Below, one piece after another: positions 1 through 64,000 of a stretch of 64,000 nucleotides of DNA; positions within the stretch are counted from its first letter, which is position 1; every line of letters begins with the position of its first letter. Made by a program: the position numbers and the translations under genes. Origin of the DNA: an uncultured Thermoleophilia bacterium (lineage in GTDB: Bacteria; Actinomycetota; Thermoleophilia; UBA2241); assembly GCA_963767505.1 (NCBI GenBank), contig CAVYDV010000004.1, forward strand, positions 1,623 through 65,622, in the 5' to 3' direction. The notes below the pieces were generated by a model. It was not told the origin of the DNA, did no database searches, and saw nothing but the letters and a program-made list of their open reading frames with translations.

Positions 1-95
1 CACCGTCGCCCAGGAGCCGAAGCCACTGTCGCCCGGCGACTGAAGCCGCGTCTCGGAACTGTCACACAGCTGCCGGAGCCACTCTGTCAAGCATG
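1..95 (-). mobile_element. Outer end of a second IS481-like copy lying mostly left of the window
   Basis: nt 1-95 are near-identical to 33793-33890, the segment just outside the start (33706) of the IS481-like transposase. Similarity drops sharply after about nt 95. Confidence 0.4.
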
Positions 96-273
96 TACCG
101 GAGTCGCACAAGTCTCACTACCTGTGTTGCCGCCGAATTGCCGACGAGACGTCTCACCACGGCCCAACACGGCTGATTCCAGCTCAGCACCGAGCCCCGC
201 CAGAACCCTGGACTGTGCAGCACAATCGCACATGGGCGACTACAGCCCGTCACGCCTTCCACATGATTCCCAA

Positions 274-311
274 ACCTGGTGTCGCTGGTTCGATTCCAGC
301 CGGGGGCGCCA
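274..311 (+). other. tRNA 3'-portion-like relic, copy 1 (no 5' half)
   Basis: ACCTG-GTGTC-GCTGG-TTCGATT-CCAGC-CGGGGGC-G-CCA reads as anticodon-stem 3' strand, 5-nt variable loop, T arm, acceptor 3' strand, discriminator and CCA. No complementary 5' acceptor strand was found upstream. It lies in a non-coding block (95-420) paralogous to 33890-34230. Confidence 0.5.
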
Positions 312-526
312 GAAGTGCCTGCATATGGCAACTTCCTGAGTCGCCCTCGCCGCGCAATCGCCCGAATTGCTGCCGAATGCCGACATTCTGCCGACGAGAC
401 TTCCCGTCACGAGCGGCAACAGTGGAACACGGGGCAACACGTAGCCCTGCGGTCCCCCCAACCGCGCATCGACCGGCATGAGCCACACAGGAACGAACGC
501 GGGACCGGCATGAGGTCGCGCGGCTC

Positions 527-772
527 CTATCTGATCAGGAAGTGCGCACCTGAGCACTTGGGCGGTTTCGTCGTCAGTCCGCAGTTGCAGATGGCAGTCG
601 TGGTCGCCTCGGTGATCTCGAACGAGAGCGGCACCACGTCGCTGCCGGCGTGCGATGTGTCACAGTAGGGAACCGTCTTCGTCTTGCCGCACCGACACCA
701 GTAGTAGGTGCCGGCATCGAGCTGGACCATCGCTGGGTGACTCCAGGCTTCGTCGTTCTCGAATCTGGGCAT
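527..772 (-). CDS. CDGSH iron-sulfur domain protein (81 aa), paralog A
   Basis: Two CDGSH-type motifs are present (CRCGKTKTVPYCDTSH and CNCGLTTKPPKCSGAH). The internal Met of ORF 527-865 gives the same 81-aa length as paralog 36209-36454. Confidence 0.85.
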   Translation of the reverse strand: MPRFENDEAWSHPAMVQLDAGTYYWCRCGKTKTVPYCDTSHAGSDVVPLSFEITEATTTAICNCGLTTKPPKCSGAHFLIR

Positions 773-1012
773 CGCGTCTCCTCTTCTCGCCGTCGCGGAC
801 GGTCGTCTCGGTGGAGGGGTGTGGCGTGCGCTCGCCCCTTCATACCCCGGTCGGCCTTCGCGCACGCCTCGCTAGGACTCTAGCCCCGCGATTAACGGCG
901 CCTCCTCCTCCAGGCTCGCGGGATGGCGCGCGAGTCGACGCCCCCATCGTGCCTCCGCCATGGACCCGGCACGCGCTTCGGGTGTACGGTGCAGAGGAGA
1001 GGAGAGAGGACG

Positions 1013-1132
1013 ATGTCGGTACTTGTCGCCTACGCCAGCAAGCACGGCGCCACCGAGGGGATCGCCGAGCTGTCCTCTGCACTGCGATCGAGCGCTTCCT
1101 GCCGCCGCATCTGGCGGCACTCTGCGAAGTGA
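1013..1132 (+). pseudogene. Flavodoxin-like protein, N-terminal fragment only
   Basis: MSVLVAYASKHGATEGIAE is a typical flavodoxin-fold N-terminus and is preceded by a GGAGAGGAGAG ribosome-binding site (RBS). The ORF then degenerates and stops after 39 aa. Confidence 0.35.
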
Positions 1133-1300
1133 CGCGGAACAGCACCGACTGGCTGTCGCCGCGGCTGGTTCATGGGGAACAAGGATTGCTAGCCGAGATC
1201 TGCCCACTGAAGCGTCATAGGTCCGATTCCAACGCCAACGCTCGATTGTTGTGAGCGCGCGCGCGGCATATAGCCCTAGTGACAGGGGGCCTATTCGGAG

Positions 1301-1765
1301 GTGGGAAGAATGGCGATCCCACGTTGGGATCCGTTCGGCGAGCTGACGAGCATTCGGCGCGAGATGGACAGGCTGTTCGGCCGACTCGGCTTCGGTGAGA
1401 GCCGGGTCGTCGCGACCGCATGGATGCCGCGGATCGACGTGACGACGAGCGGCGAGGACATGGTCGTCTTCGCCGAGATCCCCGGTCTCGACCGCGAGGA
1501 CATCGAGGTCGATGTCAGCGAGGGCATGGTCACCATCAAGGGTGAGCGAAAGTCCGAGACCGAGAAGAGCGAGGAAGGCTGGCTGATCCGGGAGCGCAGC
1601 TACGGGTCGTTCGAGCGCTCGTTGGCCCTGCCCGAGGGCGTCGACCCCGACAAGATCACGGCCGACTACAAGGAAGGCGTGCTCGAGGTACACGTCCCCA
1701 AGGGGGCGCAGGCCGTGAAGCCGGCGACCCATCGCGTCGCGATCGGTTCGGGCGACAAGGAGTAG
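1301..1765 (+). CDS. Hsp20/alpha-crystallin family small heat-shock protein
   Basis: The alpha-crystallin domain is recognisable (PRIDVTTSGEDMVVFAEIPGL...GVLEVHVPK). The start may instead be the Met at 1310. Confidence 0.9.
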   Translation: MGRMAIPRWDPFGELTSIRREMDRLFGRLGFGESRVVATAWMPRIDVTTSGEDMVVFAEIPGLDREDIEVDVSEGMVTIKGERKSETEKSEEGWLIRERSYGSFERSLALPEGVDPDKITADYKEGVLEVHVPKGAQAVKPATHRVAIGSGDKE

Positions 1766-2194
1766 GGCTGACGATAGTGCTCACAGCACGAACATGTTGA
1801 GTCCGGTGAGCGACGCCGGGCGCGCGACCGGCGCGGCGAAGCCGCGTCTGTGCGCACGGTCCTGCGCTCCATCGCCATACCCAGACTCCAGCGCGTTGTG
1901 TATCGTCGAGGCTGTGGAGAGACAGGGCACGCCTAGGTGTCTGCTCCGCGGCATCGGTCCCCCGCGTGGCCAGCCGCATCTTCGGGCAGACTGCTAGACA
2001 ACCTTACCCCATTCGTCGGTCCACTTCCTATGATAGTGCCAGAGCCGGCTGTGGGTGAGAGCGGGCGGTGCGTAGTCGGCGAGTGAGAACCCAAGCCACG
2101 CGAGCGTCGTGGACTGGCTTGACCCCCATTCGTTTGGAACCTCGGGGCTTGCAGCAGAATCGTTCAGGAGCGGCTATGGCTCGTCACGCCTTCC

Positions 2195-2241
2195 TCAGGT
2201 CTTCCGAACCTGGTGTCGCTGGTTCGATTCCAGCCGGGGGC
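2195..2241 (+). other. 5'-truncated tRNA relic, copy 2 (anticodon arm to acceptor end)
   Basis: CAGGT-CTTCCGA-ACCTG is a perfect 5-bp stem with a 7-nt loop, followed by GTGTC, the T arm GCTGG-TTCGATT-CCAGC, then CGGGGGC-A. No D arm or 5' acceptor strand is present. An IS3-type terminal-repeat fragment (CCCCATTCGTCGGTCCACTTC) lies at about 2010-2030. Confidence 0.5.
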
Positions 2242-2520
2242 ACCGGGTTCTCGCTGCACAGGGCAACTTCCTGAGAGCGTCTTGTCGCAGCTACGCCCGG
2301 ATTGCTTACGGATGCTAGGGCGCGTGCGTATCCGAGCGTGATCGAGACGGTGGCGTGTCCCGCGGCGTTTCGTGGAGACGGTCGAGTGGGATGTCCTCGC
2401 ACGGGGGCTGACTCGGCGTCACTTCGCCTCGGGGAGGGTATGGTGTATACATGCCCTCTGAACCGATCGCAGTTGAGGTTCTCCGCACGCCCGGGTGAGG
2501 ACGCTGGGAGGCGGAGCGTG

Positions 2521-4233
2521 ATGCATCTCTTCGCATCGCCGAACAGGAGGGCATGCCCGTCGCCTTCTCGGACCGATTCAGGTGCAGCCAGGACGAGGCG
2601 GAGGCGTTGCGCTTGCCCGGTTCCTGAGGATGGATTCTCTGCCGTGTCTCCAGCAACCCCATCAGACCGTCTGCTCGCCGCTCTGCGCGAGCTTCGGTGC
2701 TATCCGGAGGCGATCGGCCCGGTCGAGCTGATCGAAACGCACATCTCGTGGGTGTTCCTCGCCGGCGAGTGCGCCTTCAAGATCAAGAAGCCGGTGAACC
2801 TCGGTTTCCTCGATTTCAGCACGCTCGAGCAGCGGCGTTTCTTCTGCGAGGAGGAGTTGCGGCTGAACCGCCGCACCGCACCCGGGCTCTATTTCGGCGT
2901 GGTTCCGATCGTCGACAGTCCCGACGGCATACGCGTGGGCGGGACCGGGCAGGCGATCGAGTACGCGCTCAAGATGCGGCGCTTTCCTCAAGGGGCGCTG
3001 GCCGACAGCGTTGCACGACGCGCCGAGCTGGGCGTGGCAGAGGTCGACGCGATCGCCGGGGCTGTCGCAGCGTTTCACGCGGCGATTCCGGCTGCGCCCG
3101 ATGAAAGCGAATACGGCTTCCCCCAGCACGTCGCGGCGCCGGCCCTCCAGAACTTCGAGCAGCTCGACGGACTCGTTTCCGATGCAGGCGAGAAGGCGCG
3201 ACTCGCAGAGCTGCACGACTGGACCGGGCGCGAGAGCTTGCGGTTGCGCGAGGTGCTGGCAGCGCGCAAACGCGACGGCTTCGTGCGCGAGTGCCACGGC
3301 GACGTTCACCTGGGCAACATCGTGTTCCTCGACGGGCGGCCGACTCTGTTCGACTGCATCGAGTTCGATCCGGAGCTGCGCTGGATCGACGTCATGAACG
3401 AAGTCTCCTTCCTCGCCATGGACCTGCTCGAGCACAAGCTCGAGGCGGCCGCGTGGCGCTTCCTCAACGGCTACCTCGAGGCGACCGGGGACTACGCTGG
3501 CGTGCGCGTGCTGCGCTACTACCTCGTCTACCGCGCCATGGTCCGGGCGAAGATCGCCTGCATCCGTGCCCGCCAGACTGCGGTGGGCGAGGCGGCGCAG
3601 GGCAGGGCGCGCCGGGAGTACGGCGACTACCTGGCGCTGGCGGGTTCGCTGGCGGCGTCCGCGCGACCGGCGATCGTGCTGATGCACGGGCTCTCGGGTT
3701 CGGGCAAGTCCAGCATCGCGCAGACGATGCTGGAGCGTATCGGCGCGATCCGCGTGCGCTCGGACGTCGAGCGCAAGCGTCTGCACGGCCTCGAGGCAAG
3801 GGCACGCACGCACGCGGAACCCTACGGCGGGATCTACGCGCCGGAAGAGACGCGACCCACCTACGACAAGTTGGAACAGGTGGCCTGCCACGTCGTGGAG
3901 TCGGGGTATTGCATCGTCGTGGACGCGGCATTTCTTCAGCGTGCCGAGCGGAAGCGGTTCCGCTCGCTTGCGCGTGGGCTCGGCGTGCCATTCCTCGTCG
4001 TTTCGTGCAGCGCACGCGAAGAGACGTTGCCCACGCGGCTCGCGCGACGCGAAGCGGCGATCAGCGATGCCTCGGAGGCGGGTGTGGCGGTGCTCGAGAA
4101 CCAACTCGCGACGCAGGACCCCCTCGGCGCAGACGAGCTCGCGTACGCGGCGCCCATCGATTCGGAGTGGGACGAAGGTCGGCTGCGCCAGGCGATCGAC
4201 GGGATTGCCGACCGGCTCTTCGCCACGGTCTGA
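2521..4233 (+). CDS. Bifunctional phosphotransferase-like / P-loop (AAA) kinase-like protein
   Basis: The N-terminal half has the aminoglycoside-phosphotransferase-like fold (PVELIETHISWVFLAGECAFKIKKPV..., HGDVHLGNI). The C-terminal half carries a P-loop (GLSGSGKSS). The start is uncertain: ATG 2521 or in-frame GTG 2644. The 5' part of ORF 2302-4233 looks non-coding. Confidence 0.75.
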   Translation: MHLFASPNRRACPSPSRTDSGAARTRRRRCACPVPEDGFSAVSPATPSDRLLAALRELRCYPEAIGPVELIETHISWVFLAGECAFKIKKPVNLGFLDFSTLEQRRFFCEEELRLNRRTAPGLYFGVVPIVDSPDGIRVGGTGQAIEYALKMRRFPQGALADSVARRAELGVAEVDAIAGAVAAFHAAIPAAPDESEYGFPQHVAAPALQNFEQLDGLVSDAGEKARLAELHDWTGRESLRLREVLAARKRDGFVRECHGDVHLGNIVFLDGRPTLFDCIEFDPELRWIDVMNEVSFLAMDLLEHKLEAAAWRFLNGYLEATGDYAGVRVLRYYLVYRAMVRAKIACIRARQTAVGEAAQGRARREYGDYLALAGSLAASARPAIVLMHGLSGSGKSSIAQTMLERIGAIRVRSDVERKRLHGLEARARTHAEPYGGIYAPEETRPTYDKLEQVACHVVESGYCIVVDAAFLQRAERKRFRSLARGLGVPFLVVSCSAREETLPTRLARREAAISDASEAGVAVLENQLATQDPLGADELAYAAPIDSEWDEGRLRQAIDGIADRLFATV

Positions 4234-5189
4234 TGCGCAGCATCGACATCTTCAACGGCGACGCGGACGGCATCTGCGCGCTTCGGCAGCTTCGCCTTGC
4301 CGAGCCGGCAGACTCGCAACTGATCACCGGCGCGAAGCGGGACATCGCGCTGCTCGGGCGCGCAGACGCCCACGCCGGCGACAGCGTCACCGTTCTCGAC
4401 GTCTCCATGGAACGCAACCTGGCGGCGCTCCTGCGGCTTCTCAAGCGAGGGGTGCACGTACTGTATTTCGATCATCACTTCGCGGGCGAGGTGCCGGCAC
4501 ACGCCAATCTCGAGGCGGGGCTCGACGACTCGCCGGAGATCTGCACGAGCATACTCGTGGACCGGTATCTCAAGGGGCGTTTCCGAGTATGGGCGGTCGT
4601 GGGAGCCTTCGGCGACGGTCTGGATGATGTGGCGATGGATCTCGGGGGCTCGCTCGCTCTCGGCGCGGCGAAGCTGGAAGAGCTGCGCGAGCTGGGACGA
4701 TGCTTGAACTACAACGCCTATGGAGAAAGCGAGGCCGACCTCCTCATTCATCCCGCGGAGCTCTACGCCTGTCTGACGTACTACGAGGAGCCCTTGCAGT
4801 TCACCGCCCGGGAGGGAGTCTTCACCCGCCTGAAGGCTGCGAGGCGTGCTGACCTCAAGGCGGCCATGGGCGTTGCTCCATATTGGTCTGGCAACAGGGC
4901 TGCGGTGTATCTGCTTCCCGACCGACCCTCCAGCCGGCGCGTGATCGGGACGCTCGCCAATCATCTCGCCGGCATCGACCCACGGCGCGCGCACGCCGTG
5001 ATTGCGGCGAAGACGGGCGGCGGCCACACGGTGAGCGTGCGCGTGCCGGCTGCCAGAACCGTGAGCGCCGAGGCCTTCTGCCGGCGGTTCCCGTCCGGGG
5101 GCGGCCGGCGCGAGGCGGCAGGCATCGACGCTCTGCCCGACGGGCGGCTGGGGGAGTTCGTGGAGAGCTTCGGTACGGCGTTCGGGTGA
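4233..5189 (+). CDS. DHH-family phosphoesterase-like protein
   Basis: MRSIDIFNGDADGICA...YFDHHF contains DHH-type motifs. The start overlaps the upstream stop (TGATG), implying translational coupling. Confidence 0.6.
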   Translation: MRSIDIFNGDADGICALRQLRLAEPADSQLITGAKRDIALLGRADAHAGDSVTVLDVSMERNLAALLRLLKRGVHVLYFDHHFAGEVPAHANLEAGLDDSPEICTSILVDRYLKGRFRVWAVVGAFGDGLDDVAMDLGGSLALGAAKLEELRELGRCLNYNAYGESEADLLIHPAELYACLTYYEEPLQFTAREGVFTRLKAARRADLKAAMGVAPYWSGNRAAVYLLPDRPSSRRVIGTLANHLAGIDPRRAHAVIAAKTGGGHTVSVRVPAARTVSAEAFCRRFPSGGGRREAAGIDALPDGRLGEFVESFGTAFG

Positions 5190-5194
5190 TACTG

Positions 5195-5365
5195 AGTACC
5201 AACTGAACCGAGGCCTTCCAGCTCGGCCTTCACCAGCGCTCCGCCACGGTGCGAAATGGTAGCCGAAGATGGCGAGTTCCATCGCGGCTGCTTCTCACTC
5301 TCGGATCTGATGTGCTCGGGGACGCCGTTCTCGAGAAAGAGGTCGGAGAGCGTCATCAGCACATC
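5195..5365 (-). pseudogene. IS3-family OrfB (rve integrase) fragment
   Basis: VLMTLSDLFLENGVPEHIRS matches the EVLMTLSDLFLQYGVKEHIRSDNGPEF block of the IS3 OrfB at 20060-20140. It is truncated on both sides. Confidence 0.5.
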
Positions 5366-5468
5366 GTGGCCGGTGATGCGGCGCTACGGGGAATCTGGCA
5401 CGCCCCGGGTTTGACGGAGGCTCCGTTTCTTGGAGGATCGTATCCTCAGAGAAGGGAGACCGCGTCTC

Positions 5469-5732
5469 ATGGCCAGACCATCGAAGTACTCACCGGAGTT
5501 CCGGCAGCGCAGTGTGCGCATCGCCCGCGAGTCGGAGCGTCCGATCGCCGCGGTCGCGCGTGACCTCGGCATCCACCACGAGACCCTGCGCGTCTGGGTG
5601 CGCCAGGACGAGGCGAACGACGGCACCCGCGCCGACCGGCTGGCGAGCGCCGAGCGCGAGGAGCTGGCGACGCTGCGCCGCGAGGTCCGTGACCTGCGCC
5701 CGCTGCCGCAGCTGGGGCAGCTCTTCCTGTGA
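5469..5732 (+). pseudogene. IS3-family OrfA (HTH transposase) fragment
   Basis: MARPSKYSPEFRQRSVRIARESERPIAAVARDLGIHHETLRVWVRQ is a typical IS3/IS911 OrfA. No OrfB follows it. Confidence 0.6.
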
Positions 5733-5857
5733 CGGCGCTCGACCCAGTACCTCCTCTTGCACTCAGCGCAGCGCTGCGCCGCCACCAGACCGACATCGAC
5801 GATGTACTCCCAGGATCCGGGGCTACCCCGCCTCCTCACGTGACCGCGCACGCTCAC
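5700..5857 (-). pseudogene. Tyrosine integrase, N-terminal stump with Zn-ribbon insert
   Basis: MSVRGHVRRRGSPGSWEYIVDVG...QRCAECKRRYW...CPSCGSG resembles the arm-binding N-terminus of actinobacterial or phage integrases. The remainder of the ORF is low-complexity antisense of the OrfA fragment. Confidence 0.4.
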
Positions 5858-6103
5858 CTCCCTAGACGCGTGTCTACCTTGTACAGCAGCTTCGCTCCGA
5901 AGCCGGGGAACAGCAAGGCGAGAAGGTGCACCGGAAGCACCGGAGATGCGCCGACGAAGGACCTGTCCGGTGCGTTGCTCCGCTCAAGGCGGCGACACCG
6001 CCACGCCGATCGGCCATGCCGAGAGGCCTCGGGGAAGATTGCCGTCTGACCGCAGTGGGATACTGTGCATCCGAGACGCGGGCTGACCTTCGGAGCAGAT
6101 GAG

Positions 6104-7576
6104 ATGCGCGGACTCTCCAAGTCGAAGATCATGGACGGACTGCAGTGCCCTCGGCTGCTCTGGCTCAAGGTGCACCGTCCCGAGCTGGTTCGCTACCCAC
6201 CGAACATGGAGCGCATCTTCGCAATGGGACACGAGGTCGGACGCATCGCGCAGGAGCTTCACCCCGGCGGCGTCATGGTCGGACCTTGCCACGACGGTCC
6301 CCCGAGAAGGGGGGACCTGCGCCGGGCCGAGGCGGAGACCAAGCGGCTCCTGGGCGGGGAAGGCGACCTCACCATCTACGAGGCGACGTTCAGCCACGAC
6401 GGCGTCCTTGTGCGCATCGACCTGTTCTTCCGAGAGAGTGGGCGCTGTCGGTTCACGGAGGTCAAGTCGAGCAGCAAGGTCAAGCCCCACTACGCCCTGG
6501 ACGCGGCCATCCAGACGTGGGTCCTGCGCGAGTGCGGTGTGCCCGTGGAGCAGGTCCGCCTGGCGCACATCGACACCGCCTTCGTCTACCGCGGCGACGG
6601 CGACTACACGGGGCTGCTCGCCGAGGAGAGCATCACGGCATCGGTCGAGACTCTCGTGCCTGAGGTGCCCGGCCACGTCGCCGCGCTCCGCTCGATGCTC
6701 GAGCGAGACGTGCCGCCGCCGATCGTCGGACCGCACTGCAGCGCGCCGAACCCCTGCCCTCTGAGGGAGCACTGCCGTGGCGAGACCGCCGAGTATCACG
6801 TCGCCTGCCTGCCCCGCGGCGGCAGGCTCATCCCGGCCTTGCAGAGGGAGGGCTACTTCGACCTGCGCGACGTCCCCGCCGGGAGGCTGGCGAAGGCCGA
6901 CCATCTGCGCGTCTGGCGCGACACCTGCAGCGGCCAGGCCGAAACAGACGCCGCTCTCGGGGAGCTCTCGCGAGCCCTCCCCTTCCCGCGCTACTACCTC
7001 GACTTCGAGACGATCGGCTTCGCGGTGCCCATCTGGGAGGGGAGCCGTCCCTACGAGGTCCTGCCGGTGCAGTTCTCCTGTCACGTCGAGGGGTCTGACC
7101 GCACTCTTGAGCACTCCGAGTTCCTCGATTTGAGCGGCGAGCCGCCGATGCGCGCTTGCGCCGAGGCCCTTGTGGCAGCGCTCGGTGACGAGGGCCCCGT
7201 GCTCGTCTACACGGGCTTCGAGGAGCAGCGCCTGAAGTGGATGGCGAGTGCCTACCTCGACCTCGCCCCGGCGCTGCTGGCCATCATCGATCGACTCGTC
7301 GACCTACATCCGCCGGTTCAGCTGCACTACTACCATCCGGAGATGCGTGGCTCCTGGTCGATCAAGGCCGTCGTGCCCACCGTCTGTCCGGAGCTCGCCC
7401 ACGACGACCTCGACGAGGTCCACGAGGGCACCGGCGCGCAGGCCGCTTTCGCCGAGGCCATCCGGCCCGAGACCTCAAGGGAGCGCCGTGCGGATCTGCG
7501 GCAGAAGCTGCTCGCCTACTGCGAGCGCGACACCGAGGTCATGGTCAGCCTTGTGCGGCACTTCGAAGATGGCTAG
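6104..7576 (+). CDS. DUF2779 domain protein (Cas4-like PD-(D/E)xK nuclease N-domain plus RNase H-like exonuclease C-domain)
   Basis: The N-terminus MRGLSKSKIMDGLQCPRLLWLK is the family hallmark. Other family features are TEVKSSS, a Cys cluster (CSAPNPCPLREHC) and YYLDFET...CERDT. Confidence 0.75.
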   Translation: MRGLSKSKIMDGLQCPRLLWLKVHRPELVRYPPNMERIFAMGHEVGRIAQELHPGGVMVGPCHDGPPRRGDLRRAEAETKRLLGGEGDLTIYEATFSHDGVLVRIDLFFRESGRCRFTEVKSSSKVKPHYALDAAIQTWVLRECGVPVEQVRLAHIDTAFVYRGDGDYTGLLAEESITASVETLVPEVPGHVAALRSMLERDVPPPIVGPHCSAPNPCPLREHCRGETAEYHVACLPRGGRLIPALQREGYFDLRDVPAGRLAKADHLRVWRDTCSGQAETDAALGELSRALPFPRYYLDFETIGFAVPIWEGSRPYEVLPVQFSCHVEGSDRTLEHSEFLDLSGEPPMRACAEALVAALGDEGPVLVYTGFEEQRLKWMASAYLDLAPALLAIIDRLVDLHPPVQLHYYHPEMRGSWSIKAVVPTVCPELAHDDLDEVHEGTGAQAAFAEAIRPETSRERRADLRQKLLAYCERDTEVMVSLVRHFEDG

Positions 7577-7842
7577 TGGGTGGTCTTGGCGCCCCCGGAG
7601 CGCACGCGATTCGGGGCGTCTTCGGGTCGAAACCAAGGTCGTGCGGCGCATGTTCTGCGAGTCTCTCTGATGTCTGACGCGCTCCAAGGCTGCAGCGTCA
7701 GTACTTGCAGGGACGCACCCGTCTGCGGGCATGCCATACTCTCCCCAGAGCCACACATCCACGCTCAGCGGAAGCACGTAGATCTGAGACCTACCTTGCT
7801 CGCGTGAGCGATCTAGAGAGCTCCCAAGAGGGGGCGTCGACT

Positions 7843-9105
7843 ATGTCAGAAGATGCGCTGCGCATCGAACTCACCATCGATGATCCTGAGGTGCTGGCTT
7901 GGCTGAGCGGGTTCGAAGAGGGAGATCGTCCCGCCAAGGCCGCCACCGCCCTGCGCATCGGCGTCCTCGCTCTGCGCCAGGCAAGCGGCTTCATCGACCG
8001 GCAGGCGATCAAGGACGAGGGCAAGCAGCTGATGAGTGACATCGAGCGCCACGTGACCGATGCCATGAACACGATGGTCGGTCCCGAGAGCAGCCTCATG
8101 AAGACGCTCGACCCGAAGCACGCTGACGGTCTGATAGCGCAGCTGCAGGAGGCCGTCGAGGGGGATCTGGCAGCGCAGGGCGGCAAGGTCCTCGCAGCGT
8201 TCAGTCTCGATGACGAGAGCTCGCCTCTCTCGCGCCTTGTGACCTACGTGAAGCGATCCCAAGACTCGGTGCGCAGCGAGTTCTCGCTCGATGTGGAGGG
8301 CTCGGCCCTCTCTCGTCTGCTGGCCCAGCTCAAGAGGGAGCTGACCGAGCACGAGAAGGTGAACGCCGAGTTCCGAGAGCAGGTGACCAGTGCTCTTCAG
8401 GAGATGGCGGTCCGCAAGCAGACCGAGGCACGGGGCACGCTGCACGGCCTCGAGTTCGAGGATGCGGTCGTCCGCTATCTCGAGAACCACGCAGCCGGCG
8501 TCGGCGACATCGCCGAGTCGACCGGCGCCACAACGGGCGTCATCAAGAACTGCAAGATCGGTGACTGCGTGCTCGAGCTGGGGCCCGACAACGCCTCCGG
8601 CGGCGAGAAGATCGTCTTCGAGGCGAAGGAGGACGCCAGCTACACCTTGTCGACGGCACTCGAGGAGATCGACAAGGGGCGGCGCAACCGTCAGGCACAG
8701 GTCGGCGTCTTCGTCTGGTCGGCGCGCTGCGCTCCCTCCGGCACAGAGCGGCTGCGACGCTACGGGCGGGACATCATCGTCGTCTGGGACAGTGAGGACT
8801 CATCAAGCGACGTGTGGCTGGATGCGGCCATCATGCTGGCCAAGGGCCTCGTGCTCGAGGGCAAGCGCTCATCAGTACCGAAGGCCGTCGTGGACTTCGA
8901 TGCCGTCGAGAAGGCCATCGAGGCCGTGGCCAAGCGAGCCGAGAGGGCCGATCAGGTGCGCACCTGGGGGCAGACGGTGGAGAACACCGGTCGCAACATC
9001 ATCAAGGAGATGGAGACGACCCAGAAGGACCTAGAGCGACAGGTCGAGGTGCTGCGCGATCACGTCGAAGACGCGAAGCACGCCCTCGCCAGTGGCGTGA
9101 ACTAG
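7843..9105 (+). CDS. Hypothetical coiled-coil protein with a PD-(D/E)xK-like (DUF2130/RmuC-like) core
   Basis: A GAGGGGG RBS precedes ATG 7843. The first half is predicted helical. A candidate nuclease core reads GLEFEDAV...KIGDCVLEL...KIVFEAKED...VGVFVW. Confidence 0.6.
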   Translation: MSEDALRIELTIDDPEVLAWLSGFEEGDRPAKAATALRIGVLALRQASGFIDRQAIKDEGKQLMSDIERHVTDAMNTMVGPESSLMKTLDPKHADGLIAQLQEAVEGDLAAQGGKVLAAFSLDDESSPLSRLVTYVKRSQDSVRSEFSLDVEGSALSRLLAQLKRELTEHEKVNAEFREQVTSALQEMAVRKQTEARGTLHGLEFEDAVVRYLENHAAGVGDIAESTGATTGVIKNCKIGDCVLELGPDNASGGEKIVFEAKEDASYTLSTALEEIDKGRRNRQAQVGVFVWSARCAPSGTERLRRYGRDIIVVWDSEDSSSDVWLDAAIMLAKGLVLEGKRSSVPKAVVDFDAVEKAIEAVAKRAERADQVRTWGQTVENTGRNIIKEMETTQKDLERQVEVLRDHVEDAKHALASGVN

Positions 9106-9218
9106 AGCCCGCCTGCGCCCTCTTGTACGAGTGCCAGGCGCCGGCATTGCGTCGGCGCCACCGCTGTGTGCAGCACGAAATGGCCGGGAGCAGGTTGGTG
9201 TGACCAGTGGCGCGAGGA

Positions 9219-9527
9219 TCAGCCGCTACCGGCGTCCTGGATCTGGGCGACGGTCTCCTGGCTCGGCAGGCCGCTCGACAGCGTCACCACCACGACCGTC
9301 GGTCCGAACGACCTCGCCGCATCGAATGCGGCCCGCACGGCGGCGAAGACCGCGTCCTCCTCCCCTGGCGCGAAGGTGCTGAGGCGGCCGACCGTGACCT
9401 CCACACCCCCCTGGGCGGCGGCCTGCACGGCGGCCTCGATGGCGGGGTGCAGGTGCTCTTGGCGCAGGGGGTAGACGGAGAACTGCAGGCCGACCTGGGT
9501 CTCGCTTCCCGACTCGTGCGCGCTCAC
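9219..9527 (-). CDS. YkoF/MTH1187-like (thiamine-binding fold) protein
   Basis: VGLQFSVYPLRQE...VEVTVGRLSTFAPGEEDAVFAAVRAAF matches the YkoF-related pattern. The GTG start overlaps the upstream stop (GTGA). Confidence 0.55.
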   Translation of the reverse strand: MSAHESGSETQVGLQFSVYPLRQEHLHPAIEAAVQAAAQGGVEVTVGRLSTFAPGEEDAVFAAVRAAFDAARSFGPTVVVVTLSSGLPSQETVAQIQDAGSG

Positions 9528-9712
9528 GGTTCGGCTCGCTCGATGGTCGCCGTGACCGTCTCCGGATCGCCGAGGCGATGCAGAGCCCACTTCTGCAGGT
9601 AGAGCGTACCGATGACGATTGGCTGGTCGCTCTCCGGCTCCTCGTAGCGCACCGTGTTCTTGGTCTCCTTGGCGCGGCGCAAGGTCATCCGCAGGGGTTC
9701 CATCTCGTTCAT
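9524..9712 (-). CDS. Small hypothetical protein (62 aa)
   Basis: A GAGAGAGAGG RBS precedes ATG 9712. The gene is coupled to the downstream gene by a 4-nt overlap. Confidence 0.45.
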   Translation of the reverse strand: MNEMEPLRMTLRRAKETKNTVRYEEPESDQPIVIGTLYLQKWALHRLGDPETVTATIERAEP

Positions 9713-9752
9713 CCTCTCTCTCGGTCGTGGCGGCCAGCGCCCGGAGCGCTGA

Positions 9753-10385
9753 TCAGGAGCTCCCCTCGGCGGCGAAGGTCTTGCCGAGCGAGAAGGCGCG
9801 GCCGACCAGGGCGCCGAGGACGAAGTACGCACGGGTTTCGGGTGCGAAGGCGAGCGGATCGAGCTTGCCCACGTCGATGTGCCCATCCTCATCGAGGCAG
9901 GCCTCGTCGATCTTGACGTCCTTGACCTCGCCGATGAACTGAGTGTGCAGGCCGAGTTCGTTCACCGCTACGACTGCGCACTCGAGGACGAGCGGGAACT
10001 CCGCCACGTAGGGTGCATCGACGAGCTCGGAGCCCACCGGCGTGAGTCCCGTCACGGCGAACTTGTCCGCCTTGTGCCCTGAGACCAGACCGAAGTAGTC
10101 GGCGGCGGCGGCTTGCTCGCCGCTCGGCAGGCTGATCGTGAAGGCTTTGCGCGCGATGAGGTTGCCGTGCGTCGCGGTCGCGGCCCGCAAGGACACTGAG
10201 ACGCAGGGCGGCTTCGAGCAGGCGATACCGCCCCAGGCCGCCGTCATCACGTTGGGCCGTCCGTCCGCGTGATAGCTGCCGACGACGAGCACCGGGGTCG
10301 GGTAGAGCAGGGTCTTGGCGCCAAGCGACTGCTTCACGTCGGCTCCTCTCTGCGGATCCTCATTCTGATGGCGAACGCCTGCCAT
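9753..10385 (-). CDS. Flavin reductase family protein (FMN-binding split barrel)
   Basis: LLYPTPVLVVGSY...GRPNVMTAAWGG...FTISLP matches flavin reductase-like domain motifs. Confidence 0.85.
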   Translation of the reverse strand: MAGVRHQNEDPQRGADVKQSLGAKTLLYPTPVLVVGSYHADGRPNVMTAAWGGIACSKPPCVSVSLRAATATHGNLIARKAFTISLPSGEQAAAADYFGLVSGHKADKFAVTGLTPVGSELVDAPYVAEFPLVLECAVVAVNELGLHTQFIGEVKDVKIDEACLDEDGHIDVGKLDPLAFAPETRAYFVLGALVGRAFSLGKTFAAEGSS

Positions 10386-10803
10386 ACTCCGGCGTCAACC
10401 ACAGCGGGTCAACTCCACCTCCACGGTGCCGACTGCCCCGGCCTGAGTACGAAGGGCGCGCCGCGCTACTCAACCTCTCCTGAGTGGTCGGCTTGACGTC
10501 GGCACAGTGGGAGGATGTGCCGCACTGGGCGCCTGTTCGCGCGGGACACATGTCGTGCAGTCATGTGCGATGTGTGCCGTCGCGTTCCTGCCCCCATCGG
10601 CGCGGGCTGGGACGTGATCGGGTGCGTGAAGGGCTTCATCGTTCACCGGCCTCTTCTGAGAGTGACCGTCGCCGGCTTCTCATGGCCCCTGGCAGCCCGC
10701 CCATGCCCCCAATACCCTCTTCCACGGCGACAACCTTGCAGACGTTCAAGAAGGCGCAGCGGCGGCAGAAGAAGCACGAACAGGCGACGCTGGGGCTCGA
10801 CGA

Positions 10804-11064
10804 CTAGCCGGTGGTCGCCCCTCTTCGGCGCTGCTCGAAGACGGCCGCGCGGCAACGGTCGCTGCAGTACACGCGCTTGGGGCTGGTGGCCAGGAAGAGC
10901 ACTCCACACTTCTCGCAGGCGCAGCGGCGCGCAAAGACTGGTTTCGGTCCCGCTGGTCGCGTCGTCTTGGTGCGACTGTGATCGTGAAGAGAACAGTAGG
11001 CGGACGGGTTGTAGACCGAGAGCCGCGCCTCGCAGTCGTGGGCGGCACAGATGCGACTGCACTC
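10804..11064 (-). pseudogene. Zn-ribbon protein remnant downstream of an in-frame TAG
   Basis: The frame reads CAAHDCEARLSVYNPSAYCSLH...CACEKCGVLFLATSPKRVYCSDRCRAAVFEQRRR, but it has no canonical start after the TAG at 11065-11067. Confidence 0.3.
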
Positions 11065-11147
11065 CTACGTGACGGGCCTGACGCAGAACCGCCCAGATTC
11101 CGCGACCGCGAGGGTGCGCATCGCGTCCGAGTTCGCCCCACGCTGTC

Positions 11148-11558
11148 TCATGACACCCCCCCGGCTGTTGGCGGCTCGGTCTCCGGTCGTCCCGCCGCCT
11201 CGCGCGCTCGGCAGAACGGACAGGTGCAGCCCTCGCGGTGGTGCCAGCCCCACTCAGGCGCAACCTCAGGCTTCAGGGCCGACCACTTGCCATCTTCGGT
11301 GATACAGAAGTGGATGCCGTCGAAGCAGTGCTCGTATTCGCCGTCACAAGCCCACGCCCGACGTTCAGTGGCCTCGACCTCATCTCGCGCATATGGTCCA
11401 GTGACCTCACCCCTGACGCACCCCCTCCTACTTCGTTCGTATTCGCGGCTGCGAAAGCCAAGCAGGGTGAGACGGGGTGCGCACGCTGCCTCTGGGGGGG
11501 CTGCTTCCGGCTTGAGAGAGCTCCTCGCGTCGCACCCACGTCTGCGGCTCGCGCACAC
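11148..11558 (-). CDS. Hypothetical Cys/His-rich protein
   Basis: The C-terminal 85 aa (ACDGEYEHCFDGIHFCITEDGKWS...HHREGCTCPFCRA) have coding-like third-position GC. The start is unclear. Confidence 0.3.
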   Translation of the reverse strand: MCASRRRGCDARSSLKPEAAPPEAACAPRLTLLGFRSREYERSRRGCVRGEVTGPYARDEVEATERRAWACDGEYEHCFDGIHFCITEDGKWSALKPEVAPEWGWHHREGCTCPFCRAREAAGRPETEPPTAGGVS

Positions 11559-12411
11559 TGGGCGGCGACCTGGAAGCTCTCGGCATCAAGCACGGCACCG
11601 GCGGCGCCACCCTTTGGAAGAGCGTCTACCGCGATCCGGTGCACGATCCTAGCGAAGCCGACGTCGGCCGCGAACACTGCGTTGACGTCGCCGTCGCTGG
11701 CGAGAACGCCCACGCCGTTGGCAGCCAGATGGTGGATCGCGGCGGCGTCTTCTACTCCGAGCTCCCAACGCTGGCGATCTGGCTCTGAGTACCGAGCCCA
11801 TCCCGGAACGCACAACGCCCAGTCCGTCCAGAGCCGTTGACGCCGATGCCTACCGGTGCCGCGAGGTATCTGCTTGTTGGCATACCGACCCGAACCGGTG
11901 GAACGTCAGTCACGAAGCTCGGGTCTTTCATGACGCCTCTTCTCGAGGCGTCGCCTATCGCATGCCCGAAGGCGCACCGCGGAAACCGTGCCTCGCTGGT
12001 CAAGTGGCGAGGCCGGCCGCTCGACAGCTGACGTGTTTCCCAACTCCTGAAGCGGGCAGATCATGAACGTTGCTCTCGCGATCCCGAGGGGTCATCAGGG
12101 AGGTGCCCATGCCGAGAATAGCCACGCTGACCATGGGAAGGAGCCGACGAATGGCGTCGAGGTCACATGACGAGTCTGGAGAGTGGCTGCGGGCGGGTCC
12201 GGTGCCGTAGCGCGTCTTGCTGATGGTGTGCAAACCCGGGCCGCAGGCGTCGCATCTCAACCAGCCGGACCGCGTGGTGTCCTCGAAGTCGGAGTTCCAG
12301 GCGATGACTAGCGGGGAGCTTGTAGATGGTCCTGCGTTTGGGCTACGCATCATCCGCTGACAGCTGTGCCACTGTGCGCTGCAGGTTCACGGCTCTCAAC
12401 GACGACAGCGC

Positions 12412-12768
12412 ATGAAGCTCTCGCGGCGACCACGGAAGATGCTCCACCTCGTCTTGACAGCGCTGGCGTTGTTGGCCGCCGTTGTTGTCGGTGGGCTGAT
12501 CACCGGAGTCTACCGCTGGAGCTCGGAGACCCAGCAGCTGAGGGCACGATTGGACGAGGCCCGCGAGACCGCCCGCGCCGAGGCGCGCGGACGCCTGGTT
12601 GCCGGTGAGGCTTTCCCAACGCCCTGGGAAGGTCGCTTGTGGGGCTACGGCGGGCGCGATGGCATGCAGGTGCCGCTCGATGGTGAGGTGGCGTGGCTTC
12701 TGCCGGGCGGTGACAAGCCCTACTGGCGTGGCCACATCACCGAGATCGCCTACGAGTACGCGCAGTAG
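12412..12768 (+). CDS. Membrane-anchored hypothetical protein
   Basis: An N-terminal transmembrane (TM) helix (LVLTALALLAAVVVGGLI) is followed by a soluble domain. Confidence 0.5.
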   Translation: MKLSRRPRKMLHLVLTALALLAAVVVGGLITGVYRWSSETQQLRARLDEARETARAEARGRLVAGEAFPTPWEGRLWGYGGRDGMQVPLDGEVAWLLPGGDKPYWRGHITEIAYEYAQ

Positions 12769-12830
12769 TCGAGGCGAGATCGGGCTAGTCGCTGCCCGAC
12801 GTCCCGGCTCGGTGCCAGCAGCTGTGTGCG

Positions 12831-12990
12831 TCAGAACCGATCCGGCTCACCTCCGGCGAGAGGGACGTTCTTCATCGCCGCGTGGAGCTCCTCAAAACGC
12901 TCGAACAGCGGCCGATGCCCGGAGCCCTCAAGGATGACCACCTTCTTGCTGGGTGCCTGCAACTCGGCGAACCGCTCCCTGAAACACGCA
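12831..12990 (-). pseudogene. Alpha/beta-hydrolase C-terminal fragment
   Basis: KKVVILEGSGHRPLFERFEELHAAM is the typical catalytic-His region at the C-terminal end. No N-terminal nucleophile region is present. Confidence 0.35.
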
Positions 12991-13207
12991 CGCTGTCCGT
13001 GCGACCACCTACCCCTACGCAGGCGAGACAGCGGTGCCGCTGTCGTCGCCCCGTCAGCGCGAACCCTGCTTGAGGAAGCGCCGAGGGGGAACACTGATAG
13101 CGAAACGCAGGCATGGCCGGGATGATGCTTGGGCGGTGAGGGTTGGTGGCCTGAGTTCCCGAGGCCGCGTTTCGCGCTACAGGGGAGCGCCGCGACCATC
13201 GTCGTTG

Positions 13208-14095
13208 ATGGCGCCGAACGACGGTCCCATGGTGGGCTGCATCGCCCCAGACGCTGAGACGACGGGTCCAGGAGGAGGTCGATCGCTGAAGCTTCTGATC
13301 GCAGTTAGCGACCTTCGCACTGACAGCCAGCTCATCGCGTCGGCTCGCGGCTTGGCGGAGGCGGCCGGCTGGGAGGTGCTGGTCGCCCATGTGCAGGAGG
13401 CCGAGTCGGACGCGGAGGCCCGTCTTCCGCAGGACGCGGACCTCATCGTGCTGACCGGCGAGGCTTCCGGGGAGTTGGTCAGGCTGCTCGCGCAGGTCGA
13501 CGTGGACTGCGTGGCGATCGGCCTGCGCACGGTCGATGCCCCGGGTCTCGGTCACGTCGCTCAGGCGCTGCTCGCGGAGTTCTCGCTGCCACTCTTCCTG
13601 GTGAGGCCGGGCATGCGCCCGCTCACCGGCCTACGGCGCCTACTCGTCCCGCTCGAAGGCACGCCGTCGACCTCGGCCGCGATGCGCTTCGCCGATGAGA
13701 CGCTCGGTGTGCATGCGGGTGAGATCGTCGTGCTCAACGTGGCCACGGGCAAGGTAGATGTCGAGGCCGGCAGCATGAGCGCGCCGTGCTACATCGATCA
13801 GGAGCAGTACGAGTGGACGAACTGGCAGAAGGAGTTCATCCGGCGCTTCTGCCCGTGTCCGGAGAGCTGCCGCCACCTCGTCCGCGTGCGCAGCGGAGAG
13901 CCGGCCAAGATCATCGCCAAGGAAGCCCGTTCGCGTGAGGTAGAGCTTGTCGTGCTCTCTTGGGAGGGTAGCTTCGCCGAGGGACATGGTGGCGTCGTTC
14001 GTACCCTGCTCGAGACGGCGCCTTGCCCGCTCCTGATCGTACCTGCGGGCGGGCTGGACGGGCCGCTCTCGCCGGCAAGACCGAGCGCGTTCTGA
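13208..14095 (+). CDS. Tandem universal stress protein (two Usp domains)
   Basis: There are two Usp-like halves (LKLLIAVSD...LFLVRP and LLVPLEGT...CPLLIVP). The start is taken at the internal ATG 13208. Confidence 0.7.
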   Translation: MAPNDGPMVGCIAPDAETTGPGGGRSLKLLIAVSDLRTDSQLIASARGLAEAAGWEVLVAHVQEAESDAEARLPQDADLIVLTGEASGELVRLLAQVDVDCVAIGLRTVDAPGLGHVAQALLAEFSLPLFLVRPGMRPLTGLRRLLVPLEGTPSTSAAMRFADETLGVHAGEIVVLNVATGKVDVEAGSMSAPCYIDQEQYEWTNWQKEFIRRFCPCPESCRHLVRVRSGEPAKIIAKEARSREVELVVLSWEGSFAEGHGGVVRTLLETAPCPLLIVPAGGLDGPLSPARPSAF

Positions 14096-14679
14096 AGCGC
14101 GACATCAACGATCCGCTCGTTGCGCCACTCGAGCCCTGTCGTTGCCGCCATCGGGAGGGCGCGGGTGAAGCGCAATTGTCCGGGCGCCGCACCATCGTCA
14201 GAGAGATGAGTGGCGAGGCATATCCCGGCTGGCAACTCTATCGGGGCAGAATCTGCCTGCATGGGCACGACGAGCACCGGCATCTCCGCGTTCTTCACGA
14301 CTCTCTCGCCGATGCAGCCGCCAACGAGACCCGTCAGCCGGCCGAGCCCCCGCGAGCCGATGACCATGAGCTCCGCGTTCACCTCCGCGGGGCATCGCAG
14401 CATCTCCACTGCAACGTTTCCGCGGCGGACCAGGAACTGTGTCGGGACTGTTGCCTTGCCGCCGTAAGTTCGTTCGAGGAGGTCCCTGGTCTGTTTCTCC
14501 TCGTCGGCCCTCTGCGATTCTGGCAGGGTGTGTGCCGCCTCGTTGGCGTCGCCGGGTATCACGTGCAGGACGCAGAGATGGGCGCCCGTCGCCGATGCTA
14601 GGTACTGCGCTTCCTCGAAGGCGTGATCGGCGTTCTTCGAGAAGTCCGTGCAGAAGAGGATTGTCTTGAACTCCCGCAT
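13798..14679 (-). CDS. Universal stress protein; C-terminal 150 aa doubtful
   Basis: The first 145 aa or so form a clean UspA domain (ILFCTDFS...GSRGLGRLTGLVGGCIGERVVKNAEMPVLVV). The ORF then runs 298 bp into the convergent gene without recognisable features. Confidence 0.7.
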   Translation of the reverse strand: MREFKTILFCTDFSKNADHAFEEAQYLASATGAHLCVLHVIPGDANEAAHTLPESQRADEEKQTRDLLERTYGGKATVPTQFLVRRGNVAVEMLRCPAEVNAELMVIGSRGLGRLTGLVGGCIGERVVKNAEMPVLVVPMQADSAPIELPAGICLATHLSDDGAAPGQLRFTRALPMAATTGLEWRNERIVDVALQNALGLAGESGPSSPPAGTIRSGQGAVSSRVRTTPPCPSAKLPSQESTTSSTSRERASLAMILAGSPLRTRTRWRQLSGHGQKRRMNSFCQFVHSYCS

Positions 14680-14786
14680 AGCTGTCCTCCTTCATCGCGG
14701 AGAAGCCTCCCCTGTATGGGAGACGCTCGGGGGGTTCCTTCGCAGGCTGGGGCGCATGGAGCCTCGCCCGCGCCGCCACCGAGGCG

Positions 14787-15209
14787 TCAGTCCGGTACGA
14801 CAAGGACCGGGACGTGCGAGTTCCTGACCACCTTGTCGGCGACGCTGCCGCCGAGGAGGCCTGTCACCCTGCCCACGCCGCGCGCGCCGATGACGACCAG
14901 GTCGGCGTTCTGTTCCTTCACGAACTCGATGATCCTCTTGGCGGGAGATCCGTAGCGGACGACGACCTCGGCGTCGACTCCGGCTTCGGTGGTGTACCGC
15001 GCCTCGGCTCTGCGGACGATGCTCTCCTCGTCCGGCAGTAGTGAGGGGTCCGGCTCACCGAAGGCGACGAGCTCGCTCCCGGCGGGGACCACGTTGAGGA
15101 CGAACAGATGGGCGCCCCATTTCTCCGCCATGTCCCTGGCTGCCTCGAAGGCCTTGTCGGCCTCGGCGGAGAAGTCCGTGCAGTATGCGATCCTATCGAT
15201 TTCCGGCAT
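14787..15209 (-). CDS. Universal stress protein UspA family
   Basis: The Usp domain is recognisable (IAYCTDFS...IGARGVGRVTGLLGGSVADKVVRNSHVPVLVVP). The start is at the internal Met. Confidence 0.85.
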   Translation of the reverse strand: MPEIDRIAYCTDFSAEADKAFEAARDMAEKWGAHLFVLNVVPAGSELVAFGEPDPSLLPDEESIVRRAEARYTTEAGVDAEVVVRYGSPAKRIIEFVKEQNADLVVIGARGVGRVTGLLGGSVADKVVRNSHVPVLVVPD

Positions 15210-15299
15210 GATGTCACCTTGTCGTGGACTTCGTCTCAAGCGAGACGGATTTCCACGTCCTTCTCACCTCTACTATGCCCATCAGGGCGCGTCGCCAAG

Positions 15300-15436
15300 C
15301 GCCTGCGGGGCGCCGAGAGCGAAGGGATGGCTGGGTCTCGCGAGACGACGGTGATCTCCTCTGACTGCCCGAGCTCGAGCTCGAAGGCCGCGTTGATGCC
15401 TGCGAAGCTGCCACCTAGAACGACGATGGACGTCAT
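15300..15436 (-). pseudogene. Duplicated 5' end of the SQR-like gene (first 35-45 codons only)
   Basis: MTSIVVLGGSFAGINAAFELELGQSEEITVVSRDP matches the N-terminus of the 30717-31919 product. About 70 bp of upstream leader is also duplicated (15437-15505 versus 31920-31995). Confidence 0.7.
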
Positions 15437-15770
15437 GGTCCACTCCTGCACAGACTGGTGCACCGTGCTCGTTCGCGGCTCGCTTCTTTCGCGGTCAGAT
15501 GCGCGACGAGAACGATGCACTCAGAGCAGCACGAGGGGCGCCTTGGTCTGTGCAGCGGCCGGGCGTACACTTCCCGTGGCCTGCTGCGCCGTCCACGCGT
15601 CTTCTGCGTCTGGGCAGCGGGGATGCGGTGGTCGAGCACATGCGACCTTGCTGGCGCAGTGGTCTGCTCGTGACGGCGTCGGCCTTGGGTGTCCGGGTTC
15701 CAGCCAAGGCGGACCCGCGACCCAGTGTCTCGAGGCGGCCCTGCCTTCGCGCGCTTGTAGAGAAACGGGG

Positions 15771-16517
15771 ATGCGCCCGATGCTCCCATGGATACTCGGA
15801 TTCAGCTTGCTCGGCAGTCTCGGTGCTGTCTGCGGTGCCGCCCTGCTGCTGGCCTTTCCGGAGGGCGTCCGCAAGGTCCTCGTGCCTCTCCTGATCAGCT
15901 ACGCGACCGGCACGCTGCTCGGTGCGGCGTTCCTCGGCATGATGCCCGCCGCTCTGGAGCAGGCGCCGGCGGTCTCGGTCACGGCGACGGTGATGGCCGG
16001 CATGGTGCTCTTCTTCGTGCTCGAGAAGCTCGTGCTCTGGCGCCACTGTCACGATAGCGAGTGCGAGGTTCATGGTTCCGCCGCTCCCCTCATCCTGTTC
16101 GGTGATGCCTTCCACAACTTCGTGGACGGCGTCGTGATCGCCGCCGCCTTCCTCGCCTCGATGCCGTTGGGGGTGGCCACGGCGCTGGCCGTGATCGCGC
16201 ATGAGGTGCCGCAGGAGGTCGGCGACTTCGCCATCCTGCTCGACAGCGGGTACGGGCGCAGGAGAGCGCTCGTCCTCAACTGGCTGTCGGCGGTTCCCAC
16301 GCTCCCCGGTGCCGTCGCGGGGTACTTCTGGCTCGCCGACGCGCATGGGGCTGTGCCCTACATCCTGGCGCTCTCCGCCGCGAGCTTCATCTATATCGCT
16401 GCGGCCGACCTCATCCCGGGACTGCATCGACAGGTGAGCCTCGCTGCCTCCCTGCGTCAGCTGGTGCTGCTGTTGGCGGGGATCGGCACGATCGCGCTGC
16501 TGCGTGTTGGGAGCTAG
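15771..16517 (+). CDS. ZIP family metal (Zn/Fe) transporter
   Basis: The product is multi-TM, with a HNFVDG...AVIAHEVPQEVGDFAIL signature. Only the last 248 aa of ORF 15108-16517 look coding. Confidence 0.85.
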   Translation: MRPMLPWILGFSLLGSLGAVCGAALLLAFPEGVRKVLVPLLISYATGTLLGAAFLGMMPAALEQAPAVSVTATVMAGMVLFFVLEKLVLWRHCHDSECEVHGSAAPLILFGDAFHNFVDGVVIAAAFLASMPLGVATALAVIAHEVPQEVGDFAILLDSGYGRRRALVLNWLSAVPTLPGAVAGYFWLADAHGAVPYILALSAASFIYIAAADLIPGLHRQVSLAASLRQLVLLLAGIGTIALLRVGS

Positions 16518-16764
16518 CTCGCTGTCGCTGCTGCGACGGAGGCGTCGAAGCGGTCGACGCGACCGCGCGGAGGTGTACCGCGGTTTTGGCGTGCACCTCC
16601 TGGCTCTTCGACCTCAAGGCGGGGCCATGCGCAGACATCCTTCGGGGCATGTCTAGAGCCAGGAGTTGACCAACGCGCAACCTCGACTGCATGGGCTCTG
16701 CCGTGAGGGTGAGACAGTGCTGAAGCGTAGATCCTCAACGCCCGCGGGGAACCAAGGAGGCACC

Positions 16765-17670
16765 ATGACAACGGTCGAGACGATCCAGCGGGAACGCGGC
16801 ATCGTCGGCCGCGGGAGGGAACTGCGCAGAGCGCTGGCCGTGCTCAACTCCGGCCACCACCTCCTGCTCGAAGGTCCTGTGGGCGTCGGCAAGACCCGGG
16901 TGGCGCTCGCCATCTGTGCCCATCTCGAGCGCGGTGTCGAGCGTGTCGACGGCGACGACCGCTACTCGGAGAGCAAGCTCACGGGCTGGTTCGATCCGCC
17001 GATCGTCCTCAATCAGGGCTATCGCGAGGAGTCGTTCTTCCCGGGCCCTCTGGTCAAGGCGATGCGCGACGGGAGCATCCTCTTCATCAACGAACTCAAC
17101 CGCATGCCCGAGACTGTGCAGAACGTCCTCCTGCCGGCACTGGACGAACGCATCCTGCAGATCCCCCACATCGGCCAGGTCCGGGCAGCCGACGGGTTTC
17201 AGGTGGTCGCTACCCAGAACCCGGTGGAGTACATCGCCACCGGGCATCTTTCCGAAGCCCTGCGCGACCGCTTCGAGCATCTTGCGCTCGACTACCAGTC
17301 GGCGACCGAGGAAGAGGCGATCGTGACTGCCGAGACCGGCTGCGAGGACATCGCTCTGATCCGCACCGCCGTGCGGCTGGCGCGGGCGACGCGCCTGCAT
17401 CCGCTCTTTCGCCGCGGGGCCTCGGTGCGCGCGGCGATGTCGACAGCGAGCATCGCTGAGGAGCTGCGCAGGGCGGACGGTCTGCCTCCCGGCGAGATCG
17501 ACCGTGCGACTCTCTACTGTGCCGCGCAGGCGGGCTTCACGACCCGCGTGCATGTGCGCGACGAGACTGAGGGCGACTTCCACACGGCCTTCGACGAGGT
17601 CTTCGAGCTCGTCGTGGATCGCGGCCTCGATCCCGACGAGGTACTCGCGCCGGTCTCCCCAAAAGTCTAG
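16765..17670 (+). CDS. MoxR-like AAA+ ATPase
   Basis: A perfect AAGGAGG RBS is present. Motifs: Walker A GPVGVGKT, Walker B ILFINELNR, and VVATQNP...LSEALRDRF. Confidence 0.9.
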   Translation: MTTVETIQRERGIVGRGRELRRALAVLNSGHHLLLEGPVGVGKTRVALAICAHLERGVERVDGDDRYSESKLTGWFDPPIVLNQGYREESFFPGPLVKAMRDGSILFINELNRMPETVQNVLLPALDERILQIPHIGQVRAADGFQVVATQNPVEYIATGHLSEALRDRFEHLALDYQSATEEEAIVTAETGCEDIALIRTAVRLARATRLHPLFRRGASVRAAMSTASIAEELRRADGLPPGEIDRATLYCAAQAGFTTRVHVRDETEGDFHTAFDEVFELVVDRGLDPDEVLAPVSPKV

Positions 17671-17699
17671 GCGCCCCCGATGGGGCGCAGCCCGAGGAG

Positions 17700-18179
17700 G
17701 TGCACCACGACCTCGACGAGGGCGAAGCGCCGACCGAGTTCCTCCCGGCAGACGAGATGGTCGACGAGGAGTTCCTCGCCTTCATCGGCCGACACACCGA
17801 GGGCAGCGAGGGCATCGTCTCGGGGAGCCCCCGCTGCTTCGCCGAGCGCCCCCGCGTCGAGGACGTGCTGGCCCGGGCAACGAGTCTCGTCGGGCCGCTG
17901 CGCGGCGCCAGCCACGTGGTCCGCGAGCCCATGCGCGAGTCGTACTCCGGAAGCCACCGGGTGACCGATTCGGGATTGTGGCGACTCGCGGGTCGGGAGA
18001 GCGACCATGCCGGGATGCCAGCTCTGCCCCCGTCGGTTCATCGCCGACTCCCTCAACGTCTTCGCCAGGCGCGCGACAGGCTCGGCCGCCTAGAGCTCCA
18101 CCTCGTCGACGCCTTCGAGGATGAAGGTCCGGGTCTCCTCCACGGGAGCGCCCATTCGAAGGCCTCGTGGGTCTCGTAG
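17700..18179 (+). CDS. Hypothetical acidic protein
   Basis: The first 80 codons or so have very high third-position GC. No domain was recognised. The 3' part overlaps a minus-strand pseudogene. Confidence 0.3.
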   Translation: MHHDLDEGEAPTEFLPADEMVDEEFLAFIGRHTEGSEGIVSGSPRCFAERPRVEDVLARATSLVGPLRGASHVVREPMRESYSGSHRVTDSGLWRLAGRESDHAGMPALPPSVHRRLPQRLRQARDRLGRLELHLVDAFEDEGPGLLHGSAHSKASWVS

Positions 18180-18373
18180 GAGTCAGCGAACCTGCGGGCA
18201 TTCTCGACATCGTCCTATTCAAAGAGAGCGAACAAGTCGTTGGGACCGGCGGTTGAGCGCAGCAGCCAACCGCCCTGACTGCCGAGCCGCTTGCGGCGCT
18301 TGGCGTCGTCGTCGAAGACGGCGCGGAACGTGTCGTAGCCGGCGATCTTGTGGTGGATCAGCACGTAGGGCAT
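18091..18373 (-). pseudogene. Small alpha+beta (ABM/dimeric ferredoxin-like) protein, disrupted
   Basis: MPYVLIHHKIAGYDTFRAVFDDDAKRRKRLGSQGGWLLRS...LFALFE-TAG-DDVENARRFADSYETHEAF. The TAG sits where Trp (TGG) is expected. A frameshift is then needed to reach ...VEETRTFILEGVDEVEL-stop. Confidence 0.55.
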
Positions 18374-18873
18374 GAGCGCGCTCCGTTCGATGTCATCTCC
18401 CTTCGGACCTGCAACGTCACAGTACGCCCCGAGACGTCTGGGGGAAGGACCACAGAACGGCGCGCGATGAATCCCGCAGGTCGGGGCGGAGCTGCGGGGT
18501 CTGTATCGGGGAAGCACGACGGCCGCAGCGTGGTCCTATCGCTGCGGCCGGTTGGCGGGTCTATCTCCGCCCGCACCCTTGTGCTGTGCGCGTCAGTGCG
18601 ACTTCGTAGTCCGACTCCCGGCAGAACTGAGGACGCTCCTCCCGCACGAGGTGTCGGCCTGCGTCCGCCATTCTGAAGGATGCAAGAGGGAGAGACCAGG
18701 CCATCAATGAACCGCCTCAGCGTTCTGCGGCGGTTCATCGACCACGTTTGCTGCGTCTCTCGCCCCCGTCCCGGCTGAGTATGCGATCGCGAAGCGCGAC
18801 GCCGACGGCAGGTCAACCTCGACTGAAGCACAGCGTGTAGAAGCGTGATGCCTTCACGGTTGTCAGTCGCTGA

Positions 18874-19074
18874 CTACTCGCCCTCGTTGCGATCGCAGTT
18901 GCGCATGTGGTCAAGCCACGCCACATGAGACATGAACTCAGCATCACAGGTCACGCAGCGGTATGAGTCGCACGGCGCGGCGTCTCTGTGCATCGCGCGC
19001 AGGTGATACTCGAGGCTCGCCAGTGAGTCGAACTCGGCCTCGCAGTACGGGCATGGGAGCATCTGAATCCTCAC
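18874..19074 (-). CDS. Small C2H2-type zinc-finger protein (66 aa)
   Basis: CPYC-x12-H-x4-H and CVTC-x12-H-x3-C spacings are present. A GGAGG RBS lies 6 nt before the GTG start. Confidence 0.6.
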   Translation of the reverse strand: MRIQMLPCPYCEAEFDSLASLEYHLRAMHRDAAPCDSYRCVTCDAEFMSHVAWLDHMRNCDRNEGE

Positions 19075-19234
19075 GGCGGGCCTCCACGTGAGCCTTCACT
19101 CGCACGGTGAGATCATTGTACCTCACAGCCTACGGCGTTGCCGACACCCACTCCTGATCGGCGAACTCTTCAACGGCTCACATGCTGGGAACCTGGACCA
19201 TGGCGCAGTGGCAGCCGACCACGCTCTGCTGACC

Positions 19235-20500
19235 TGACCTGCACCCCTGAGATCGGTCCACCCGCAATGTAGGGTTTCGCGACCGATGAAGGAGGCAGAT
19301 CATGCCGAAGAAGACCTACCGACCCGAGGAGATCATCGCCAAGCTGCGTCAGGCCGAGGTGCTCATCGGCCAGGGCAGGAAGATGCCGGAGGTCGTCAAG
19401 GCCCTCGGCGTCCACGAGATCACCTACTACCGCTGGCGCAAGGAGTACGGCGGTCTCCAGGTCAGCCAGGCCAAGCGCCTCAAGGATCTCGAGCGCGAGA
19501 ACGCCCGACTGCGCAAGGCGGTCTCGGACCTCTCCCTTGACAAGGTCATCCTGCAGGAGGCGACGCGGGGAAACTTCTGAGCCCCTCGCGGCGACGCAGA
19601 TGCGTGCGCGCAGTCTGTGAGGGGCTCAACGTCTCCGAACGCCGTGCCTGCAAGGCTCTCGGTCAGCATCGCTCCAGCCAGCGTCAGCACCTGACGCTGC
19701 GCCCTGACGAGGACGCCCTCACGGCGGCCGTCGTCGGTCTGGCGCGCAGCTTCGGCCGCTACGGCTACAAGCGCATCACCGGCCTCCTGCAGATGGCCGG
19801 CTGGAACGTCAACCAGAAGCGGGTGCAGCGCATCTGGCGCTCCGAGGGCCTCAAGGTGCCAGCGAAGCAGCCGAAGCGAGGTCGCTTGTGGTTGAACGAC
19901 GGCTCCTGCATCCGTCTGCGGCCGGAACGCAAGAACCACGTCTGGGCCGTACGACTTCGTCGCCGAGAAGACCGACGACGGTCGCGCTCTGAAGCTGCTC
20001 ACGGTGATAGACGAGCACACGCGCGAGTGCCTGGCGATCGTCGTCGCCAGAAGGATCACGAGCCACGAGGTGCTGATGACGCTCTCCGACCTCTTCCTCC
20101 AGTACGGCGTCAAGGAGCACATCAGATCAGACAACGGGCCAGAGTTCGTGGCCAAGGCAGTGCGCGAGTGGCTCGCCGATCTCGGGGTCACGACCCTGTT
20201 CATCGAACCGGGCTCCCCTTGGGAGAACGGCTACATCGAGTCGTTCAACGGCAGGCTCAGAGACGAGCTCTTGAACGGCGAGATCCTCTCCACGCTCAAA
20301 GAGGCACAGATCCTGATCGCCGACTGGCGGCGCCTCTACAACGGCCTGCGTCCGCACAGCTCACTGGGCAACAGACCGCCGGCACCAGAGACGATCGCCT
20401 TCCCCGGCTTCTCGCTCTCTGACTTCGCGCCTCCGAAACCTCTGCCGGAGGTGGCCCAAGCACCAACATGGGAAGTGGACCGACGAATGGGGTCCGGTCA
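19235..20500 (+). mobile_element. IS3-family insertion sequence (about 1.27 kb)
   Basis: Left end TGACCTGCACCCCTGAGATCGGTCCAC and right end GTGGACCGACGAATGGGGTCCGGTCA form imperfect terminal inverted repeats (TG...CA). The interior has an OrfA/OrfB organisation. Confidence 0.8.
19302..19580 (+). CDS. IS3 OrfA (HTH transposase subunit)
   Basis: MPKKTYRPEEIIAKLRQAEVL...ITYYRWRKEYGG...LERENARLRKAV contains a helix-turn-helix plus a leucine zipper. Confidence 0.85.
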   Translation: MPKKTYRPEEIIAKLRQAEVLIGQGRKMPEVVKALGVHEITYYRWRKEYGGLQVSQAKRLKDLERENARLRKAVSDLSLDKVILQEATRGNF

Positions 20501-20513
20501 ACATAGGAGGTAG
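19604..20513 (+). pseudogene. IS3 OrfB (DDE/rve integrase), internal frameshift near 19945
   Basis: The frame of ORF 19604 reads ...RKNHVWA, then the homologous sequence continues in the frame of ORF 20004 (YDFVAEKTDDGRALKLLTVIDEHTRE...SDNGPEF...PWENGYIESFNG). This is in addition to the normal OrfA/OrfB frameshift. Confidence 0.7.
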
Positions 20514-20524
20514 AGAGCCCGCGT

Positions 20525-21283
20525 CTACTTGGCCATGTAGCCGCCATCAACGGTCAGGGTCTCACCGGTGACGAACGATGCCGCATCAGAGCACAGCCAG
20601 GCGACGGCTTGCCCGATCTCCTCGGGCTCGCCGATGCGTGCTACGGGCGTGTCCGCAGTCAGGGCGTCCTGCATCTCCGGATTGGCCGCGACTATCTGGT
20701 CGACCATCGGGGTCCTGATGACGCCCGGACACACTGAGTTCACGCGAATCCCCGCCTGTGCATACTCGAGAGCGACGGCCTTGGTGAGACCGTTCACACC
20801 GTGCTTGGAAGCCACATAGGGACTCAGGTTCCTGACGCCGGTGAGGCCCGCGATGGATGCCGTGTTCACGATCGCTCCCCCACCCCTGGCGAGCATCCGC
20901 GGGATCTCATACTTCATGCACAGGAAGACGCCCTTCAGGTTGACGGCGATGACCCGGTCGTAGTCCTTCTCCGAGTAGTCGGCTGCCGGCCCCATAGGGC
21001 CGTCGATGCCCGCGTTGTTGTGCGCACAGTCGAGCCCTCCGAAGGTCTCCACCGCGAAGTCGACGGCAGCCGCTACCTCACCTGCCTGCGAGACATCACA
21101 GGCGACGAAGGCGGCCTCTCCTCCTGCGCTCCTGATCGCCTCGACAGTCGCAGCACCGCCATCGGCGTCCACATCCGCAGCCACGACCTTCGCGCCCTCT
21201 CGCGCGAAGACCCCTGCCGTGGATCGGCCTATCCCGGAACTGGCGCCTGTGATCAGAGCGATCTTGTCTTCTAGAAGTCCCAT
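20525..21283 (-). CDS. SDR family oxidoreductase
   Basis: Motifs: TGASSGIG, NNAG, YVASKHG. A GGGAGGGG RBS precedes ATG 21283. Confidence 0.9.
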   Translation of the reverse strand: MGLLEDKIALITGASSGIGRSTAGVFAREGAKVVAADVDADGGAATVEAIRSAGGEAAFVACDVSQAGEVAAAVDFAVETFGGLDCAHNNAGIDGPMGPAADYSEKDYDRVIAVNLKGVFLCMKYEIPRMLARGGGAIVNTASIAGLTGVRNLSPYVASKHGVNGLTKAVALEYAQAGIRVNSVCPGVIRTPMVDQIVAANPEMQDALTADTPVARIGEPEEIGQAVAWLCSDAASFVTGETLTVDGGYMAK

Positions 21284-21495
21284 CTTCCCCTCCCTCGACT
21301 TGGCGACAGCGAGGCGGCGCATTGCCGCGACGCTTCCGCCTTCGGTCATCGTCGTTCCAGCGCTCGTCGACGCTCCAGTCCCGAAGACACATCGAGTGGA
21401 CCTGTCGCTGCCGGTGACGTGCCAGTCTCGTGATCGGAGACCACGCTGCCATGTCCTCGCGACGCTGCCCTCCCTTCGGTCTAGACCCCCTGATA

Positions 21496-21509
21496 TGGGC
21501 ATATGCCCA
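21496..21509. promoter_or_regulatory. Perfect 14-bp palindrome TGGGCATATGCCCA
   Basis: It is a symmetric variant of the TGAGCATATGCTCA motif, located in the non-coding region between the SDR gene and the peroxiredoxin. A related half-site, CATATGCCCA, lies at 21761-21770. Confidence 0.35.
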
Positions 21510-22107
21510 GCATATCACCTTCAGGAGCGGCTACAAGGTCAGGCGTCCAGAGCCTCTCGGTCACGCCTTTGCGACGCAGGCGATCCCAGCTCTCTCATAG
21601 CTCCGTGCAGCCGAAGTCGGATGCGCGGATGGTGAGTACCGTCTCACGCCGAAGCGGGTCGGTCCCTTACCGGCGGCGGCCTCCCGGACGCCTCAGCGCG
21701 AACGGCTGTGCGGACCCATTGCCGATGTGCGCCAGCTCAGCCAACAGCAGGAGTAGCTGCCATATGCCCATAGTTGCGCGTAGACCAACTGTGTTCTGAC
21801 CAAACGAGCTGTAGAGGCGTCGGCGCGGTCGGCGCGGAGGCGCTCATCTCCGTGGTGTGGATACGGGCCCGGCCACGGTATGGGCGTTGTCGCCGGGTGA
21901 CCCGTGAGCACCGCGAGGCCCGCGTGAGCGAAGCGAGTCAGGTGCGCAACGGTGGGCATCGGAGCGGCGCGAAGCGAAGGACGAGAAGGAGGGACGTGAG
22001 GGATGGACGACAGTGACGTCGGATGCGCTCGTCCAACGGGTTCCGTGGTCGGCGCGGAGCCGGCGAAGAAGGACGACGCACAAGCCACCGAACGGAAGGA
22101 GACCAGT

Positions 22108-22716
22108 GTGAGCAGCATCATGGTCGGCCGCAAGGCGCCGGACTTCGTCGCGCCCGCCTACCACAAGGGCGCCTTCACCCAGGTCAAGCTCTCCGACTAC
22201 CTGGGCAAGTGGGTCGTCCTGTGCTTCTACCCGGGCGATTTCACCTTCGTCTGACCGACCGAGATCTCGGCGGTCGCCGAGAAGTACGACGAGTTCCAGG
22301 CGCTGGGCGTCGAGGTGCTGTCGGCCAGCGTGGACTCGCAGTTCGTCCACAAGATGTGGGACGAGAACGAGCTCTCGAAGATGGTGGAGGGCGGCGTGCC
22401 GTTCCCGATGCTCGCCGACGCGGCGGGCCATCTGGGCACCGCCTACGGCGTCTACGACGACGAGGCCGGCGTAGACGTCCGTGGCCGCTTCATCATCGAC
22501 CCGGACGGCGTGATCCAGGCCATGGAGGTGCTCACGCCGCCCGTGGGCCGCAGGGTCGAGGAGTCGCTCCGGCAGATCCAGGCGTTCCAGCACGTGCGTA
22601 CCACGGGGGGCAAAGAGGTCACGCCCTCCGGCTGGGAGCCCGGCAAGAAGGTCCTCAAGCCCGGCCCCGACCTGGTGGGCCGCGTGTGGGAGGTCTGGCA
22701 GCCGGCGGATGCCTAG
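22108..22716 (+). CDS. prxU: Peroxiredoxin (AhpC/Prx1 type) with in-frame TGA at the peroxidatic-Cys codon; candidate selenoprotein
   Basis: An AAGGAG RBS lies 6 nt before GTG 22108. ORFs 22003-22254 and 22315-22716 share one frame. The junction reads [19 protein letters not shown], against the family motif FTFVCPTE. Confidence 0.7.
22253..22275 (+). promoter_or_regulatory. SECIS-like hairpin starting at the G of the UGA
   Basis: GACCG-A-CCGA [GAUC] UCGG-CGGUC forms 9 bp with one bulge and a 4-nt loop. Confidence 0.4.
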
Positions 22717-22919
22717 CCTGCGGCGCTGATCACCGCTTTCGGCAACGAGAAGCAGGGCTGCCCCGGGGCAAGCCCCGTTGCTCGTGGGAACGCATCATCA
22801 GGGGTCGCCGACTCGGCCGATGGTTCCCAGTCGCTGGCACTCCCCGACACTGATCCACGTGATCAACACGGTGCTTGGGCTCCTGCCGAAGGACCTGCCG
22901 ACGCCCTCGACGACGCCGT

Positions 22920-23198
22920 GACCGGGGGCTTCGACACCCCTGCGGTCCACCACCGAGTCGTGCTCTGCGCGCCCTTCGAACGGACCCCGACACGGCCCGG
23001 TGCGACCATTCTGCAGCCCAGATCCACGCGACTGGATAGGAGCGGGGGGGCGGAGGGGAGCGACTGGACCGCCCCACCAGCGCCGGAGACGATCGCCTGG
23101 CCGGGCTTTGCGCTCTCTGACTGCGGGCCTCCGAAAGCTATGACGGAGGCGGCTCTGGGACGAACATGCGAAGTGGACCGACGAATGGGGTCCGGTCA
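22920..23198 (+). repeat. Left arm of a 279-bp perfect inverted repeat (nested IS right-end remnants)
   Basis: It is the reverse complement of 32155-32433, and the encoded peptide strings are identical. It ends with the IS3-type terminus ...GTGGACCGACGAATGGGGTCCGGTCA. Confidence 0.85.
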
Positions 23199-23220
23199 CT
23201 CGGCGGCCGCGTCCCCTCAC

Positions 23221-23604
23221 TCAGTGCCGGCAGGCCCCCTCAAGCCCGACCACCGGCAGGTCTCCCCGCACGAAGGCTGTCGCAGCCGTCTGCACGTCCG
23301 GACCAGTCCCGGCGTGCACCGCGATGCCGACCTGGCCGAAGCCCATGAGCGGCCGGCCGCCGATGCCGTCGACGACGATGGCGTCGACCGTGTTCTCGGC
23401 CAGGAGAAGCACTGGCCGCATGCAGCCGCCCTCCTCATGTGGAGTGTTCTGCACGACCTCGACGCCGGCCACGTCGCCGTCGACGACCTCGACCACGGTG
23501 AAGCAGTCGCAGCGGCCGAAGTGCCCTGACCGTCGCGCCTCGAGACCGCCCGGAGCTTCCGAGGGGATTGCGATGCGCACCGTCGTTCCGTTGAGTTCAC
23601 TCAT
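23221..23604 (-). CDS. NifX/NifB-like (dinitrogenase FeMo-cofactor-binding domain) protein 1
   Basis: VRIAIPSE...SGHFGRCDCFTVVEV...DAIVVDGIGGRPLMGFGQVGIAV matches the family pattern. Confidence 0.8.
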   Translation of the reverse strand: MSELNGTTVRIAIPSEAPGGLEARRSGHFGRCDCFTVVEVVDGDVAGVEVVQNTPHEEGGCMRPVLLLAENTVDAIVVDGIGGRPLMGFGQVGIAVHAGTGPDVQTAATAFVRGDLPVVGLEGACRH

Positions 23605-23670
23605 GTGGATCAGACTCCGTTCCTGGTTGGTGGATCGATATCGTGGGGCCGACGGTCGCGGTGAAGGCCG

Positions 23671-24168
23671 TCAGGCGCTGGCGTGACCCGGACCGCGGCC
23701 GCGCTTCTGGCGACCGGCGCCGGCGCCCCGGCTTCCATGTCCCATCCCGCAGTGCCCTGCCGCATCCCAGCAGGTGCCCACCTCGGCAGAGCCGCAGGAT
23801 GGGCAGGCGGCCGGTGGCGGGTCATCTGGTGGGGCGCCCCAGAGGGAGCCGCAGGAGGCGCAGCAGAGCTGCCGCGGCTCGATACGGTACTGACCCCCAC
23901 CGATGAGGATCGCCTTGCCCGCTACGAGCGCCTCTGCGACCTTGGCTCTGCCCCGCTCGAGCACGCGGCCGACGGTCTGGCGCGAGATGCCCATGGCTTC
24001 GGCCGCCTGCTCGTGGCTCAGCCCGTCGAGGTCGACGAGGCGGATGGCCTCCAGCTCGTCGACCGTCAGCTGCAACTGCTCGAGCTCGCGGCCCGGCACG
24101 CCCGCCGGCTTGAACAGGGTCGCCCGCGGCACGCCGCCGACGGCGCGCTCAATCGGTGGGCGGGGCAT
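23671..24168 (-). CDS. DUF134 (UPF0251) putative DNA-binding protein with C-terminal Zn ribbon
   Basis: MPRPPIERAVGGVPRATLFKP...LTVDELEAIRLVDLDGLSHEQAAEAMGISRQTVGRVLERGRAKVA has a sigma-70 region-4-like HTH. The Zn ribbon is CASCG...CPSCG. An AGGAGA RBS is present. Confidence 0.85.
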   Translation of the reverse strand: MPRPPIERAVGGVPRATLFKPAGVPGRELEQLQLTVDELEAIRLVDLDGLSHEQAAEAMGISRQTVGRVLERGRAKVAEALVAGKAILIGGGQYRIEPRQLCCASCGSLWGAPPDDPPPAACPSCGSAEVGTCWDAAGHCGMGHGSRGAGAGRQKRGRGPGHASA

Positions 24169-24186
24169 GTCCGTCTCCTGTGGTTC

Positions 24187-24200
24187 CTAGCATATGCTCA
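24187..24200. promoter_or_regulatory. Operator-like site CTAGCATATGCTCA (12 of 14 match to TGAGCATATGCTCA)
   Basis: It lies about 20 nt upstream of the DUF134 start codon, between the RG-rich ORF and the DUF134 gene. Confidence 0.45.
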
Positions 24201-24224
24201 TCCTAGAGGGGGCGAGGTCCGGCT

Positions 24225-24650
24225 TCAACACGCCGGCTTCTCGCTGTCTACTGTGTGGTCGGCCGTGTCGTGCGACGCCGGGAGAGCCCGGGGTGCAGGC
24301 TGGGTCGCACCCACTTCGATCGTCCTTCTCTGCGCCGGCACCTCGCTTGGCGTCGGCGGATCCAGCCGCAGGTAGGCGCCGCCCAGGCGCCGGGCCGGTT
24401 CACGACGGCTCAGCGCCAGGCGCAGTGCGGTCCGGCGCAGCAGGGGCCGCGTCAGTCCCTCGGCATCGCGGATGTCCTGCACGACGTAGGCGCCGGCCGC
24501 GACCAGGGTCCGGGTCGCTGTGCGCCCGCCCAGGCCGCCCTCGCTGCTCCGGGCATTGCCCCAGCGACCGCTACGGCCTCGCCCGGTGCCCTTGCATGGT
24601 GGCCCTCCCCGTCGTTGTCGGCGGTACCCGGGCCTTCCGTCTGCGTGCAT
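24225..24650 (-). CDS. Hypothetical protein with Arg/Gly-rich N-terminus (141 aa)
   Basis: An AGGAGGAAGG RBS overlaps the end of the upstream gene. The N-terminus is MHADGRPGYRRQRRGGPPCKGTGRGRSGRWGN. No domain was recognised. Confidence 0.5.
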   Translation of the reverse strand: MHADGRPGYRRQRRGGPPCKGTGRGRSGRWGNARSSEGGLGGRTATRTLVAAGAYVVQDIRDAEGLTRPLLRRTALRLALSRREPARRLGGAYLRLDPPTPSEVPAQRRTIEVGATQPAPRALPASHDTADHTVDSEKPAC

Positions 24651-24667
24651 GGCTGCTTCCTTCCTCC

Positions 24668-25024
24668 TCATGTCCAGTGACCGCTGACGGTGGGTGCCTC
24701 GACCGCTTCGAGCTCGCCGCGCTCGAGAGCGGCCAGGGCGTCGTGCGCGGTCACTCCGTTGCTCGTCTGGTAGATGGCGATGTCCGCAGCGGCGAGCACC
24801 CGGTGCGCGTTCGGCCCGACATTGCCGGTGATGACCGCCCCGGCGCCGTGCGACGCCACGGCGTTGCCCGTCTGGATGCCGGCGCCGCCGCTGGCGACCG
24901 CGTTCTCGCGAGCCTGCCACTCGCCGGTCTCGGTGTCAGCGACGATGAACCAGCGGGCGCGGCCGAACCTGGGGTCGACCAGGGACCCGATATCGTTGCC
25001 CTGTGTACTGATGGCTACTCTCAT
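24668..25024 (-). CDS. NifX/NifB-like (FeMo-cofactor-binding domain) protein 2
   Basis: MRVAISTQGNDIGSLVDPRFGRARWFIVAD...AGAVITGNVGPNAHRVLAAADIAIY. The start overlaps the radical SAM stop (ATGA). Confidence 0.85.
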   Translation of the reverse strand: MRVAISTQGNDIGSLVDPRFGRARWFIVADTETGEWQARENAVASGGAGIQTGNAVASHGAGAVITGNVGPNAHRVLAAADIAIYQTSNGVTAHDALAALERGELEAVEAPTVSGHWT

Positions 25025-25986
25025 GGCTGCTCCTCTATTCGATGCTCGATGGCGGCGGGCGCCGCCAGGTAGAACGATTCGCCCTCGTGGGTGTGCAGCT
25101 CAACGACGCCTTGAGTCACCAAGGCAGTGGCCGCCTTGAGCGCCTCGCCGTGGTGAAGGCCCAAGCCAGCGGCGATGTCGGCTGTGGTGCACGGACGCCG
25201 CGAGAGCAGTGCCAGGATGTCGGCACTGTGGACGGCTCGGCTGCCAGCGGCGGGCAGGGTGTCGGCGATCACCTCGGCGTGCGGGGTGAAGAGACCGGCG
25301 AACTGCTGCAGAAGGCCCTCCGCGACTGGCGTCACGAACGACTCCGCCGGGGGGCGCACCGCCGTGTTCAGCTGGATCCGGTCGGGGGTGATGCGCGCTG
25401 CCAGCTCCGCGAGCCGCTGCACCTCGGACAGCAGCCCGGTGACGCCGGCGAGCAGCATGACCTCGAGCCAAAACTGCCCGGAGAAGTTCTGGCGGAAGGC
25501 GATCATGCCGTCGACCACCTCGTCGAAGCGCAGTGCTGCGTGAGGACGGTTGATGAGCTGGAACAGGCCGCCATCTGGGGCGTCGAGTGACGGCAACACG
25601 ATGTCGGCGGCCGCCAGTCCTCGGCGCACCGTCGGGTGGCTGAAGAGCGACCCGTTGGTGACCACCGCCACCGGCACGTCCGTGAGCCCCTTGATGCCGG
25701 CGATCACTTCGCCGATCCCCGCATGCAGGGTCGGTTCACCCGATCCGGCGAGAGCGATGGCGTCAGGCTCCGAATCGAGCTTGGCGCGCACCTGAGCGAC
25801 AACGTCTGGTGGGTCGACCCAACGCTGCCTGCGCACCGTCTTGCACGTAGTACGGCCGAGCTGGCAGTAGATGCAGTCGTAGGTGCACGTCTTGAGGGGC
25901 ACGAGGTCGACGCCGAGGGAGCGCCCCAGGCGACGGGAGGGCACCGGCCCGTAGACAAGCTGTTCTGTGCTGACGGCGAAGGGCAT
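25021..25986 (-). CDS. Radical SAM protein
   Basis: YGPVPSRRLGRSLGVDLVPLKTCTYDCIYCQLG carries the CxxxCxxC motif. GSGEPTL is also present. Confidence 0.85.
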   Translation of the reverse strand: MPFAVSTEQLVYGPVPSRRLGRSLGVDLVPLKTCTYDCIYCQLGRTTCKTVRRQRWVDPPDVVAQVRAKLDSEPDAIALAGSGEPTLHAGIGEVIAGIKGLTDVPVAVVTNGSLFSHPTVRRGLAAADIVLPSLDAPDGGLFQLINRPHAALRFDEVVDGMIAFRQNFSGQFWLEVMLLAGVTGLLSEVQRLAELAARITPDRIQLNTAVRPPAESFVTPVAEGLLQQFAGLFTPHAEVIADTLPAAGSRAVHSADILALLSRRPCTTADIAAGLGLHHGEALKAATALVTQGVVELHTHEGESFYLAAPAAIEHRIEEQP

Positions 25987-25989
25987 CCT

Positions 25990-26886
25990 CTACCCCGTCT
26001 GACTGTGAGCGGAGTGCTCGGTCGGTGTGAGCAGCGGCTCGATGGCGGCCGAGAACGCCGCGGTCGCCGGCGATCCAGAGAACGCCTGCACGAAAGGTAC
26101 GCCGCACTCTCCGGCCTGCACGACCGTCGGATCCATCGGGATGCGGCCGAGGAACGGCACCCCGGCAATTGTGGCCATGGTCTCTGCGCCGCCGCTCTGA
26201 AAGATGTCGGTGGTCTCGCCACAGTGTGGGCAGACGAAGCCGCTCATGTTCTCGATCACGCCCAGCACCGGGAGATCGCGCGTCCTGCAGAAGGCCAACG
26301 CCTTGCGCACGTCGCTGACCGCCACGCTCTGTGGGGTGGAGACGACTACGGCTCCCACTCCTGCGTCGAGCATCTCGACCAGCGCCAGTGCCTCGTCCCC
26401 AGTACCGGGAGGAGCGTCGACCACGAGGCAGTCGATGTGGCCCCAGTCGAGCCTGGCGAGCATGTCGCGGATCGCCGAGTACTTGCGCGGGCCGTGGCAC
26501 ATGACAACGGCGTCCTCCTCGGGCAGAAAGAACTGGATCGACATGGCCCACAGGATCTCGCTCGCCTTGGCTCGGGCAACGCCGCTGACGTGCCCCGGCC
26601 GAGGCGCATAGTCGATCCCCAGGAGACCCGGGACGCTGGGGCGGTAGAGGTCGACATCGAGCAGACCGACGCGCCTCCCGGCGTCCGCCAGCGCCGTGGC
26701 CAGGTTCAACGCCACGGTGCTCTTGCCCACTCCGTCCTTGCCCGACAGCAAGAGCAGCTTCTGGCGAACGCTCAGCAAGCGGAAATGTAGCTCGACCTGT
26801 CGTCGGCGGGGATCACCATCAACATGGGCGCGGCCCCCATCGTGCCCCTCGAGTCCTGCCTTGCGGGTCACGTGGCCTTCACGCAT
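25990..26886 (-). CDS. Mrp/NBP35 (ApbC-like) Fe-S cluster carrier ATPase
   Basis: Features: deviant Walker A SGKDGVGKST, VVDAPPGTGD, and GVIENMSGFVCPHCGE. The start is uncertain. Confidence 0.85.
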   Translation of the reverse strand: MREGHVTRKAGLEGHDGGRAHVDGDPRRRQVELHFRLLSVRQKLLLLSGKDGVGKSTVALNLATALADAGRRVGLLDVDLYRPSVPGLLGIDYAPRPGHVSGVARAKASEILWAMSIQFFLPEEDAVVMCHGPRKYSAIRDMLARLDWGHIDCLVVDAPPGTGDEALALVEMLDAGVGAVVVSTPQSVAVSDVRKALAFCRTRDLPVLGVIENMSGFVCPHCGETTDIFQSGGAETMATIAGVPFLGRIPMDPTVVQAGECGVPFVQAFSGSPATAAFSAAIEPLLTPTEHSAHSQTG

Positions 26887-27784
26887 TGAGCACCTCTCCT
26901 TGCGGGGACGGCGAGAGCGATGCGCCCACCGCTCCCCAGAGCTTCGTGATCTCCTCCGCGGCGCGCCCGCCGTGGGCGATGACGTCGGTGCCCGCTACTT
27001 GGGCATGTGTCACTGCGGGGTCGTACTCGACAGTGACGACGAACTCCGCTCCGGCGTCGGACGCCTCACCAGAGATGCGCGCGCCGAGCTCCCGGTTGAG
27101 ATCTGCCTTGTTGATGCAGACGGCGAACGGCAGCCGGAACTGCCGCACCACCTGCAGCACGCGGTCGAGGTCGTGGCGACCCGAGACCGTCGGTTCGGTG
27201 ACCACCAGCACCAGGTCGGCGCCGGCCAGCGAGGCGATCACGGGGCAGCCGATGCCCGGCGATCCGTCGACGATGACGAGCGGCAGTCCGCGCTCCTCGG
27301 CCACGCTGCGAGCCTCGTTGCGTACGAGGGTCACGAGCTTGCCGGAGTTGTCCTCGGCGACCCCGAGACGAGCGTGGACGAGCGGCCCGTAGCGCGTCTC
27401 GGATGTCATCCAGGCACCGTTGATGACGGGCTCCATGCGGATGGCGTCGGCGGGGCACACGTGCCGGCAGAGCTCGCAGCCCTCGCAGGCGAGGGCGTCG
27501 ATCGAGTAGTCGCCGTCGGCGCTCCGCACGGCCGCGAAGCGGCAGACCTCGGCGCAGCGGCCGCAGGCGGTGCAGGCCTCAGGGTCGATGATCGCCCTTC
27601 GGCGGCCGCTGAACTCATGTTCCTTCCCGAACTCGGGCCCCAGGACCAAGTGCAGGTCGGCGGCGTCGACGTCGCAGTCGGCGAGCACGGCGCCGCCCGC
27701 CAGCGCCGCGAAGGCGGCCACGATGCTCGTCTTCCCGGTGCCGCCCTTGCCGCTGATGACGACCAGCTCGCGCGGCGGGCTCAT
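26879..27784 (-). CDS. MinD/ParA-type P-loop ATPase with inserted 2x[4Fe-4S] ferredoxin domain (COG1149 type), copy B
   Basis: Features: SGKGGTGKTS, then CTACGRCAEVC and CEGCELCRHVCP inserts, then DGSPGIGCPV. Confidence 0.85.
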   Translation of the reverse strand: MSPPRELVVISGKGGTGKTSIVAAFAALAGGAVLADCDVDAADLHLVLGPEFGKEHEFSGRRRAIIDPEACTACGRCAEVCRFAAVRSADGDYSIDALACEGCELCRHVCPADAIRMEPVINGAWMTSETRYGPLVHARLGVAEDNSGKLVTLVRNEARSVAEERGLPLVIVDGSPGIGCPVIASLAGADLVLVVTEPTVSGRHDLDRVLQVVRQFRLPFAVCINKADLNRELGARISGEASDAGAEFVVTVEYDPAVTHAQVAGTDVIAHGGRAAEEITKLWGAVGASLSPSPQGEVLNA

Positions 27785-28665
27785 GAGGCCACCTCTGCCG
27801 CTCGGGCGGCTGATTCGATGCGCGTCCAGGCAGCGCTCAGCTTCTCTCCCAGACCCTCGACCGAGTCGAGTAGCAGATGGCCCTGGGCGTAGGTCTCGGC
27901 GATGCGTCGCTCGTAGGGCAGCTCGAGAACGATCTCGATGCCCTCGTCGGCGCAGTACGAGTACACTCGATCGTCTCCCAGACCGGCGCGGTTGACGACA
28001 ACGACGCAGCGCAGCCCGAGCGCGCGCACCATCTCTACCGCAAGCTCGAGGTCGTGCAGACCGAAAGGCGTCGGCTCGGTGACCAGGACTACCAGGTCAG
28101 AGTCGCGTACCGCTGCGATCACGGGGCAGGAGGTGCCCGGTGGCGCGTCGATCAGTACGACGTCGACGCTGTCGTCGTCGGCAGCTGCCAAGGTGGCCCT
28201 GGTCGTGGGTACGGCCTTGGCTTCGCCGACTGCGAGCACCCCGCTCACGAGCGGGAAGACAGGCTGGCGCGGGGGAGTCGCCATGCCGTGCTCGACCACC
28301 CCGGTCTCACGCTCTTCCTCATGGATCGCGTTCTGCGGACACAGCAGCGCGCACGCTCCACAGGAGTGGCAGAGCTCCGGGAACACGAGGACCGTGGAGC
28401 CGACGACGGCGATGGCGTTGAAAGCGCAGACCTCGCCGCACGCCCCGCAGCCGTTGCAGCGCGCCTCGTCCACCTCGGGCACCAGGACGCGCACTGGCTC
28501 GCGGTGTTCGATCTCGGGATGCAGGAAGAGGTGACAATCCGGCTCCTCGACATCGGCGTCGAGGAGCTGCACGGCCAAGCCGCGCGCGGAAAGCAGCGCC
28601 GCGAGGTTGGTGGCGAGCATCGTCTTCCCGGTGCCGCCCTTGCCGCTGGCGATGGCGATGCGCAT
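27781..28665 (-). CDS. MinD/ParA-type P-loop ATPase with inserted 2x[4Fe-4S] ferredoxin domain (COG1149 type), copy A
   Basis: Features: SGKGGTGKTM, CNGCGACGEVC, CHSCGACALLCP, DAPPGTSCPV. There is a 4-nt overlap with the next gene. Confidence 0.85.
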   Translation of the reverse strand: MRIAIASGKGGTGKTMLATNLAALLSARGLAVQLLDADVEEPDCHLFLHPEIEHREPVRVLVPEVDEARCNGCGACGEVCAFNAIAVVGSTVLVFPELCHSCGACALLCPQNAIHEEERETGVVEHGMATPPRQPVFPLVSGVLAVGEAKAVPTTRATLAAADDDSVDVVLIDAPPGTSCPVIAAVRDSDLVVLVTEPTPFGLHDLELAVEMVRALGLRCVVVVNRAGLGDDRVYSYCADEGIEIVLELPYERRIAETYAQGHLLLDSVEGLGEKLSAAWTRIESAARAAEVAS

Positions 28666-28669
28666 GGCC

Positions 28670-29059
28670 TCAGACCTCCAGCTCGAGCACGCCGTTGGGG
28701 CAGGCGCTCAGGCAGGCACCGCAACCGTTGCACAGCGTGGCGTCCACCACCACCTCCGCCGCGAGCAGGCTCAGCGCGCCACGAGGGCAGGCGTCGAGGC
28801 AGGCTCCGCACAGGGTGCACTGATCCGCATGAGCCACGACGGCTATGGGTCGCGCTCGTGCAACTGGAGCCGGAGCCCCGGAGGGCACGTCCGCGCGTGG
28901 GGCCGGCACGGCGACAGCGGCAGCCATCTGCGCTGCGAGGCCGGTCCCGCCGCAGGCCTCAGGAGCCGCGCCGCGCCCCGAACCGTCACGGCGGCGCTGC
29001 CGGACGCCGTGTCTCTGGCCGCGACCGGTGCCCCGACCTCTGTCTCTGGCGCGCCTCAC
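28670..29059 (-). CDS. 2x[4Fe-4S] ferredoxin with possible Arg/Gly-rich N-terminal extension
   Basis: CTLCGACLDACP and CNGCGACLSACP motifs are present. GTG 29059 overlaps the upstream stop (GTGA) and would add RRARDRGRGTGRGQRHG... to the N-terminus. The alternative start is ATG 28927. Confidence 0.75.
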   Translation of the reverse strand: MRRARDRGRGTGRGQRHGVRQRRRDGSGRGAAPEACGGTGLAAQMAAAVAVPAPRADVPSGAPAPVARARPIAVVAHADQCTLCGACLDACPRGALSLLAAEVVVDATLCNGCGACLSACPNGVLELEV

Positions 29060-29376
29060 TTCTGCCCCGCCTCGAGCCGGTCGAGGCGCTCAACGATCTC
29101 CCCCAGCCTGCTCTCCAAGCTCGCGAACGGGTCCGGCCAAGCGCATGCCAGCGCCGACGAGTCGGCCTGCTCGGCACGCTGCCAGCCGGTGAGTCCGGTG
29201 GCGTAGAACTGGTTGCGGCGACCGCGGCCGCCGCCGCCCCGGCCACGACCCATTCCGGCGCCCCTCCCAGCGTTTGCTCCGAAGCCGACATCTGCCGTGG
29301 CACCGGCACACGAGCCGCGCCGGCCACCTGTCATAGGGCCGTAGCCCATCGGTCCTGAACCGTCCATTCCTGGCAT
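29056..29376 (-). CDS. DUF5320 family protein
   Basis: MPGMDGSGPMGYGPMTGGRRGSCAG...GRGRGGGGRGRRNQFYATGLTGW... is followed by a C-terminal coiled coil (LESRLGEIVERLDRLE). An AAAGGAGAG RBS is present. The ORF-track start at 29433 lies inside the operator palindrome. Confidence 0.8.
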   Translation of the reverse strand: MPGMDGSGPMGYGPMTGGRRGSCAGATADVGFGANAGRGAGMGRGRGGGGRGRRNQFYATGLTGWQRAEQADSSALACAWPDPFASLESRLGEIVERLDRLEAGQK

Positions 29377-29426
29377 GATCTCTCCTTTGTCGCCGTCCGG
29401 CGCTCGGCTTGCCGGAGCGTGTGTAA

Positions 29427-29447
29427 TGAGCATATGCTCATATTATA
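29427..29447 (-). promoter_or_regulatory. Perfect palindrome TGAGCATATGCTCA (16 bp as ATGAGCATATGCTCAT) abutting a TATAAT -10 box
   Basis: The palindrome is at 29427-29440. On the minus strand, TATAAT (29442-29447) lies immediately upstream of it, about 50 nt before the DUF5320 start. Confidence 0.55.
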
Positions 29448-29978
29448 CCCGTGACCTGAGATAGCAAGCGCCTCCCACTGGACGAGAATCAGCGAATCAC
29501 GGAGGGTTCTTGCTGAGAGCCGATCCGAGGATGGGACCGACTACGACGACGGACAGGGCTAGGAGGCCACGGGTGATGTTGGCGCCGACGACTGAGTCGA
29601 CTACGTGAAGGCCCGGACGATTGATGTCACGCTCGCAGCCTCAGGCGCAACGGCGACCAGCGCCGAGCGTTTCACAGGCTCACGACCTCTGCTGCGCTTC
29701 AGCGGGGTCGAATCGATGAGCAGTAGGCCGCCGCGCGAGCCCGGGCTCTGCCGAGCGAAGCGGCCCAGGAGCCACTCGACGGTGTCCGCCAGACGCCGGC
29801 GACGCCTGTGGAGCCGGCTTGGCCCGGGAGTTGCGGGAATGGGTGTCAGAGCCGCTGATGCGCGGCGCCAGGAACCCGCGGTACCACTACAAGCTGCTTC
29901 CAGCGGCACCAAGCGTGGACGACGGGGCCACCGGCCTGCGCGCTCGTCCGCGGTCACGGACCTGAGGCGCTCGCTCGT

Positions 29979-30497
29979 CTACCGCGCCTCTGGCCGTCGC
30001 TCGCCGCGTTGCAGGAACGTCTCGCTGCTCACCAGGTCCGTCCATCCGCCACGTGTGCCGACTCGAAGATCGAAGGCCTCGACGTAGGGCTTGATGTCGA
30101 GCAGCGGCGTGCCGTCGAGCACATCGAGGTCCTCGACAAGCAGATCGGCACCGCGGCGTTCGACCAGACGCACGATGCTGAGGCCGAGCGGGTTGGGGCG
30201 CACCGGCGTGCGCGTGGCGAAGATGCCCCTGGGCGCGTCGTCAAGAAACGGCACCACCCTGAGCGGCGACGGACCGGCGACGGACTTCACGATGTCGGCG
30301 GCACGGTGGAGCCAGTAGATGAGGTGCAGATGCGAGAAGCCCTCCACGTCGTCCAGCCCCTCGGCGAACTCGGAGAAGACCTCAACCCGGCCTTGGCTGC
30401 CCTCGGCGCAGACCGGCTGGATGGGTGTCTGCCCTGGTTCGCGATGCTCGCTGTGAATGATGCCGATCGGCTCCAGCGTGAGCCTCTCCACGTCCAC
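29979..30497 (-). CDS. trmO: TsaA/YaeB-like tRNA methyltransferase (TrmO family)
   Basis: LEPIGIIHS...FSHLHLIYWLH...RGIFATRTPVRPNPLGLSIVRL...LDGTPLLDIKPY matches the family. The start may be the second GTG, at 30491. Confidence 0.8.
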   Translation of the reverse strand: MDVERLTLEPIGIIHSEHREPGQTPIQPVCAEGSQGRVEVFSEFAEGLDDVEGFSHLHLIYWLHRAADIVKSVAGPSPLRVVPFLDDAPRGIFATRTPVRPNPLGLSIVRLVERRGADLLVEDLDVLDGTPLLDIKPYVEAFDLRVGTRGGWTDLVSSETFLQRGERRPEAR

Positions 30498-30716
30498 CTC
30501 CGATGTCGTGCAGGGACAGGTCGCACTGCGGCGGGGTCGCGGTGAACCGCCTGCGCGGCCAGCCGCGCGTTGTCCTGGGTCCGCGCCGTCTCCTCACTGG
30601 CGGGGCACTTGACCCCGCCAAGCCAGCGCAGTGGTCGTGTTTCTGGTCGCACGGGGGTCTGAGGTGGTGTCCTTTCCCTTCGACGCACGGGCGACCACAG
30701 GGACCACTCCGCACCC

Positions 30717-31919
30717 TCAGGGCAGGTACACCAGCCCGTGCTTGATCCTCAGCATGTAGTACTTCTCGAAGGCGAGCTTGGCCCAGTGCGACCAGGGACC
30801 GGGGATCATGATCTCGTAGCGGCGTGGCTTGAAGACGCGATCGAGCACGATGATCATGCCCTGGTTGCCGGCGTCCATGATGCACAGCGGCTTGATGTCG
30901 GCGAAAGGCATCGGGCGCGGTTCACTGCCTTGGATCGCCGCCACGATGTTGTGTGCCGCGACCTTGCCCATGACCTCCGACATCCAACCTGTCTTGGGCA
31001 CCCCGGTGGGCACCTCCGTCGGTATCTGCGGCTTGATCTGGACGGCGATACCGGCGGCGTAGATGTTGTCGAAGTCGCGGTGCTTGTAGCAGTCGTCGGT
31101 GGGGATGAAGCCCTTCTCGTCCCCCAGGCCGGGCGAGTCGAAGATGGCCTGGACGCCGGTGAACGGAGGGATGACGATGGCGTACTTGTGGTTCAGCACG
31201 CGTCCGTCGGAGAGCGTGATGGAGCCCTTGCTGGCCGAGGTCATGCCGACATTGGCGAAGGGCTTGATGCCGAGCATCCTGAAATAGGCCTTGAGCATCG
31301 GCTCCCCGCCGCGCATGCCGCCGAGACCGAAGTGGCCGAGGAACGGCTCCGAGGTCACGAAGGCCAGCGGCGCCTGCTTGCGGATCTTCGCCTCACGCAG
31401 TGCCTTGTCGATGTTGAAGACCACCTCGTAGGCTGCGCCGAAGCAGCTGGCGCCCTGGGCCGAGCCGATGACGACCGGCCCCGGGTCTTGGACGAACTCA
31501 AGCCAGGCTTCGGCGGAGTCCATCGCGTGTTTGAGGCTGCAGACGGAGTGCGAGGTGCCCTCCTCGGGGCCGAGGCCCGGGACGACGGAGAAGTTGTACT
31601 TGGCCCCCGTCCCAATCAGCAGGTAGTCGTAGGGGACCTCACCCTTGTCGGTGAACACCTTGTTCTGCTCGGCGTCGATATACTCGACGGTCGCATGCTT
31701 GAACTTGATGCCCCGCCGGTAGAGGATCGGCTCGAGCTCCATGCTGACCTGCCCGGGCTTGCGCCACCCGGGGACCATCCAGATCAGCGAGGGCACGAAG
31801 ATGAAGCGGGGGTCTCGCGCGACGACGGTGATCTCCGCAGCACTCCCCAGCTCGAGCTCGAGCTCGAAGGCCGCGTTGATGCCGGCGAAGCTGCCACCCA
31901 GAACGACGATGGACGTCAT
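30717..31919 (-). CDS. sqr: Sulfide:quinone oxidoreductase-like FAD-dependent oxidoreductase
   Basis: The FAD fold begins MTSIVVLGGSFAGINAA. SQR-type Cys contexts GASCFGAAYE and PLCIMDAGNQG are present. The product is 400 aa. Confidence 0.75.
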   Translation of the reverse strand: MTSIVVLGGSFAGINAAFELELELGSAAEITVVARDPRFIFVPSLIWMVPGWRKPGQVSMELEPILYRRGIKFKHATVEYIDAEQNKVFTDKGEVPYDYLLIGTGAKYNFSVVPGLGPEEGTSHSVCSLKHAMDSAEAWLEFVQDPGPVVIGSAQGASCFGAAYEVVFNIDKALREAKIRKQAPLAFVTSEPFLGHFGLGGMRGGEPMLKAYFRMLGIKPFANVGMTSASKGSITLSDGRVLNHKYAIVIPPFTGVQAIFDSPGLGDEKGFIPTDDCYKHRDFDNIYAAGIAVQIKPQIPTEVPTGVPKTGWMSEVMGKVAAHNIVAAIQGSEPRPMPFADIKPLCIMDAGNQGMIIVLDRVFKPRRYEIMIPGPWSHWAKLAFEKYYMLRIKHGLVYLP

Positions 31920-32078
31920 GGGTCCACTCCTCCACAGACTAGTGCGCCGAGGTCAGTCGTGGCTCGCCTCTTCCGCGGTCAGACGCCCGACGCCAGCCAT
32001 GCATCCAGATCAACCAGCCCAGCGCCCTGGAGCCTTTGCGGCCGTGCCAGTTCTCACCTATGGGAAGATGTAGCATAC

Positions 32079-32092
32079 TGAGCATATGCTCA
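32079..32092. promoter_or_regulatory. Perfect palindrome TGAGCATATGCTCA upstream of the SQR-like gene
   Basis: It lies 160 nt upstream of the start at 31919. An extra half-site, TAGCATAC, is directly adjacent (32071-32078). Confidence 0.5.
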
Positions 32093-32126
32093 CGATACCA
32101 CACCTGCCCCGTACGTCCCGAACGGC

Positions 32127-33706
32127 TCACACGCGAGAAGAAGCCGGACCCCACTGACCGGACCCCATTCGTCGGTCCACTTCGCATGTTCGTCCCAGAG
32201 CCGCCTCCGTCATAGCTTTCGGAGGCCCGCAGTCAGAGAGCGCAAAGCCCGGCCAGGCGATCGTCTCCGGCGCTGGTGGGGCGGTCCAGTCGCTCCCCTC
32301 CGCCCCCCCGCTCCTATCCAGTCGCGTGGATCTGGGCTGCAGAATGGTCGCACCGGGCCGTGTCGGGGTCCGTTCGAAGGGCGCGCAGAGCACGACTCGG
32401 TGGTGGACCGCAGGGGTGTCGAAGCCCCCGGTCGGGTGTGGCTCCAAGCAGTGCACAGCGAGCGGCCGACGCTGTTCGAAGGTCTGATGCGGCCTAATCT
32501 CGCTGTAGAGCGAGAGGTAGGCTGCGACCTCCTCGGCGAGGTCGGCGGCGGTCTCGATCTCGCGCTGGTAGAGGTGCTCGTACTCGAGCGAGCGGTTGAA
32601 GCGCTCGACCACGCCGTTGGTCTCGGGAGCGTAGTGGCGGGTGATGTGGCGATAGTCGAAGCCCTCGAGGCTGATGCGCCCGCCCTCACGCACCCGCCGC
32701 GTGACCACCTCACCCTCGGCGGGGTGCTGCTCGCCGCTGGCCTTGGCCTCGACCGCTTCGGCTTCAGGCTGCCGTGCCACCGGCTGCTGCCCTCTCGCCG
32801 CCAGCTCGAAGCGCTTGATCGGGGCCACCATGCCGATGCCCTGATGGGGCCGCTCGCAGTTGTAGTGGGCCACCCAGGCGTCGAGCTCGGCTTGGGCGGC
32901 CTCTAGCGAGGCGAAGGTACGACCTTCGAGGAACTCACTCCGCAGCGTCTTGTGGAAGCGCTCGACCTTGCCGGTCGTGGTCGGGCTGTAGGGGGCGGTG
33001 AGCAGATGACGGACGCCGTGCTCTTGGCAGATGCGGTCGAAGAGCACCTCGCGGCGGTGGGCCCCGAAGCGCCCCGTGAAGACCTTGCCGTTGTCGGTGA
33101 GGATCTGCTCGGGGACGCCGTGACGTTGCATGGCTGCACGCAGCGCCTCGCAGACCGGTCGCGTGGTGGCGCGCTCGACGAGCTGGGCCGAGACGCAGAA
33201 GCGCGAGTGGTCGTCGATGCCGGAGACGAGCTTGAGCTCGGATTCGTCTGAGAGCTTGACGCCGCCCATCACGTCCATCTGCCAGAGCTCCATGGCCTTG
33301 AGGCGCTCCCAGCGGCGGTAGTCCTCGCGCTTGCGACGGCGCTTCTGGGGATCGATGAGGCGATGGCGCACCAGGCAGCGATAGATCGAGGAGCGCGAGG
33401 GTTGGCGCTCGAGCTCCTCCCGCGCCAGGTAGTGGGCGATCGTGCGCGGCCCCCAGCGCGGGTGGGCGAGGCGCATCTCGACGATGCGCGCCTCGACCGC
33501 CGGCGGCATGCGGTGCGGGCAGCGCCCGGTCGCGAAGAGGCGTCGGCCAGACCGGCGATGCCGCTACGCGCGTAGCGTCGCAGCCAGCGGTGCAGCGTCT
33601 GGCGGGTGACCCCGTAGCGGCCGGCCACCGCGACCACGCTGTTGCCCGCGAGGACCTCGAGGACTGCCTTGTGGCGCTGTTCCACGACTCCCAGCTCGAT
33701 GAGCAT
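32127..33706 (-). pseudogene. IS481-family transposase, frameshifted and chimeric
   Basis: The N-terminal HTH (MLIELGVVEQRHKAVLEVL...TRQTLHRWLRRY, ORF 33269-33706) is in a different frame from the catalytic part (MPPAVEARIVEMRLAHPRWGPRTI...DNGKVF...TTGKVERFH, ORF 32127-33509). Confidence 0.7.
32155..32433 (-). repeat. Right arm of the 279-bp perfect inverted repeat
   Basis: It is the reverse complement of 22920-23198. Confidence 0.85.
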
Positions 33707-33895
33707 GACGTGAGCCTCCCCGTCGAACGACCGTTGCTGGTCGTCTCTTCGAGGAGAGTGGCGCCTGTACGCTGGCCTGACTGTCGCACAGCTACCGAAA
33801 CCACCGTCGCCCAGGAGCCGAAGCCACTGTAGCCTGGCGACTGAAGCCGCGTCTCGGAACTGTCACGCAGCTGCCGGAGCCACTCTGTCAAGGAT
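32434..33895 (-). mobile_element. IS481-like element, 3' part replaced by a fragment of another rve-type transposase
   Basis: An HTH ORF and a DDE/rve ORF are present. Beyond about 32650 the reading frame switches to the C-terminal block of a different transposase (PETNGVVERFNRSLEYEHLY...IRPHQTF). The outer end is inferred from the identity of 33793-33890 to nt 1-95. Confidence 0.6.
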
Positions 33896-34072
33896 GTAGG
33901 AGTGCAAACGGATGTGGCGACCCCGTTGCCGCCTATCTGCCGACGAGACGCCTCCCCACGGCCCAACATACGACAGCACAGGCCAGCACGGCACCTCGCC
34001 AGAACGCTGGACCGTGCAGCACAATGGCGCATGGGCCACCACAGCCCGCCACGCCTTCCTGACGTTTCCTAG

Positions 34073-34107
34073 ACCTGGTGTCGCTGGTTCGATTCCAACC
34101 GGGGGCG
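34073..34107 (+). other. tRNA 3'-portion-like relic, copy 3 (degenerate T stem)
   Basis: ACCTG-GTGTC-GCTGG-TTCGATT-CCAAC-CGGGGGC-G, with one T-stem mismatch and no CCA. It is embedded in block 33890-34230, which is paralogous to 95-420. Confidence 0.45.
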
Positions 34108-34385
34108 CCGAGCACTGCCGAATGGGGCGATTTCCTGAGCCGTTCTCGGCGGCCGTACTCCCTGAGTTGCCGTCAAGCGCGAGCATTCTGAGGATGGGAC
34201 GCGCCACGGCAGAGCTCGGCTGAACACATGCCGGCCCAGGCGACTCCTTCGGCCGAGCGAGTCGGCCTACGCCCACCGGTCACGAGCCCGAATCAGCAAG
34301 CCACAGCGGGGATGCCGGAACCCTGGTCGCCCGCCGGAGCCACCACCGGCGCTCTTGCGCGATCGACCGAAGCGACCGACACGGA

Positions 34386-34796
34386 GTGGGTGAGGAGGAA
34401 CGCGGAGAGACGGACGTAGGGAGTGAGGTGCTGAGCACACAACCGACGACGAGTTCCGGCGTGCGTCTGGTCACGGTCGGCGTCGTCCTCTCTGCCGTCA
34501 GTCTGCTGGTCGCGCCGCTGTTCGTCGTGGTCGGGCTGTTCACACGGACCTACGAGATGATGAACTCCGTCGCGGAGTCGGCCGCACCCGCGACTTCGTT
34601 CTCGCTTCCCACCCTTGGAGCCTGGGCCATTGCTCCCTTCGCGGTGACGCTGCCCGGCCTGTTCGTCTCGCTGATCGCCTGGCAGAGGGCGGGGAGGGGG
34701 AGGCCCGGCCGCGGCCTTGCGCTCGTCGGCGTCTCCCTGGCCGCGCTGGCACTCCTGTCCGCAGCTGGCTTCTCCCGGTCCTTCTACGGGGGCTAG
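34386..34796 (+). CDS. Hypothetical polytopic membrane protein
   Basis: Three or four hydrophobic helices are predicted. The start is uncertain (an internal GTG is possible). Confidence 0.5.
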   Translation: MGEEERGETDVGSEVLSTQPTTSSGVRLVTVGVVLSAVSLLVAPLFVVVGLFTRTYEMMNSVAESAAPATSFSLPTLGAWAIAPFAVTLPGLFVSLIAWQRAGRGRPGRGLALVGVSLAALALLSAAGFSRSFYGG

Positions 34797-35213
34797 CTCT
34801 GATGGTCTGACCCCCATCCGCTGGTCCGGCGACGGCAACACGGCCTCCGCGTGTTCCACGGCCAGCAGTGCCCGCCTCTTGCGAACTGCATCCGGAATCG
34901 CAGCAGCAGCGCCACCCAGACGACGGCGTACAGTGCGTTCAGGGCTTGCTGCGGCAAGCCTGTCTTCGGCATCAGGCGTTCGTGGAGCATCACGAAGTCG
35001 TCGAACAGGAGCGCAGTGATACCAGCCAGGGCAGCACGATCGTGCACTGAACGGCATCGCTACGCGCCCTGGCCGCACGAGTCGCCGCGCGAGCCGGTCC
35101 TCGAGACCACCCAGTTTCGCCGTCCGCATGCGGTGGTACCGTCGTATCTCGAAGGGGGCGGGTGGGGAGCGTCCTCTCGCAATGCGGCGAAACGTTGATG
35201 GAAGGACGCGGCC

Positions 35214-35759
35214 GTGGAAGACGAGCATCTCTACTTCTCCAAGCGCAAGCCCGCTAGGTGCCCGGCCTGCGGCTCGCGGGAAGTGGTCAGGGTCGTGTAT
35301 GGCTATCCCGGTCCCGAGTTGATGCAGGACGCGGAGTCCGGCAAAGTCGCCTTGGGCGGTTGCTGCGTATCGGGTTTCGACCCGTCATGGCAGTGTCTGG
35401 AGTGCGAAGCCTCCATCCATCCAGAGGCTCTCAGGGGGCAGATGCCACCCGAGCTGCGGACCTTCGTCGAGGAGCAGGATTGGACGTTCGCCAAGACCAT
35501 GCCCGAGTGGCCCCACGAGTACATCGTCCGGGATCGGGTCGACGAGGGACTCTTCGAGCGGCTTGTCATCCACATCTGTGAGCACGGGGTCGACGGGAGG
35601 TTCTACGACAAGGTCATCACCTACTACGAAGAAGCGGGCCTCGTGTACTGGACGATGGGCGGGCCGCTGCAGGAGACGTTCATCGTCAACAGATGCCGGA
35701 GTGAAGACACCTACCAACGTCGCTTGGCGGAAGGCACTCTCCCCTCGCCTCACCGTTGA
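35214..35759 (+). CDS. Hypothetical protein with N-terminal Zn ribbon
   Basis: CPACG...CLEC is followed by a conserved-looking C-domain (TMPEWPHEYIVRD...). Confidence 0.5.
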   Translation: MEDEHLYFSKRKPARCPACGSREVVRVVYGYPGPELMQDAESGKVALGGCCVSGFDPSWQCLECEASIHPEALRGQMPPELRTFVEEQDWTFAKTMPEWPHEYIVRDRVDEGLFERLVIHICEHGVDGRFYDKVITYYEEAGLVYWTMGGPLQETFIVNRCRSEDTYQRRLAEGTLPSPHR

Positions 35760-35850
35760 TGAAGTTCGTCGGCTCTGCCGCGGCTCTGCAGCCCCTTCAG
35801 CCCCTTCGAATGACCTCGAAGACGCCCTCGTGGGCGCGGCTTCCGACGGT

Positions 35851-36192
35851 CTAGTCCCAGCTCATCGCCATGTCGCCTCTCACGAGCGTCCTGCCACAGC
35901 GCGGACAAGATCCGGGATGGTCCCACCGCTGTGCTGCGTAGCGGCCGTCGATGGCGCACCGTGGCCGCTCGGGCACCGTGCCGCGAAGGACATCGGGATC
36001 CTCTTCGCCATCGGCCTGCAGCCGGTGCACTACCACACCTCCTGGTCTGTCCGAGACGACCGTGTCCGAGAGCTTCTGGCACCGCGGGCAGCTCACCGTG
36101 TGGATGACGCACGTCATGCCGAAGTCAAGGCCGCCGGACACTTGGGCTTCATGGCCGCAGGAAGGGCAAGAGGAGAGGTGGAGAGAGCCCAT
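35851..36192 (-). CDS. Hypothetical multi-CxxC zinc-ribbon protein
   Basis: Four CxxC pairs are present: CPSCG, CPRC, CAIDG.../CPRCG. Confidence 0.45.
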   Translation of the reverse strand: MGSLHLSSCPSCGHEAQVSGGLDFGMTCVIHTVSCPRCQKLSDTVVSDRPGGVVVHRLQADGEEDPDVLRGTVPERPRCAIDGRYAAQRWDHPGSCPRCGRTLVRGDMAMSWD

Positions 36193-36208
36193 CTTCGCCT
36201 CGCGGCTT

Positions 36209-36454
36209 CTATCTGATGTCGACGTGCGCGCCCGAGCAGTAGGGCGGACTTGTTGTCAGTCCGCAGCTGCAGACGACTGTCGTGATTGGCTCAGTGATCT
36301 CGAATTCCAGTGGCTCGACACCGCTACCGATGTGCGACGCGTCGCAGTATGGGACCGTCTTCGTCTTGCCGCACCGGCACCAGTAATAGGTGCCGACACC
36401 GAACTGAACCACGGCGGGGTGGCTCTTGGTCTCGTCGTGCTCGAACCTGGTCAT
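36209..36454 (-). CDS. CDGSH iron-sulfur domain protein (81 aa), paralog B
   Basis: CRCGKTKTVPYCDASH and CSCGLTTSPPYCSGAH motifs are present. About 100 bp of upstream leader is also homologous to that of paralog A. Confidence 0.85.
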   Translation of the reverse strand: MTRFEHDETKSHPAVVQFGVGTYYWCRCGKTKTVPYCDASHIGSGVEPLEFEITEPITTVVCSCGLTTSPPYCSGAHVDIR

Positions 36455-36802
36455 TTGTCTCCTCTTCTCGCCATCGCGACCGCCCGTCTCGCTTCACATT
36501 CCCGGCGCTCGCTCCTTCCTACCCCGGTCGGCTCCAGTGAATGCCCCACTGAGCGGCAGCCCGCGAGGGCTGCAGCCCGTTCCTGCATGGGGGAATCGCC
36601 CACGAGCAGGTGCCAAACGCCGCCGATCAGGCGGCTGAGCCCCGATGAGGGTGGTCAAGGGAGTCACCTGAGAGGCGTCTACAAGATTGTATACGGCAAC
36701 CAGCAGTTGGGCTTGCGGAAACGGCTGCAGAGCCTTCCGCGGATAGGGTCGGCGCGCTAGCATTGAGCGTAGTGGCCTTCCGACCGAGGGAGGGGAAGGT
36801 AC

Positions 36803-37210
36803 ATGCAGTTCGCCCCGCGCTGGCTCGGGTACGTCGCTCTGGCGGTCGTCTTCTATCTCGTCGTGCACTACGCTGTCGAGATCGTCGTCAGTCTCGCGCT
36901 AAGCGAGGCGGCCTACGCGGCAGCGTGGGACGCGGCGCTCTACGGGTTCATGTTCTTTGAGGTCGGCGCAGCCATCGCCATGGCGTGGGGAGTGGTTCGT
37001 TCCGGGCGCAGGTCAGGCGGGGTCTCGCGTGCTCCTGCATCCGTGCTTGCCGGCGATAGCCACAGCACCGATCAGGTCGAGCCCCCCCGACGGATGTGCG
37101 GCGGTTGCGGACATCCGTTTCACGAAGGTGCACAGTACTGCGAGCGCTGCGGTGCACAGGTCGGGCCGACCGCCGGAGCATCCGGCTCTGGAGCCGCTAG
37201 AGTGGCGTAG
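36803..37210 (+). CDS. Membrane protein with C-terminal zinc-ribbon domain
   Basis: Two TM helices are followed by CGGCGHPF...YCERCG. Confidence 0.6.
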   Translation: MQFAPRWLGYVALAVVFYLVVHYAVEIVVSLALSEAAYAAAWDAALYGFMFFEVGAAIAMAWGVVRSGRRSGGVSRAPASVLAGDSHSTDQVEPPRRMCGGCGHPFHEGAQYCERCGAQVGPTAGASGSGAARVA

Positions 37211-37419
37211 CCGTCTACCCGAGAAGAACGTCATCTGCCCGAGAAGCTCGTATCTGCGCGGCCGAAAGGCGCGACAGCTGGGCTATTATGACCTGGCACC
37301 GCGCACTACGGCAGGGCCCTGTAGGTCGGCGAGAACGCCAGGTGGCACGTCTGGCCCCTACTCGGAATCGCTGATCCTGGCGCGGCGAAGCTCAAAGCCA
37401 TGAGCCAGCGCGAGGAGGT

Positions 37420-38157
37420 GTGGCGGTGGTACTCGGGGCGATTCCCGGGGAGCGAGGACTAGGCACGGTTCGCCTGCTTCTCGCCGTGGCGGCGGCGCTC
37501 GTGGCCGCGGCCGCCATCGCGGCACTCGTCCTCGCCTTTCTGAACGAAGATGCCGCCGAGCAGTCACCGCATTCGACGCAGACGCCCGTGGTCGGGGCCG
37601 CCGACATCCCCGAGCAGCCTGGCTTGGCGACGCCGAGCGCCGTCCACCCGCTTGAGGCGTATTTCGACGACGTGGGAGGGGCGGTCGAGCTTCACACGGA
37701 GTGGGTCACCTGGGAGTGGGAGGGCGGTGGGACTCACCGCGGCGCGCTCTTCGGACCGCGCGCGGCGGTCGTCTACCAGTCGGGGAAATCACGTGTGTGG
37801 CCGGACTCGCCCAGCTACATCAGGCGGCTGGCGAGACGCTTCGCGAAGGAGAGCAGAGTCCTGGCGTCAATAGAAGCGCCGAGGGTGCTGCGCGGCGACC
37901 ACGACAAGCTGGTCCGGGCGGTCCGCACCGAGGCGCGCCGCTGGAGGCGCTTCGACGCAGTCGTCCGCAAGTCCGGAAGGGCTGAGTGGGCTGCCTTCAA
38001 GAAGTGGGAGCGGTGGAGCAACCCCGCGTTTCGCGTCCAGAGTCGCTATCTCAGAGGCTGGGCTTCCGAGGTGCGACGGCAATCGCGCAAGCGAGATATC
38101 GCACTGCCCTTGACACTGGCGCCCTTCGTCGTGCGTGTAGAGAGGCTCGTGCGGTAG
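37420..38157 (+). CDS. Membrane-anchored hypothetical protein
   Basis: An N-terminal TM helix (LLLAVAAALVAAAAIAALVLAF) is followed by a basic C-domain. Confidence 0.45.
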   Translation: MAVVLGAIPGERGLGTVRLLLAVAAALVAAAAIAALVLAFLNEDAAEQSPHSTQTPVVGAADIPEQPGLATPSAVHPLEAYFDDVGGAVELHTEWVTWEWEGGGTHRGALFGPRAAVVYQSGKSRVWPDSPSYIRRLARRFAKESRVLASIEAPRVLRGDHDKLVRAVRTEARRWRRFDAVVRKSGRAEWAAFKKWERWSNPAFRVQSRYLRGWASEVRRQSRKRDIALPLTLAPFVVRVERLVR

Positions 38158-38312
38158 CAGCGTCTGGAGTCTGAGAGCTGCGGCAGGTCCCGTCTGGCGC
38201 TTCGCAGTCGGGGCGCCTCTCTTCGCGGCCGCGGTCCACGATCTGCACGTCACCGGCATCCCGAGGACCGTTGTGAGCGATGCCGCTTGCTCACGCACGG
38301 GCGAGGTCGCGT

Positions 38313-38924
38313 CTACGGGCTGGGCTCCGGCGGTGGGGGATCCGGCGGTGGGGGATCCGGCGGCGGGGGATCCGGTGGCGGGGGATCCGGTGGCGGTGGC
38401 TCGGGCGTCGGCTCCGGCGGTGCCGGTTCCGGCGTCGGCTCGGGCGGCGGAGTGGGCTTGGGAGTGGGCTTGGGAGTGGGCTTGGGCTTCGCGGGAGCCG
38501 GTGGCCGGCGGGGGTCACTACGATCCTCAACATAGCCGCTCGTGGCCGGTGCAAACGTGCGATTCCACTCCGCCACGCTCAGAGCCCCGCTTGGAGTGAA
38601 ACCGCCACCACCGCCGCGGTTGCGGCTTGCGACGCGTCTGTGGCTGCTCTTGCCGGGACCGCTGTAGGCCATCGGGACCAGCTCCGTCGCGGCTCCAGCG
38701 TCCACTTCCTCGGTGACGACTTCCCGGACCCAAATGGCCTCCGGAAGGCTGCTGAGGCTCCCGGAGGCCCCGCCGCTCACGGCCGTGGCAAAGCCTCCGA
38801 TTCCGAAGACCACAATCGTCAACGCAACGACGAGTGCTATCCATCTACGCGACCTTGGGTCCTTCAAGCTGTTCAAGCCTTTGCTCTCGTGGTGACTCCA
38901 AGGTGACGGAAGGAAGAGGCCCAT
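38313..38924 (-). CDS. Membrane-anchored protein with Pro-rich repetitive C-terminus
   Basis: A TM helix (WIALVVALTIVVFGIGGF) is followed by (KPTP)n and (PPPPD)n tracts. Confidence 0.55.
   Translation of the reverse strand: MGLFLPSPWSHHESKGLNSLKDPRSRRWIALVVALTIVVFGIGGFATAVSGGASGSLSSLPEAIWVREVVTEEVDAGAATELVPMAYSGPGKSSHRRVASRNRGGGGGFTPSGALSVAEWNRTFAPATSGYVEDRSDPRRPPAPAKPKPTPKPTPKPTPPPEPTPEPAPPEPTPEPPPPDPPPPDPPPPDPPPPDPPPPEPSP
38335..38486. repeat. Short tandem repeats inside the Pro-rich gene
   Basis: There are 4 x 15 bp (GGGGGATCCGGYGGY, 38335-38394) and 3 x 12 bp (AGTGGGCTTGGG, 38451-38486). Confidence 0.8.
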
Positions 38925-39070
38925 CGCATGGCATCAAGGTACTCCTCAACACCGGTGCGAGGCAAGCCTTGGGGTTGTGCCGGGGGCTGAGTGGGAAGAG
39001 TCTGGCCGCGTGCTTGGTATGCTGACGAGGGTGGGAATCCCGGAGGCATCATCACAGGGTGGGATGACCA

Positions 39071-40646
39071 GTGGGTCCTCTTGATCGTGCTCGCAGTGTA
39101 CAGAAGGGTTCGCGCGCGCGCCTGCTCGTCGGTGCCATCGCGATCCTCAGCGCCGTGGCCGTCGTCTCGGTGGTCCTCGCGGGCGAGGTCCTGGAGCGTC
39201 GACTCGACCAGAGGATCGATGCTCTCCTGGCGCAGGAGTCGAAGAACCTGGAGCAACTAGCCTCCCGGCCTGATCCGGAAACAGGGCTTCCGTTCGGTGT
39301 ACGGACGCAGCGCATCTTCGACGTCTACCTCGAGTACAGCCCCCCATCGAGGAATGAGGCGTTCGTCACATTCGTGGACGGCGCTCCCACCGCGTTCAGC
39401 CCAGGCGACCCCCCGTACCGCCTGGACAAGGACTCGGCCCTGGTGGCTCGGTGGGGCACCGTCCAAGCGACCGATCGCGGCGGCGCCCAGACGCCGGAAG
39501 GCTGGATAGAGTATGTCGCCGTGCCGTTCAAGGAGGGCGCCGAGGTAAGGGGAGTGTTCGTCGCCGCGGTCTTTCGGGACGTGGCAGCCAAGCAGGTCGG
39601 TGAGTCACTCTGGGCTGCAATCGGCGTCGCAGCCGGGATGCTCTTCGCGGGCTCGGCGCTGGTCTGGTATCTCGTGCGCAGAATCCCTCCGTCGGTCGCA
39701 TCGAGTCCTGGTACAGACCGCTCGGTATCCGACCAAGAAGAGGCTCGACGCCCTTGCCGCGACGTTCGCTGATGCGCTGCGGCGTCTTGAGTCGGTGTCG
39801 CAGGAGCAAGGGGCGCCAGACACCGTTGCGGATGAGGATGAGGCTAGCCGAGCTCGCACCGCCGCCGTCGAGGGACTTGATACCGCCGCGCGGACTGCCG
39901 AGGCCCTCTCGATCCTGGCACAGGCGGAACAGCGCGGCTTCCTTGTGCCCCAGAGGTTCGCGGTGGAGGACCTTGTCGACGACGTGATCGCGCAGGCATC
40001 GGCGCTCGCAGATAGGCGCTGGCATCTGGATGCCCGCGGAGGCGGCTCGATCGTCGCCGACCGGCGTCGCCTCTCGCAGGCGCTCGTGCATCTCGTCCTC
40101 AACGCCGTACAGCATACGAGTGAGGATGACGAGATCGGGGTCGGCTCCGTCATCGAAGGGGGTGAGGTTCGCTTCTGGGTTCGAGACACCGGCGCCGGCA
40201 TCCCGATGAGGGAGCAGAAGCGCGTCTTCGAAGAGTTCTATCGTGGCGGTGGGGCGCAGGCGTCGACTGGCGCTGGCCTCGGGCTGACGGTCGCCGGCGC
40301 CGTGGCAAGGGCGCACGACGGCCGCGTCGACCTCATCGGCGGGCCGGGTCACGGCACCACCGTCAGCATCGTGTTGCCCAGAGATGTTCGCCCCGGCGAT
40401 TCGTGGCTGACCGAGCTTCTCGTCACCTCCCCGCAGACCCCAGCTCCACGATTCGCTCTGCCGAGCGGCGATGTGCGCTACCGAGCGGCAGGAAGCGAGG
40501 CTACCGCAAGGGCGCCAGCGCGCCGGTCCAGCGCGCCAGCTCATCGAGCATCGTCGCGGCTGCCGCCTCGATGGTCTCGTCCGACCGAAGGCGCTGCCGC
40601 TCGTCGAGAAGCCGGCGGACGAAGGGGATGCTCACCGCCTCCATGA
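39071..40646 (+). pseudogene. Sensor histidine kinase, frameshifted and apparently lacking the phospho-acceptor His
   Basis: The sensor and TM part is in ORF 39071-39772. The HATPase_c motifs (LVLNAVQHT, VRDTGAGI, GAGLGLTV) are in ORF 39600-40646. The H-box position reads EASRARTAAV instead of ASHELRTPL. Confidence 0.6.
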
Positions 40647-41067
40647 GGGGCGCCATCTTCAGCGAGAGGACCACCGGCTTCAGCATCTGCGTGGCCCGTG
40701 TTCCGCCGGCCGGGCCGCCGTAGCTCACGAACCCGACGGGCTTGAAGGCCCACTCCGCGTGGAGGTAGTCGAGTGCGTTCTTGAGGGGCGCGTTGAAGCC
40801 ATGATTGTACTCGGGCATGACGAAGACGAAGGCGTCGGCGCGCTCGATCGTGGCGCTCCAAGCCCTCGTGTGCTGGTGGGTGTACTGGTGCAGCCGCGGG
40901 TGGTTCGGTTCGTCCATGAGCGGCAAGTCGACAGCGGCCAGATCGACGATCTCGACCGCGAACGCTCCGTGGGCCGAGGCGCGTTCGCGGATCCACTCGC
41001 TGACCGGCAGGCCGATGCGTCCCGGCCGGGTGCTGGCGATCACTATCTCAAGGAGGGGTGTCGTCAT
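40501..41067 (-). CDS. NADPH-dependent FMN reductase family protein
   Basis: LLEIVIASTRPGRIG...FVFVMPEYNHGFNAPLKNALDYL matches the family pattern. Confidence 0.85.
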   Translation of the reverse strand: MTTPLLEIVIASTRPGRIGLPVSEWIRERASAHGAFAVEIVDLAAVDLPLMDEPNHPRLHQYTHQHTRAWSATIERADAFVFVMPEYNHGFNAPLKNALDYLHAEWAFKPVGFVSYGGPAGGTRATQMLKPVVLSLKMAPLMEAVSIPFVRRLLDERQRLRSDETIEAAAATMLDELARWTGALAPLR

Positions 41068-41161
41068 GGGCTGGCCTTGATGCTAGCACGCATCGCTGGG
41101 TCGGCCGCGAAGCGAGCGGCCCACCTGCCGGTGCGGAGGTCTTCAAGGGGATTGAGATGGT

Positions 41162-41635
41162 GTGGCGATGATCGTGCAGGTGATAGGCTCGTCCGCCGCG
41201 ACCGGCGCCGTCGCGCCGAAAGGGGGTTCAAGGAGGTGGACCGTCGAGCAGCCGCCGCACGACGCTGGTCAGCAGGGAGATCAGGCATACTGCCAGGGCA
41301 ACAGCGGACCACGCCGCACGTGGCTGGCCGCTGAGCGGACCTATCTGGCCTGGCTACGCGCTGGGCTGGGAGCGGTCGGTGTTGCTCTTGCGGTCGGCCG
41401 CCTGATTCCCGCGCTGATAGGTGGTTCGAGCGTCGCGTACGCGACCCTGGGCACCGGCTACGGCGTGCTGGGGGCTTTCATGGTCGCCTACGCGATGTGG
41501 CGACTCCGGCGCGTGACCACCGCCCTCGAGGCAAACGGCCCAGTTGTCCCGGACTGGTGGGCGGTCAGTCTGGTCACTGCCGTCAGCCTGGCGCTGGCGG
41601 TGGGGACGATCGCAATCGTTCTGGTCGCAGCCTGA
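41162..41635 (+). CDS. DUF202 (YidH-like) membrane protein
   Basis: The LAAERTYLAWLRAGL motif is followed by three TM helices. The start is uncertain. Confidence 0.65.
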   Translation: MAMIVQVIGSSAATGAVAPKGGSRRWTVEQPPHDAGQQGDQAYCQGNSGPRRTWLAAERTYLAWLRAGLGAVGVALAVGRLIPALIGGSSVAYATLGTGYGVLGAFMVAYAMWRLRRVTTALEANGPVVPDWWAVSLVTAVSLALAVGTIAIVLVAA

Positions 41636-41705
41636 GTTCTGGACGAGCAGTGTCACGTCTTGAGCCAAGCAATCACCCTCTCGTGGACACCGACCTTGAG
41701 GCACG

Positions 41706-42359
41706 ATGAGTTTCTGGGGTGACCGTGGAGCGAGGCGGAGGCCTTCTGCACCCCCCAACGTGGGCGCCCTGTTGGTGCTCTTCGGGGCAGATGAGCTGCA
41801 GCCTCTGCTCGCAGAGGATGTCGCATTATATGAGGGCGTGGACGTCTTCACCATCTCCTACGAGCCCAGGACCATCGCCGACATCACCGCCCGTATCGCC
41901 TTGCAGAAGCCGGCGATCGTGCATCTTCTGGCCACCTTCAGCAGCGAGGGGTCGCTCACCGATGACACCGGCGCCGAGCTGGAGCTGCGCGAGCTGATGC
42001 AGGTGGCGGAGGAGAACGGCGTGGGGCTGTTCGTCATCGGCAGCGAGAACCGCTCGGAGACTCTCCTCGAGCACGCCCATGGCGGCGAGATCATGTGCCT
42101 CCTGGCCATCACAGAACGCAATCGTCACTACCAGAGCTTCATGCGCTCTATCCTCATCGGTCTGGACCGGGCTCCCACTCTGATGCGAGGGATTCTCACC
42201 AGCCTGGCCCACGCGTCGCGGTTCGCCCTGGCCTACGAGGCGCTCGCCAGGCAGGGCCCGGATTGGGTGCAGGAAGGAAGGCCTCTCCCTGGGTCCATCG
42301 CCCTCTGCCCGAACAGGAAGGGCGGGAGCATCCTCATGAGGTCCTTGCCACAAGCGTGA
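41706..42359 (+). CDS. Hypothetical protein
   Basis: This is a long ORF with balanced composition. No domain was recognised. Confidence 0.4.
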   Translation: MSFWGDRGARRRPSAPPNVGALLVLFGADELQPLLAEDVALYEGVDVFTISYEPRTIADITARIALQKPAIVHLLATFSSEGSLTDDTGAELELRELMQVAEENGVGLFVIGSENRSETLLEHAHGGEIMCLLAITERNRHYQSFMRSILIGLDRAPTLMRGILTSLAHASRFALAYEALARQGPDWVQEGRPLPGSIALCPNRKGGSILMRSLPQA

Positions 42360-42644
42360 TCGGCGGTCCAGCACGTGCCTCGAGCTGATTGGCGCGTCCG
42401 CCACTCACTGCGACGACCGGCTGTCCTTGAGGCTCAAACCTGGCGCGCGGGCGGGGCTGTGGCGGCCGGGTGATGGTCGGAGCGATGGCTCTCCGGAGTG
42501 ACGGTGTTGCCGAGTCTGACAACGGAGTCGCCAAGATCGTGAACACGACGACTGCTGTCGAGAGCCTGATAGTCTGCGCCGTCCCCGCAGGGCAGAGACC
42601 CAGGTTTGCGGGAGGCGCGACGGATTCCGTCCGGCCTCTGCCCC

Positions 42645-43148
42645 TCAGCCCTTCCGTCGGCCCAGGTCGAGTGTGTAGTACCACTTGCGGTCGCTCGACG
42701 TGCGGATACCGACACCGACGTCGCGGAAGGTCCTCTTGAGGATGTTTTTGCGGTGGGCGCTGCTGCGCATCCAATTGGCCACGATACACGTGGGCGTCGC
42801 AGCGAGGGTGCCCTTCTTGGCGCGGGCGATGTTCTCGCCGACGTCCAGTAGCTGTAGCCGCTGCTCTTGTAGCCCTTCTTGCGCAGTCGCGTGGCGACCG
42901 ACTAGCCGTTGGCGCTGTAGTGCGTGAGCTTCTTGCGCTTCGCCATCTCGGTGGAGTGGGAGCGGGCGGCCGAGGTGAGGCTGCTCTTGAACTTCACCTT
43001 CGCCAGCCCGCGCTTGGTGCGCTCCTTGTTGACGAGGCTGATGACCTGTTTCTCGGTCGAGGTCGGGGTGAGGGCCGGGGCTGTGGCTGGGAGCAAGAGC
43101 AGGACCAGCTACAGCGGCCAGCAGGGAGAGGGTGAGGGCCTTCTTCAC
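42645..43148 (-). pseudogene. Secreted CAP/SCP (YkwD-like) domain protein, two frameshifts plus in-frame TAG
   Basis: The signal peptide MKKALTLSLLAAVAG, the block EKQVISLVNKERTKRGLAKV...AARSHSTEMA (ORF 42902-43096) and the block GENIARAKKG...VANWMRSSAHRKNIL...VGVGI lie in alternating frames. The TAG is at 42902-42904. Confidence 0.65.
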
Positions 43149-43330
43149 GGGCGCCTCCTAAGTGTAGCTCGCTGCGGCGCCGCACGCCGCAGCCTGTCAC
43201 CTATGGGGGGTTGTGGGGTGCCGGTTCTCCGTGGGTGTCGCTGCATCGCCGGAACCGGCCTCGGCGGGCGAAACCTACGGGGCGTCGACGTCGGTCGCAA
43301 CCCCACGACTCCTGAGCGGTCGCAGGAGCG
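43149..43330 (-). promoter_or_regulatory. Structured 5' leader; candidate ydaO-type (c-di-AMP) riboswitch, copy 1
   Basis: It shares blocks with the leader at 50045-50330 (GAGAACCGGC, AACCCCCCAUA, CUGCGGCGUGCGGCGCCGCAGCGAGC hairpin). It contains CCCCGUAGG and CGCCCGCCGAGG elements reminiscent of the ydaO consensus. Confidence 0.4.
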
Positions 43331-43655
43331 AAACGCCTGTTCCGTACGGAGTGACATCGTCGCATCGGCCTGGAACCCGCGATATGCAGGACGCTATCCG
43401 ACCTCCAGCAGACGCCGAGCGCCGTGGGCAGCCCTGGTTGTGAAGTATTGTGAAGAGCTCCCCGTGCGCGTCTCGGGCGCGCAAGCCGTCTGGCCGGGGC
43501 TCAGAAGGGCACATACCGGCCCCATCTGAGCCGGTGTGGCGAGAGTGGGTACAAACAGGCTATGACATGCTTGCTCATAGGGTCCCGCGCCGACAGCTCG
43601 ACTGGCTCAGCCGTCCATCGCGTCCTCCTGCGCCCCCTTCAGCAGAGCCACTACA

Positions 43656-45655
43656 ATGGACGCCCGACCCACTCTCGTGAGGAGCGATTCAGTGCATGAC
43701 TCGGTCGCCGGAGAGGTGACGCGGCCCCGCCTTCGTTTCCATCTTCCCCTCGACCCTGCTCGCCTGTGGCGCGCCCGCCAGCGCATCCGCGACTACCTGC
43801 ATGAGCAAGGCCTTGAACACATCGCCGTCGACGACGTCGTGCTGGCCGTCGAGGAAGCGATGAGCAACGCCGTGCGCCACAGCGGGGCGCGAGAGGATAT
43901 CGTGGTCTGCCTCTTCCTCGATGGCTCCGACCTGATCGCCGAAGTCAAGGACCGCGGTGTCGGCTTCGACGTCGATAGCTTCGATCCGACCAGACGTCCC
44001 GACCCCCTCGTTTCCTCGGGACGCGGCCTCTACCTGGTCGCGCAGTTGACGGACGAGCTCTCCCTCCTCAGCGATGGCGGGCTTGCCGTGCGCGCTGTCA
44101 AGCGGAATGTGCTCGGCGCTGCGCAGACATCGGGGTCCGACCGTTCGGATCTCGCCGTCCCCGGCGCCCAGGCTCATCGAGACGCTCGGCAGCGGGCCCT
44201 GCTCGACGAGATCGAGGATCAGTTCCTCGCCTTCGACTGGGAGTATCGCCTGATCCACGCCAACGCAGCCACCTGTCGATACACCGGCAAGCCGCTCCGA
44301 GGAGTTGCTCGGGCGCAGCCTCCAGGACCTTCTGCCCGCTGCCTCTGGTCCAGTGAGCGAAGCTGCGGAGCAAGCCATGCAGCTGGGCACGCCCGCCGTC
44401 ATCGAATACGAGTCCAAGCCTGTCCCGGACCTCTGGTTCGTGGCGCGCATCTACCCCACGTCCTTTGGGATCAGCGTGCTTCAAGCCGACGTCAGCGAGC
44501 GCAAGAGCAAGGAGCTGGAGCGCGAGGAGTTGCTGCTGGCCCTGAGAGAGAGCGAACGGCAGTTCAGCTCCCTCTTCGAGAGCATGCTCGAGGGTGTCGT
44601 ACTGCACGAGCTCGTCTACGTCGAGGGCCGGGCGGTCGACTATCGCATCCTCGAGAGCAATCCTGCGTTCGAGCGGCAGACCGGACTCTCGCGAGAGCAG
44701 GCGCGCGGGAGCTTGGGGAGCGAGCTCTACGGTGCCGAGGAGGCCCCCTATCTTAGCCGACTTCGCGCGCGTCGCCGAAAGTGGCCAGGCATGCTCCTTT
44801 GAGACGCACTTCCAGCCTCTCAACAGGAGCTTTCAGATCACTGCCGTCTCGCTCGCCCGGGGGCGCTTCGCCACCATCTTCGAGGATGTCACCGAGCGCA
44901 AGCGAGCCGATGAGGAGCTACGGGCCCTCTACGAGGCCAAGCAGCGCATAGCCACGACGCTGCAGGAGAATCTCGTTCACCCACTGCCCACGATAGCCGG
45001 CCTCGAGCTAGCCTTCCTTTCTCTGCCCGCCCACCGCCCGGAGCTGCTCGGCGGCGATTTCCACGACGTCTTCAAGGTGGCCGACGACCGCGTCGTCGTG
45101 CTGATCGGGGACGTCGTGGGCAAGGGCGTGAAGGCGGCCGGTCTGACGGAGACCGTGCACAGCGCCGTGCGCGCCCTCGCCCTCGTGACCGACTCGCCGG
45201 GCAAGATCCTGCACCACATGAATCACCTGCTGCTGGCCGAGGAGTACGAGCAGTTTGTGAGCGCTCTCGTGCTGCTGGTTGACCCCACCACCGGTCGCTG
45301 TCTGCTTGCGAGCGCCGGCCATCCGCCTCCGATCGTCGTCTCCGGCGGCGAGGCTCACCTCGTGGAGCCGCGCTACGGCCCCCCGCTCGGAACGTTCGAG
45401 TCTCTCTTCGCCGCCCGCGAGCTCGACCTCTCGACCGGCGAGACGCTCGTCCTCTACACCGACGGCCTCACCGAGGCGCGTCGCGGCGCGGAGCTCTTTG
45501 GTGAACGGCGGTTGCTCGATGCTGCGTGCGGAGCCCCTGATCGCACGCCCCAGGCGCTGATCGAGCATCTTCGTGAGGCCGTGCTCGCCTACGCCGGCGC
45601 GCTCAGGGACGACCTCGAGATCCTTGCGCTGCGCCGGAGCAAGCCCTCGGACTAG
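43656..45655 (+). pseudogene. RsbW-like kinase / PAS / PAS / PP2C (SpoIIE) phosphatase fusion, two frameshifts
   Basis: The HATPase_c_2 part (EEAMSNAVRHSG...VKDRGVGFD...GRGLYLV) is in ORF 43656. PAS segments span ORFs 43656 and 44305. The third ORF holds a further PAS segment and the SpoIIE part (LLGGDFHDV...VLIGDVVGKGVKAA...LYTDGLTEAR, ORF 44594-45655). Confidence 0.75.
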
Positions 45656-45685
45656 GCGACGCCGCGTCGGCCGGGCTCCTCCACC

Positions 45686-46765
45686 TCAGGTGGGCAGAAT
45701 GACGGCCGTCTCGGTGTCGAAGCCTGTCGAGCCGGCGGGGAACGTGGGGTTCCGTTCCTCATCCTGCACGCGCCCCTGGCCGTCATAGGCGCGGACGGCG
45801 AAGACATGCCGGCCCTCGCTCCATGGCCACTCGTATCGCCACAGCGCCCAGGTCAGCTGCGACAGCGGTTGACGCAGATCGGCCGCCTCCCACGGTCCTT
45901 CGTCCACCCGCACCTCAACCTTCGACACACCGCGCGCGCCGGCGTTGGCGATTCCCCCGATGGGCACATACGTCTTTCCGCCTCTCGTGATCAGATCGCT
46001 CGTAGCCACCGTGTCGATGACAGAGGCCGTACGCACCTGAGCCCGCTCGTCCCAGCCGCGCTCGACCCAGTAGCCCGGAACGAACTGCGACACGAGCACG
46101 ATCTCGGTGATCCACTTGGGCTGCTTCATGCCGTACGCGTCCGGCACGAACACTCGCAGCGGAAACCCGTGCGAGGCCGTCAGCGGCTGCCCGTCCCACG
46201 CGTATGCCAGCAGGATACGGGCATCCGCCCGAATCGCAGCCAGGTCGACGACCTCGTCGAAACCGTCATCCGACATGAGGTGCGCATAGCGCGCCGCGGG
46301 GAGAGGCTGTGCGTCGGCGAGGACATCTCGGAGGGAGGGACCACTCCACAGGGTCGTGCCGATGAGTGGTCCCCCCACGGGGTTTGAGACGCACGCCAGC
46401 GTGACGAATTGATCGCGTGAGGCGTAGTCCTCGAGGATCTGATCGTAGGTCAGGGCCATGGCATGCGCGACCAGCCCGCTGATGCGCAGTCGCCACGAGG
46501 AGACATCGATCTGCCGAGGCGTCAGGTCGATGTCGACCTGGAAGTGGTCGGGGACAGGCGTGTACTCCGGTCGCGTGCCCGGAACGGGCCTCACGGGCGA
46601 ATCGGCGTTGGGGAAGGGGATCGGCGCGTCGAGCGGCGGGGACGGTGGAGGGCCGTCCTTGACGCGCAAGACCTGCGCCACCTCGGCGCCTAGCACGACG
46701 AGAGTCGCGACGAGGCCACTCATGCGGATGATGAAGTGCCGGCGATCGAGGCGCTCGACTTCCAT
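45686..46765 (-). CDS. Molybdopterin-dependent oxidoreductase (sulfite-oxidase fold) catalytic domain
   Basis: A Tat-like DRRHFI motif is present, with VTLACVSNPVGGPLIG...HGFPLRVFVPDAYGMKQPKWI and a C-terminal Ig-like domain. It was probably once fused to the upstream membrane domain. Confidence 0.8.
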   Translation of the reverse strand: MEVERLDRRHFIIRMSGLVATLVVLGAEVAQVLRVKDGPPPSPPLDAPIPFPNADSPVRPVPGTRPEYTPVPDHFQVDIDLTPRQIDVSSWRLRISGLVAHAMALTYDQILEDYASRDQFVTLACVSNPVGGPLIGTTLWSGPSLRDVLADAQPLPAARYAHLMSDDGFDEVVDLAAIRADARILLAYAWDGQPLTASHGFPLRVFVPDAYGMKQPKWITEIVLVSQFVPGYWVERGWDERAQVRTASVIDTVATSDLITRGGKTYVPIGGIANAGARGVSKVEVRVDEGPWEAADLRQPLSQLTWALWRYEWPWSEGRHVFAVRAYDGQGRVQDEERNPTFPAGSTGFDTETAVILPT

Positions 46766-46844
46766 CACTTCGGCCGAGTCCACAGTGGAGATCGGTCGAT
46801 AGGGCGGCGTCCGATGGCGCCGCCTATCCCCGCCGGGTCGCGCC

Positions 46845-47411
46845 TCAGCGTGTGCCGCGGCGTCGCGGGCGCTCTCCCGTCCCGGGAGCGTCGCCAGAGA
46901 ATCCGGATAGGCAACTGCGTACAGGCGTCCCAAGGCCCCATCCCCAGGCCAGGAAGACGCCCACGACCCAAGCCGCATCCGCCATCGTCTGAAAGGAGGC
47001 CCAGGAGTCCTCCGCGCCAATGACGACAACGAGCAAGACTCCCAGACCGGTGCCAAGGATCGCGCCTCGACGCCGGACATGAGACGCCCTCAAGGGTGCA
47101 GTGAGCAGGAAGAACAGGAGCCCGGCGATCGCGATTGGGACGAACAAGCCCATGAACGCCAAGGCTGCCTCCACTGCCTTGGCGGTGTCCTTGATGTTGA
47201 ACCCAAGACCTTCGAGCAGGCGAAGGGTAGTCTCCAAGCCGAGCACCACGACGCGACCCGGCAGGACGCGCACCAGCCATTCGAAGAGCCCGAAGGCCAC
47301 GTTCGGTAGCCCGACGAGAGAGCCGAGGGCGAGGACCCCGAGCAGTGCCGCGGCGAGAGAAGCGCCCGCAGCGAGGCCAGTGAGACTGCGGCTGGCAGCG
47401 CCGGTCCTCAT
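46845..47411 (-). CDS. Membrane domain preceding the Mo-oxidoreductase (frame-shifted relative to it near 46930)
   Basis: Four or five TM helices are predicted. The text ...FLAWGWGLG continues as RLYAVAYPDS... in the frame of ORF 45686-47080. Confidence 0.55.
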   Translation of the reverse strand: MRTGAASRSLTGLAAGASLAAALLGVLALGSLVGLPNVAFGLFEWLVRVLPGRVVVLGLETTLRLLEGLGFNIKDTAKAVEAALAFMGLFVPIAIAGLLFFLLTAPLRASHVRRRGAILGTGLGVLLVVVIGAEDSWASFQTMADAAWVVGVFLAWGWGLGTPVRSCLSGFSGDAPGTGERPRRRGTR

Positions 47412-47906
47412 GACTGCGAATCCACCTTTCGTCTCGCTGGTCGGTCTTCGGGCGGCGGCCGCGGTTCGCTGTGCCTTCAGCGGGCGGCAGCATCCGGGCT
47501 CTTCCCGATACTCCTTGAACGAGCGTTTCGCCCGCAGCGTGGCGAAAGCGCGGCACTTCTGCGACCATTCCCGCGAACGAGGGCCCCGCAATCGTCACTT
47601 GATGCAGGGGGCCCGGTTGCGGCGGCGATGCGGCAGGCCTCCCGGAGCACTGGGCGGGCGAGAGACAGCGTGGGCAGCGGGCGTCGCCGGACGTCGGCCA
47701 GTCGGCGCCGGAGGGCAAGATGCGGCGAGCGATACAAGAGGAGGCGGCGAGCGGCGGTTGCCGAACCCCCTCGGTGATCGCGCAGCCGCCAGGGGCGAAC
47801 CGCCGACCGATCAATGACGGATGATGGAGCCCGGTCGAGCTCTTCCGCAGCTTCCCGGGGTGCCGGCCCACGGTCCACGGACCCCGGCCCATCGCACGGG
47901 ATCAGC

Positions 47907-48608
47907 CTAGCCCTCGGGCGCACCGCCTGTCGATGAGATCAGTCGGCGCTGCTCGACAACGGTCGTCGGTGAGCACAGCCTGACGTTCTCGAGGATGCTC
48001 CGCAATTGGAGATCCACCCGCTCCGGCGGGACGCCGGCAGGGGCGTAGGCAACGTAGAGCACGTGCGAACTCTCAGGAGAGATGGGAGAGCGATCGTCCT
48101 GTCCGTAGATGATCGAGCAGCAGACGCCCTGCGCGTCTCGCATGATCATGTCGCCTGGGCGCAGGTCCTTGAACGCGCCACCCATCTGCACGATGTGGTC
48201 GCCCTCCCGTGAGGCGTCTATCACGATGGAGCCGCTGAGCTTGGCCGACATCGTGTCCCGCCGTGAGCACGAGAGTCTCCATCTCCGCCATGAAGCTGGC
48301 GTCGACTGCAGGAGACACGTCGGCAGCCTCTTGCCCTTGAGCGCGATCGACTCGACCTGGAGCTGCACGTGGTATGTCTTCTTGAACCGTCGGTAGTACG
48401 CGCCATACGCCGACAGTATGGGAAGCGTCAGGAGGTCTTGCCGGGAGAAGTCTCGGTAGCGTCCCCTCAGGTCGCCTTCCGCCGCTCGCTTGCGTTCTTC
48501 CAGCTGGGGGCAAGCGCCTTCGTTCTCCAGGCCGGACAGCTCCAGCACGCCGATCGAGGCTCCGGGATGAGACGCATGCCAATCCTCTGTCGCCGAGATC
48601 GAGAGCAT
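47907..48608 (-). CDS. B3/B4 tRNA-binding-domain protein, with an out-of-frame patch
   Basis: Family-like ends are present. Codons around 48250-48330 read correctly only in the frame of ORF 48073-48852 (VSPAVDASFMAEMETLVLTAGHDVGQ), so there are two compensating frameshifts. Confidence 0.6.
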   Translation of the reverse strand: MLSISATEDWHASHPGASIGVLELSGLENEGACPQLEERKRAAEGDLRGRYRDFSRQDLLTLPILSAYGAYYRRFKKTYHVQLQVESIALKGKRLPTCLLQSTPASWRRWRLSCSRRDTMSAKLSGSIVIDASREGDHIVQMGGAFKDLRPGDMIMRDAQGVCCSIIYGQDDRSPISPESSHVLYVAYAPAGVPPERVDLQLRSILENVRLCSPTTVVEQRRLISSTGGAPEG

Positions 48609-48897
48609 CCGGGTCCTCCTCAGGCGCGAGCTGCCTCAGGCGCCGGTCAGCATGCTTCGGCAGGGGCTGCCGCCGCGAGCCGGCCCAACTGTGGGGCCAG
48701 AGGCACCGCCACGCGCCAGTGCCCGCGGCTTGAGAGGGAACTGGCGCGTGGCGGGAAGAGGCGCCGGCACAGAGCGTCGCCACCGGCCATGCTGCGGACG
48801 GCCGGGCCCTATCACGGGAGTGGACACCGATGAGCCTTCGACGCCGGAGCAAGAACGTCAGGTACAGATACGCCGCGACCGCGGCGCTGACTCAGCC

Positions 48898-49095
48898 TCA
48901 GCCGAAGCCGCTGCCAGTGGGCGCCCCGCATTCCGTCGAGGCGGCGGAGCCGTTGCGAAGGTAGCTGCGCAACGTCTGCCGCACCTCGGTGGAGCCGCAC
49001 GACTGGCATTTCTTCTGCTTCTTTCTGAGGAAGCCGGGCGAAAAGACCTCGAAGGTCTGGTCACACTCCCGGCAGACGAAGTTGAACACGGCCAC
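48898..49095 (-). CDS. FmdB-family zinc-ribbon protein
   Basis: MAVFNFVCRECDQTFEV...CQSCGSTEV matches the CxxC...CxxC family pattern. Confidence 0.75.
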   Translation of the reverse strand: MAVFNFVCRECDQTFEVFSPGFLRKKQKKCQSCGSTEVRQTLRSYLRNGSAASTECGAPTGSGFG

Positions 49096-49196
49096 GGGTC
49101 ACGCTCCTCTCTCAGTCGCCGCCGGAATCCTCGGGCGATCGTCAAGCTGGGGTCTCCTGCGGGACCGAAGACCGGTCCCGGGGCTGGGGATGTCCT

Positions 49197-49395
49197 TCAC
49201 CTTAGGGCTGCTTCCTCACGGACGAGGGAGAAGGTCCGGCAGATCTGGGTGCAGTCTCCGCACTCAGTGCAGAGATCATGGTCGACCCGTGGGGCCGAGC
49301 GGGTGTCCTCCTGGAGGATGGCTCCTTCGGGGCAGCGTGAGACCGCCGGGCATGCTATGGTTCTGGGGGCAGAAACGGTCGTCCACGACGATCAT
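49197..49395 (-). pseudogene. Small 4Fe-4S ferredoxin-like ORF with a 1-nt frameshift
   Basis: MIVVDDRFCPQNH is followed, one frame over, by ACPAVSRCPEGAILQEDTRSAPRVDHDLCTECGDCTQICRTF...stop. It is not in the ORF track because it is split. Confidence 0.5.
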
Positions 49396-49486
49396 GCTCG
49401 CTCCTTCTGGTATTCCATACCCCGCAGGGTATCACTACCGTAGTCGAAGGCCGCGTGCCGTGTCAAGGACTTCCTGACAAGTAGCG

Positions 49487-50044
49487 TCAGTGCATCACGC
49501 CCCACGGCTGCCAGCCTCTCGAGCGCCACATGCGCAGGCCGTGACTGAGGTTTCGCATCGGGTCGTAGCTGCCGCGGGTGATTTGCATGAGCCCGTGATA
49601 CGGGCCGTTCGTTGCGCGCGGATTGCCGCCGCTCTCGCCTCTCACGCACCTGATGAGGTTGCTGCGCTGAGCCGTCGGCCACTTCACGTAGCGGGCGAGC
49701 GGCCACCAGCGTGCGGCGCCGGAGCCAGAGGGCCTGACCATCTTCCCGCGCAGGTACGGCCACCAGTTCTCGCGCCAGTTCAGCGTGCGGCTCTTGACGT
49801 AGCTCCCGTAGTTCTTCCATGAGGCGAACGAGCTACGCGGCTTCGCCGCCTTGTGGACCCTGCGGTCGAGGGCCTTCTCAGCGCGGACGACTCGCGCGTG
49901 CTCCTTCACCTCGAGCTTCTGCCACTTCTGCGCCCAGTCCTTCCAGCTAGCGTGGGCGCTGTCAGCGGTGACCATGCCGATGGTGGTCGCCGCGACTCCT
50001 ACTATGAGTACGGTCAGTGTGTGTCTCAGTACAGTCATGCACAT
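49487..50044 (-). CDS. Secreted transglycosylase-like (Rpf/SLT-like) protein
   Basis: A signal/TM segment (TLTVLIVGVAATTIGMV) is present, with IRCVRGESGGNPRATNGPYHGLMQI near the C-terminus. Confidence 0.7.
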   Translation of the reverse strand: MCMTVLRHTLTVLIVGVAATTIGMVTADSAHASWKDWAQKWQKLEVKEHARVVRAEKALDRRVHKAAKPRSSFASWKNYGSYVKSRTLNWRENWWPYLRGKMVRPSGSGAARWWPLARYVKWPTAQRSNLIRCVRGESGGNPRATNGPYHGLMQITRGSYDPMRNLSHGLRMWRSRGWQPWGVMH

Positions 50045-50330
50045 CCTTGGGTCGTTTTGCGGTTCTGGGGGCCCAGCGAGATGGGAGTCAAGCGCCGCCA
50101 CCCGTCTGCGTTGCGATGTTGGGGCCTCCTCACGAGTGTCTTTCCGAATGTCGCTCGCTGCGGCGCGGCACGCCACAGCCGGTCCAGCGTATGGGGGGTT
50201 TTTGGAGGGGCGTCGTGAGCCGGTTCTCTCTGCGAACGATGCACGCCGTCCGGCTACGACCGCCAAGAGTGTACGCACAGGTCGGCCCGGAATACCACCC
50301 GGCCGGGGTGGACACTGGCCCCTGATCTCC
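50045..50330 (-). promoter_or_regulatory. Structured 5' leader; candidate ydaO-type (c-di-AMP) riboswitch, copy 2
   Basis: It contains GGGUGGUAUUCC (compare the consensus GGGGUGAAUCC), GAGAACCGGCUCAC, AACCCCCCAUACGC and the shared hairpin CUGUGGCGUGCCGCGCCGCAG. Confidence 0.4.
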
Positions 50331-50531
50331 ATCAAGTCAGCCTCGAGGACTGTCACTCGGCATTCGGCATCAGTTCAGCACCTGCGACTACCCGAGCCCT
50401 CCGACTCACTCAGCCTGAGCCTCGTCGGCGGTATTGGCCTGCACAGCTGATAGAGTCCGGTGCGGAGTCCGCGGATTCGGCCAGGCGGCTAGTCCGCGCG
50501 ACGCGCGAGTTCTCCAGGAGCGGAGGGGCTG

Positions 50532-53500
50532 ATGAAACGCGGCGTAGGCTCGGCGGTGCTGGCGATGTTGGCTACGTTGACCGTCGTCTCGGCGGCGGCG
50601 GCGGCGCCGCCGCCGCCGGACAAGCCTCCCTCCAGTCATTCGGGCGTCCCGCAACTCTCGCAGAGGGCCGCCGTCGTGAGGGTTGCCCCAGCCGAAGCCG
50701 GCAAGCCACCCGAGGGCATCGACTCGAATGTGGATGCCGTGCGGAAGGCGTACGCAGTGCGCGGCAAGCCGGCAGCGCTCCTCGCCGCGCAGAAGCGGTC
50801 GATGCGTGTGCGTGGCGGCAGGCTCTGTGTCGTCGTCGAGGCGCAGGTGGGCGGTCTGGGTGCCGCTCGCGCCTCACTTGCGGCGCTCGATGCCCAGATC
50901 GACAGCTCCTATGACTCACTCATCCGTGCCTACGTCCCCGTTGGCCGCATCGGCAAGCTGGCCGACGCTCCAGGCGTCATGCTGGTGCGGCGCCCGATGA
51001 CACCCCACCGCGACGTACAGAGTCAGGGGGTCGGTGAGATCGGCGCATCGGACTGGCACGCGGAGGGGTGGACGGGAGCCGGCACGAAGGTGGGCATCGT
51101 CGACGTCGGCTTCTCGGGCTACACAGCCGGACTCGGCAGCGAGCTTCCCCCGGCGGCTCAGGTGCTGACCTGGGGCGGCTCGGGCTACCCTGAAGACGGC
51201 GGCGGATCGCATGGCACGGCTGTGGCGGAGATCGTCCACGACGTGGCACCTGGCGCCACGCTGTACCTGGCCAGGGTCGAGGACGAGGTCGACATCGGAA
51301 ACGCCGTGCAGTGGCTCCTGGGTCAGGGTGTGGACGTAGTCAACATGTCGTTGGGCTGGCCCGCCTGGGGGCTTGGCGACGGCACCGGGCAGGTGAACGA
51401 GATCGTGACGAGCGCCGTGAGCGCCGGCGTGTTCTGGGCGAACTCCGCCGGCAACGACCGGCTTGGGCACTGGAAGGGAGACTTCGCCGACGCCAACGGC
51501 AACGACTTCATGGACTGGGGTGTCGTGGACTCGTCGCCGTGGGAGGTCAACACGTTCTGGGCTACACAGGGTGCTCCCATCCTCGGCGTCTTGCGCTGGC
51601 AGGACTCGTGGGGGTTTGCCGACCAGGACTACGACCTTGGTCTCCACCGCTGGACGGGTGACGCCTGGGTCCCGGTAGCTTTCGGGCAGAGCGTCCAGGA
51701 TGGCGAGCAGGAGGACAGGCCGTTCGAGGAGGTGCTGACCGAGGCGGCGGAGACTGGCATCTACGGCTGGACGATCTATCGATACGACGCTACCGAGACC
51801 GCCGTCTCGTTTGATCTGAACATGAAGGACGGCCTGCTGGACGACCCAGGCAACCCCAATCCGTACTGGTACGATCATTCCAGGAGCCTGAGCCCGCCGG
51901 CCGACAACGCCTCCGACGGCTTCATGGCGGCGGCGGCAGTGGGCCGGGCGCCCGACTACATTCAGGAGCCCTACAGCGCTGAGGGTCCGACGCGCGATCT
52001 GCGGGTGGCTCCGGAGATCGCCGCACCGGCGAATGTCTCCACATCCCCCTACGATCCGTTCGGCGGCACGTCGGCCTCGAGTCCGCATCTTGCCGGTGCC
52101 GCCGCACTGGTTCTCGGGCTGTCGCCATCCTGGACCGCCGCCGAGCTCGAGACATACCTCCGCTCCAGGGCGGTCGACCTCGGAGCACCCGGCAGCGACT
52201 TCCTCTACGGGTTCGGTCGCCTCCATCTGCCTTTGCCAACGACTCCCTGGGTCGTCACCCTCGACCTCTCCGACACCGAGGTCCCCCCCGGTGAGACGGT
52301 CACCTACTCGGGCACCGTGAAGACCGCCGGCGGCGCCAACGGCACCGGTACGGTCACCGTGCAGAAGCGCCTCGCCGGCACCACGAGCTGGAGCAACTGG
52401 CGCACCAAGACGCTCTCCTCGGGCAAATACGCAGTGAACGTCGCCATGACGACCGCCGACCGCGAGTGGCAGTTCCGCGCCAGGATGCTGGCCGATGCCA
52501 GCAACACGACCGGCTTCAGCCCCACGAAGACGCTCACGGTGCTGCCCCTGTCTCCCTGGGTCGTCACCCTCGACCTCTCCGACACCGAGGTCGCCCCCGG
52601 CGAGACGGTCACCTACTCGGGCAGCGTGAAGACCGACGGCGGCGCCGACGGCAGCGGTACGGTCACCGTGCAGAAGCGCCGCGCCGGCACCACGAGCTGG
52701 AGCAACTGGCGCACCAAGACGCTCAACGGCGACGGCAGCTACGCGGTGAACGTCGCCATGACCACCGCCGACCGCGAGTGGGAGTTCCGCACCAGGATGC
52801 CCGGCAACGCCAGCAACGCGACCGGCTTCAGCCCCACGAAGAGCGCTCACCGTGCTGCCCCCGCAGCCCTGGGTCGTCACCCTCGACCTCTCCGACGACG
52901 AGATCTCAGCCGGTGAGACCGTCACCTACTCCGGCAGCGTGAAGACCGCCGGCGGCGCCAACGGCACCGGTACGGTCACCCTGCAGAAGCGCCTCGCCGG
53001 CAGCACGAGCTGGAGCAACTGGCGCACCAAGACGCTCTCCTCGGGCAAATACGCAGTGAACGTCGCCATGACGACCGCCGACCGCGAGTGGCAGTTCCGC
53101 GCCAGGATGCTGGCCGAGCGGCAGCAACACGAACGGCTTCAGCCCCACGAAGACGCTCACGGTGCTGCCCCCGTCTCCCTGGGTCGTCACCCTCGACCTC
53201 TCCGACACTGAGGTCCCCGCCGGTGAGACCGTCACCTACTCGGGCAGCGTGAAGAGCGCCGGCGGCGCCAACGGCAGCGGTACGGTCACCCTGCAGAAGC
53301 GCCGCGCCGGCACCACCAGCTGGAGCAACTGGCGCACCAAGACGCTCTCCTCGACGGCAAGTACGCGTGAGCGTCGCCATGACCACCGCCGACCGCGAGT
53401 GGGAGTTCCGCACCAGGATGCCGGCCAACGGCACCAACCAGACCGGCTTCAGCCCGACGAAGAGCGCTCACCGTGCTGCCCCCCTCCCCCTGGGTCGTCA

Positions 53501-53754
53501 CCCTCGACCTCTCCGACGACGAGATCTCAGCCGGTGAGACCGTCACCTACTCGGGCAGCGTGAAGAGCGCCGGCGGCGCCAACGGCACCGGTACGGTCAC
53601 CCTGCAGAAGCGCCTCGCCGGCACCACGAGCTGGAGCAACTGGCGCACCAAGACGCTCTCCTCGGGCAAATACGCCGTGAACGTCGCCATGACGACCGCC
53701 GACCGCGAGTGGGAGTTCCGCGCCAGGATGCTGGCCGATGCCAGTCCAACCTGA
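50532..53754 (+). CDS. Secreted S8 (subtilisin-like) serine protease with five C-terminal Ig-like repeats; repeat region has several frame breaks
   Basis: A signal peptide is present. The catalytic triad contexts are VGIVDVGF (Asp), GGSHGTAVAEIV (His) and GGTSASSPHLAGAAAL (Ser). The reading frame must be followed through ORFs 50532-52916, 52852-53211, 53162-53563 and 53473-53754. Confidence 0.85.
52244..53754 (+). repeat. Tandem array of 5 units of about 309-313 bp, arranged as alternating variants A-B-A-B-A
   Basis: Unit starts (CCCTGGGTCGTCACCCTCGACCTCTCCGAC) are at about 52245, 52554, 52867, 53177 and 53488. Confidence 0.9.
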
Positions 53755-54046
53755 AGGGCTTCAGTCCGGTGCAGGACCTCACGGTGCTGGCATTCTGAAC
53801 CAGCAATCGATACCGGTCTCCGAGCTCGCTGCGGTGAGAACCGTGCGTGGGAATCGACTTCGGCCTCGCACTCGCAGAGAGGCCGACCGCCTGCTAGATC
53901 GCGCTGCGGGAGCGGCCGGGGCTATGCGCAGGCGCTGTTCGATCGAGCTGCCGCGGTGATCACGTGTGACGTGGTGCGAGACTCCGCTCGGACCGCTCCG
54001 TTTCGTTCCGGGGTTCCGTGCCCGGCGCGGCTCGGTACGCCGCTCG

Positions 54047-55951
54047 TCACCAGAGATTGCCGGAGCATCCGTTGACGCGCGTCGGTGTCGAGTAGCCCTT
54101 TCGGTTCTTCGCATCGCGCCACGTCGAGGTGCGCCAGTCCATATTCCTGCAGCCCGACATGTAGGCGACGCTGCCCCCCGGCGCGTCGGAGATCATCGTG
54201 TTGCCGGCGAATCGGCCGCCGCACACGTTGAAGGCCAGCACCACCTGCGAGAAGCGGTCCATCTGCGTCTGCTGGACGTGGGTCGAGGCGTCAAAGACGT
54301 TGTTGGCGAAGACCCAGCCGGAGGCGCTGCTCGTGTGTCTTTTCAGATTGAGGATGGAGTCGCGACACTGGTAGATGCGATTGTCCGTCACGGTCATGTC
54401 GCTGGGGCCGTTGATCTCGAATCCTGCTCCGTAGGGTTGCTTGGGGTTGACGCCGGCGCCCTTGATGACGTTGCCGCTGAACGTGCACTTGCCTGCCTGC
54501 CGTCCTCCATCGAAGGAGACGGCTTGGTTGCCTTGTGGCTCGAAGGTGGAGTCGATGATGTCGATGCGCTGGTACTGCGTCGCCGCCGAGGTGGGACGGC
54601 TCGTGCACTCGAATCCCATCCGGCCCTGCGTCTTGATGAGGCAGCGCTTGAAGGTGATGTCGTGGATGCGCCTGTAGGAGTCGTTGATCGTGATGCCGTT
54701 CCAGCCACCGCCTTTGGCGATCGTGCAGCTGTCGAAGAGGAGGTGCGATGAGGTTCCCTTGAAGGACAGGACGGCCTCGCTCGCGCTGCCACCGGTGAAG
54801 GTGCAGTTGTAGTAGTAGCGGTAGCTGAGGCCGTTGGTGTCGAGGTTGTGGATGGTCTTGTTCTGCACGAGCGTGTAGCCGGTGGACGCAACGACGCCGG
54901 GGTCTGGCGCGTCCAGAGTCAGCAGAGAGGTCGGTATCGGCGTGGGTGCACGGACCTCCAGCTTGCGCAGCGGGCTGTAGCCGGGGGCGTTGGCCGCGTT
55001 GCCCGGCATCTTGGCGCGGAACTCCCAGGTCTGCTCGCTGGTCATCCTCACGCTCTTCGTGAAGTAGCCCGTCGAGTCGAGGCCGTCGGTCCGCCAGTTC
55101 ACCCAGGATCCGCCGGAGGCGCGCCGCTTCTGGATGGTCGCGGTCCCGGAGGCGGGCTTGCCCGCTGCGGTGAGCACCTTGCCACTGAACTTGACCGTGT
55201 CGTTGACGAAGATGGTCGACTTCGACAGCGCGAGGGTGGCGTCGTAGGCGCCGCGAACGACCTGCAGTCCTTGCAGCGGGCTGTAGCCGGTGGCGTTGGC
55301 CGCGTTGCCCGGCATCTTGGCGCGGAACTGCCAGGTCTGCTCGCTGGTCATCCTGACGCTCTTCGTGAAGACCCGTCGAGTCGAGTTTGTCGGTCCGCCA
55401 GTTCACCCAGGATCCACCGGAGGCGCGTCGCTTCTGGATGGTCGCGGTCCCGGAGGCGGGCTTGCCCGCTGCGGTGAGCACCTTGCCGCTGAACTTGACC
55501 GTGTCGTTGACGAAGATGGTCGACTTCGACAGCGCGAGGGTGGCGTCGTAGGCGCCGCGAACTACCTGCAGTCCTTGCAGCGGGCTGTAGCCGGTGGCGT
55601 TGGCCGCGTTGCCCGGCATCTTGGCGCGGAACTGCCAGGTCTGCTCGCTGGTCATCCTGACGCTCTTCGTGAAGTAGCACCGTTCGAGTCGAGGCCGTCG
55701 GTCCGCCAGTTCACCCAGGATCCACCGGAGGCGCGTCGCTTCTGGATGGTCACGGTCCCGGAGGCGGGCTTGCCCGCTGCCGTCAGCACCTTGCCACTGA
55801 ACTTGACCGTGTCGTTGACGAAGATCGTCGACTTCGACAGCGCGAGGGTGGCGTCGTAGGGGGCCGCCGTGGCCGTCGCTTGAGCCGCGGCCGGGAGAAC
55901 GAAGAGCATCAGACGATCGCCGCTCCGAGAAGTACCCTTCGCCTTCGGCAT
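54047..55951 (-). CDS. Secreted right-handed beta-helix protein with three N-terminal Ig-like repeats; two frame breaks in the repeats
   Basis: A signal peptide (MLFVLPAAAQATATA) is followed by 3 x (YDATLALSKSTIFVNDTVKFSGKVLTAAGKPASGT..IQKRRASGGSWVNWRTD...) and then beta-helix repeats (ITINDS..., FEINGPSDMTVTDNRI...). It spans ORFs 55652-55951, 54291-55655 and 54047-55351. Confidence 0.75.
54950..55868 (-). repeat. Tandem array of 3 units of about 304-306 bp
   Basis: The marker CGGGCTGTAG recurs at 54971, 55277 and 55581. Units differ by 2-nt indels at 55370-55380 and 55675-55690. Confidence 0.85.
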
Positions 55952-56131
55952 CCCTGCTCCTTGCGATTCATGAGGCCCGCTAGTCGGGCTCTCATGCGTG
56001 GGAGGTGTGCCGCGCCGTCGACGCTCGAATCAGGTGATGCACGCGGGACCCTCTAGTGCATGGTCATCCGAGAGGTCGGCATGCCGACGAGGATGTTTAG
56101 GGCTTGCGGACGAGAGGGGTTGTCTGGCCTG

Positions 56132-56797
56132 TCAACGATGGCTGCCGCGTGCTTCTACGAGCTGAATCTCAGAAGCAGCGGGGAGTTGGCCATGAGTGCG
56201 ACCGCCGGCCGGTTGCTGAGCGCGCTCTCGGGGAAGGACCGCTTCCGTGAGCGCGCCCACAAGGGGTCGGCTCTGACGGGCCATCCGGGCGACCCAGACC
56301 GACCGCGGGTCTGCTCTGCATCTCCCAGCCGTTTTCCTACGGTCCCGCCAGAGCGGCAGCCCTGTCGCCTCGTCGTGGACGCGCTCGAGCATCTTTCCGG
56401 AGAACTCGCTCAGGAGCAGCTCACACGCATAGACGACACAACCCGAAACGACGTGCCCGCCAGAGGTACGTCCCTGTCCGTCCGCGAAGACGGCGTGCGC
56501 ATGCAGGGCCGTCTCACCGTTCCGAGCGAGACGTTCCCGATGAGCGAGGCGATCTCAAGTGGCTGGTCGAGGTCTAGCTCCTGGTAGGTCCTGCCGTCCT
56601 GATCGTAGTACGCGATGCGCGCCCGCCGCACGGCTCCGATCGCCCATACCTGTCCGGTGTCGACCCGTGTTCGCGTGCCACGGAGAGGATCTCCTCGGCA
56701 AGATCCCCGTCGCGCGGCAGACGCGCCACGACGCGCCGGCCCTCGCCCACCTCGTAGCTGCCCACGCCGCCTCCTGACGTCCGGAAGAGTGCGCCCA
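56132..56797 (-). pseudogene. PPC (DUF296) domain protein, two frameshifts
   Basis: Three blocks lie in three frames: MGALFRTSGGGVGSYEV...LAEEILSVAREHG, then AIGAVRRARIAYYDQDGRTYQELDLDQPLEIASLIGNVSLG, then GETALHAHAVFADGQGRTSGGHVV...MLERVHDEATGLPLW. Confidence 0.6.
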
Positions 56798-57003
56798 TTG
56801 TTCCCTCTGCGACTCGGCTGGTCGCGGCAACACTAGTCGCTGCCGGGTGCTCGCTCAAGGAAGTGACGGCTGTGCGAGCGTCGCTACCACCTCGTGCAGA
56901 CGAACGGGTATTCTGGCGGCTCGGGACCACGCGCCGTGGAGCAGGATGGGTGCGGCGCTTGCGCTCGTCGGACGACTCGGCAGCAGAAAGCAGGGAGCGA
57001 ATC

Positions 57004-57462
57004 ATGCGAAGGCCGCTCAACATCGCGGTGGTCATTGTCGGCGGCTTGATCGGCGCATGGCTCGGCTACTGGCTCGGCCACGCCATGGGGTGGAGCAGGG
57101 ACGCTGAGTGGCCATTGTCGCCCGGAGGTGGGCTGGGCGCCATGCTCCTGGCGTTCGGCATGGCGGTCCTCTTCATCGCCGCCGCGGCGGCGCTCATCGT
57201 TCTCATCCAGGGCCGCGGAGTTCGGCAGGCGCTTGAGAACGGCGTTCCGGCGCGGGCCACTGTAGTGAGCATCAAGCAGACGGGAGAGCGGAGCACAACG
57301 TCTGACGGGACGTATCGCCAGGTCCACTGTGAGCTCGAGGTCCGGCCCCGGGATGGGGCACCGTACAGCACCCGTCATCACGCAGTTCCTGACCGAGGGA
57401 TACCTGCAGAGGCTGGAGGCCGGCGCAAGGGTCCAGGTACGCTACGATCCGGCCCAGCGTGA
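57004..57462 (+). CDS. Hypothetical membrane protein, C-terminus frameshifted
   Basis: Two TM helices are predicted. The sequence after ...CELEVRPRDGAPYS continues sensibly in ORF 57329-57589 (VITQFLTEGYLQRLEAGARVQVRYDP). Confidence 0.45.
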   Translation: MRRPLNIAVVIVGGLIGAWLGYWLGHAMGWSRDAEWPLSPGGGLGAMLLAFGMAVLFIAAAAALIVLIQGRGVRQALENGVPARATVVSIKQTGERSTTSDGTYRQVHCELEVRPRDGAPYSTRHHAVPDRGIPAEAGGRRKGPGTLRSGPA

Positions 57463-57637
57463 CGCGCGTCGCCATCATCGAAGAGGCTCCCCGGCGCCAA
57501 TAGGGCACGCCCGCGCAGCTTGGGTCGCCGCCGGGGTTGGGTCGGGCGCAGCGCGTCGGGCCGCCCAATCGCGCACCTACGGCACGTGACGCGCATCGAT
57601 TCGTCAAGCTCGGGAGGCAACACTGAAGATCCATCTC

Positions 57638-58504
57638 GTGGACGGCACCTACGAACTCTTCCGCAGCCACTTCGGAGCTCCTGCGAGGAAGGACCCTGAC
57701 GGCAGTGAGGTCGGCGCCACCGTCGGCCTCCTGAGGAGCCTCTTCGCGCTCGTCTCTCAGCCGGGCACGACACATATCGCATGCGCTTTCGACCACGTCA
57801 TCGAGTCCTTCCGCAACGACCTCTTCCCGGGCTACAAGACCGGGGAGGGGGTCGAGGAGGATCTGCTGGACCAGTTCCCCCGCGCAGAGCGGGCGGTAGC
57901 TGCGCCTGGCATCGCGGTCTGGCCCATGGTGGAGTTCGAGGCCGACGATGCCTTGGCGACGGCCGCGGCTCACCTGAAGGAGCAGCCGGGAGTCGGGCAG
58001 GTCGTGATCTGCTCGCCCGACAAGGATCTTGCCCAGTGCGTGTCTGGTTCGAGTGTCGTTTGCTGGGACCGATGCCGCGATAGCGTCCTGGATGAGGAGG
58101 GGGTGATGAGGAAGTTCGGCGTCCGCCCACACTCCATGCCAGACTGGCTGGCCCTGGTGGGGGACACCGCCGACGGCTATCCGGGGATTTCCGGCTGGGG
58201 AGCCAAGTCCGCCGCCGCAGTGCTGGCGCGCTACGATCATCTCGACCGGATCCCGGAGGACCCCCTTCAGTTGGGCCTTCCTCTTGGGCGCGCGACCCGC
58301 CTCGCGGAGAGCCTGCGGTCCCGCCGACAGGAGGCGCTCCTCTACCGCCGTTTGGCGACTCTCCGTGAGGATGTTCCGCTTCACACGGCGCTGGCCGATC
58401 TCGAGTGGCGAGGCGCCAAGCCTGAACTGAATGAGGTCTGTCGGGAACTGGGCGACGAGGACCTCCAGAGGCGTCTCATCGCAGAGCACGACACTCGGAT
58501 CTGA
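57638..58504 (+). CDS. 5'-3' exonuclease (FEN / Pol I N-terminal domain family)
   Basis: Motifs: DGTYELFR, AFD, EADDALAT, PDKDLAQ, VGDTADGYPGISGWGAKSAA (H3TH). The true N-terminus may extend 5 codons upstream (LKIHLVDG) from a non-ATG start. Confidence 0.8.
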   Translation: MDGTYELFRSHFGAPARKDPDGSEVGATVGLLRSLFALVSQPGTTHIACAFDHVIESFRNDLFPGYKTGEGVEEDLLDQFPRAERAVAAPGIAVWPMVEFEADDALATAAAHLKEQPGVGQVVICSPDKDLAQCVSGSSVVCWDRCRDSVLDEEGVMRKFGVRPHSMPDWLALVGDTADGYPGISGWGAKSAAAVLARYDHLDRIPEDPLQLGLPLGRATRLAESLRSRRQEALLYRRLATLREDVPLHTALADLEWRGAKPELNEVCRELGDEDLQRRLIAEHDTRI

Positions 58505-58607
58505 GTCTGCGCTCCCAGAGCAGCACGAGCGGCGGTGGACGGCGCGTGTGGCGGCCTACGCCATGACCGCATCGACCCGCAAGCCGCCAGCGAACGAGGC
58601 GAACGCG

Positions 58608-58724
58608 CTAGCCCTTCCTGCCCTTCGCTTGGCCGATGCCCCAGAAGAGAACTCCCAGCCCGGCTAGGAACGCCCCAATGCCCACAGGTCCCGTCCAGAA
58701 TAGAGCCAGCCACAAATCGTCCAT
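58608..58724 (-). CDS. Small membrane protein (38 aa), not in the ORF track
   Basis: A GGGAGGGG RBS lies 7 nt upstream. The product is MDDLWLALFWTGPVGIGAFLAGLGVLFWGIGQAKGRKG. Confidence 0.4.
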   Translation of the reverse strand: MDDLWLALFWTGPVGIGAFLAGLGVLFWGIGQAKGRKG

Positions 58725-58949
58725 GACGACACCCCTCCCGCGTCCCTCAGATGGCCGGGCGGGCGCGAGGCTCAGGGATTCGGCCCGCCTACTTCAGGCT
58801 TCCCCAGCTATGTCATCGACGACACTCGCAGATCGTACGGCCTCAGCGAGTCGCGAGAGGTTGACACTGCTGCGGTAGGGGTATCTTTTCTGGTACTGGC
58901 TCCGGAGACCCGGCGGTACCTCGGCTGAGGCCGGGACTAAGGAGTCGTC

Positions 58950-59336
58950 ATGGCACCCCCCATCAGTGGCACAACGAGATCGTTCGACAGACCAGACGCC
59001 CACGTCGTCAAGGGTGGAGTGGAAATCGATGTCGTGCAGATCGGCGACATGAAGGCGAAGCGCATGACCTACCCGTCGGGATGGAAGTTCTCGAGGGACA
59101 TGGGAGTGCCCAAGTGCCTTGACACGCACGTTGGCTATGCACTGTCGGGGCGCATGATCGTGGACTTCGGTGAAGGATCGCAGCTGGAGTTCGGCCCCGG
59201 GAGCGTGTTTGCCATACCGGCGGGCCACGATGCCTGGGTCGTAGGTGACCAGCCGAGCATCATCGTGCAGTTCGACGAGGGTGAGTCCGCGGCGCGCCGC
59301 TTCAACGTCGCCACCACGGCGGAGAAGGCCGCTTGA
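58950..59336 (+). CDS. Cupin domain protein
   Basis: An AAGGAG RBS is present. HVGYALSGRMIVDF...GSVFAIPAGHDAWV matches a cupin barrel. Confidence 0.65.
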   Translation: MAPPISGTTRSFDRPDAHVVKGGVEIDVVQIGDMKAKRMTYPSGWKFSRDMGVPKCLDTHVGYALSGRMIVDFGEGSQLEFGPGSVFAIPAGHDAWVVGDQPSIIVQFDEGESAARRFNVATTAEKAA

Positions 59337-59602
59337 CCGCAGGTCGTCGTCGAGACGTTCGACTGCAGAGGGCCGCGTGGTGCGGCCTTTTGTACGCGGA
59401 AACGCGACCGACAGCCAACGTCCGTGAGACCGTCATGTGCTGCATGCGTGCGGCTCTCGGGCCTCGATAGGTCGCTGTGGTAGTGTGGCTACGCGAGTGC
59501 TCTCGGCGACCTGCTCTGGGGATTCTCGCGGAATGACCGGGCGAGGCCCTCGCTTCTGAGCGAAGCGCACACATTCGCGCCACTACCATAAGGCAGGCTG
59601 CA

Positions 59603-60730
59603 GTGGACGTCCTCGAAGTCAGCGTCGACGCCAAGGCCCTCGAGAGCTACATCGCCGCGCTCCTGGGCAAGGCTGGACTTCGCGACGACGACGCGCTGTT
59701 CTTCGCGCGGTCCCTTGTTCAGACGAATCTCTGGGGCAAGGACTCTCACGGCGTCATGCGCGTGCCCCACTACCTGCAGCGCCTCACGTCCCGGGAAGTG
59801 AACCCGAGGCCGACGACGCAGATCGTGCGCGGAGGCGGCGCTTTCGAAGTCATGGACGGGGACAACGGGCCGGGGTATCTCGTGGGCCGGGACGCCATGT
59901 TGCGCGCAGTCACGCTCGCGGAGAAGAGTGGCATCGGCGCGGTCGGGGTGATCGAGAGCAATCACTTCGGGGCCGCCGCGATCTACGCCCGGCTCGCCGC
60001 CGAGCGAGGGATGGTCGGCGTGGCGATGACGAACTCGGTTCCCAAGATGATCGCGCCCGGCGGCACCAAGCCCATCGTCGGCAGCAACCCGATCGCCATC
60101 GCAGTCCCCACGTACGGGGAGTACCCGTTCGTACTCGACATGTCGCTCTCCGCAGTGGCTGGCGGCCGGTTGTTGCTGGCGGCTGGCAAGGGCGAGAAGA
60201 TCCCACCGGACTGGGCCACCGACAAGCGGGGTCGGCCCACGGACGATCCTGTCGAGGCTTTCGCGGGGGGCTGGTTGCCGGCTGGTGGCGTGAAAGGCCT
60301 TGGGTTGGCCTACGCCGTGGACATCCTCTGCGGCTTGATAACGGGAGGGGCGTTCGGACCAGGCGTGAAGAGCCAGTACTCCGACCCCTCCTCGCGGAGC
60401 GAGACCGCTCACATGATGATCGCCATCAATGTGGACTGCATCATGGATCGGGGGGAGATGCGCGAGCGTATGGCCGAGTACTGCGCGACCATCAAGTCCT
60501 CGCCGCTGCGCGACTCCTCGCAGGAGATGCTCGTGCCGGGAGAGCGTGCACATCGCAATGCACAAGCGGCTGAGTCGTCGGGGATACGGCTACACGCCAG
60601 TCTGTACGACGAGCTGGTTGCGCTCGGCGAGCAGCTCGAGCTGGTGGAGGAACTCTCCCCGCTTCCGCGCAATCCGGATGGCGATCGGCCCACTGGCACT
60701 ACCGACGGCCCTGGCGGGTGCGAGAGCTAG
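59603..60730 (+). CDS. Ldh_2 family (malate/L-lactate/ureidoglycolate-type) dehydrogenase
   Basis: Motifs: DSHGVMRVPHYL, SNHFGAAAIYA, GSNPIAIAVP, GGVKGLGLAY. Confidence 0.85.
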   Translation: MDVLEVSVDAKALESYIAALLGKAGLRDDDALFFARSLVQTNLWGKDSHGVMRVPHYLQRLTSREVNPRPTTQIVRGGGAFEVMDGDNGPGYLVGRDAMLRAVTLAEKSGIGAVGVIESNHFGAAAIYARLAAERGMVGVAMTNSVPKMIAPGGTKPIVGSNPIAIAVPTYGEYPFVLDMSLSAVAGGRLLLAAGKGEKIPPDWATDKRGRPTDDPVEAFAGGWLPAGGVKGLGLAYAVDILCGLITGGAFGPGVKSQYSDPSSRSETAHMMIAINVDCIMDRGEMRERMAEYCATIKSSPLRDSSQEMLVPGERAHRNAQAAESSGIRLHASLYDELVALGEQLELVEELSPLPRNPDGDRPTGTTDGPGGCES

Positions 60731-61987
60731 CTGGTCTCGAGTGGTGTACCGATGCCGCGCTGCGGTCTCCCGTCCGAATCGCTCTGGGAGGGTCGGCGCG
60801 ACTGGGCCGGCGTGCCCTTCAGGCGCCGCAGTCCGAAGGCTGCTGCGCGCTCCGCGAAACGCCAGGAGTTGACGACGGACGGAACCGGGTCGTCCCACCG
60901 GTAGTAGGGCAGGACCTGACGATGGGCAAGGCTTCCCAACCAAGCGGTGAAGGTCAGCTCCCCGCGTGCGCGCAACTCCAGGAAGGCACGGAGGTCCGCA
61001 CCAGCCCACCAGAGGCGCAGCCCTTGGACATAGGGCTTGCCGTCGAGCGATTCGTTCGGCAAACCCAGCAGCCGGCCGTACACGAACGGCGCCAAGTCAT
61101 ATCCGCTGGCTACCAGTAGCGGGTTGGCGGCGGTGAAGCGCGCGTTGCACTCGATGATCTTCAGCAGGCCATCCCGGCGATCGAGCTTGAACTCCACGTT
61201 CCCAAGTCCGAGAAGGCCGGCGTGACGGAGGAGGTGCATCCCAAGGTCGCGGACCTCGGGGATCCAATCGGTCACGTGGTAGCAGCCCATGCCGCGGTTC
61301 ACCGGGAACCGGCGGATGACGCGCTTCGTGTAGGCGAAGAGCGGCTCCCCCGACTCGTCAAGGTACGTGAAGAGGCTGCACAGCCGATCGTCCGGTCCGG
61401 GTATCTCCTCGAGCAGCATGACGTCGAGGTCGTGGTCGTGGGCGAGGCGGTATGCTGCCGCCAGCTCGTCGTAGTCGGTGGCTCTGAAGAACTTCTCGCC
61501 GAAGACCTCCACGAACCTGTGCGAGTACAGCGGTTTGACGAGGAGTGGGTAGACGTAGCTCCTCCCTCTGGGCCTCCACCTGTTCCATGCTCTCAACGGT
61601 CCAGAACAGCGGCGTCGGGATGCCTGCCTCGCGCGCCTTCGAGTAGGTCGAGAGCTTGCTGAGGAAGCAGCGCTGGGCATCCGGACTGGAGATGTCGAGG
61701 ACGAACCTGTCGGCGAGCCTCTGGCGGTGCTCGAGGATGGTCTCGATGCCTGCGTCGCTGCAGGACAGAAGCACTGCACCGCGCAGGGGGTCCGATTCCG
61801 GACCCAGCAGGTAACGAATCCAGGCGTCTCTTGGAGGGCGATCCTGCGGCACGGGGATCAGGCGAGCGTATCTCGAAGAGGCCTCCGGCGAGCCGGCGTC
61901 GCCGAGCAGGTAGACCCTGACGCCCCTCTGGCCGAGACTTCGCGCGACCGACAGGGCGTTCCCCATCGCTCCTCCCATGAGGATCAC
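60727..61987 (-). pseudogene. ATP-grasp enzyme (COG3919-like carboxylate-amine ligase), one frameshift near 61560
   Basis: The N-domain (VILMGGAMGNALSVARSLGQRGVRVYLLG...) is in ORF 61358-62518. The ATP-grasp core (YPLLVKPLYSHRF...MLLEEIPG...VEFKLDRRDGLLKIIECNARF) is in ORF 60727-61779. Confidence 0.7.
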
Positions 61988-62348
61988 GGGAGGCAAGGGC
62001 GAATGCTGTTTCGCGGCTCTGCGGACTGGCCGGCGGCAACCCTCTGCACGGCGTCCGAGGGTACGAGAGATCGGCGTGAACGTCGGCTTCACCCGGGGAC
62101 ACCCCTGAGGTGTTCGTTGCCTCTTGAACTGGAGGTCGTCTGCGCAATGCCCGGTGCGCCACGGCAGACGACGGTTCACGCATAATACATCGGGAGGGAC
62201 CGCGAGTATGCCAAGACCAGGGAGCCAGTCGTCGACGCGGAGCCCGACGCCGTCTGGCGCGCTGACACCCCATGAGGCCTGGCGGGCGCGGTGGGCGTAG
62301 AATCGATCGACCAAGTTGCGCGAACCGGTGTAGGCGACGAAGGAGCTG

Positions 62349-63279
62349 GTGCTGAGTACGGTCGAGCCGAGCGTGATGGTGTCCCACCTGCGCAAGAGCT
62401 TCGGTGAAGTGCAGGCGGTCACAGATGTCTCTTTTGATGTGTACCCGGGCGAGATCTTCGGCCTGCTCGGCCCCAACGGTTCCGGCAAGACCACGACCCT
62501 GCGCATGGTGCTCGACATCTTCCAGCCGGATGCGGGGACGGTCCGAGGTGCTGGGCGGGGAGCTCACCGACGAGCGCAAGGACAGGATCGGCTATCTGCC
62601 CGAAGAGCGGGGCCTATACCGGGACGCCAAGCTCGAGGCGGTGCTCGTGTACCTCGCCACGCTCAAGGGAATGGATGCCCCTCGGGCGCGCGAGCGTCTG
62701 CGGAGCTGGCTCGAGCGCCTCGATCTCTGGGAGCACCGCGAGAAGAAGGTCCAGGAGCTGTCGAAGGGTATGCAGCAGAAGGCCCAGCTGATCGCGACCC
62801 TCGTCCACGAACCCGACCTGATCGTCGTGGACGAGCCCTTCTCTGGGCTCGACCCGATAAACACGCGGCTCATCAAGGAGGTCTTCGCTGAGCAGCGTCG
62901 GGCGGGCAGGACGATCATCATGTCCACGCATCAGATGTATGAGGTGGAAGCGCTCTGCACGCGCATCGCCCTCATCAACAGAGGCGAGGTCGTGCTCTAC
63001 GGAGAGGTGGAGGATATCCGACGCCGCTACGCCGGCAACGCCGTCGTGGTGGAGGGCGAGGGACCGTTCGAGGGACTGCCGGGCGTCGTCGAGGCGCGCC
63101 GGCGGGATGGGTCGTGGCACCTGGCGCTGCGCGGCGAGGCCGATCCGCAAGCCGTCTTCCGGGAGCTGGCTCGCCGGGACGGAGTGCGCGTGGAGCGCTT
63201 CGAGGTCGCCGAGGCGTCTCTCGAGGACATCTTCGTGTCGGTCGTCTCGGAGGGCTCGTCTGATCTCAAGGTGACGTGA
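62349..63279 (+). CDS. ABC transporter ATP-binding protein, one frameshift near 62540
   Basis: Walker A (GPNGSGKTT) is in ORF 62349-62891. The signature LSKGMQQK and Walker B LIVVDEP are in ORF 62404-63279. Confidence 0.8.
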
Positions 63280-63280
63280 C

Positions 63281-64000
63281 GTGGGCAAGCTCCTTCTGGT
63301 CGCCCGCCATGAGTACCTGCGATTCGTGCGCCGAAGGAGCTTCCTGCTCGCCGTCTTCAGCCTGCCGCTGATCCTCATCCTGGTCGTCATCGTGAGCGCG
63401 CTGGCGGCGCAGGACGAGGGACCCGTCATCGGCTACGTCGACGAAGCCGGGTTGCTGCGGCCCGCGGTTCTCGACTCGGCCGGGGACGAGGAGCCTGCGG
63501 CGATGCGGTCGTTCCCATCCGTCGAATCCGGACGTACGGCTGTGGAGGCAGGCGAGATAGACACGCTGTACGTCCTTCCGGTCGACTACCTGAAGGACCG
63601 TTCGCTGCTGGCCTACGCGGGCGAGAGCGGCTTGGCGCCCGGGGCCACGAAGGCCTTCGGTGACTACATCGCGGCCAGCCTGGCGGCGTCCTACGAGCCG
63701 CCGACTGCCAAGCGGCTGTCGCGGGCGCCCGACGTCACCGTGAGGGATGCTGCGGGATCGCGCGAGGTGGGCGGGGCGTCGTCGGCCTTCCTGCACTACG
63801 CCCTGCCGTTCGCGGCAGGCCTCCTCTTCATCATGGCGGCCGTGATCTCGGCGGGCTACCTGCTGCAAGCCGTGACCGACGAGAAGGAGAACCGCACCGC
63901 CGAGATCCTCACCACCTCGGTCTCGCCATCTCAGCTCATCGTGGGCAAGGCGCTGGGCCTCACCGGGGTGGTGGCGACGCAGCTCGGCATCTGGCTCGCC
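63281..64000 (+). CDS. ABC-2 type transporter permease (partial, runs off the window)
   Basis: GTG lies 1 nt after the ATPase stop. There are 240 open codons. The product has an N-terminal TM helix (FLLAVFSLPLILILVVIV), a large loop, and then AVTDEKENRTAEILTTSVSP typical of ABC-2 (NatB-like) permeases. Confidence 0.7.
   Translation, partial: MGKLLLVARHEYLRFVRRRSFLLAVFSLPLILILVVIVSALAAQDEGPVIGYVDEAGLLRPAVLDSAGDEEPAAMRSFPSVESGRTAVEAGEIDTLYVLPVDYLKDRSLLAYAGESGLAPGATKAFGDYIAASLAASYEPPTAKRLSRAPDVTVRDAAGSREVGGASSAFLHYALPFAAGLLFIMAAVISAGYLLQAVTDEKENRTAEILTTSVSPSQLIVGKALGLTGVVATQLGIWLA

Follow-up and report, generated by a model that had tools for sequence, protein, structure and literature searches.

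Why should the tail end of one tRNA gene be found three times, always in the same orientation, in a piece of bacterial DNA? The DNA in question, which we call the window, is a stretch of 64,000 nucleotides from an uncultured Thermoleophilia bacterium, and the repeated 34-nt string, ACCTGGTGTCGCTGGTTCGATTCCAGCCGGGGGC, lies on its plus strand at positions 274-307, 2208-2241 and 34073-34106, the third copy differing by a single G-to-A change in the T stem. An earlier note on this DNA had reported the two outer copies, including the one substitution, at these same positions, and had placed the second at 2207-2240, which is off by one. Two readings were offered there: the copies were taken either as scars left at the attachment (att) sites of successive integrations, or as genes of a family of tRNA-like non-coding RNAs. 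The first of these is supported by a parent gene, fragments that run from the anticodon arm to the 3′ end, conserved arms with repeated motifs, and integrase genes or remnants both here and in relatives. We conclude that the relics are very probably attP-type junctions of integrative elements that use the 3′ part of tRNA-Arg(CCT) by means of a tyrosine integrase, and the puzzling repeat would then come down to ordinary integration scars.

The parent gene and its fragments

A pattern search for the core of the repeat through the whole assembly (2.54 Mb in 8 contigs, 78% complete) recovered seven copies, against none for the reversed control pattern. The string is repeated more than chance would have it, and it is the 3′ part of tRNA-Arg(CCT). 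One of the seven copies lies within an intact tRNA-Arg(CCT) gene, which ARAGORN, run on the whole genome, places at c[16345-16420] of contig C3, and which Rfam in E-value mode scores as a tRNA with 67.6 bits; gene and string are identical over the 34 nt. The earlier note had supposed that such an intact parent might lie elsewhere in the genome, and contig C3 is where it was found. The remaining six copies are fragments, three of them in the window, which belongs to contig C4, and three near the end of contig C8. Within each contig they are direct repeats, all on the plus strand in the window and all on the minus strand in C8, and we refer to them as w1, w2 and w3 (the window junctions 1 to 3) and as c8a, c8b and c8c.

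When the parent and the six fragments are aligned, the homology to the tRNA is seen to start with the 5′ strand of the anticodon stem and to run to the 3′ end of the molecule, which makes them end fragments rather than internal ones. The three cores of the window are the following:

261-307, plus strand: core 1, 47 nt corresponding to positions 27-73 of tRNA-Arg(CCT), which extend from the anticodon arm to the end of the acceptor; variants are confined to the 5′ 13 nt, the other 34 nt being those of the gene, and GCCA stands at 308-311
2195-2241, plus strand: core 2, 47 nt, with the anticodon stem intact and the loop altered (CTTCCGA); the 3′ 34 nt (2208-2241) are identical to the gene
34060-34106, plus strand: core 3, 47 nt, with a variant 5′ part (TGACGTTTCCTAG) common to a copy in the related genome G007; its T-stem change is uncompensated

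A D arm or a 5′ acceptor strand is absent from every copy in the window, in agreement with the earlier note, which had also correctly described the perfect anticodon arm of copy 2 (CAGGT-CTTCCGA-ACCTG) and the G-CCA that directly follows copy 1. The same GCCA stands directly after the parent gene. All three copies of C8 retain the full arm CAGGTTTCCTAAACCTG, and those of the window vary over their first 13 nt; the last 34 nt are identical in the fragments, except for one change each in w3 and c8c. Since the 5′ variants are shared with copies in other genomes (CATGATTCC in w1 and in genome G001, TGACGTTTCC in w3 and in G007), they are markers of the element lineages and not the outcome of decay in place.

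Conserved arms, integrases and probably stacked junctions

The conservation extends well beyond the tRNA part, by about 150 nt on the upstream side of the string and 110 nt on the downstream side. This extent had been missed by the earlier note; TTCCTGAG, rightly seen there downstream of all three window copies, belongs to the downstream arm. The upstream or P arm, of about 135-165 nt, precedes the fragments and is absent upstream of the intact tRNA-Arg; the downstream or P′ arm, of about 110 nt (CTGCATATGGC..TTCCTGAG..GAATTGCTGCC.GATGCCGACATTCTGCCGACGAGA), is common to the fragments and the intact tRNA-Arg. Both arms carry repeated TGCCGAC motifs, and the P arm opens with the doublet TGCCGCC-N4-TGCCGAC. 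A heterobivalent tyrosine integrase classically has an attP of this layout, in which the core is flanked on either side by motifs repeated in one orientation, and the TGCCGAC motifs, by their position and repetition, are putative arm-type sites of the integrase. In the window, the arms are arranged as follows:

126-260, plus strand: P arm of junction 1, with the TGCCGCC-N4-TGCCGAC doublet and the conserved blocks CACCACGGCCCAACAC and GCCAGAACCCTGGACTGTGCAGCACAATCGC; common to the 5 other Arg-type junctions and to 8 further sites of the genome
308-417, plus strand: P′ arm of junction 1, CTGCATATGGCAACTTCCTGAG ... GAATTGCTGCCGAATGCCGACATTCTGCCGACGAGAC; homologous to the DNA right after the intact tRNA-Arg (78%) and after tRNA-Cys
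2060-2194, plus strand: P arm of junction 2, divergent (56-60% identical to the others) and without an insertion sequence
2242-2315, plus strand: P′ arm of junction 2, divergent, GCTGCACAGGGCAACTTCCTGAG ... CGCCCGGATTGCTTACGGATGC
33925-34059, plus strand: P arm of junction 3
34107-34215, plus strand: P′ arm of junction 3

Between copies, the cores are 85-98% identical, the P arms 50-90% and the P′ arms 54-81%. The possibility that the P arm is a decayed form of the native upstream sequence and 5′ half of tRNA-Arg was considered and rejected, the local alignment being equal to that of shuffled sequences (z about 0).

The same arms are also found around another core. On contig C2, a P arm runs into the final 51 nt of tRNA-Cys(GCA), behind which comes a P′-like arm, and the intact tRNA-Cys (C4:500943-501016) has a P′ arm downstream. 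At C8:1078021 and C8:1130918, two further copies of the P arm run into a common non-tRNA sequence. Because the same arms surround tRNA-Arg and tRNA-Cys cores, the junctions appear to derive from one family of elements with conserved arms and swappable tRNA cores, which would offer a natural system on the switching of tRNA targets by integrases.

As regards the integrase itself, the stump that the earlier note had located at 5700-5857 is indeed present in the window, within slightly narrower limits:

5705-5851, minus strand: N-terminal stump of a tyrosine integrase (residues 1-49, 78% identity), convergent with junction 2

An IS3-family fragment at 5387-5700 cuts it off. Phage_integrase fragments (Pfam) are also found 7 kb downstream of the parent tRNA and convergent with it, where a full-length member of the family used as query reveals a frameshifted gene broken into four frames; a D5-type primase and a PD-(D/E)XK protein (Pfam) lie downstream of the same tRNA. 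The genome retains two intact integrases of the family, one at C8:1199188-1200432 and the other, a protein of 415 aa (72% identical), in convergent orientation 1.7 kb downstream of the intact tRNA-Cys. Neither in the window, beyond the stump of 49 codons, nor in the C8 array was a further integrase found, and any integration activity at these junctions would accordingly be historical. The elements of the window are now dead, with an integrase stump and heavy damage by insertion sequences.

The related genomes offer a better preserved picture. The att region matches 30 of 41 of them, mostly from the same genus, and each carries 2-10 such junctions. Their layout, textbook in G004 and G007, consists of a tRNA, a convergent tyrosine integrase, and a P arm with the 47-nt fragment. 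In G004, tRNA-Arg(CCT) with its P′ arm is followed by the integrase at 4.2 kb and by the P arm and core at 9.2 kb, and in G007 the same order spans 23.7 kb; in both, the 3′ fragment keeps the orientation of the tRNA and is located downstream of it, with an intact integrase in the interval. A close relative, L059, has the same sequence upstream of tRNA-Arg(CCT) and also the P′ arm; its integrase is intact, 84% identical and convergent with the tRNA, and this locus looks like an undecayed version of the element beside the parent tRNA here. The integrase family is abundant in named metagenome-assembled genomes (MAGs) of uncultured Thermoleophilia from soil and peat, and the tRNA beside it, where in range, is tRNA-Cys(GCA) (six loci) or tRNA-Arg(CCT). 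We are therefore dealing with what seems a previously unnamed family of integrative elements, specific for these two tRNAs and abundant in uncultured soil Thermoleophilia.

These junctions could have arisen in a simple way. The tyrosine integrase of an element would recombine with the 3′ part of tRNA-Arg(CCT), with a crossover at or near the anticodon loop. Upon integration, the element's own copy of the tRNA 3′ part would join the host gene, giving an attL that consists of an intact tRNA and the P′ arm, and the earlier 3′ part would be displaced to the far end, behind the P arm of the element. Related elements could then integrate repeatedly into the regenerated tRNA and become stacked in tandem on the chromosome, so that each internal junction would show a P arm on its left and the P′ arm of the next element on its right. 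The 34 identical nucleotides would lie to the right of the crossover, where they would be constrained to match the tRNA in every lineage of elements, and the 13 variant nucleotides and the arms would come from different lineages; the boundary between the variable and the identical parts suggests that the crossover lies close to the 3′ side of the anticodon loop.

As every attP must match the tRNA in order to regenerate a working gene, the identity of the 34 nt needs no RNA function, and this bears directly on the other reading of the repeat, according to which the copies are functional, transcribed genes of a tRNA-like non-coding RNA made of the T arm, the 3′ strand of the acceptor and an upstream hairpin. 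Three features could be taken that way: the 3′ 34 nt are (near-)identical in all copies between diverged flanks, copy 1 ends in GCCA, and the three window copies allow a 4-bp hairpin to be drawn. However, the identity is explained by the match between attP and tRNA, and the GCCA is simply copied from the gene. Moreover, ARAGORN (tRNA and tmRNA) returned no gene in the window and Rfam nothing at the gathering threshold, the relics included; in E-value mode, the parent is the sole tRNA, and the best fragment reaches 23 bits, below the threshold of 29 bits. The hairpin, to which the earlier note had ascribed a compensatory change (GGGC/GCCC versus GAGC/GCTC), lies within the P arm. Over 11 distinct copies of P arm plus core, 61% of the cells pair, which is not above shuffles on any measure, and the A-U variant occurs in one of the 11 copies, with five others unpaired at that position. 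The T-stem changes of w3 and c8c likewise break pairs without compensation. Given that there is neither a covariance-model match nor covariation in the hairpin, an RNA family of this kind is extremely unlikely.

The insertion sequence and the number of integrations

A separate layer is formed at this locus by an insertion sequence (IS). The termini of such elements had been described as adjoining all three copies; in fact, copies 1 and 3 each have an IS end some 150 nt upstream (window 110 and about 33908), and none is found beside copy 2. The corresponding features are:

1-110, minus strand: left end of IS copy 1, which belongs to an element of the IS481 family about 1.73 kb long and has its remainder before the window (C4:1-1622); the transposase gene has its start codon upstream of the window and points in the direction opposite to the relic; the IS end ...GGAGTCGCACA is at 110
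111-125, plus strand: putative target-site duplication of IS copy 1, the 15-mer AGTCTCACTACCTGT
32653-33908, minus strand: older IS copy, truncated and frameshifted, 91.7% identical at the DNA level, ending at the homologous spot of the P arm in junction 3

The transposase is a DDE protein of 508 aa with the Pfam domains HTH_32, rve, rve_3, LZ_Tnp_IS481 and Mu-transpos_C_2, and its score against the IS481 model of NCBIfam, NF033577, is 297.6 bits for a cutoff of 224. The ends of the element read TGTCAAGT... and ...CGCACA and contain several subterminal repeats. With a score above the equivalog cutoff, TGT...ACA termini and direct target duplications no longer than about 15 bp, the element is assigned to the IS481 family. 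Target duplications are also seen in relatives, where they measure 13 bp in G022, with the empty site preserved in G002, and about 12 bp in G256.

Four of the six Arg-type junctions carry the IS, the exceptions being w2 and c8b, and it is also missing from the eight other P arms of the genome and from all junctions in G001, G004 and G007. Three copies, IS copy 1 and two on C8, are 99.5-99.9% identical, and the att DNA that adjoins them is 86-89% identical. Each IS copy is an insertion of its own at one and the same position, 14-17 nt beyond the doubled motif; the element has inserted at the outer border of the P arm, its left end pointing to the core. The fact that the same spot is occupied in four of six junctions could also suggest that the att module travels as cargo of the IS, as a sort of portable attachment site, in which case the relics would mark transposition and not integration. 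An IR-like 20-mer (TGTCAAGTC...), which resembles the right end of the IS and precedes three further P arms here, would fit with such a scenario. However, the identity of 99.5-99.9% ends exactly at ...CGCACA and falls beyond it, in relatives, target duplications of 12-13 bp immediately adjoin the IS ends, and an empty site is known. P arms in genomes free of the IS, moreover, have no IR-like sequence, and junctions without the IS occur both here and in relatives. The break in identity and the target duplications led us to reject the att module as a part of the IS, and we give hardly any credence to the relics as marks of transposition.

Integration remains, thus, the reading that we prefer, but how many integrations took place is a different matter. 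It might be thought that there were few, and that the copies arose by segmental duplication or by IS-mediated rearrangement of a block with a single junction. The best case for it is the pair formed by w1 and w3, which share the IS, the P arm, the core, the P′ arm and a downstream CDGSH gene that is found at these two places only; the two may have come from an old duplication of the block or from sister elements. We had considered the CDGSH gene as a conserved first gene of the elements, and discarded it, as it is found only downstream of copies 1 and 3. In addition, the 15-mer AGTCTCACTACCTGT of w1 recurs beside the IS copy of c8c (C8:1237557), in contact with its far (right) end, and either recombination between IS copies or misassembly must have swapped the flanks and rearranged these regions. 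On the other hand, the arms of the six junctions diverge by 10-50%, and their relationships are discordant, which indicates recombination at the core in general; c8b, for instance, is 63-69% identical to the other junctions in the P arm and 75-79% in the P′ arm. The core variants match separate lineages in other genomes, the neighbours of copy 2 and of the C8 copies are unrelated, and the relatives carry several junctions each (2-10). Duplication as the general source of the copies is therefore unlikely.

A terminal junction, with P arm and core followed by host DNA, was not found among the six fragments, all of which are followed by a P′ arm. Contig C4 starts and contig C8 ends inside IS copies, in both cases at the outer (right) end. 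A joining of C3, C4 and C8 by their contig ends was tried and rejected: the start of C3 is unrelated, and no path could be built. Contig C3 itself extends for 16.3 kb past tRNA-Arg without any junction.

Taken as integration scars, the relics are of a well-known kind, that of tDNA island junctions, accretion arrays and remnants similar to cis-mobilizable elements (CIMEs), and they are unusual in the number of junctions. Tandem islands and displaced fragments at tRNA genes have been defined by Islander (Hudson, Lau & Williams 2015, PMC4383910), where arrays of three or more are 4 among 3,919 islands and the anticodon-centred ‘A’ class of attP is the commonest crossover class (PMC4383910). As in those tDNA islands, an intact tRNA and displaced anticodon-to-3′ fragments coexist in one genome, the integrase lies inside the interval (in the relatives), and stacked islands each have a fragment of their own (PMC4383910). 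What differs here is the finding of six fragments for one tRNA in a genome of 2.5 Mb, with a linkage between array and tRNA that we infer; such a number would make this tRNA a major site of gene gain. Having lost their integrases, the elements of this genome would fail the integrase filter of Islander. A second parallel is the site-specific accretion of CIMEs at tRNA genes, reportedly exemplified by ICESt1 and ICESt3 of Streptococcus thermophilus. Like CIMEs, the segments found here are devoid of a recombinase, bounded by att-type sites, provided with conserved arms and stacked at one target; in contrast to them, the intact integrases of the family are placed at tRNA-Cys and at C8:1199188, from where they would have to act on these sites as partners. 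Among actinomycete elements, the Streptomyces phage VWB is said to integrate into tRNA-Arg(AGG). The target isoacceptor (anticodon CCU), the actinobacterial host and the tyrosine integrase would be the same; no phage genes were seen here, where a D5-type primase and a PD-(D/E)XK protein stand beside the parent tRNA. Stress proteins and a selenoprotein peroxiredoxin are among the cargo of the elements, together with an orange-protein (metal-sulfur) gene cluster.

Probable targeting by the insertion sequence

The more interesting lead is probably the IS: a one-gene transposon that would find tRNA-type attachment DNA in a fixed orientation and with neither helpers nor a guide RNA. The element is rare: within the genus 3 of 41 genomes have it, and within the class 28 of 401. 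Among its relatives, a tRNA gene or fragment lies within 250 nt of the left end in 19 of 22 flanks, and of the right end in one of 10. The 19 left flanks fall into four groups:

five of 19: intact tRNA-Arg(CCT), whose 5′ end lies at a distance of 82-117 nt
four of 19: 3′ fragments reading away, at 151-159 nt
seven of 19: intact tRNA (Lys, Ser, Val, Cys) that turns the 3′ end toward the IS, in most cases at 102-111 nt
three of 19: 3′ fragments of tRNA-Lys or tRNA-Met, at 96-99 nt

As a control, a 1.3-kb IS3-like element with about 11 copies in this genome has none within 1 kb of a tRNA. This association of the IS lineage with tRNA points to targeted insertion, and a literature search for a tRNA-targeting element of the IS481 type returned nothing relevant.

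How the target would be chosen admits more than one answer. A tentative one, which we consider possible but doubtful, is that the IS is a single-protein ‘att-site hunter’, which would read the integrase-bound arm of a tRNA-type att site rather than a sequence. Such an element, from a Thermoleophilia branch of IS481 with a Mu/TnsB-type barrel and multi-repeat ends, would insert in one orientation, 5-30 bp outside the outermost helically phased pair of arm-type repeats. This would account for its occurrence on both sides of tRNA genes, beside tRNA fragments and at no fewer than eight unrelated doubled motifs, and a target of this kind, an arm occupied by integrase, would be a new case of a mobile element reading the recombination machinery of another.

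There are precedents for this kind of behaviour. Res-site hunting by Tn5053/Tn402 was reportedly described by Minakhina et al. in 1999, and these transposons are known as ‘res site hunters’ (PMC7765201). They are Mu-like DDE transposons that choose sites occupied by the site-specific recombinase of another element, as the IS would do; in contrast, they need TniB, TniQ and a serine resolvase, whereas here one protein and a tyrosine integrase would suffice if the idea holds. Elements of the IS1202 family target dif/pdif sites (Harmer, Pong & Hall 2023, PMC10132070), and share with the IS a single large DDE transposase with an N-terminal HTH, an RNase H fold and a Mu/TnsB-type barrel, as well as TGT...ACA ends with extra subterminal repeats and insertion, free of helpers, in one orientation by a tyrosine-recombinase site (PMC10132070). 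However, the target duplications are of 12-15 bp here and of 5 bp in IS1202, and the distances to the core of 80-160 nt and 5 bp, respectively (PMC10132070). Membership of the IS1202 family was rejected in favour of IS481, because the transposase has R and not Q at E+7 (E-RFHKTL-R) and scores 89 bits against ISNCY_2, for a cutoff of 250.

The alternative is that the transposase reads the tRNA-type DNA itself, at an offset specific to each clade, an explanation with somewhat better prospects, if still short of probable; what is left would go to other or mixed explanations. All the close relatives of the IS in the genus lie by tRNA-Arg(CCT) sequence, and this, together with its restriction here to Arg-type junctions (four of six, versus none of the eight other P arms), favours the recognition of the tRNA part. 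The reading of an att arm, in turn, would be suggested by the seven of 19 tRNA matches that are fragments, as fragments occur only at att junctions. In the family-f4 genomes, no integrase was found on the contigs that carry the IS and the right flanks look like ordinary genes, so that the reading of att arms is unproven for them.

A further indication comes from the repeats next to the IS. Within the first 60 nt past the element, a direct repeat with an offset of 10-12 bp and at least 9 matches is present in 13 of 26 left flanks, compared with 0.2% of shuffled sequences and 1.7% of random genomic 60-mers. These repeats correspond to about eight unrelated families of motifs, some of them common to different genera at the same tRNA. 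In L104, the doublet is the P′ motif of tRNA-Cys, and in G007 the doubled motif lies upstream of tRNA-Arg, in an island of 5.3 kb bounded by a displaced 5′ fragment.

tRNA genes used by the element family

The family of tyrosine-integrase integrative elements that left its relics in the window, characterized by common arms and exchangeable tRNA cores, has a sister element in the same genome (G000), integrated at the tRNA-Cys(GCA) gene (C4:500943-503916) and carrying an intact integrase. On another contig (C2:158900-162700), three tRNA-Cys 3' fragments are stacked together with integrase remnants and with P arms, the conserved stretches upstream of tRNA cores, of the type found in the window. 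The tRNA-Cys(GCA) gene is a second integration hotspot of this family.

The tRNA-Arg(CCT) gene also serves as a target from its other side. In the related genome G007, a 5.3-kb island (loci L020-L022; G007:C1:790494-795946) lies between the intact gene and a displaced 39-nt 5' fragment, which retains its own promoter-like upstream region. It follows that the “native” upstream region of this tRNA is carried by an island in most of the genus.

An IS481-family branch beside tRNA-type DNA

Members of the branch to which the IS of the window belongs encode a 508-aa transposase with a Mu-type barrel, and show multi-repeat ends and duplications of 12-15 bp. The following copies and loci were found:

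Window 1-110, IS copy 1
Window 32653-33908, IS copy
C8:1235832-1237557, IS copy in G000
C8:1258225-1259946, IS copy in G000
L027, L028 and L092-L117, loci in Thermoleophilia relatives

Across Thermoleophilia, a tRNA gene, or a 3' fragment of one, occurs within 250 nt of the IS left end at 19 of 22 loci, and a tRNA gene or fragment lies equally close to the right end at one of ten. Doubled repeats with helical-turn spacing are enriched just outside the IS end.

A 20-mer resembling the right terminal repeat of the IS, TGTCAAGTCnnAGTACCnGT, directly precedes P arms devoid of any IS, and could be found only in G000, being absent from IS-free relatives:

C8:1078021, 20-mer
C8:1130918, 20-mer
C4:527317, 20-mer
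C8:1237558-1237580, 20-mer at the far flank of an IS

This 20-mer may be the footprint of a solo IS end, or it may mimic a target. The far flank on C8 (1237558-1237580) also contains the 15-mer that adjoins IS copy 1 (window 111-125); flanks have been swapped between both copies, through either IS-IS recombination or an assembly misjoin. Contig C4 ends within a P arm (527317-527405), after which come unrelated bases and ten consecutive A; this suggests an artefact of assembling a repeat.

Sequences following the arms, and two tRNA genes

Two P arms on C8 have no tRNA core after them; in its place both have a 200-nt sequence, 97% identical between the two, with the palindrome GGAAGACGTCTCC; partial copies are located at C8:1074406 and C8:1233753. 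Junctions 1 and 3, the att-type relics of the window, are each followed by a CDGSH iron-sulfur-domain gene, the latter after ~2 kb of extra DNA. Their products are 73% identical, and no other CDGSH gene was found in G000. Among the tRNA genes called by ARAGORN in this genome are a tRNA-SeC and one with a CTA anticodon, whose product could either suppress amber codons or carry pyrrolysine.

C8:1078140-1078340, 200-nt non-tRNA sequence
C8:1131040-1131240, 200-nt non-tRNA sequence
Window 530-772, minus strand, CDGSH gene after junction 1
Window 36212-36454, minus strand, CDGSH gene after junction 3
C4:445872-445944, tRNA with anticodon CTA, labelled tRNA-Pyl
C5:122503-122600, tRNA-SeC

Follow-up and report, generated by a model that had tools for sequence, protein, structure and literature searches.

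An in-frame UGA at the peroxidatic codon of a PrxU-type peroxiredoxin gene in a high-GC bacterium

The whole stretch of bacterial DNA that was analysed, referred to here as the window, is 64 kb long and has a GC content of 67%. On its plus strand, the reading frame 22003–22716 is interrupted once only, by a TGA at 22252–22254, and this TGA stands at the codon for the peroxidatic cysteine of a peroxiredoxin (FTFV-TGA-PTE). The question raised by this locus is whether the TGA is a stop, in which case the DNA holds two gene fragments or a pseudogene, or whether the corresponding UGA is read as selenocysteine (Sec), in which case there is one gene. An earlier note on this DNA had proposed the second reading, having observed that two listed open reading frames (ORFs) are in the same frame and are split only by the TGA, and that their junction is the AhpC/Prx1 active-site motif with TGA in place of the Cys codon. 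Both observations were confirmed. The second ORF was listed as beginning with the GTG at 22315; the same frame is already open from 22255.

On the evidence set out below, 22003–22716 (plus strand) is very probably an intact prxU gene, i.e., a gene for a thioredoxin-fold peroxiredoxin of the AhpC/Prx1 type, in which the peroxidatic residue is a Sec (U84) derived from the UGA at 22252–22254. The frame comprises 237 codons, the Sec codon being codon 84, and is followed by a TAG stop codon (22714–22716).

The reading frame and its family

When Cys is put in place of the stop, the product contains the Pfam domain AhpC-TSA (E=4.9e-40), within which the TGA junction falls, followed by a 1-cysPrx_C tail. 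The top match among solved structures is human Prx2 (E=4.9e-51), the peroxidatic Cys of which is aligned to the TGA, and the read-through protein aligns over its whole length with the structures of human Prx2 and bacterial AhpC. With its orthologs, it shares 65–88% identity across residues 1–236.

The read-through protein scores 410.1 bits against the NCBIfam model NF040737 (peroxi_PrxU), for which the cutoff is 270, residues 6–234 being matched to positions 2–231 of the 233 positions of the profile. NF040737 is an equivalog model, and it also spans the N-terminal extension of the protein. The equivalog model for AhpC (TIGR03137) gives 198.4 bits, which is under its cutoff of 272 bits. Since the score lies above the cutoff of the first model and below that of the second, the gene belongs to the curated and named PrxU family. 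It is a further instance of a known family and does not represent a new one. The three residues of the PxxxTxxU signature (P77, T81, U84) are all found in the product, as are the residues specific to PrxU: VGCARPTG (residues 6–13), LCFYP (73–77) and EVTPSGW (205–211).

PrxU is among the commoner families in surveys of bacterial selenoproteomes (PMC1794560, PMC1088965). In two further papers (PMC13188914, PMC9312934), the peroxiredoxin (TxxU) has a primary reference and is listed before the predicted families of prokaryotic selenoproteins; it goes back to the PrxU protein of Eubacterium acidaminophilum (Sohling 2001, cited in both).

The UGA codon, its decoding signal and the host

When one genome was scanned for each GTDB species, at least 576 related stretches came to light, and the best 80 of these were compared. 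The peroxidatic column is TGA in all of these best 80 (of at least 576) and also in 6/6 metagenome loci (six contigs that carry a protein here called P0025). This makes 86 of 86. The closest of the best 80 are uncultured Thermoleophilia metagenome-assembled genomes (MAGs; 88, 86 and 83% identity) and Coriobacteriaceae bacterium EMTCatB1 (79%), and all four have TGA. The best 80 come from many phyla, the source groups including Thermoleophilia, Coriobacteriaceae, Synergistaceae, Thermodesulfobacteriota, Calditrichota, Chloroflexia, Gemmatimonadales, Acidobacteriota, Gammaproteobacteria and others. Given at least 576 related stretches in genomes of GTDB species, with such a spread among the best 80, the previous statement that Sec-containing peroxiredoxins exist in a few anaerobes is an understatement. 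Other homologs have TGC or TGT in the peroxidatic column.

The DNA on the 3′ side of the TGA has diverged in the manner of a coding sequence. Differences at the first, second and third codon positions number 8, 5 and 30 in comparison with one related locus (L007; 28 synonymous and 12 nonsynonymous codons), and 10, 8 and 47 in comparison with another (L010; 38 synonymous and 15 nonsynonymous codons). As the changes are mostly at third positions and synonymous, the 3′ part must be translated, and the pattern of substitutions indicates that purifying selection continues past the TGA. On the 5′ side of the TGA, the differences are likewise dominated by third positions. When the 64-kb window was scanned with a codon model trained on its other genes, this TGA alone proved to have coding signal both before and after it (0.84 and 0.90 bits/codon). 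Together with the 86 of 86 related loci, this places the TGA well outside what chance would give.

The 51 nt around the TGA could be aligned, free of gaps, for 79 distinct orthologs. Over these 79 orthologs, a hairpin of 7 bp at 22265–22282 (UCUCGGC-GGUC-GCCGAGA, with its apical loop GGUC at 22272–22275) is paired in 95.5% of cells, of which 87 cells are compensatory; none of 500 shuffles reached these values, and controls in which the partners had been slid pair at 37–72%. Two of the pairs show all four Watson–Crick types: in one, the wobble base of an Ile/Val/Leu codon is paired with the wobble base of a Glu/Asp codon; in the other, the wobble base of a Ser codon is paired with that of the second Ala codon. 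The compensatory changes fall at synonymous sites. The loop is GGUC in 59 orthologs and AGUU in 20, the G-U at loop positions 2–3 being invariant. All seven pairs are present in 70 of 87 Sec loci, including the window, whereas four Cys-form homologs (TGC/TGT) have 3–5 of the seven; in the closest Cys form (P0001/L087, 84% identical, TGC) the hairpin is degraded.

The model of the bacterial SECIS element (bSECIS), as given in PMC13188914, specifies a loop of 3–9 nt, an upper stem of 4–16 bp, loop positions 1 and 2 occupied by G and followed by G or U, a distance of 16–37 nt from the UGA to the apical loop, and a free energy of −7.5 kcal/mol or lower. The hairpin at 22265–22282, which starts 10 nt after the UGA, fits in every respect: its loop has 4 nt, its stem 7 bp, the loop begins with GGU, 17 nt (22255–22271) lie between the UGA and the loop, and the free energy of the hairpin alone is −11.4 kcal/mol. 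No conserved lower stem was found below it, and searches of Rfam, with the whole window at gathering thresholds and with 22200–22360 at permissive ones, returned no SECIS and no other family. The identification of 22265–22282 as the SECIS of the gene is thus supported by comparison of orthologs, and the ortholog set yields a clean, covariation-defined SECIS for the PrxU family.

A different hairpin, which begins at the G of the UGA (22253–22275; 9 bp, with a bulged A and a GAUC loop), had been put forward in the earlier note as SECIS-like. It does exist as an alternative local fold (−12.9 kcal/mol), outside the conserved element. The two hairpins share 11 nt and are mutually exclusive, and the minimum-energy fold of the single sequence favours 22253–22275 over 22265–22282; the local RNA fold has no excess of stability in comparison with dinucleotide shuffles (z=−0.35). 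As a SECIS, it was rejected: it is 77.8% paired over the 79 orthologs, the mean for shuffles being 77.3% (76 of 500 shuffles reach the observed value), its covariation score is 0.076 compared with 0.069 in shuffles, and only 8 nt separate the UGA from its loop, fewer than the 16–37 nt of the bSECIS model. A ribosome with a UGA in its A site would cover a hairpin that starts so near the UGA. Outside the window and the nearest related loci, the hairpin is incomplete; it is a chance product of GC-rich codons in this lineage.

In the mechanism proposed, SelB together with Sec-tRNA(Sec) would bind the GGUC-loop hairpin at 22265–22282, 10 nt past the UGA, and Sec would be inserted in place of termination. 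This step is suggested because the hairpin is conserved and covarying and because the SECIS mechanism of bacteria is established. The earlier assignment of the gene as a Sec peroxiredoxin of the PrxU type has therefore been borne out by four lines of evidence, namely the curated family model, the universal TGA, the selection past the TGA and the covarying SECIS.

Of the explanations other than Sec decoding, the one that survives best, although it is very improbable, is that the gene is intact in a host that is unable to decode Sec, owing to recent acquisition of the gene, for instance by way of the insertion-sequence-rich region around it, or to loss of the machinery, such that translation stops at codon 84 and the gene is functionally dead. 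The surroundings of the gene lend this some colour. The region is rich in insertion sequences, with IS3-family elements or fragments flanking the gene: an IS3-type element at 19302–20513, and a fragment of 299 nt (22920–23218) that is 97% identical, in inverted orientation, to the end of a second IS element (32127–33509). The genes that flank prxU are a divergent SDR gene (20525–21349, minus strand) and a cluster on the minus strand (23221–28665) with two NifX-like genes, a DUF134 gene, a radical-SAM gene, a gene for an Mrp/NUBPL-type ATPase and two MinD-ferredoxin genes. The closest relatives have other neighbours in these places, and the context offers no clue to function; recent acquisition of the gene is possible. 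Furthermore, no tRNA-Sec was found by ARAGORN in the 64-kb window or in 60 related loci, no SelA, SelB or SelD domain was found among the 40 ORFs of the window that were scanned with Pfam, and a scan of the whole window found no second candidate for TGA read-through or for a selenoprotein. However, since the window covers only a fraction of the genome, it is no surprise that it holds no sel genes. In addition, the gene has kept both an intact ORF and an intact SECIS, the latter with 7/7 pairs; both halves of the frame are strongly coding under a model trained on the window itself (the values given above), which points to long residence; and the Thermoleophilia MAGs (83–88%) and the Coriobacteriaceae genome (79%) keep the TGA, the SECIS and the purifying selection. 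Since the window is without Sec machinery, decoding of Sec by the host is implied only; we infer that the host organism does decode Sec, and the gene marks this host, a high-GC bacterium with its nearest PrxU relatives in Thermoleophilia MAGs, as a probable Sec decoder.

Still less probable is that the TGA is an error of sequencing or assembly, or a recent nonsense mutation, in a TGC or TGT Cys codon of an ordinary peroxiredoxin. Only one base separates TGA from either codon, and a near homolog of the Cys form is known (P0001/L087, described above). However, such an event would need to have struck precisely the one column that holds Sec, in a gene that has a SECIS: the Cys forms keep 3–5 of the seven hairpin pairs and the window has the full 7-bp SECIS, and the 80 best genomic orthologs (of at least 576), including the four closest, all have TGA.

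The peroxidatic column of the 120 best database proteins reads W in 93, C in 24, G in 1 and S in 1. In P0025, the W of the protein record is a TGA in the DNA of all six loci examined, none of which gives the recorded protein when translated with table 11, and for this reason the W in database proteins is most likely an artefact of gene calling; public protein collections thus often mistranslate the Sec codon of PrxU as Trp (93 of the 120 best matches). That the UGA in fact stands for Trp or Gly (genetic code 4 or 25), or is passed by near-cognate read-through, is scarcely credible despite the W (93/120) and G (1/120) of these records, since the W of P0025 is a gene-calling product at least there, TGA is the stop of 26 of the 42 confident ORFs in the window (which rules out a reassigned code), this TGA alone lies between two stretches with coding signal, the SECIS covaries, and either residue at the peroxidatic position would inactivate the enzyme.

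Translation starts and the resolving thiol

Taking Sec decoding as the preferred reading, the extent of the product depends on where translation starts. The earliest possible start is the ATG at 22003, because there is an in-frame TGA at 21997–21999. A Shine–Dalgarno (SD) sequence, GGAGG, lies at 21988–21992, 10 nt before this ATG, and of 81 orthologous loci, 71 have an SD-like motif ahead of the long-form ATG. The homologs are mostly 233–243 residues long, with an N-terminal extension of about 35 residues that contains the motif [VI]GC[AG][RK]PTG. In the window, the motif is VGCARPTG (22018–22041), with the Cys8 codon TGC at 22024–22026, and is followed by a disordered, charged linker and then by the core. 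The N-terminal Cys is present in 87/87 Sec-type loci. In the codons of the motif, positions 1 and 2 are fixed and position 3 takes all four bases; the extension is thus translated, and selected as protein.

There is also an internal start at the beginning of the canonical peroxiredoxin core, in which the ribosome-binding site GGAAGGAG (22094–22101) is separated by a 6-nt spacer from a GTG at 22108 (whole element, 22094–22110); the next in-frame ATG after this GTG is at 22120. Of 84 loci, 79 have a strong SD pentamer within the 40 nt that lead up to the core, as opposed to 16.7% of control windows from the same genes; in 57 of these 79 loci, the next in-frame start follows the pentamer at a spacing of 5–9 nt (6 or 9 nt in 51). 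The amino acids encoded across the internal SD vary (KE, QE, RE, EE, GG), whereas GGAG is kept. In a test defined by position, 82% of the Glu codons at −5 to −2 are GAG, the share being 44% for the core and 30% for the rest of the linker; the Fisher p for this difference (~1e-13 to 1e-19) is overstated, the loci being phylogenetically related. Homologs of the Cys form that have the extension also carry the internal SD and start. Given this conserved SD and start ahead of the core, the mRNA probably yields two forms of the protein, a long form that bears Cys8 and a short form that consists of the core only.

The start at 22108, from which the earlier note had counted the gene, is therefore real in the sense that it is a conserved SD-plus-start site, but it is internal to the longest ORF, which begins with the ATG at 22003. 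Native PrxU purified from E. acidaminophilum is reportedly about 203 amino acids long, with its Sec at position 47. Presumably, that form would correspond to the internal start at 22108 and not to the 237-codon frame. The correct annotation of the locus is one selenoprotein gene of 237 codons (or of 202 codons), and neither two fragments nor a pseudogene.

In 2-Cys peroxiredoxins, the resolving Cys is in a site that here reads EVTPSGW (residues 205–211, 22615–22635), as had been noticed earlier, with Thr207 in place of Cys. Related Sec loci have Thr at this position in 70 cases, Cys in 7 cases and Met in 4 cases. Since the C-terminal resolving Cys is replaced by Thr, recycling must use another thiol. 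The suggestion of the earlier note that the enzyme would rely on its single Sec is doubtful, because two cysteines, Cys8 and Cys74, are invariant in the family. The latter (codon TGC at 22222–22224, within LCFYP) lies 10 residues before the Sec; it is invariant in alignments of 76–77 proteins of the family, and 117 of 119 database homologs have Cys there. The same position is Phe in canonical Prx1/AhpC proteins, including Prx2.

By homology, the selenolate of U84, in a site formed by P77-x3-T81-x2-U84 and R160, would reduce H2O2 or organic hydroperoxides and would itself become a selenenic acid. Judging from the conserved cysteines, this selenenic acid might be resolved by Cys8 on its flexible N-terminal tether (the preferred candidate) or by Cys74 (the alternative), after which a thioredoxin-type reductant would finish the cycle. 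Another option is that a reductant of the thioredoxin or glutaredoxin type would resolve the selenenic acid directly.

Returning to the preferred candidate, it can be proposed, tentatively and as a possibility rather than a probability, that PrxU genes specify two nested products, a long form with a tethered Cys and a short core, and that the tethered Cys, possibly together with Cys74, makes a selenenylsulfide with Sec84 and so stands in for the lost resolving Cys. An N-terminal Cys extension combined with an internal start could explain how a peroxiredoxin without the usual resolving Cys is recycled. No description of such a two-product, tethered-Cys arrangement was found in the searchable literature, and a literature search for the mechanism of PrxU or for an N-terminal resolving Cys gave citations of Sohling 2001 only.

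In the AF2 monomer of the closest Cys homolog, pLDDT is >90 in the core, ~64 for residues 1–18 and <50 for the linker (19–34), and the model gives no confident placement of the N-terminal segment. The idea that the N-terminal Cys and the canonical resolving Cys are mutually exclusive was considered and rejected, as 7 of the 7 loci with the canonical Cys also keep the N-terminal Cys. Separately, one homolog (P0004/L091) was seen to have Ser (TCA) at the peroxidatic site; this homolog is also without Cys74 and without the N-terminal extension.

Comparison with known systems

The hairpin at 22265–22282 resembles the bSECISearch consensus and its prototype, the SECIS of E. coli fdhF, in having a small loop that starts with GGU, an upper stem of 7 bp and a spacing of 17 nt. 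The GGUC loop occurs in the fdhF SECIS too. In contrast to the consensus, the hairpin described here is short and lies wholly inside conserved coding sequence (the codons for I-S-A-V-A-E-K).

Among selenoproteins, the AhpC-TSA domain (PF00578) together with a Sec is found also in the peroxiredoxin-like thiol:disulfide oxidoreductases (UxxC/UxxU) and in Prx-SUH. These families have their Sec in a UxxC/UxxU or CxxU motif, whereas the product of the gene described here has TxxU, and none of the three residues on either side of its Sec is Cys.

The typical 2-Cys peroxiredoxins, such as human Prx2 and bacterial AhpC, are about 50% identical to this protein in the core and share with it FTFV-C/U-PTE, Thr81 and Arg160. 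The differences are as follows: in this protein there is Sec for the peroxidatic Cys, Thr in the site that is EVCPAGW in the 2-Cys proteins, Cys74 for Phe, and a 35-residue N-terminal extension that contains a Cys.

The closest likeness is to PrxU of E. (Peptoclostridium) acidaminophilum, with which the gene has in common the fold of the AhpC/Prx1 type, a peroxidatic Sec in PxxxTxxU, a SECIS downstream of the UGA and the absence of the canonical C-terminal resolving Cys. The difference lies in the host, which in the present case is not an anaerobe of the Clostridium type but a high-GC (67%) bacterium, the PrxU kin of which are in Thermoleophilia MAGs.

The selenocysteine column and a probable internal start

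In public protein predictions, the selenocysteine (Sec) column of the peroxiredoxin PrxU is filled predominantly by Trp (93 of the 120 best database homologs, P0001–P0120), and in one of the 120 by Gly. The homolog P0025 represents 89 member sequences and 97 contigs; here the residue given as Trp is encoded by TGA at the DNA level (L001–L006), and this Trp is thus a product of gene calling. The nearest homolog with Cys in this column is P0001 (L087:434–1147), which is 84% identical, has TGC at this position, is encoded in DNA of high GC content, and retains five of the seven pairs of the SECIS hairpin. This locus is an example of a switch between Sec and Cys, with decay of the SECIS, within one clade.

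Within the long open reading frame of prxU, at the start of the peroxiredoxin core (22094–22122), there is an internal Shine–Dalgarno sequence (AAGGAGG) followed by ATG/GTG. Such a sequence and start are also present at the equivalent site among the related loci L001–L090, the Shine–Dalgarno sequence being found in 79 of 84 loci versus 16.7% of control windows, and its GGAG is preserved by biased synonymous codon choice. Together, this conservation and this codon bias suggest that the long reading frame specifies two nested in-frame products.

Gene neighbourhood and insertion sequences

The surroundings of prxU in the window are rich in insertion sequences (19302–20513, 22920–23218, 32127–33509). 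The first is an IS3-type element with an HTH_Tnp_1 and an rve reading frame; the second, directly downstream of prxU, is a 299-nt fragment with 97% identity, in inverted orientation, to the end of a second transposase gene (32127–33509), 9 kb away. A 125-nt repeat (83% identity) joins 20376–20500 and 23074–23198.

A minus-strand cluster (23221–28665) encodes two NifX-like (Nitro_FeMo-Co) proteins, a DUF134 protein, a radical-SAM protein, an Mrp/NUBPL ATPase and two MinD-4Fe4S proteins; homologs of its genes are also prxU neighbours at a handful of unrelated loci (L018, L029, L040, L074, L087). In Desulfoferula mesophila, an AIRS/AIRS_C domain gene of SelD, ThiL or PurM type (L088:6061–6723) lies near a Cys-form prxU homolog, with recG between them.

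On Firmicutes-like contigs carrying P0025, a divergent gene for an 87-amino-acid glutaredoxin lies upstream of prxU (L001:939–1202, with equivalents in L002–L005). This glutaredoxin could be the reductant partner of PrxU; no glutaredoxin gene adjoins prxU in the window.

Conserved cysteines

Two cysteines are invariant: Cys8, in the N-terminal motif VGCARPTG (22018–22041), and Cys74 (22222–22224), in LCFYP, and both are candidate resolving thiols. In the PrxU-like homolog P0004 (L091:967–1566), the peroxidatic position is Ser (TCA), Cys74 is replaced by Ile, and the N-terminal extension is gone. This loss of all three redox residues together hints that they act jointly. Both Cys8 and Cys74 are specific to the PrxU family, whereas canonical typical 2-Cys peroxiredoxins (Prx1/AhpC), such as human Prx2 and bacterial AhpC, are without them.

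Follow-up and report, generated by a model that had tools for sequence, protein, structure and literature searches.

Gene content of the locus

Twelve genes are situated between two inverted arms within the 64-kb stretch of DNA analysed here (the window), which derives from an uncultured Thermoleophilia bacterium (Table 1). As originally predicted, 12/12 are on the minus strand and intact, with lengths agreeing with those of their orthologues in three related genomes. Profile searches against Pfam and NCBIfam return the families that had been named for them, and the proposed operon structure holds, with start and stop codons overlapping by 4 or 8 nt at four junctions (29056/29059, 27781/27784, 26879/26886 and 25021/25024); the TrmO-like and SQR-like genes are located upstream of it. 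The ATPase paralogues A and B are 32 % identical, and the RG-rich ORF has no Pfam or NCBIfam match. Alignment of 17 homologues places the start of the RG-rich gene probably at 24650. The true start of the DUF5320 gene is probably the ATG at 29376 and not the annotated end at 29433, since residue 20 is the first to be covered by the Pfam match and the operator encompasses the annotated ATG.

Table 1. Genes, regulatory sites and insertion sequence (IS) remnants of the locus, by position in the window
Feature	Position	Strand	Evidence or remark
IS3-family element, full	19235-20500		1,266 bp; shares 19-nt right terminus with arms
Fourth GCATATGC core site, TGGGCATATGCCCA	21499..21506		Between SDR (short-chain dehydrogenase) and Sec-peroxiredoxin genes, outside arms
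Selenocysteine (Sec) peroxiredoxin	22120..22716	+	FTFV-U-PTE, TGA at 22252; just beyond left arm
Left arm	22920..23198	+	IS3-derived 279-bp stub, exact reverse complement of 32155-32433
Left arm, non-IS3 part	22920-23073		Degenerate IRL (left terminal inverted repeat) boxes
Left arm, right-end remnant with IRR (right terminal inverted repeat)	23074-23198		Terminus at 23198
NifX-like protein 1	23221..23604	-	HFGRCDCF Cys motif; Pfam Nitro_FeMo-Co 4.1e-16; PDB PH0822, MTH1175
DUF134 HTH protein, Cys-rich C-terminus	23671..24168	-	Pfam DUF134 1.1e-24 and Sigma70_r4_2
Putative operator TAGCATATGCTC	24188..24199		20 nt upstream of DUF134; conserved in 14 loci
RG-rich protein, lineage-specific	24225..24671	-	Conserved core in 17 Thermoleophilia loci
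Orange protein (Orp8) homologue, NifX-like	24668..25024	-	Nitro_FeMo-Co; PDB 2WFB
Radical SAM enzyme	25021..25986	-	Pfam Radical_SAM
Mrp/NBP35 Fe-S carrier, CPHC motif	25990..26886	-	Pfam PF10609 2e-77
Orp3/Orp4-type P-loop ATPase B, inserted 2x[4Fe-4S] domain	26879..27784	-	Pfam CbiA and Fer4
Orp3/Orp4-type P-loop ATPase A, inserted 2x[4Fe-4S] domain	27781..28665	-	Pfam ParA/CbiA and Fer4
2x[4Fe-4S] ferredoxin, RG-rich N-terminal tail	28670..29059	-	Pfam Fer4 families
DUF5320 protein, RG-rich region	29056..29433	-	Pfam DUF5320 1.3e-15, match from residue 20
Putative ORP operon promoter-operator, TATAAT then ATGAGCATATGCTCAT	29428..29439		Same position in 10 Thermoleophilia loci
TrmO/TsaA-like gene	29979..30497	-	Pfam TrmO_N 2.9e-37; TIGR00104 120.8 bits, above cut-off
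SQR-like flavoprotein disulfide oxidoreductase	30717..31919	-	Pfam Pyr_redox_2
Putative promoter-operator palindrome GAGCATATGCTC	32080..32091		161 nt upstream of SQR start codon; conserved upstream of SQR in L001
Right arm	32155..32433	-	Identical 279-bp stub, inverted orientation
IS481-like transposase fragment, truncated	32434-32650		Abuts right arm
IS481-like transposase, frameshifted	about 32650-33706		Beyond right arm

An orange protein (ORP) gene cluster

The product of the gene at 24668..25024 aligns over its full length with the orange protein of Desulfovibrio gigas (PDB 2WFB 'ORP'; E = 1.1e-16), and also matches the C-terminal domain (positions 265-357) of the NCBIfam MrpORP profile. 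The Mrp/NBP35 protein covers positions 3-257 of the 365 in this profile with 291 bits, a score below the NCBI cut-off because the domains are split across genes, and appears to correspond to the P-loop domain of MrpORP. On sequence similarity, the 9-kb cargo is an intact version of the ORP metal-sulfur cluster of anaerobes, as known from Desulfovibrio. The DUF134, NifX-like, COG1149 and DUF5320 genes, which had been described as co-occurring in anaerobes, do constitute a conserved, co-occurring set. The accompanying claim that no biochemical function has been assigned to them stands for the physiological role only, given that work on the Desulfovibrio ORP complex and MrpORP has been published (PMC6345978, PMC8359166), with both cluster transfer from Mrp to Orp3/4 and an Orp3-Orp4-Orp8 complex described (PMC6345978).

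The ORP operon is colinear in L001, L002, L003 and thirteen further Thermoleophilia loci. Over 8.7 kb the cargo is intact and colinear with L001, an independent assembly and the closest relative, in which the same block occurs without any IS and the SQR-like gene shares 94.5 % nucleotide identity. On either side, homology to L001 stops within some 20-100 nt of the arm and the flank differs, and inverted repeats of the arm type are absent from the related loci compared. The operon is most likely chromosomally inherited in an uncultured anaerobic Thermoleophilia bacterium. Among 40 well-flanked loci containing the radical SAM gene, drawn from several phyla and an archaeon, at least two ORP-type genes occur within 6 kb in 22 and a TrmO-like gene is found nearby in nine; a TrmO-like gene neighbours the radical SAM gene in 18/84 loci. 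SQR is an immediate neighbour in just two cases, the window and L001. Of the three genes by which the set was thought to be extended here, the radical SAM and TrmO-like genes thus recur across phyla, and only SQR is lineage-specific.

The inverted repeat and its arms

The predicted perfect inverted repeat was confirmed: the two arms are identical over 279 nt in opposite orientation, the identity extends no further at either side, and there are two copies in the window. Each arm also ends, as claimed, in an IS3-type right terminus facing the cargo, with its inner 19 nt (TGACCGGACCCCATTCGTC; three matches in the window versus zero expected) recurring as the right terminus of the full IS3-family element. 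The description as a repeat of IS ends must be narrowed, however, as the arms align with the 1,266-bp IS3 copies over their terminal 125-131 nt only (76-84 % identity) and combine the final 125 nt of an ISMex5-like IS3 element with 154 nt that hold a degenerate left-end motif. They were rejected as IS copies, being IS3-like over the terminal 125 nt only. The outer edge of the right arm falls within 2 nt of the position at which homology between the abutting transposase fragment and its counterpart in L109 stops, and both outer edges are true, novel sequence junctions. Both arm-cargo junctions are intergenic and interrupt neither the SQR promoter nor the stop codon of the NifX-like gene. Many IS fragments and frameshifted genes are found in the surroundings.

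The segment 22920-32433 could represent a composite transposon, in which two inverted MITE-like IS3 derivatives are served in trans by an ISMex5-like transposase acting on outer IRL-like ends. The identity of the arms points to a recent event, and each arm combines a genuine IRR with two IRL boxes (ACCCCTG/GGTCCACC, 16 nt in from the outer edge) and a GACCGG terminus near its other end. Outer edges that are junctions with IRL-like boxes are more in keeping with a discrete mobile mini-element than with random scrap, a single transposition would economically explain why homology to L001 stops near both arms, and full-length relatives of the IS occur in the window and 49 metagenome stretches. However, direct repeats of 2-5 bp, as expected of a target-site duplication, are absent around each arm and around the unit as a whole, whichever ends are paired and also for the pairings that an inversion would produce. 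The outer arm end is degenerate in comparison with an intact IRL, with a box spacing of 1 nt versus 5 and the terminal 8 nt replaced by 16. The 154-nt part has no further copy in the window, 133 loci or the JGI metagenomes, no short derivative occurs among the 49 IS ends, and OrfB is frameshifted in the single full-length IS3 of the window. An IS-bracketed copy of the cargo was found nowhere else, and the cargo has no match among plasmids. A composite transposon is consequently considered unlikely. The 'mobilisable cassette' of the original prediction remains unproven, because the termini point inward, target-site duplications and other IS-bracketed copies are absent and the block in L001 is free of IS. 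The arms instead look like the breakpoints of an IS-driven rearrangement in an IS-littered region, and the bracket like rearrangement debris.

A shared operator and the neighbouring redox genes

The palindrome ATGAGCATATGCTCAT is a putative promoter-operator common to SQR, the operon and DUF134. It occurs three times in the window versus 0.16 expected, and its core four times versus 0.42, with all sites confined to 21.5-32.1 kb. The position of the operator and a TATAAT-like hexamer is kept in relatives, including before SQR in L001; in L015 the operator precedes a relocated ATPase pair, and it precedes the DUF134 gene in all relatives checked. DUF134 is a candidate and likely autoregulated repressor, a regulatory role suggested by its domain content and gene neighbourhood. 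Since the operator precedes SQR, the operon and DUF134, and a related core lies beyond the left arm, the functional unit is predicted to be a regulon rather than an IS-bracketed cassette, with SQR apparently tied to the operon by the shared operator and not by the IS bracket.

Six loci, which are Syntrophales, Smithella or deltaproteobacterial, have next to the same radical SAM/TrmO/ORP genes a Sec peroxiredoxin that is 72-75 % identical to the one in the window, with a TGA at the same codon. This adds some weight to the earlier suggestion that the selenoprotein adjacency is meaningful, and the Sec peroxiredoxin probably belongs to the functional neighbourhood of the ORP operon. The translated SQR-like protein has both SQR-type redox cysteines (C159 and C347) and scores 102 bits against the NCBIfam type III SQR model, below its cut-off.

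These neighbours raise the alternative that the module traffics selenium or reactive sulfur instead of metal clusters, with SQR, Sec peroxiredoxin and NifX-like carriers handling persulfide or selenide. The predicted co-regulation of SQR-like genes through the shared operator, the recurrence of Sec peroxiredoxin as a neighbour and the top-scoring NCBIfam families for the SQR-like protein (selenoprotein type III SQR and 'Nterm_to_SelD', both weak matches) would accord with this. Yet no SelD, SelA/B, YedE/F or sulfurtransferase gene is present in the cargo or annotated flanks, SQR adjacency is limited to the window and L001, and the core proteins all fall into Fe-S or cofactor-carrier families, for which the ORP complex is a direct precedent (PMC6345978). 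The prospects of such trafficking are accordingly slim.

An assembly artefact, such as a repeat misjoined during metagenome assembly, could also be invoked for the inverted repeat, as the window apparently derives from a metagenome-assembled genome (NCBI/ENA list its radical SAM protein from a single contig of 527 kb) and IS fragments and frameshifted genes crowd the region. The colinearity with an independent assembly, the undamaged intergenic junctions and a repeat length far below that of typical long reads make this very improbable. The claim of an invertible cassette fares worst: RecA-dependent inversion is feasible across a perfect inverted repeat of 279 bp, whose identity could reflect ongoing exchange, but the segment itself contains the promoters and operators of SQR, the operon and DUF134, which would move with their genes, so that expression would be unchanged and nothing switched, transposase fragments take the place of an adjacent invertase or recombinase gene, and relatives lack such repeats, which leaves a programmed, phase-variation-type switch scarcely credible. 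Mobility or programmed inversion of the 9-kb segment is unproven and unlikely, and the arms are most likely neither a working transposon nor a switch.

Proposed working of the module

The reading that combines an ORP-type operon, a role in metal-sulfide clusters, an operator-defined regulon and arms that are stubs of IS rearrangement is favoured with some reserve. By analogy with the Desulfovibrio proteins, Mrp would load [4Fe-4S] clusters onto the ATPase pair. The ferredoxin-fed ATPases and the radical SAM enzyme may then assemble, modify or repair a metal-sulfide cluster that the NifX-like/orange proteins carry non-covalently, with the cationic RG tails helping to hold the anionic cluster. 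Transcription would proceed from promoters with the palindrome before SQR, the operon and DUF134 and a further site close to the Sec peroxiredoxin gene, and DUF134 would repress it, sensing redox or metal state via its Cys-rich tail. The chemistry proposed for the radical SAM enzyme, RG tails and DUF134 is inferred from the domains they contain and the genes around them. In the radical SAM enzyme, a single CX3CX2C cluster motif is combined with a winged-helix-like domain at the C-terminus; its AlphaFold2 model has a generic radical SAM core, fold searches give generic matches (TM about 0.45), and no NCBIfam model for NifB matched it. The gene set and shared operator provide new leads on the ORP complex.

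Comparison with known systems

Like Tn10/Tn5-type or MITE-flanked composites, the locus has inverted, identical IS-derived arms bracketing a cargo. It differs from these in that the arms are stubs that lack a transposase gene, the genuine IS termini point towards the cargo while the outer ends are only IRL-like, and the unit has neither target-site duplications nor a second occurrence. With ISMex5-like IS3 elements the arms share the terminal 125 nt including the 19-nt IRR, as in the element at 19235-20500 and many metagenome copies, but only this right-end remnant is kept, and the remaining 154 nt match nothing found.

The nitrogenase cofactor maturation system (NifB, NifX-like carrier and NifH-type ATPase) is echoed in the P-loop Fe-S ATPases, the NifX-family carriers and the 4-nt overlap of the radical SAM and NifX-like genes, which recalls the domain order of NifB. 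Unlike NifB, the radical SAM enzyme has the canonical cluster motif only, without the auxiliary-cluster ligands, the fold match between the two is generic (TM about 0.44), and no nitrogenase genes are present. The IssA thioferrate storage protein of Pyrococcus furiosus (cited in PMC6345978) similarly pairs the NifX family with strongly cationic Arg/Gly-rich segments. In IssA a NifX-like domain bears the cationic tail, whereas in the window such segments occur on the separate DUF5320, ferredoxin and RG-rich proteins, where they may bind an anionic cluster.

The closest comparison is with the ORP system of Desulfovibrio vulgaris Hildenborough (orp3-orp4-orp5, orp7-orp8-orp9; MrpORP). Both comprise a pair of paralogous P-loop ATPases that contain 2x[4Fe-4S] inserts, an Mrp/NBP35 carrier bearing a CXXC motif, an orange protein or its homologue (PDB 2WFB) and another NifX-like protein, and in both the genes are confined to anaerobes, clustered and, by prediction in the window, co-transcribed (PMC6345978, PMC8359166). 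In contrast to the two divergent sigma-54 operons of D. vulgaris, the window has a single 10-gene operon, with a palindromic operator and DUF134 in place of the OrpR enhancer-binding regulator. MrpORP is split, with the radical SAM gene between its halves, and the ferredoxin, DUF5320 and RG-rich proteins and the TrmO-like and SQR-like neighbours are additional to the D. vulgaris complement.

Gene content of the cargo

Twelve genes, all on the minus strand and several joined by 4- or 8-nt overlaps, form the cargo between the two 279-bp inverted copies (the arms), and the cargo gene lengths match those of orthologues elsewhere. Pfam and NCBIfam profile searches assigned these to the SQR-like Pyr_redox_2, TrmO_N, DUF5320, 2x[4Fe-4S] ferredoxin, CbiA/ParA plus Fer4 ATPase (two genes), Mrp/NBP35, radical SAM, Nitro_FeMo-Co (two genes) and DUF134 families, with one RG-rich ORF belonging to no family, in good agreement with the annotation made originally from the sequence alone. 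The 118-aa NifX-like protein aligned over its full length with the orange protein (ORP) of Desulfovibrio gigas (PDB 2WFB 'ORP'; E = 1.1e-16), and represents a single-domain NifX-like homologue of Orp8. The two Fe-S ATPases (32 % mutual identity) are paralogous MinD/ParA-type proteins with two [4Fe-4S] ferredoxin motifs each (CbiA/ParA and Fer4 in Pfam), as are Orp3 and Orp4. The Mrp gene matched positions 3-257 of the NCBI MrpORP model NF041136 with a score of 291 bits, below the cut-off of 450, while the orange-protein homologue, encoded by a separate gene, matched positions 265-357 of the same model. MrpORP, a fusion of Mrp with a NifX-like domain, thus appears to be split here, with the radical SAM gene placed between the two halves. 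On the basis of the orange-protein match, the MrpORP model matches and the Orp3/Orp4 architecture of the ATPases, the cargo is identified as an ORP gene cluster.

Common among anaerobic bacteria and archaea, the ORP complex has been studied biochemically since 2011; its expression is confined to low redox potential and its role has been called unclear, possibly lying in cell division (PMC8359166). Orp3, Orp4 and Orp8 co-purify in D. vulgaris, and MrpORP passes [4Fe-4S] clusters to them (PMC6345978). The original statement that this gene set has no assigned biochemical function is therefore half right, in that the D. vulgaris work has described cluster transfer and an Orp complex and the role is still unclear.

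Beyond the ORP core the operon includes DUF5320, a ferredoxin with an RG tail and the RG-rich protein, which is conserved in 17 Thermoleophilia loci (core ...TATRALVAVGAYVAQDLRDAEGLTRPLLRRAALRLA...) and has no detectable relatedness to DUF5320. No conservation was observed in the 545-nt gap between the TrmO-like and DUF5320 genes except for ~60 nt of promoter, and a transposase-like ORF considered in this gap was discarded for want of Pfam support. In L001, the locus most closely related to the window, only a short 3' part of the TrmO-like gene is left (6186-6328 of that locus) and the radical SAM gene is annotated with a truncated product of 271 aa, while several genes are split in the Thermoleophilia locus L002; these shortened or split genes may represent frameshift errors or real decay.

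Coordinates of the features in and around the ORP gene cluster (window positions)
Feature	Position	Strand	Remark
Dispersed repeats	1-352 and 33802-34151; 519-855 and 36201-36532; 216-380 and 2150-2315		77-82 % identity
IS3 right-end fragment	2006-2050		87 %
Universal stress protein gene	14787-15263		
SQR-like gene stub	15317-15528	-	45 N-terminal codons (76 % aa identity) and ~90 nt of upstream region; 84 % identical to 31810-32012
ISMex5-like IS3 element	19235-20500	+	1,266 bp, complete length; both terminal repeats TGACC...GGTCA, orfA, frameshifted orfB
Operator core GCATATGC	21499-21506		between SDR (short-chain dehydrogenase) and peroxiredoxin genes, outside left arm
2-Cys peroxiredoxin with selenocysteine	22120-22716	+	in-frame TGA 22252-22254 at peroxidatic position, FTFV-U-PTE
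Left arm	22920-23198		
NifX-like 1	23221-23604	-	
Operator, one mismatch	24188-24199		20 nt upstream of DUF134
Orange-protein homologue, 118 aa	24668-25024	-	
DUF5320	29056-29433	-	
Operator	29428-29439		upstream of DUF5320
TrmO-like	29979-30497	-	
SQR-like	30717-31919	-	
Operator palindrome GAGCATATGCTC	32080-32091		161 nt upstream of SQR start codon
Right arm	32155-32433		exact reverse complement of left arm
Nested IS debris beyond right arm	32434-33706	-	C-terminal 70 aa of IS481-like transposase fused to second, frameshifted and truncated IS481-like gene
Long ORF	50532-52916	+	at tandem array
Tandem array	52243-53744		period 310 nt, 4.8 copies, 89 % matches
Long ORF	54047-55351	-	at tandem array
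Tandem array	54967-55860		period 304 nt, 2.9 copies, 95 %

Radical SAM and TrmO-like genes in the ORP neighbourhood

An alignment scan with the radical SAM enzyme, restricted to one genome per species, yielded 80 loci from anaerobic Thermoleophilia (the nearest, 79 %), Syntrophales, Smithella, Planctomycetota, Anaerolineales, Desulfovibrio/Bilophila and a euryarchaeal MAG. Neighbourhoods were counted in the 40 loci that extend 6 kb or more to either side of the radical SAM gene. Two or more ORP-type genes occur within 6 kb of this gene in 22/40 loci, and DUF5320 and a TrmO-like gene are found near it in 14/40 and 9/40 loci, respectively. For example, DUF5320, orange protein, TrmO, ATPase, ATPase, Mrp, radical SAM and peroxiredoxin genes follow one another on one strand of locus L025, the archaeal locus L049 encodes ORP genes, the radical SAM enzyme and then TrmO, and a gut Desulfovibrio locus (L058, 7583-10351) encodes DUF134, radical SAM and Mrp proteins. 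Syntrophus buswellii (L030) is another organism with this neighbourhood. The radical SAM and TrmO-like genes are therefore recurrent members of the ORP neighbourhood in different phyla, rather than, as originally proposed, an extension of the version found here. Adjacency of the SQR-like gene to the cluster is limited to the window and L001.

As modelled by AlphaFold2 (pLDDT 72), the radical SAM enzyme comprises a generic core and a C-terminal winged helix. A fold search placed PFL activase, viperin, TYW1 and NifB at about equal similarity, with no specific relative, and no sequence match was found in the PDB. A NifB-type cofactor enzyme was considered and rejected, as the protein contains only C34/C38/C41 and two isolated Cys, lacks auxiliary K-cluster ligands and a NifB NCBIfam match, and has a generic fold.

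A shared operator and a candidate repressor

The palindrome upstream of the SQR-like gene occupies the same place in L001, and further copies of this putative operator are located at three other window sites. The palindrome is matched three times in the window, against 0.16 expected, and its core four times in 64 kb, against 0.42 expected, with all four matches situated at 21.5-32.1 kb, around the cluster. Among related Thermoleophilia loci the motif, which was found by alignment, occurs upstream of DUF5320 in ten and of DUF134 in fourteen (operator-bearing relatives L001, L002, L003, L005-L009 and L011-L017), as well as before a relocated ATPase pair (L015) and before nitroreductase and PNPOx-like genes (L002 and L003). 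Its consensus, GTATAAT-ATGRGCATATGCTCAT, consists of a -10-like (TATAAT-like) hexamer followed by a 16-bp palindrome. A sigma-70 consensus scan, which requires a -35 box, detected no promoter, and an Rfam search of 21.5-33 kb detected nothing, including no riboswitch. The distribution of the operator bears the signature of a repressor-controlled regulon, for which DUF134 is the obvious candidate repressor, since this HTH protein has a Cys-rich tail and its own gene is preceded by an operator. The functional unit is the regulon, the limits of which differ from those of the IS bracket.

The SQR-like protein (Pyr_redox_2 in Pfam) contains the two redox cysteines typical of SQR, C159 (GASCFGAAYE) and C347 (PLCIMDAG), but scores only 102 bits against the type III SQR model, the cut-off of which is 525. 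The stub of a second SQR-like gene lies directly upstream of the universal stress protein gene.

A neighbouring selenocysteine peroxiredoxin

The peroxiredoxin gene, separated from the operon by the left arm, has an in-frame TGA at the peroxidatic Cys that is conserved among its orthologues, as befits a selenocysteine peroxiredoxin. Six orthologues (L025, L047, L067, L069, L070 and L072), 72-75 % identical, have TGA at the same codon, and all are located within 0.2-10 kb of radical SAM/TrmO/ORP genes in Syntrophales, Smithella or deltaproteobacterial loci. A 9-bp hairpin begins right after the UGA, with an energy indistinguishable from that of shuffled sequences. The link between the cluster and a selenoprotein gene that the original prediction proposed thus recurs beside these six orthologues; however, the adjacency is absent in the nearest Thermoleophilia relatives, and the link is accordingly no more than suggestive.

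Origin of the inverted repeat

The arms are identical over 279 nt as reverse complements, with no extension on either side and no third copy within the 64-kb window. An exact inverted repeat around an intact minus-strand gene set, as first described, was thus confirmed by repeat comparison, gene families and orthologue lengths. The inner 19 nt of the arms, TGACCGGACCCCATTCGTC, also form the right terminus (20482-20500) of the ISMex5-like element (three matches in the window against 0 expected). This element aligns end to end, at 80-87 % identity, with at least eleven metagenome copies retrieved via its terminal 26-mer, and its relatives on plasmids carry the annotation IS3 family, some of them as 'IS3-like element ISMex5 family'. 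Relatives at this level of identity are common in JGI metagenomes, and the orfB of the window element has an extra frame disruption near 19890.

Alignment of the arms with all of these IS3 copies is confined to the terminal 125-131 nt, which encode the OrfB tail (...PPAPETIAWPGFALSDCGPP...) and the right inverted repeat, only the right end of the element being retained. The outer 154 nt of the arm match nothing elsewhere in the window or in 133 fetched loci, and a 25-mer from this part had no match in JGI metagenomes. They include the IS left-end boxes ACCCCTG and GGTCCACC, 16 nt from the outer edge of the arm, with a degenerate spacing of 1 nt as against 5, and the arm starts with GACCGG, as in IS termini. 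The right arm adjoins a C-terminal fragment of an IS481-like transposase, and homology between this fragment and its counterpart in the metagenome locus L109 ends no more than 2 nt from the outer edge of the arm. Given the IS3 right end, the IRL-like boxes at the outer end and the homology stop, each arm is a self-contained unit of 279 bp that is bounded by genuine junctions on either side, and the simplest interpretation is an IS3 derivative that has undergone an internal deletion. L109 comes from an unrelated metagenome, and its copy of the transposase fragment likewise adjoins ~110 nt left over from the right end of this IS3, but there the orientation is reversed and the neighbour is an IS256-type gene.

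Sequence related to IS elements is found throughout the window, as shown by a further IS3 right-end fragment and dispersed repeats. Two tandem arrays were also observed in or next to long ORFs, which are probably repeat-domain proteins.

Debris left by rearrangement of an IS-rich chromosome is the most likely explanation of the IS bracket. As for the mobilisable or invertible cassette that was originally envisaged, the bracket itself is real, but mobility and inversion are unlikely for a unit with degenerate outer ends, no target duplication, a cargo without arms in L001 and its promoters inside. It is improbable that 22920-32433 constitutes a composite transposon with MITE arms, even though both window flanks differ from those of L001, with breakpoints ~20-100 nt from the arms, and a single transposition would account for both. 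The genuine IS termini point to the cargo, neither arm contains a transposase gene, and neither arm is a complete IS copy or has a competent outer end. The unit is flanked by ...GCCGT and GGGTG..., without a target-site duplication, and 2-5 bp direct repeats are absent at either arm and at the whole unit in any pairing, including those expected after inversion. Furthermore, the same unit was not found at other sites or on other replicons: the arm-cargo junction is absent from 84/84 radical SAM loci, no cargo match occurs among 72,556 plasmids, and no IS end accompanies the L001 block, which is colinear with the window from 31949 to 23220 (94.5 % nucleotide identity for SQR, 90.7 % for the operon). 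When the missing 3' end of the IS481-like gene was sought, which would rebuild an empty site, alignments scored at shuffle level in all four flanks. The operon lies beside suf genes in relatives more distant than L001, and the window shares no flank genes with L001, L002 or the Thermoleophilia locus L003. The acetyltransferase beside the L001 block is not orthologous to that of L002 and L003, so these flanks do not point to one ancestral site.

The segment is unlikely to be a programmed inversion switch, as every promoter is contained in it; no adjacent site-specific recombinase or invertase was found, and no promoter or coding sequence is split. RecA-mediated flipping of the segment is physically possible but would alter nothing obvious. 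An assembly artefact is likewise unlikely, the cargo being intact and colinear and the junctions clean and intergenic. The IS bracket, which first drew attention to the locus, is of little weight, and as rearrangement debris would record the reshuffling of the chromosome by IS remnants without breakage of the operon.

Proposed function and comparison with the Desulfovibrio ORP system

In the proposed mechanism Mrp would transfer [4Fe-4S] clusters onto the ATPase pair, and the ATPases, reduced via the ferredoxin, would act with the radical SAM enzyme in the assembly, modification or repair of a metal-sulfide cluster carried non-covalently on the NifX-like/orange proteins. This anionic cluster may be held by the cationic RG segments, by analogy with IssA, in which a cationic tail does so (cited in PMC6345978). 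The SQR-like protein and the peroxiredoxin may supply or detoxify sulfide and peroxide around the oxygen-sensitive machine, and DUF134 would switch the regulon off. Very tentatively, a wider conserved ORP system can be envisaged, which would include a dedicated radical SAM enzyme, the TrmO/TsaA-like SAM-binding protein, DUF5320 and, in some lineages, the Sec-peroxiredoxin and SQR. The radical SAM enzyme would make or repair the metal-sulfide cluster of the orange proteins, and DUF134 would be the long-sought cognate regulator in lineages other than the Desulfovibrionaceae, acting as a repressor on ATGAGCATATGCTCAT and linking the system to redox/sulfide stress. Testable leads on the role of ORP are provided by the co-occurrence of radical SAM and TrmO-like genes with ORP genes in different phyla, the division of MrpORP between two genes, the conserved promoter-operator that is predicted to control also the SQR-like gene and other flavoproteins, and the recurrent Sec-peroxiredoxin neighbour.

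The ORP genes of Desulfovibrio have sigma-54 promoters and the enhancer-binding regulator OrpR. The window cluster differs in this respect, with no AAA+/sigma-54 activator in the cluster or its near flanks, and such regulation may be a peculiarity of Desulfovibrio and not a defining trait of ORP. The same radical SAM family is encoded between the DUF134 and Mrp genes in gut Desulfovibrio and Bilophila MAGs (L058 and L064), an order which ties the enzyme to the organism family in which ORP was defined. The original finding holds, and the cargo adds a new version to the known ORP system.

Follow-up and report, generated by a model that had tools for sequence, protein, structure and literature searches.

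A conserved palindrome as the putative operator of the DUF134 (UPF0251) regulator family

The gene module and its surroundings

The DNA analyzed, here called the window, is a stretch of 64,000 nucleotides from an uncultured Thermoleophilia bacterium (assembly GCA_963767505.1, contig CAVYDV010000004.1, positions 1,623 to 65,622). The genes of interest are all on the minus strand. The DUF134/UPF0251 gene (23671-24168) codes for a 165 amino acid protein with a sigma-70 region-4-like HTH followed by a Cys-rich tail (CxxC...CPxC...C) that looks like a zinc ribbon; it matches PF02001 with E=1.1e-24 and 87 bits against a cut-off of 27, and has invariant cysteines at C103, C106, C122, C125 and C133. 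In the AlphaFold2 model the HTH core has a pLDDT of 85-96, but the model is only moderate overall (pLDDT 65.6) and says nothing about dimerization. The best Foldseek matches are ECF sigma region 4 and the DeoR DNA-binding domain. The gene is followed by a NifX-like (Nitro_FeMo-Co) gene (23221-23604; PF02579, E=4e-16), which is probably co-transcribed with DUF134. A NifX-like gene is adjacent to DUF134 in 45 of 46 Thermoleophilia loci, and it is fused to DUF134 in four of the loci collected for comparison (numbered with the prefix L), namely L037, L040, L045 and L046.

Upstream lies an operon (24225-29376) resembling the orange-protein (ORP) cluster of Desulfovibrio. It contains, in order, DUF5320 (29056-29376), a 2x[4Fe-4S] ferredoxin (28670-29059), two MinD-type ATPases with ferredoxin inserts (27781-28665 and 26879-27784), Mrp/NBP35 (25990-26886), a radical SAM protein (25021-25986), a NifX-like protein (24668-25024) and a conserved unannotated gene, ORFx (24225-24650). 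The assignments rest on Pfam and on an NCBIfam MrpORP-like match at 291 bits, and the gene order is conserved in Thermoleophilia, Planctomycetota and Methanocellales loci. ORFx fills what had been taken for a non-coding gap of 470 nt upstream of DUF134. The radical SAM protein has a weak MarR-like C-terminus (MarR_2, E=2.5e-4, below the cut-off), and DUF134 is therefore the only credible, but not the only conceivable, DNA binder in the module; the original prediction had named it as the only candidate.

Further upstream are an SQR-like flavoprotein gene (30717-31919) and a TrmO/TsaA-like gene (29979-30497), which together span 29979-31919. The former carries a Pyr_redox_2 domain but only a weak type III SQR match (102 bits against a cut-off of 525), while TrmO TIGR00104 scores 120.8 against a cut-off of 93. 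TrmO-like genes recur in the module across phyla. On the other side lies an SDR gene (20525-21283; NCBIfam NF004818, 350 bits). The module is bracketed by a 299-nt inverted repeat, which is context only and not part of the regulatory system. Its left arm (22920-23218, plus strand) is the 3' end of an IS3-family orfB remnant, as shown by rve domains, and is 97% complementary to the right arm (32135-32433, minus strand), which ends 42 nt upstream of the palindrome preceding the SQR-like gene. A third partial copy is found at 20376-20500.

The palindromes and the inferred promoters

The original prediction described three copies of a palindrome at promoter-proximal positions, and this observation was confirmed. 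Perfect copies of TGAGCATATGCTCA are found at 29427-29440 and 32079-32092, and a copy with 12 of 14 matches, CTAGCATATGCTCA, at 24187-24200. The distances given to the genes were also right: the first site is 51 nt from the Pfam-supported DUF5320 start (ATG 29376, RBS GGAGAG), the second 160 nt from the SQR-like start at 31919, and the third 18 nt from the DUF134 start at 24168. A fourth site, TGGGCATATGCCCA at 21496-21509, which is itself a palindrome, had been missed. Allowing 2 mismatches or fewer, 0.11 sites are expected per window by chance against the 4 found, and 0 of 100 shuffled sequences reached 4. With a position weight matrix (PWM) the four sites score 23-35 bits, whereas the best score in 50 shuffles was 14.2. 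A repeat search reported no repeat family across the sites, in agreement with the claim that their flanks are unrelated.

On the gene strand each site starts inside a TAnnnT hexamer, and for three of the four a TTGnnn hexamer lies 16-17 nt further upstream. The site at DUF134 (24186-24201) reads ATGAGCATATGCTAGG on the gene strand, has an imperfect right arm and scores 22.9 bits. The promoter inferred here is of the sigma-70 type and extends over 24200-24228, with a -35 TTGAAG (24223-24228), a 17-nt spacer and a -10 TAGGAT (24200-24205), the last 2 nt of which are the first 2 nt of the operator. The site at the DUF5320 operon (29426-29441) is the perfect 16-bp palindrome ATGAGCATATGCTCAT and is the strongest in the window (34.9 bits). 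The minus-strand TATAAT reported at 29442-29447 is present, but it would leave a spacer of only 14 nt; the likely -10 is TAATAT (29440-29445), 16 nt from TTGCTA (29462-29467), giving an inferred promoter at 29440-29467. It should be noted that both promoters match the consensus in only 8 of 12 positions, and a simple consensus scan of 21000-32500 found no promoter.

The site upstream of the SQR-like gene (32078-32093; GTGAGCATATGCTCAG on the gene strand, 28.4 bits) is preceded by a -10-like TATCGT (32092-32097) but has no convincing -35. The extra half-site TAGCATAC reported beside it was confirmed at 32071-32078. The paralogous promoter in L002 keeps the identical 14-mer although the flanks no longer align. 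SQR-like genes follow the motif in L002 and L124, lie inside the operator-headed operon in L067, and follow the DUF134-NifX fusion gene in L045. The fourth site, CTGGGCATATGCCCAT (21495-21510, 25.4 bits), has a -10-like TATGCT (21509-21514), a 16-nt spacer and a -35-like TTGTAG (21531-21536), and lies about 210 nt upstream of the SDR gene. It was not seen upstream of an SDR gene in other loci, so membership of the SDR gene in the regulon rests on this window alone.

Conservation of the palindrome and its linkage to DUF134

Two independent comparative tests were carried out, one starting from the gene and the other from the motif. In the first, 42 of 47 Thermoleophilia loci carry the exact core GCATATGC about 20-30 nt upstream of DUF134; three more carry variants with one mismatch there, and one has its site upstream of a longer DUF134-NifX fusion ORF. 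The arrangement of -35, spacer length, -10 and operator is conserved in three promoter classes, while the flanks diverge. These are DUF134 (42 distinct loci, operator consensus TGaGCATATGCTAAtAAC), the DUF5320 operon (24 loci, operator consensus TAATATGGGCATATGCTCATaAC, promoter consensus TTGCAt-16-TAATAT) and a nitroreductase gene (9 loci). In the DUF134 class position pair 3/14 is a G/A mismatch in 41 of 41 loci.

Outside Thermoleophilia, 11 of 33 distant loci from other phyla carry the exact core, and palindromes centred on GCATATGC precede DUF134 in at least ten other bacterial phyla. The site accompanies DUF134 in Calditrichota, Fibrobacterota, Gemmatimonadota, Ignavibacteria, Acidobacteriota, Lentisphaerota, Kiritimatiellota, Lysobacterales and Deltaproteobacteria, and in Planctomycetota it heads a single operon that ends in DUF134. 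Lineage-specific variants occur in further bacteria and in archaea, where DUF134 genes carry ATGAATATATATTCAT between a TATA-like box and the start codon. Two promoter geometries were found in bacteria, with the operator either after the -10 or within the spacer between -35 and -10; both overlap the core promoter.

In the second test a scan of metagenomes with the 18-mer alone returned 80 loci, with GC contents of 28-70%. Of these, 56 encode DUF134, and in 50 the gene starts 8-69 nt from the site and points away from it. Several long loci contain no other module gene; L084, L092, L142 and L157 have DUF134 but no other gene of the module. It had been stated beforehand that a motif frequent irrespective of gene context would speak against the interpretation, and this was not found in the roughly 0.8 Mb of related DNA examined.

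The putative recognition helix appears to vary together with the site. Arg (S-R-x-T) goes with G at position -4 of the half-site, with one exception, one half-site of L050 having A there, and Gln (S-Q-P-T) goes with A in five archaeal loci. This co-variation rests on few independent lineages, and an initial version of it involving the third helix residue was refuted.

A model for DUF134 control and its relation to known systems

The original prediction interpreted the palindrome as the binding site of a dimeric regulator, with DUF134 as binder and autoregulator, and the comparative data support this reading. We consider it likely that the palindrome, with the core GCATATGC and the full form (T)ATGrGCATATGCyCAT(A), is the operator of the DUF134 protein. 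The model proposes that a DUF134 dimer places its two sigma-region-4-like HTH units on the two half-sites. Each site overlaps the -10 hexamer by 2 nt and covers the expected transcription start, so bound protein would block RNA polymerase. The protein would thereby repress its own DUF134-NifX transcript through a conserved weaker, asymmetric site, the ORP-like operon of metal-sulfur-cofactor genes from DUF5320 to ORFx, and in this genome also the SQR-like/TrmO-like genes and the SDR gene, although these last two sites sit 160-210 nt from their start codons. Release would probably be triggered by a redox or metal-sulfur-cluster signal sensed by the Cys-rich tail, the adjacent NifX-like protein or both, but the signal is conjecture. 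What the analysis demonstrates is the existence of the sites, their conservation, their fixed position relative to conserved promoter hexamers and their two-way linkage to DUF134 across phyla; binding by DUF134, the dimer stoichiometry, repression rather than activation, the transcription start positions and the nature of the signal are inferred from sequence. We found no description of this operator in the searchable literature.

It is possible, although unlikely, that the operator is genuine but bound by another factor which merely co-occurs with the module, such as a global redox or Fe-S regulator or the MarR-like C-terminus of the radical SAM protein, and that DUF134 does something else. 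One metagenome site (L087) does sit beside an ArsR-type gene. However, DUF134 is the only gene constantly next to the motif, in 50 of 80 motif-selected loci, also in loci with no other module gene, the radical SAM gene is absent from many motif-bearing loci (for example L001), and the variant operators in archaea and Desulfobacterales track DUF134 lineages. About equally unlikely is that DUF134 binds the site as an activator or dual regulator, for example as a sigma-4-like recruiter of RNA polymerase. The fold, which is that of a domain normally contacting promoter DNA within the holoenzyme, the weak hexamers and the lack of a -35 at the SQR site would fit this hypothesis, but positions downstream of or overlapping the -10, inside the spacer, or between TATA box and start in archaea are known from bacterial and archaeal promoters to occlude polymerase rather than recruit it.

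A role at the RNA level, as a hairpin in the 5'-UTR affecting stability, attenuation or translation, is very unlikely. The element is an inverted repeat close to start codons, and G-T combinations at pair 4/13 in the DUF5320 class would be G-U pairs in RNA. On the other hand there is no Rfam match anywhere in the window, and the sequence is conserved without compensatory change. The DUF134 class keeps its G/A mismatch at pair 3/14, and A/C mismatches also occur. The inferred transcription start falls inside the palindrome, in archaea the site lies between a TATA-like box and the start codon, and in many bacteria it lies in the promoter spacer and would not be transcribed. The region is rich in IS remnants and the core contains the NdeI site CATATG, but the view that the sites are chance matches, a dispersed repeat, a mobile-element end or restriction-modification targets is effectively refuted by the excess over expectation, by the absence of a repeat family covering the sites, and by the finding that all strong sites are intergenic, promoter-positioned and conserved over phyla with widely differing GC content.

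The closest known systems are the orp operons of Desulfovibrio vulgaris, which are regulated by sigma-54, the [4Fe-4S]-PAS enhancer-binding protein OrpR (DVU2106) and IHF (PMC6345978, PMC8359166, PMC3897727, PMC4641369). The gene content is homologous and includes two MinD-type ATPases with 2x[4Fe-4S] motifs (Orp3/Orp4-like), single-domain Nitro_FeMo-Co proteins (Orp8-like) and an Mrp/NBP35 Fe-S carrier whose best NCBIfam hit is MrpORP; the cluster is specific to anaerobes and is under dedicated local transcriptional control. At the present locus there is no sigma-54 promoter and no enhancer-binding protein. The promoters look sigma-70-type with a palindromic operator, the candidate regulator is a small DUF134 HTH protein, and regulation is inferred to be repression rather than activation. 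The Mrp lacks the fused NifX-like domain and its 291 bits are below the 450-bit cut-off. The orp7 product (DVU2107), which reportedly is not part of the purified complex, may itself be a DUF134 protein.

A second comparison is with small autoregulated HTH repressors whose palindromic operators overlap the core promoter, and structurally with the DNA-binding domain of B. subtilis DeoR (SorC family) on its operator (PDB 7bhy) and ECF sigma region 4 on -35 DNA (PDB 2h27). The predicted three-helix sigma-4-like HTH superimposes with an rmsd of 0.5-1.0 A over about 45-50 residues, the target is palindromic, the regulator's own gene carries a site, and the site overlaps the promoter. Sequence similarity is marginal (E about 0.04), and DUF134 has its own conserved N-terminal arm and a Cys4-type tail; we could find no solved structure or published binding site for any member of the family. 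The Fe-S, redox or sulfide-responsive repressors of Fe-S assembly or sulfide detoxification genes (IscR, SufR, RsrR; CstR, BigR, SqrR) belong to other protein families (Rrf2, ArsR, CsoR-like), their known operators differ, and no Rrf2, CsoR or ArsR gene lies in the module. The logic would be similar, with a local repressor controlling cofactor-assembly, redox-detoxification or SQR genes and with cysteines available as a sensor.

The palindromic sites and their inferred promoter context

The sites of the original prediction are all present, and the observation thus holds. Perfect TGAGCATATGCTCA lies at 29427-29440 and 32079-32092, and CTAGCATATGCTCA lies at 24187-24200. A fourth site, TGGGCATATGCCCA at 21496-21509, had not been reported; it has two mismatches but is itself a palindrome. 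At 2 mismatches or fewer 0.11 matches are expected per window, and 0 of 100 shuffles reached 4. A position weight matrix built from sites in related genomes scores the four sites 22.9-34.9 bits, whereas the best score in 50 shuffles was 14.2. A fifth weak hit at 21754-21773 (13.2 bits) lies within the shuffle range and was not counted. No repeat family spans the sites.

All genes of the module are on the minus strand. They are a NifX-like (Nitro_FeMo-Co) gene at 23221-23604, DUF134 at 23671-24168, a second NifX-like gene at 24668-25024, a radical SAM gene at 25021-25986, Mrp/NBP35 at 25990-26886, two MinD-type ATPases with ferredoxin inserts at 26879-27784 and 27781-28665, a ferredoxin at 28670-29059, DUF5320 with its true start at 29376 and the RBS GGAGAG, a TrmO-like gene at 29979-30497, an SQR-like flavoprotein at 30717-31919 and an SDR gene at 20525-21283. 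The apparent 470-nt gap upstream of DUF134 is a conserved unannotated gene, here called ORFx (24225-24650, minus strand, 141 aa), which lies between the NifX-like gene and the inferred DUF134 promoter and has no Pfam or NCBIfam hit. Its core motif RTATRALVAVGAYVAQDLRDAEGLTRPLLRRAALRLALS...AYLRLDPP is found in about 35 Thermoleophilia loci, and its stop codon TGA lies inside the -35 TTGAAG of the inferred DUF134 promoter. The 540-nt stretch between the inferred DUF5320 promoter and the TrmO-like gene (29441-29978) has no Pfam-recognisable gene; an ORF at 29601-29957 contains an LLLIDSTPL string reminiscent of DDE transposases.

The whole module is bracketed by 299-nt inverted repeats (22920-23218 and 32135-32433), 97% complementary, which are 3' ends of IS3-family orfB remnants; a third partial copy at 20376-20500 and the stretches 19302-20513 and 32127-33706 also belong to this layout. 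The right copy is interrupted by an IS481-type transposase gene, and the layout looks like a decayed composite transposon or an IS-mediated rearrangement. Elsewhere in the window a short ORF at 15236-15520 (minus strand) is 76% identical at the protein level to part of the SQR-like protein and is probably a fragment or pseudogene copy. A tandem array of a 310-nt unit (52243-53744; 4.8 copies with 89% matches) apparently lies inside a large ORF that would contain a repeated domain of about 103 aa. The peroxiredoxin (AhpC/TSA) gene at 22120-22716 (plus strand) has a single in-frame TGA at 22252-22254, exactly at the peroxidatic cysteine codon (FTFV-TGA-PTE). Both halves are in the same frame and match the Pfam profile, which makes it a candidate selenocysteine peroxiredoxin; however, the 10-bp hairpin which starts at the TGA, considered as a possible SECIS element, folds no better than shuffles (z=-1.36).

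On the gene strand every site begins inside a TAnnnT hexamer: TAGGAT/GAGCATATGCTAGG for DUF134, TAATAT/GAGCATATGCTCAT for DUF5320, TATCGT/GAGCATATGCTCAG for the SQR-like gene and TATGCT/GGGCATATGCCCAT for the SDR gene. A TTGnnn hexamer lies 16-17 nt upstream in three of the four (TTGAAG, TTGCTA and TTGTAG), while the SQR site has none. It should be noted that these hexamers match consensus only 8/12, and that a consensus sigma-70 promoter scan of 21000-32500 reported no promoter; the assignment of inferred promoters therefore rests on conservation and not on consensus strength. The TATAAT noted in the original prediction was rejected as the -10, because the spacer to the conserved -35 would be only 14 nt.

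Association between the palindrome and the DUF134 gene

A DUF134 alignment was used to retrieve 80 genome loci, of which 47 are Thermoleophilia/Actinomycetota MAGs. In 42 of the 47 the exact GCATATGC core sits about 20-30 nt before the DUF134 start, three more carry one-mismatch variants there, and one has its site upstream of a longer DUF134-NifX fusion ORF. Aligning on the core gives three promoter classes: DUF134 (42 distinct sequences) with TTGAag-17-TAt.aT-GaGCATATGCTAAtAAC, the DUF5320 operon (24) with TTGCAt-16-TAATAT-GGGCATATGCTCATaAC, and a nitroreductase gene (9) with TTGCct-16-TATTAT-GAGCATATGCtTGTAAC. Flanks outside these elements carry almost no information. Single sites also precede peroxiredoxin, PNPOx-like, TrmO-like, SQR-like and hexapeptide-transferase genes.

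Two of these loci, L001 and L002, come from the same MAG (CAVQVW01), and the source lineage carries two paralogous modules. L001 is 99% identical in DUF134. Over 23200-31949 the window is 94% identical to L001, which lacks the radical SAM and Mrp genes, and it is 90.6% identical to L002 over the full operon, an alignment which breaks exactly at the end of the palindrome (29440). The stretch 29441-29978 is absent from L002. The window's SQR gene matches L002 and its TrmO region matches L001, so the window looks like a mosaic. The window and L002 no longer align around the SQR promoter, yet both keep the identical 14-mer.

At least ten other phyla also carry the site. Exact GCATATGC with ATGr...yCAT arms lies directly upstream of DUF134 in Calditrichota, Fibrobacterota, an FCB-group bacterium, Gemmatimonadota, Ignavibacteria, Lysobacterales, Acidobacteriota, Kiritimatiellota and Lentisphaerota. 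A deltaproteobacterium has ATGAACATATGCTCAT and Desulfobacterales have GAGTATATACTCA. In Planctomycetota the site heads one long operon, DUF5320-NifX-MinD-MinD-Mrp-NifX-DUF134. In Methanocellales and Methanosarcinales ATGAATATATATTCAT lies 2-5 nt before the DUF134 start and about 10 nt after a TATA-like box, and it heads DUF134-Mrp-DUF5320-NifX-NifX-MinD-MinD-rSAM-TrmO.

The association was also tested in the reverse direction. A metagenome scan with TATGRGCATATGCYCATA alone returned at least 120 stretches, of which 80 loci, ranging from 28 to 70% GC, were listed and analysed. A profile HMM built for the purpose finds DUF134 in 56 of the 80, and in 50 of them the gene starts 8-69 nt from the motif and points away from it. 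About ten more loci have DUF5320, MinD-ferredoxin or NifX genes. The rest include an ArsR-type gene, MoaE and, in three AT-rich contigs (L110:313-1191, L145:378-1271 and L160:571-1464), an ARMT1-like (DUF89) damage-control phosphatase gene preceded by the same operator, which suggests further regulon members outside the ORP module. Long metagenome loci such as L084, L092, L142 and L157 have DUF134 but no other module gene, and DUF134 is therefore the one constant partner of the motif. Two geometries relative to the inferred promoter hexamers appear in these loci: in one the operator follows the -10, as in this window, in the other it lies inside the -35/-10 spacer with the right arm CATAAT serving as the -10. 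Both would overlap the core promoter as it is inferred from these conserved but weak hexamers.

The DUF134 protein and its NifX-like neighbour

The protein matches DUF134/UPF0251 (PF02001) at 87.3 bits against a cut-off of 27 (E=1.1e-24, profile positions 6-97 of 98), and Sigma70_r4_2 at 37 bits; it has a sigma-70 region-4-like helix-turn-helix core. The AlphaFold2 model is moderate overall (pLDDT 65.6), but the predicted three-helix core at residues 36-82 (helices 36-47, 52-59 and 63-82) is confident, with pLDDT 85-96, and a predicted beta-ribbon at 99-133 carries the invariant CxxC...CPxC. A Foldseek search with the model matched only the HTH core, with ECF sigma region 4 as top matches and also the DeoR/SorC DNA-binding domain, and a PDB sequence search found no solved relative.

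The recognition-helix Arg (S-R-x-T) accompanies G at half-site position -4 in over 100 loci, with the one exception that one half-site of locus L050 has A there, while Gln (S-Q-P-T) accompanies A there in five archaeal loci. We give this modest weight, because few independent lineages are involved. Our first co-variation idea, that the third recognition-helix residue, Gln, tracks the GC core, failed, as the DUF134 proteins of the motif-selected metagenome loci carry SRQT, SRAT, SRPT and SRST with the same core; only the Arg/Gln position survives.

A NifX-like gene adjoins DUF134 in 45 of 46 Thermoleophilia loci, and in four loci the two are fused into a single polypeptide (L037:6129-7061, L040:9875-10924, L045:10001-10744 and L046:9995-10735), each still preceded by the operator. 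This suggests a functional partnership.

Interpretation and comparison with the Desulfovibrio ORP system

The inference that a dimeric regulator, the DUF134 protein, recognises the palindrome and controls its own gene is supported by the comparative tests in both directions. The sites, their conservation upstream of the regulator gene and the reverse linkage from motif to DUF134 are observed, whereas specific binding of the protein, de-repression on its removal and the positions of the transcription starts are inferred from sequence alone. In this view binding would be centred on CATATG and would be lost if the GCATATGC core were changed to GCTTAAGC.

Other readings of the palindrome find little support. 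An RNA element would require a match to a known family or base-pair covariation, but there is no Rfam hit in the window, no compensatory change is seen, and the DUF134 class keeps a fixed G/A mismatch at pair 3/14 in 41 of 41 loci; moreover, in many lineages the site lies in what is inferred to be untranscribed promoter DNA. A conserved 5'-UTR hairpin in the DUF5320 leader seemed visible by eye (for example TCCGGC...GCCGGA), but RNAalifold on 18 orthologous leaders predicted no consensus structure. Chance matches, a dispersed repeat, a MITE or an IS terminus are excluded by the shuffles, by the lack of any repeat family across the sites and by the comparative data, all strong sites being at inferred promoter positions. 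As to another regulator, no other gene tracks the motif.

A wider hypothesis, which we consider possible but doubtful, is that DUF134/UPF0251 is an ancient master repressor, spanning Bacteria and Archaea, of the anaerobe-specific ORP-type metal-sulfur-cluster module. It would use essentially one operator, ATGrGCATATGCyCAT, across at least ten bacterial phyla and a G-to-A variant in archaea (GCATATGC against ATATATAT cores) matched by the Arg-to-Gln change in the recognition helix. It would read the metal-sulfide or redox state of the cell through its adjacent NifX-like partner, fused to it in some lineages, which would act as a cluster-loaded co-repressor or anti-repressor.

DUF134/UPF0251 is a widespread regulator-like family of anaerobic bacteria and archaea for which we found no published function, structure or DNA target. 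Literature searches on the family (DUF134, PF02001, COG1342), on DUF5320 and on the motif gave nothing relevant, and those on UPF0251 only a secondary mutation in a Rex study; as far as the literature searched shows, the operator-regulator pair is undescribed. Assigning a precise, though still predicted, operator turns a domain of unknown function into a tractable transcription factor, provides a way to predict its regulon in any genome by motif scanning, and links the family to the ORP/NifX-like/Mrp module, whose physiological role is unclear even in Desulfovibrio. The putative regulon members seen here, which include peroxiredoxin, nitroreductase, an SQR-like flavoprotein, a PNPOx-like protein and an ARMT1-like phosphatase, point to a redox or metal-sulfur stress programme. 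A small autoregulated repressor with a palindromic operator is in itself entirely conventional, and the gain is de-orphanisation and breadth, not a new mechanism.

The best NCBIfam hit of the Mrp protein is MrpORP, which identifies the module as a homolog of the Desulfovibrio orange-protein (ORP) cluster (PMC6345978). As in the definition of that cluster (PMC6345978), there are two MinD-type ATPases with 2x[4Fe-4S] ferredoxin motifs (Orp3/Orp4), here CbiA/ParA plus Fer4 domains in 26879-27784 and 27781-28665, together with single-domain Nitro_FeMo-Co proteins (Orp8), here PF02579 in 23221-23604 and 24668-25024. The two-domain MrpORP, Mrp/NBP35 fused to a Nitro_FeMo-Co domain, is not found: NF041136 scores 291 bits against a cut-off of 450, the match covers only profile positions 3-257 of 365, and the NifX-like part is encoded by separate genes. 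Nor is there evidence of sigma-54 control, as no TGGCAC-N5-TTGC match lies at the module promoters and there is no enrichment (26 found, 22.8 expected), no conserved -24 element is present in the 24 DUF5320-operon promoters, and no enhancer-binding-protein gene lies in the module. The Desulfovibrio orp7/DVU2107 may possibly be a DUF134 protein. In D. vulgaris the orp operons are activated at low redox potential by sigma-54, OrpR and IHF (PMC8359166, PMC3897727, PMC4641369), whereas the homologous module described here has inferred sigma-70-type promoters and a palindromic operator tied to DUF134.
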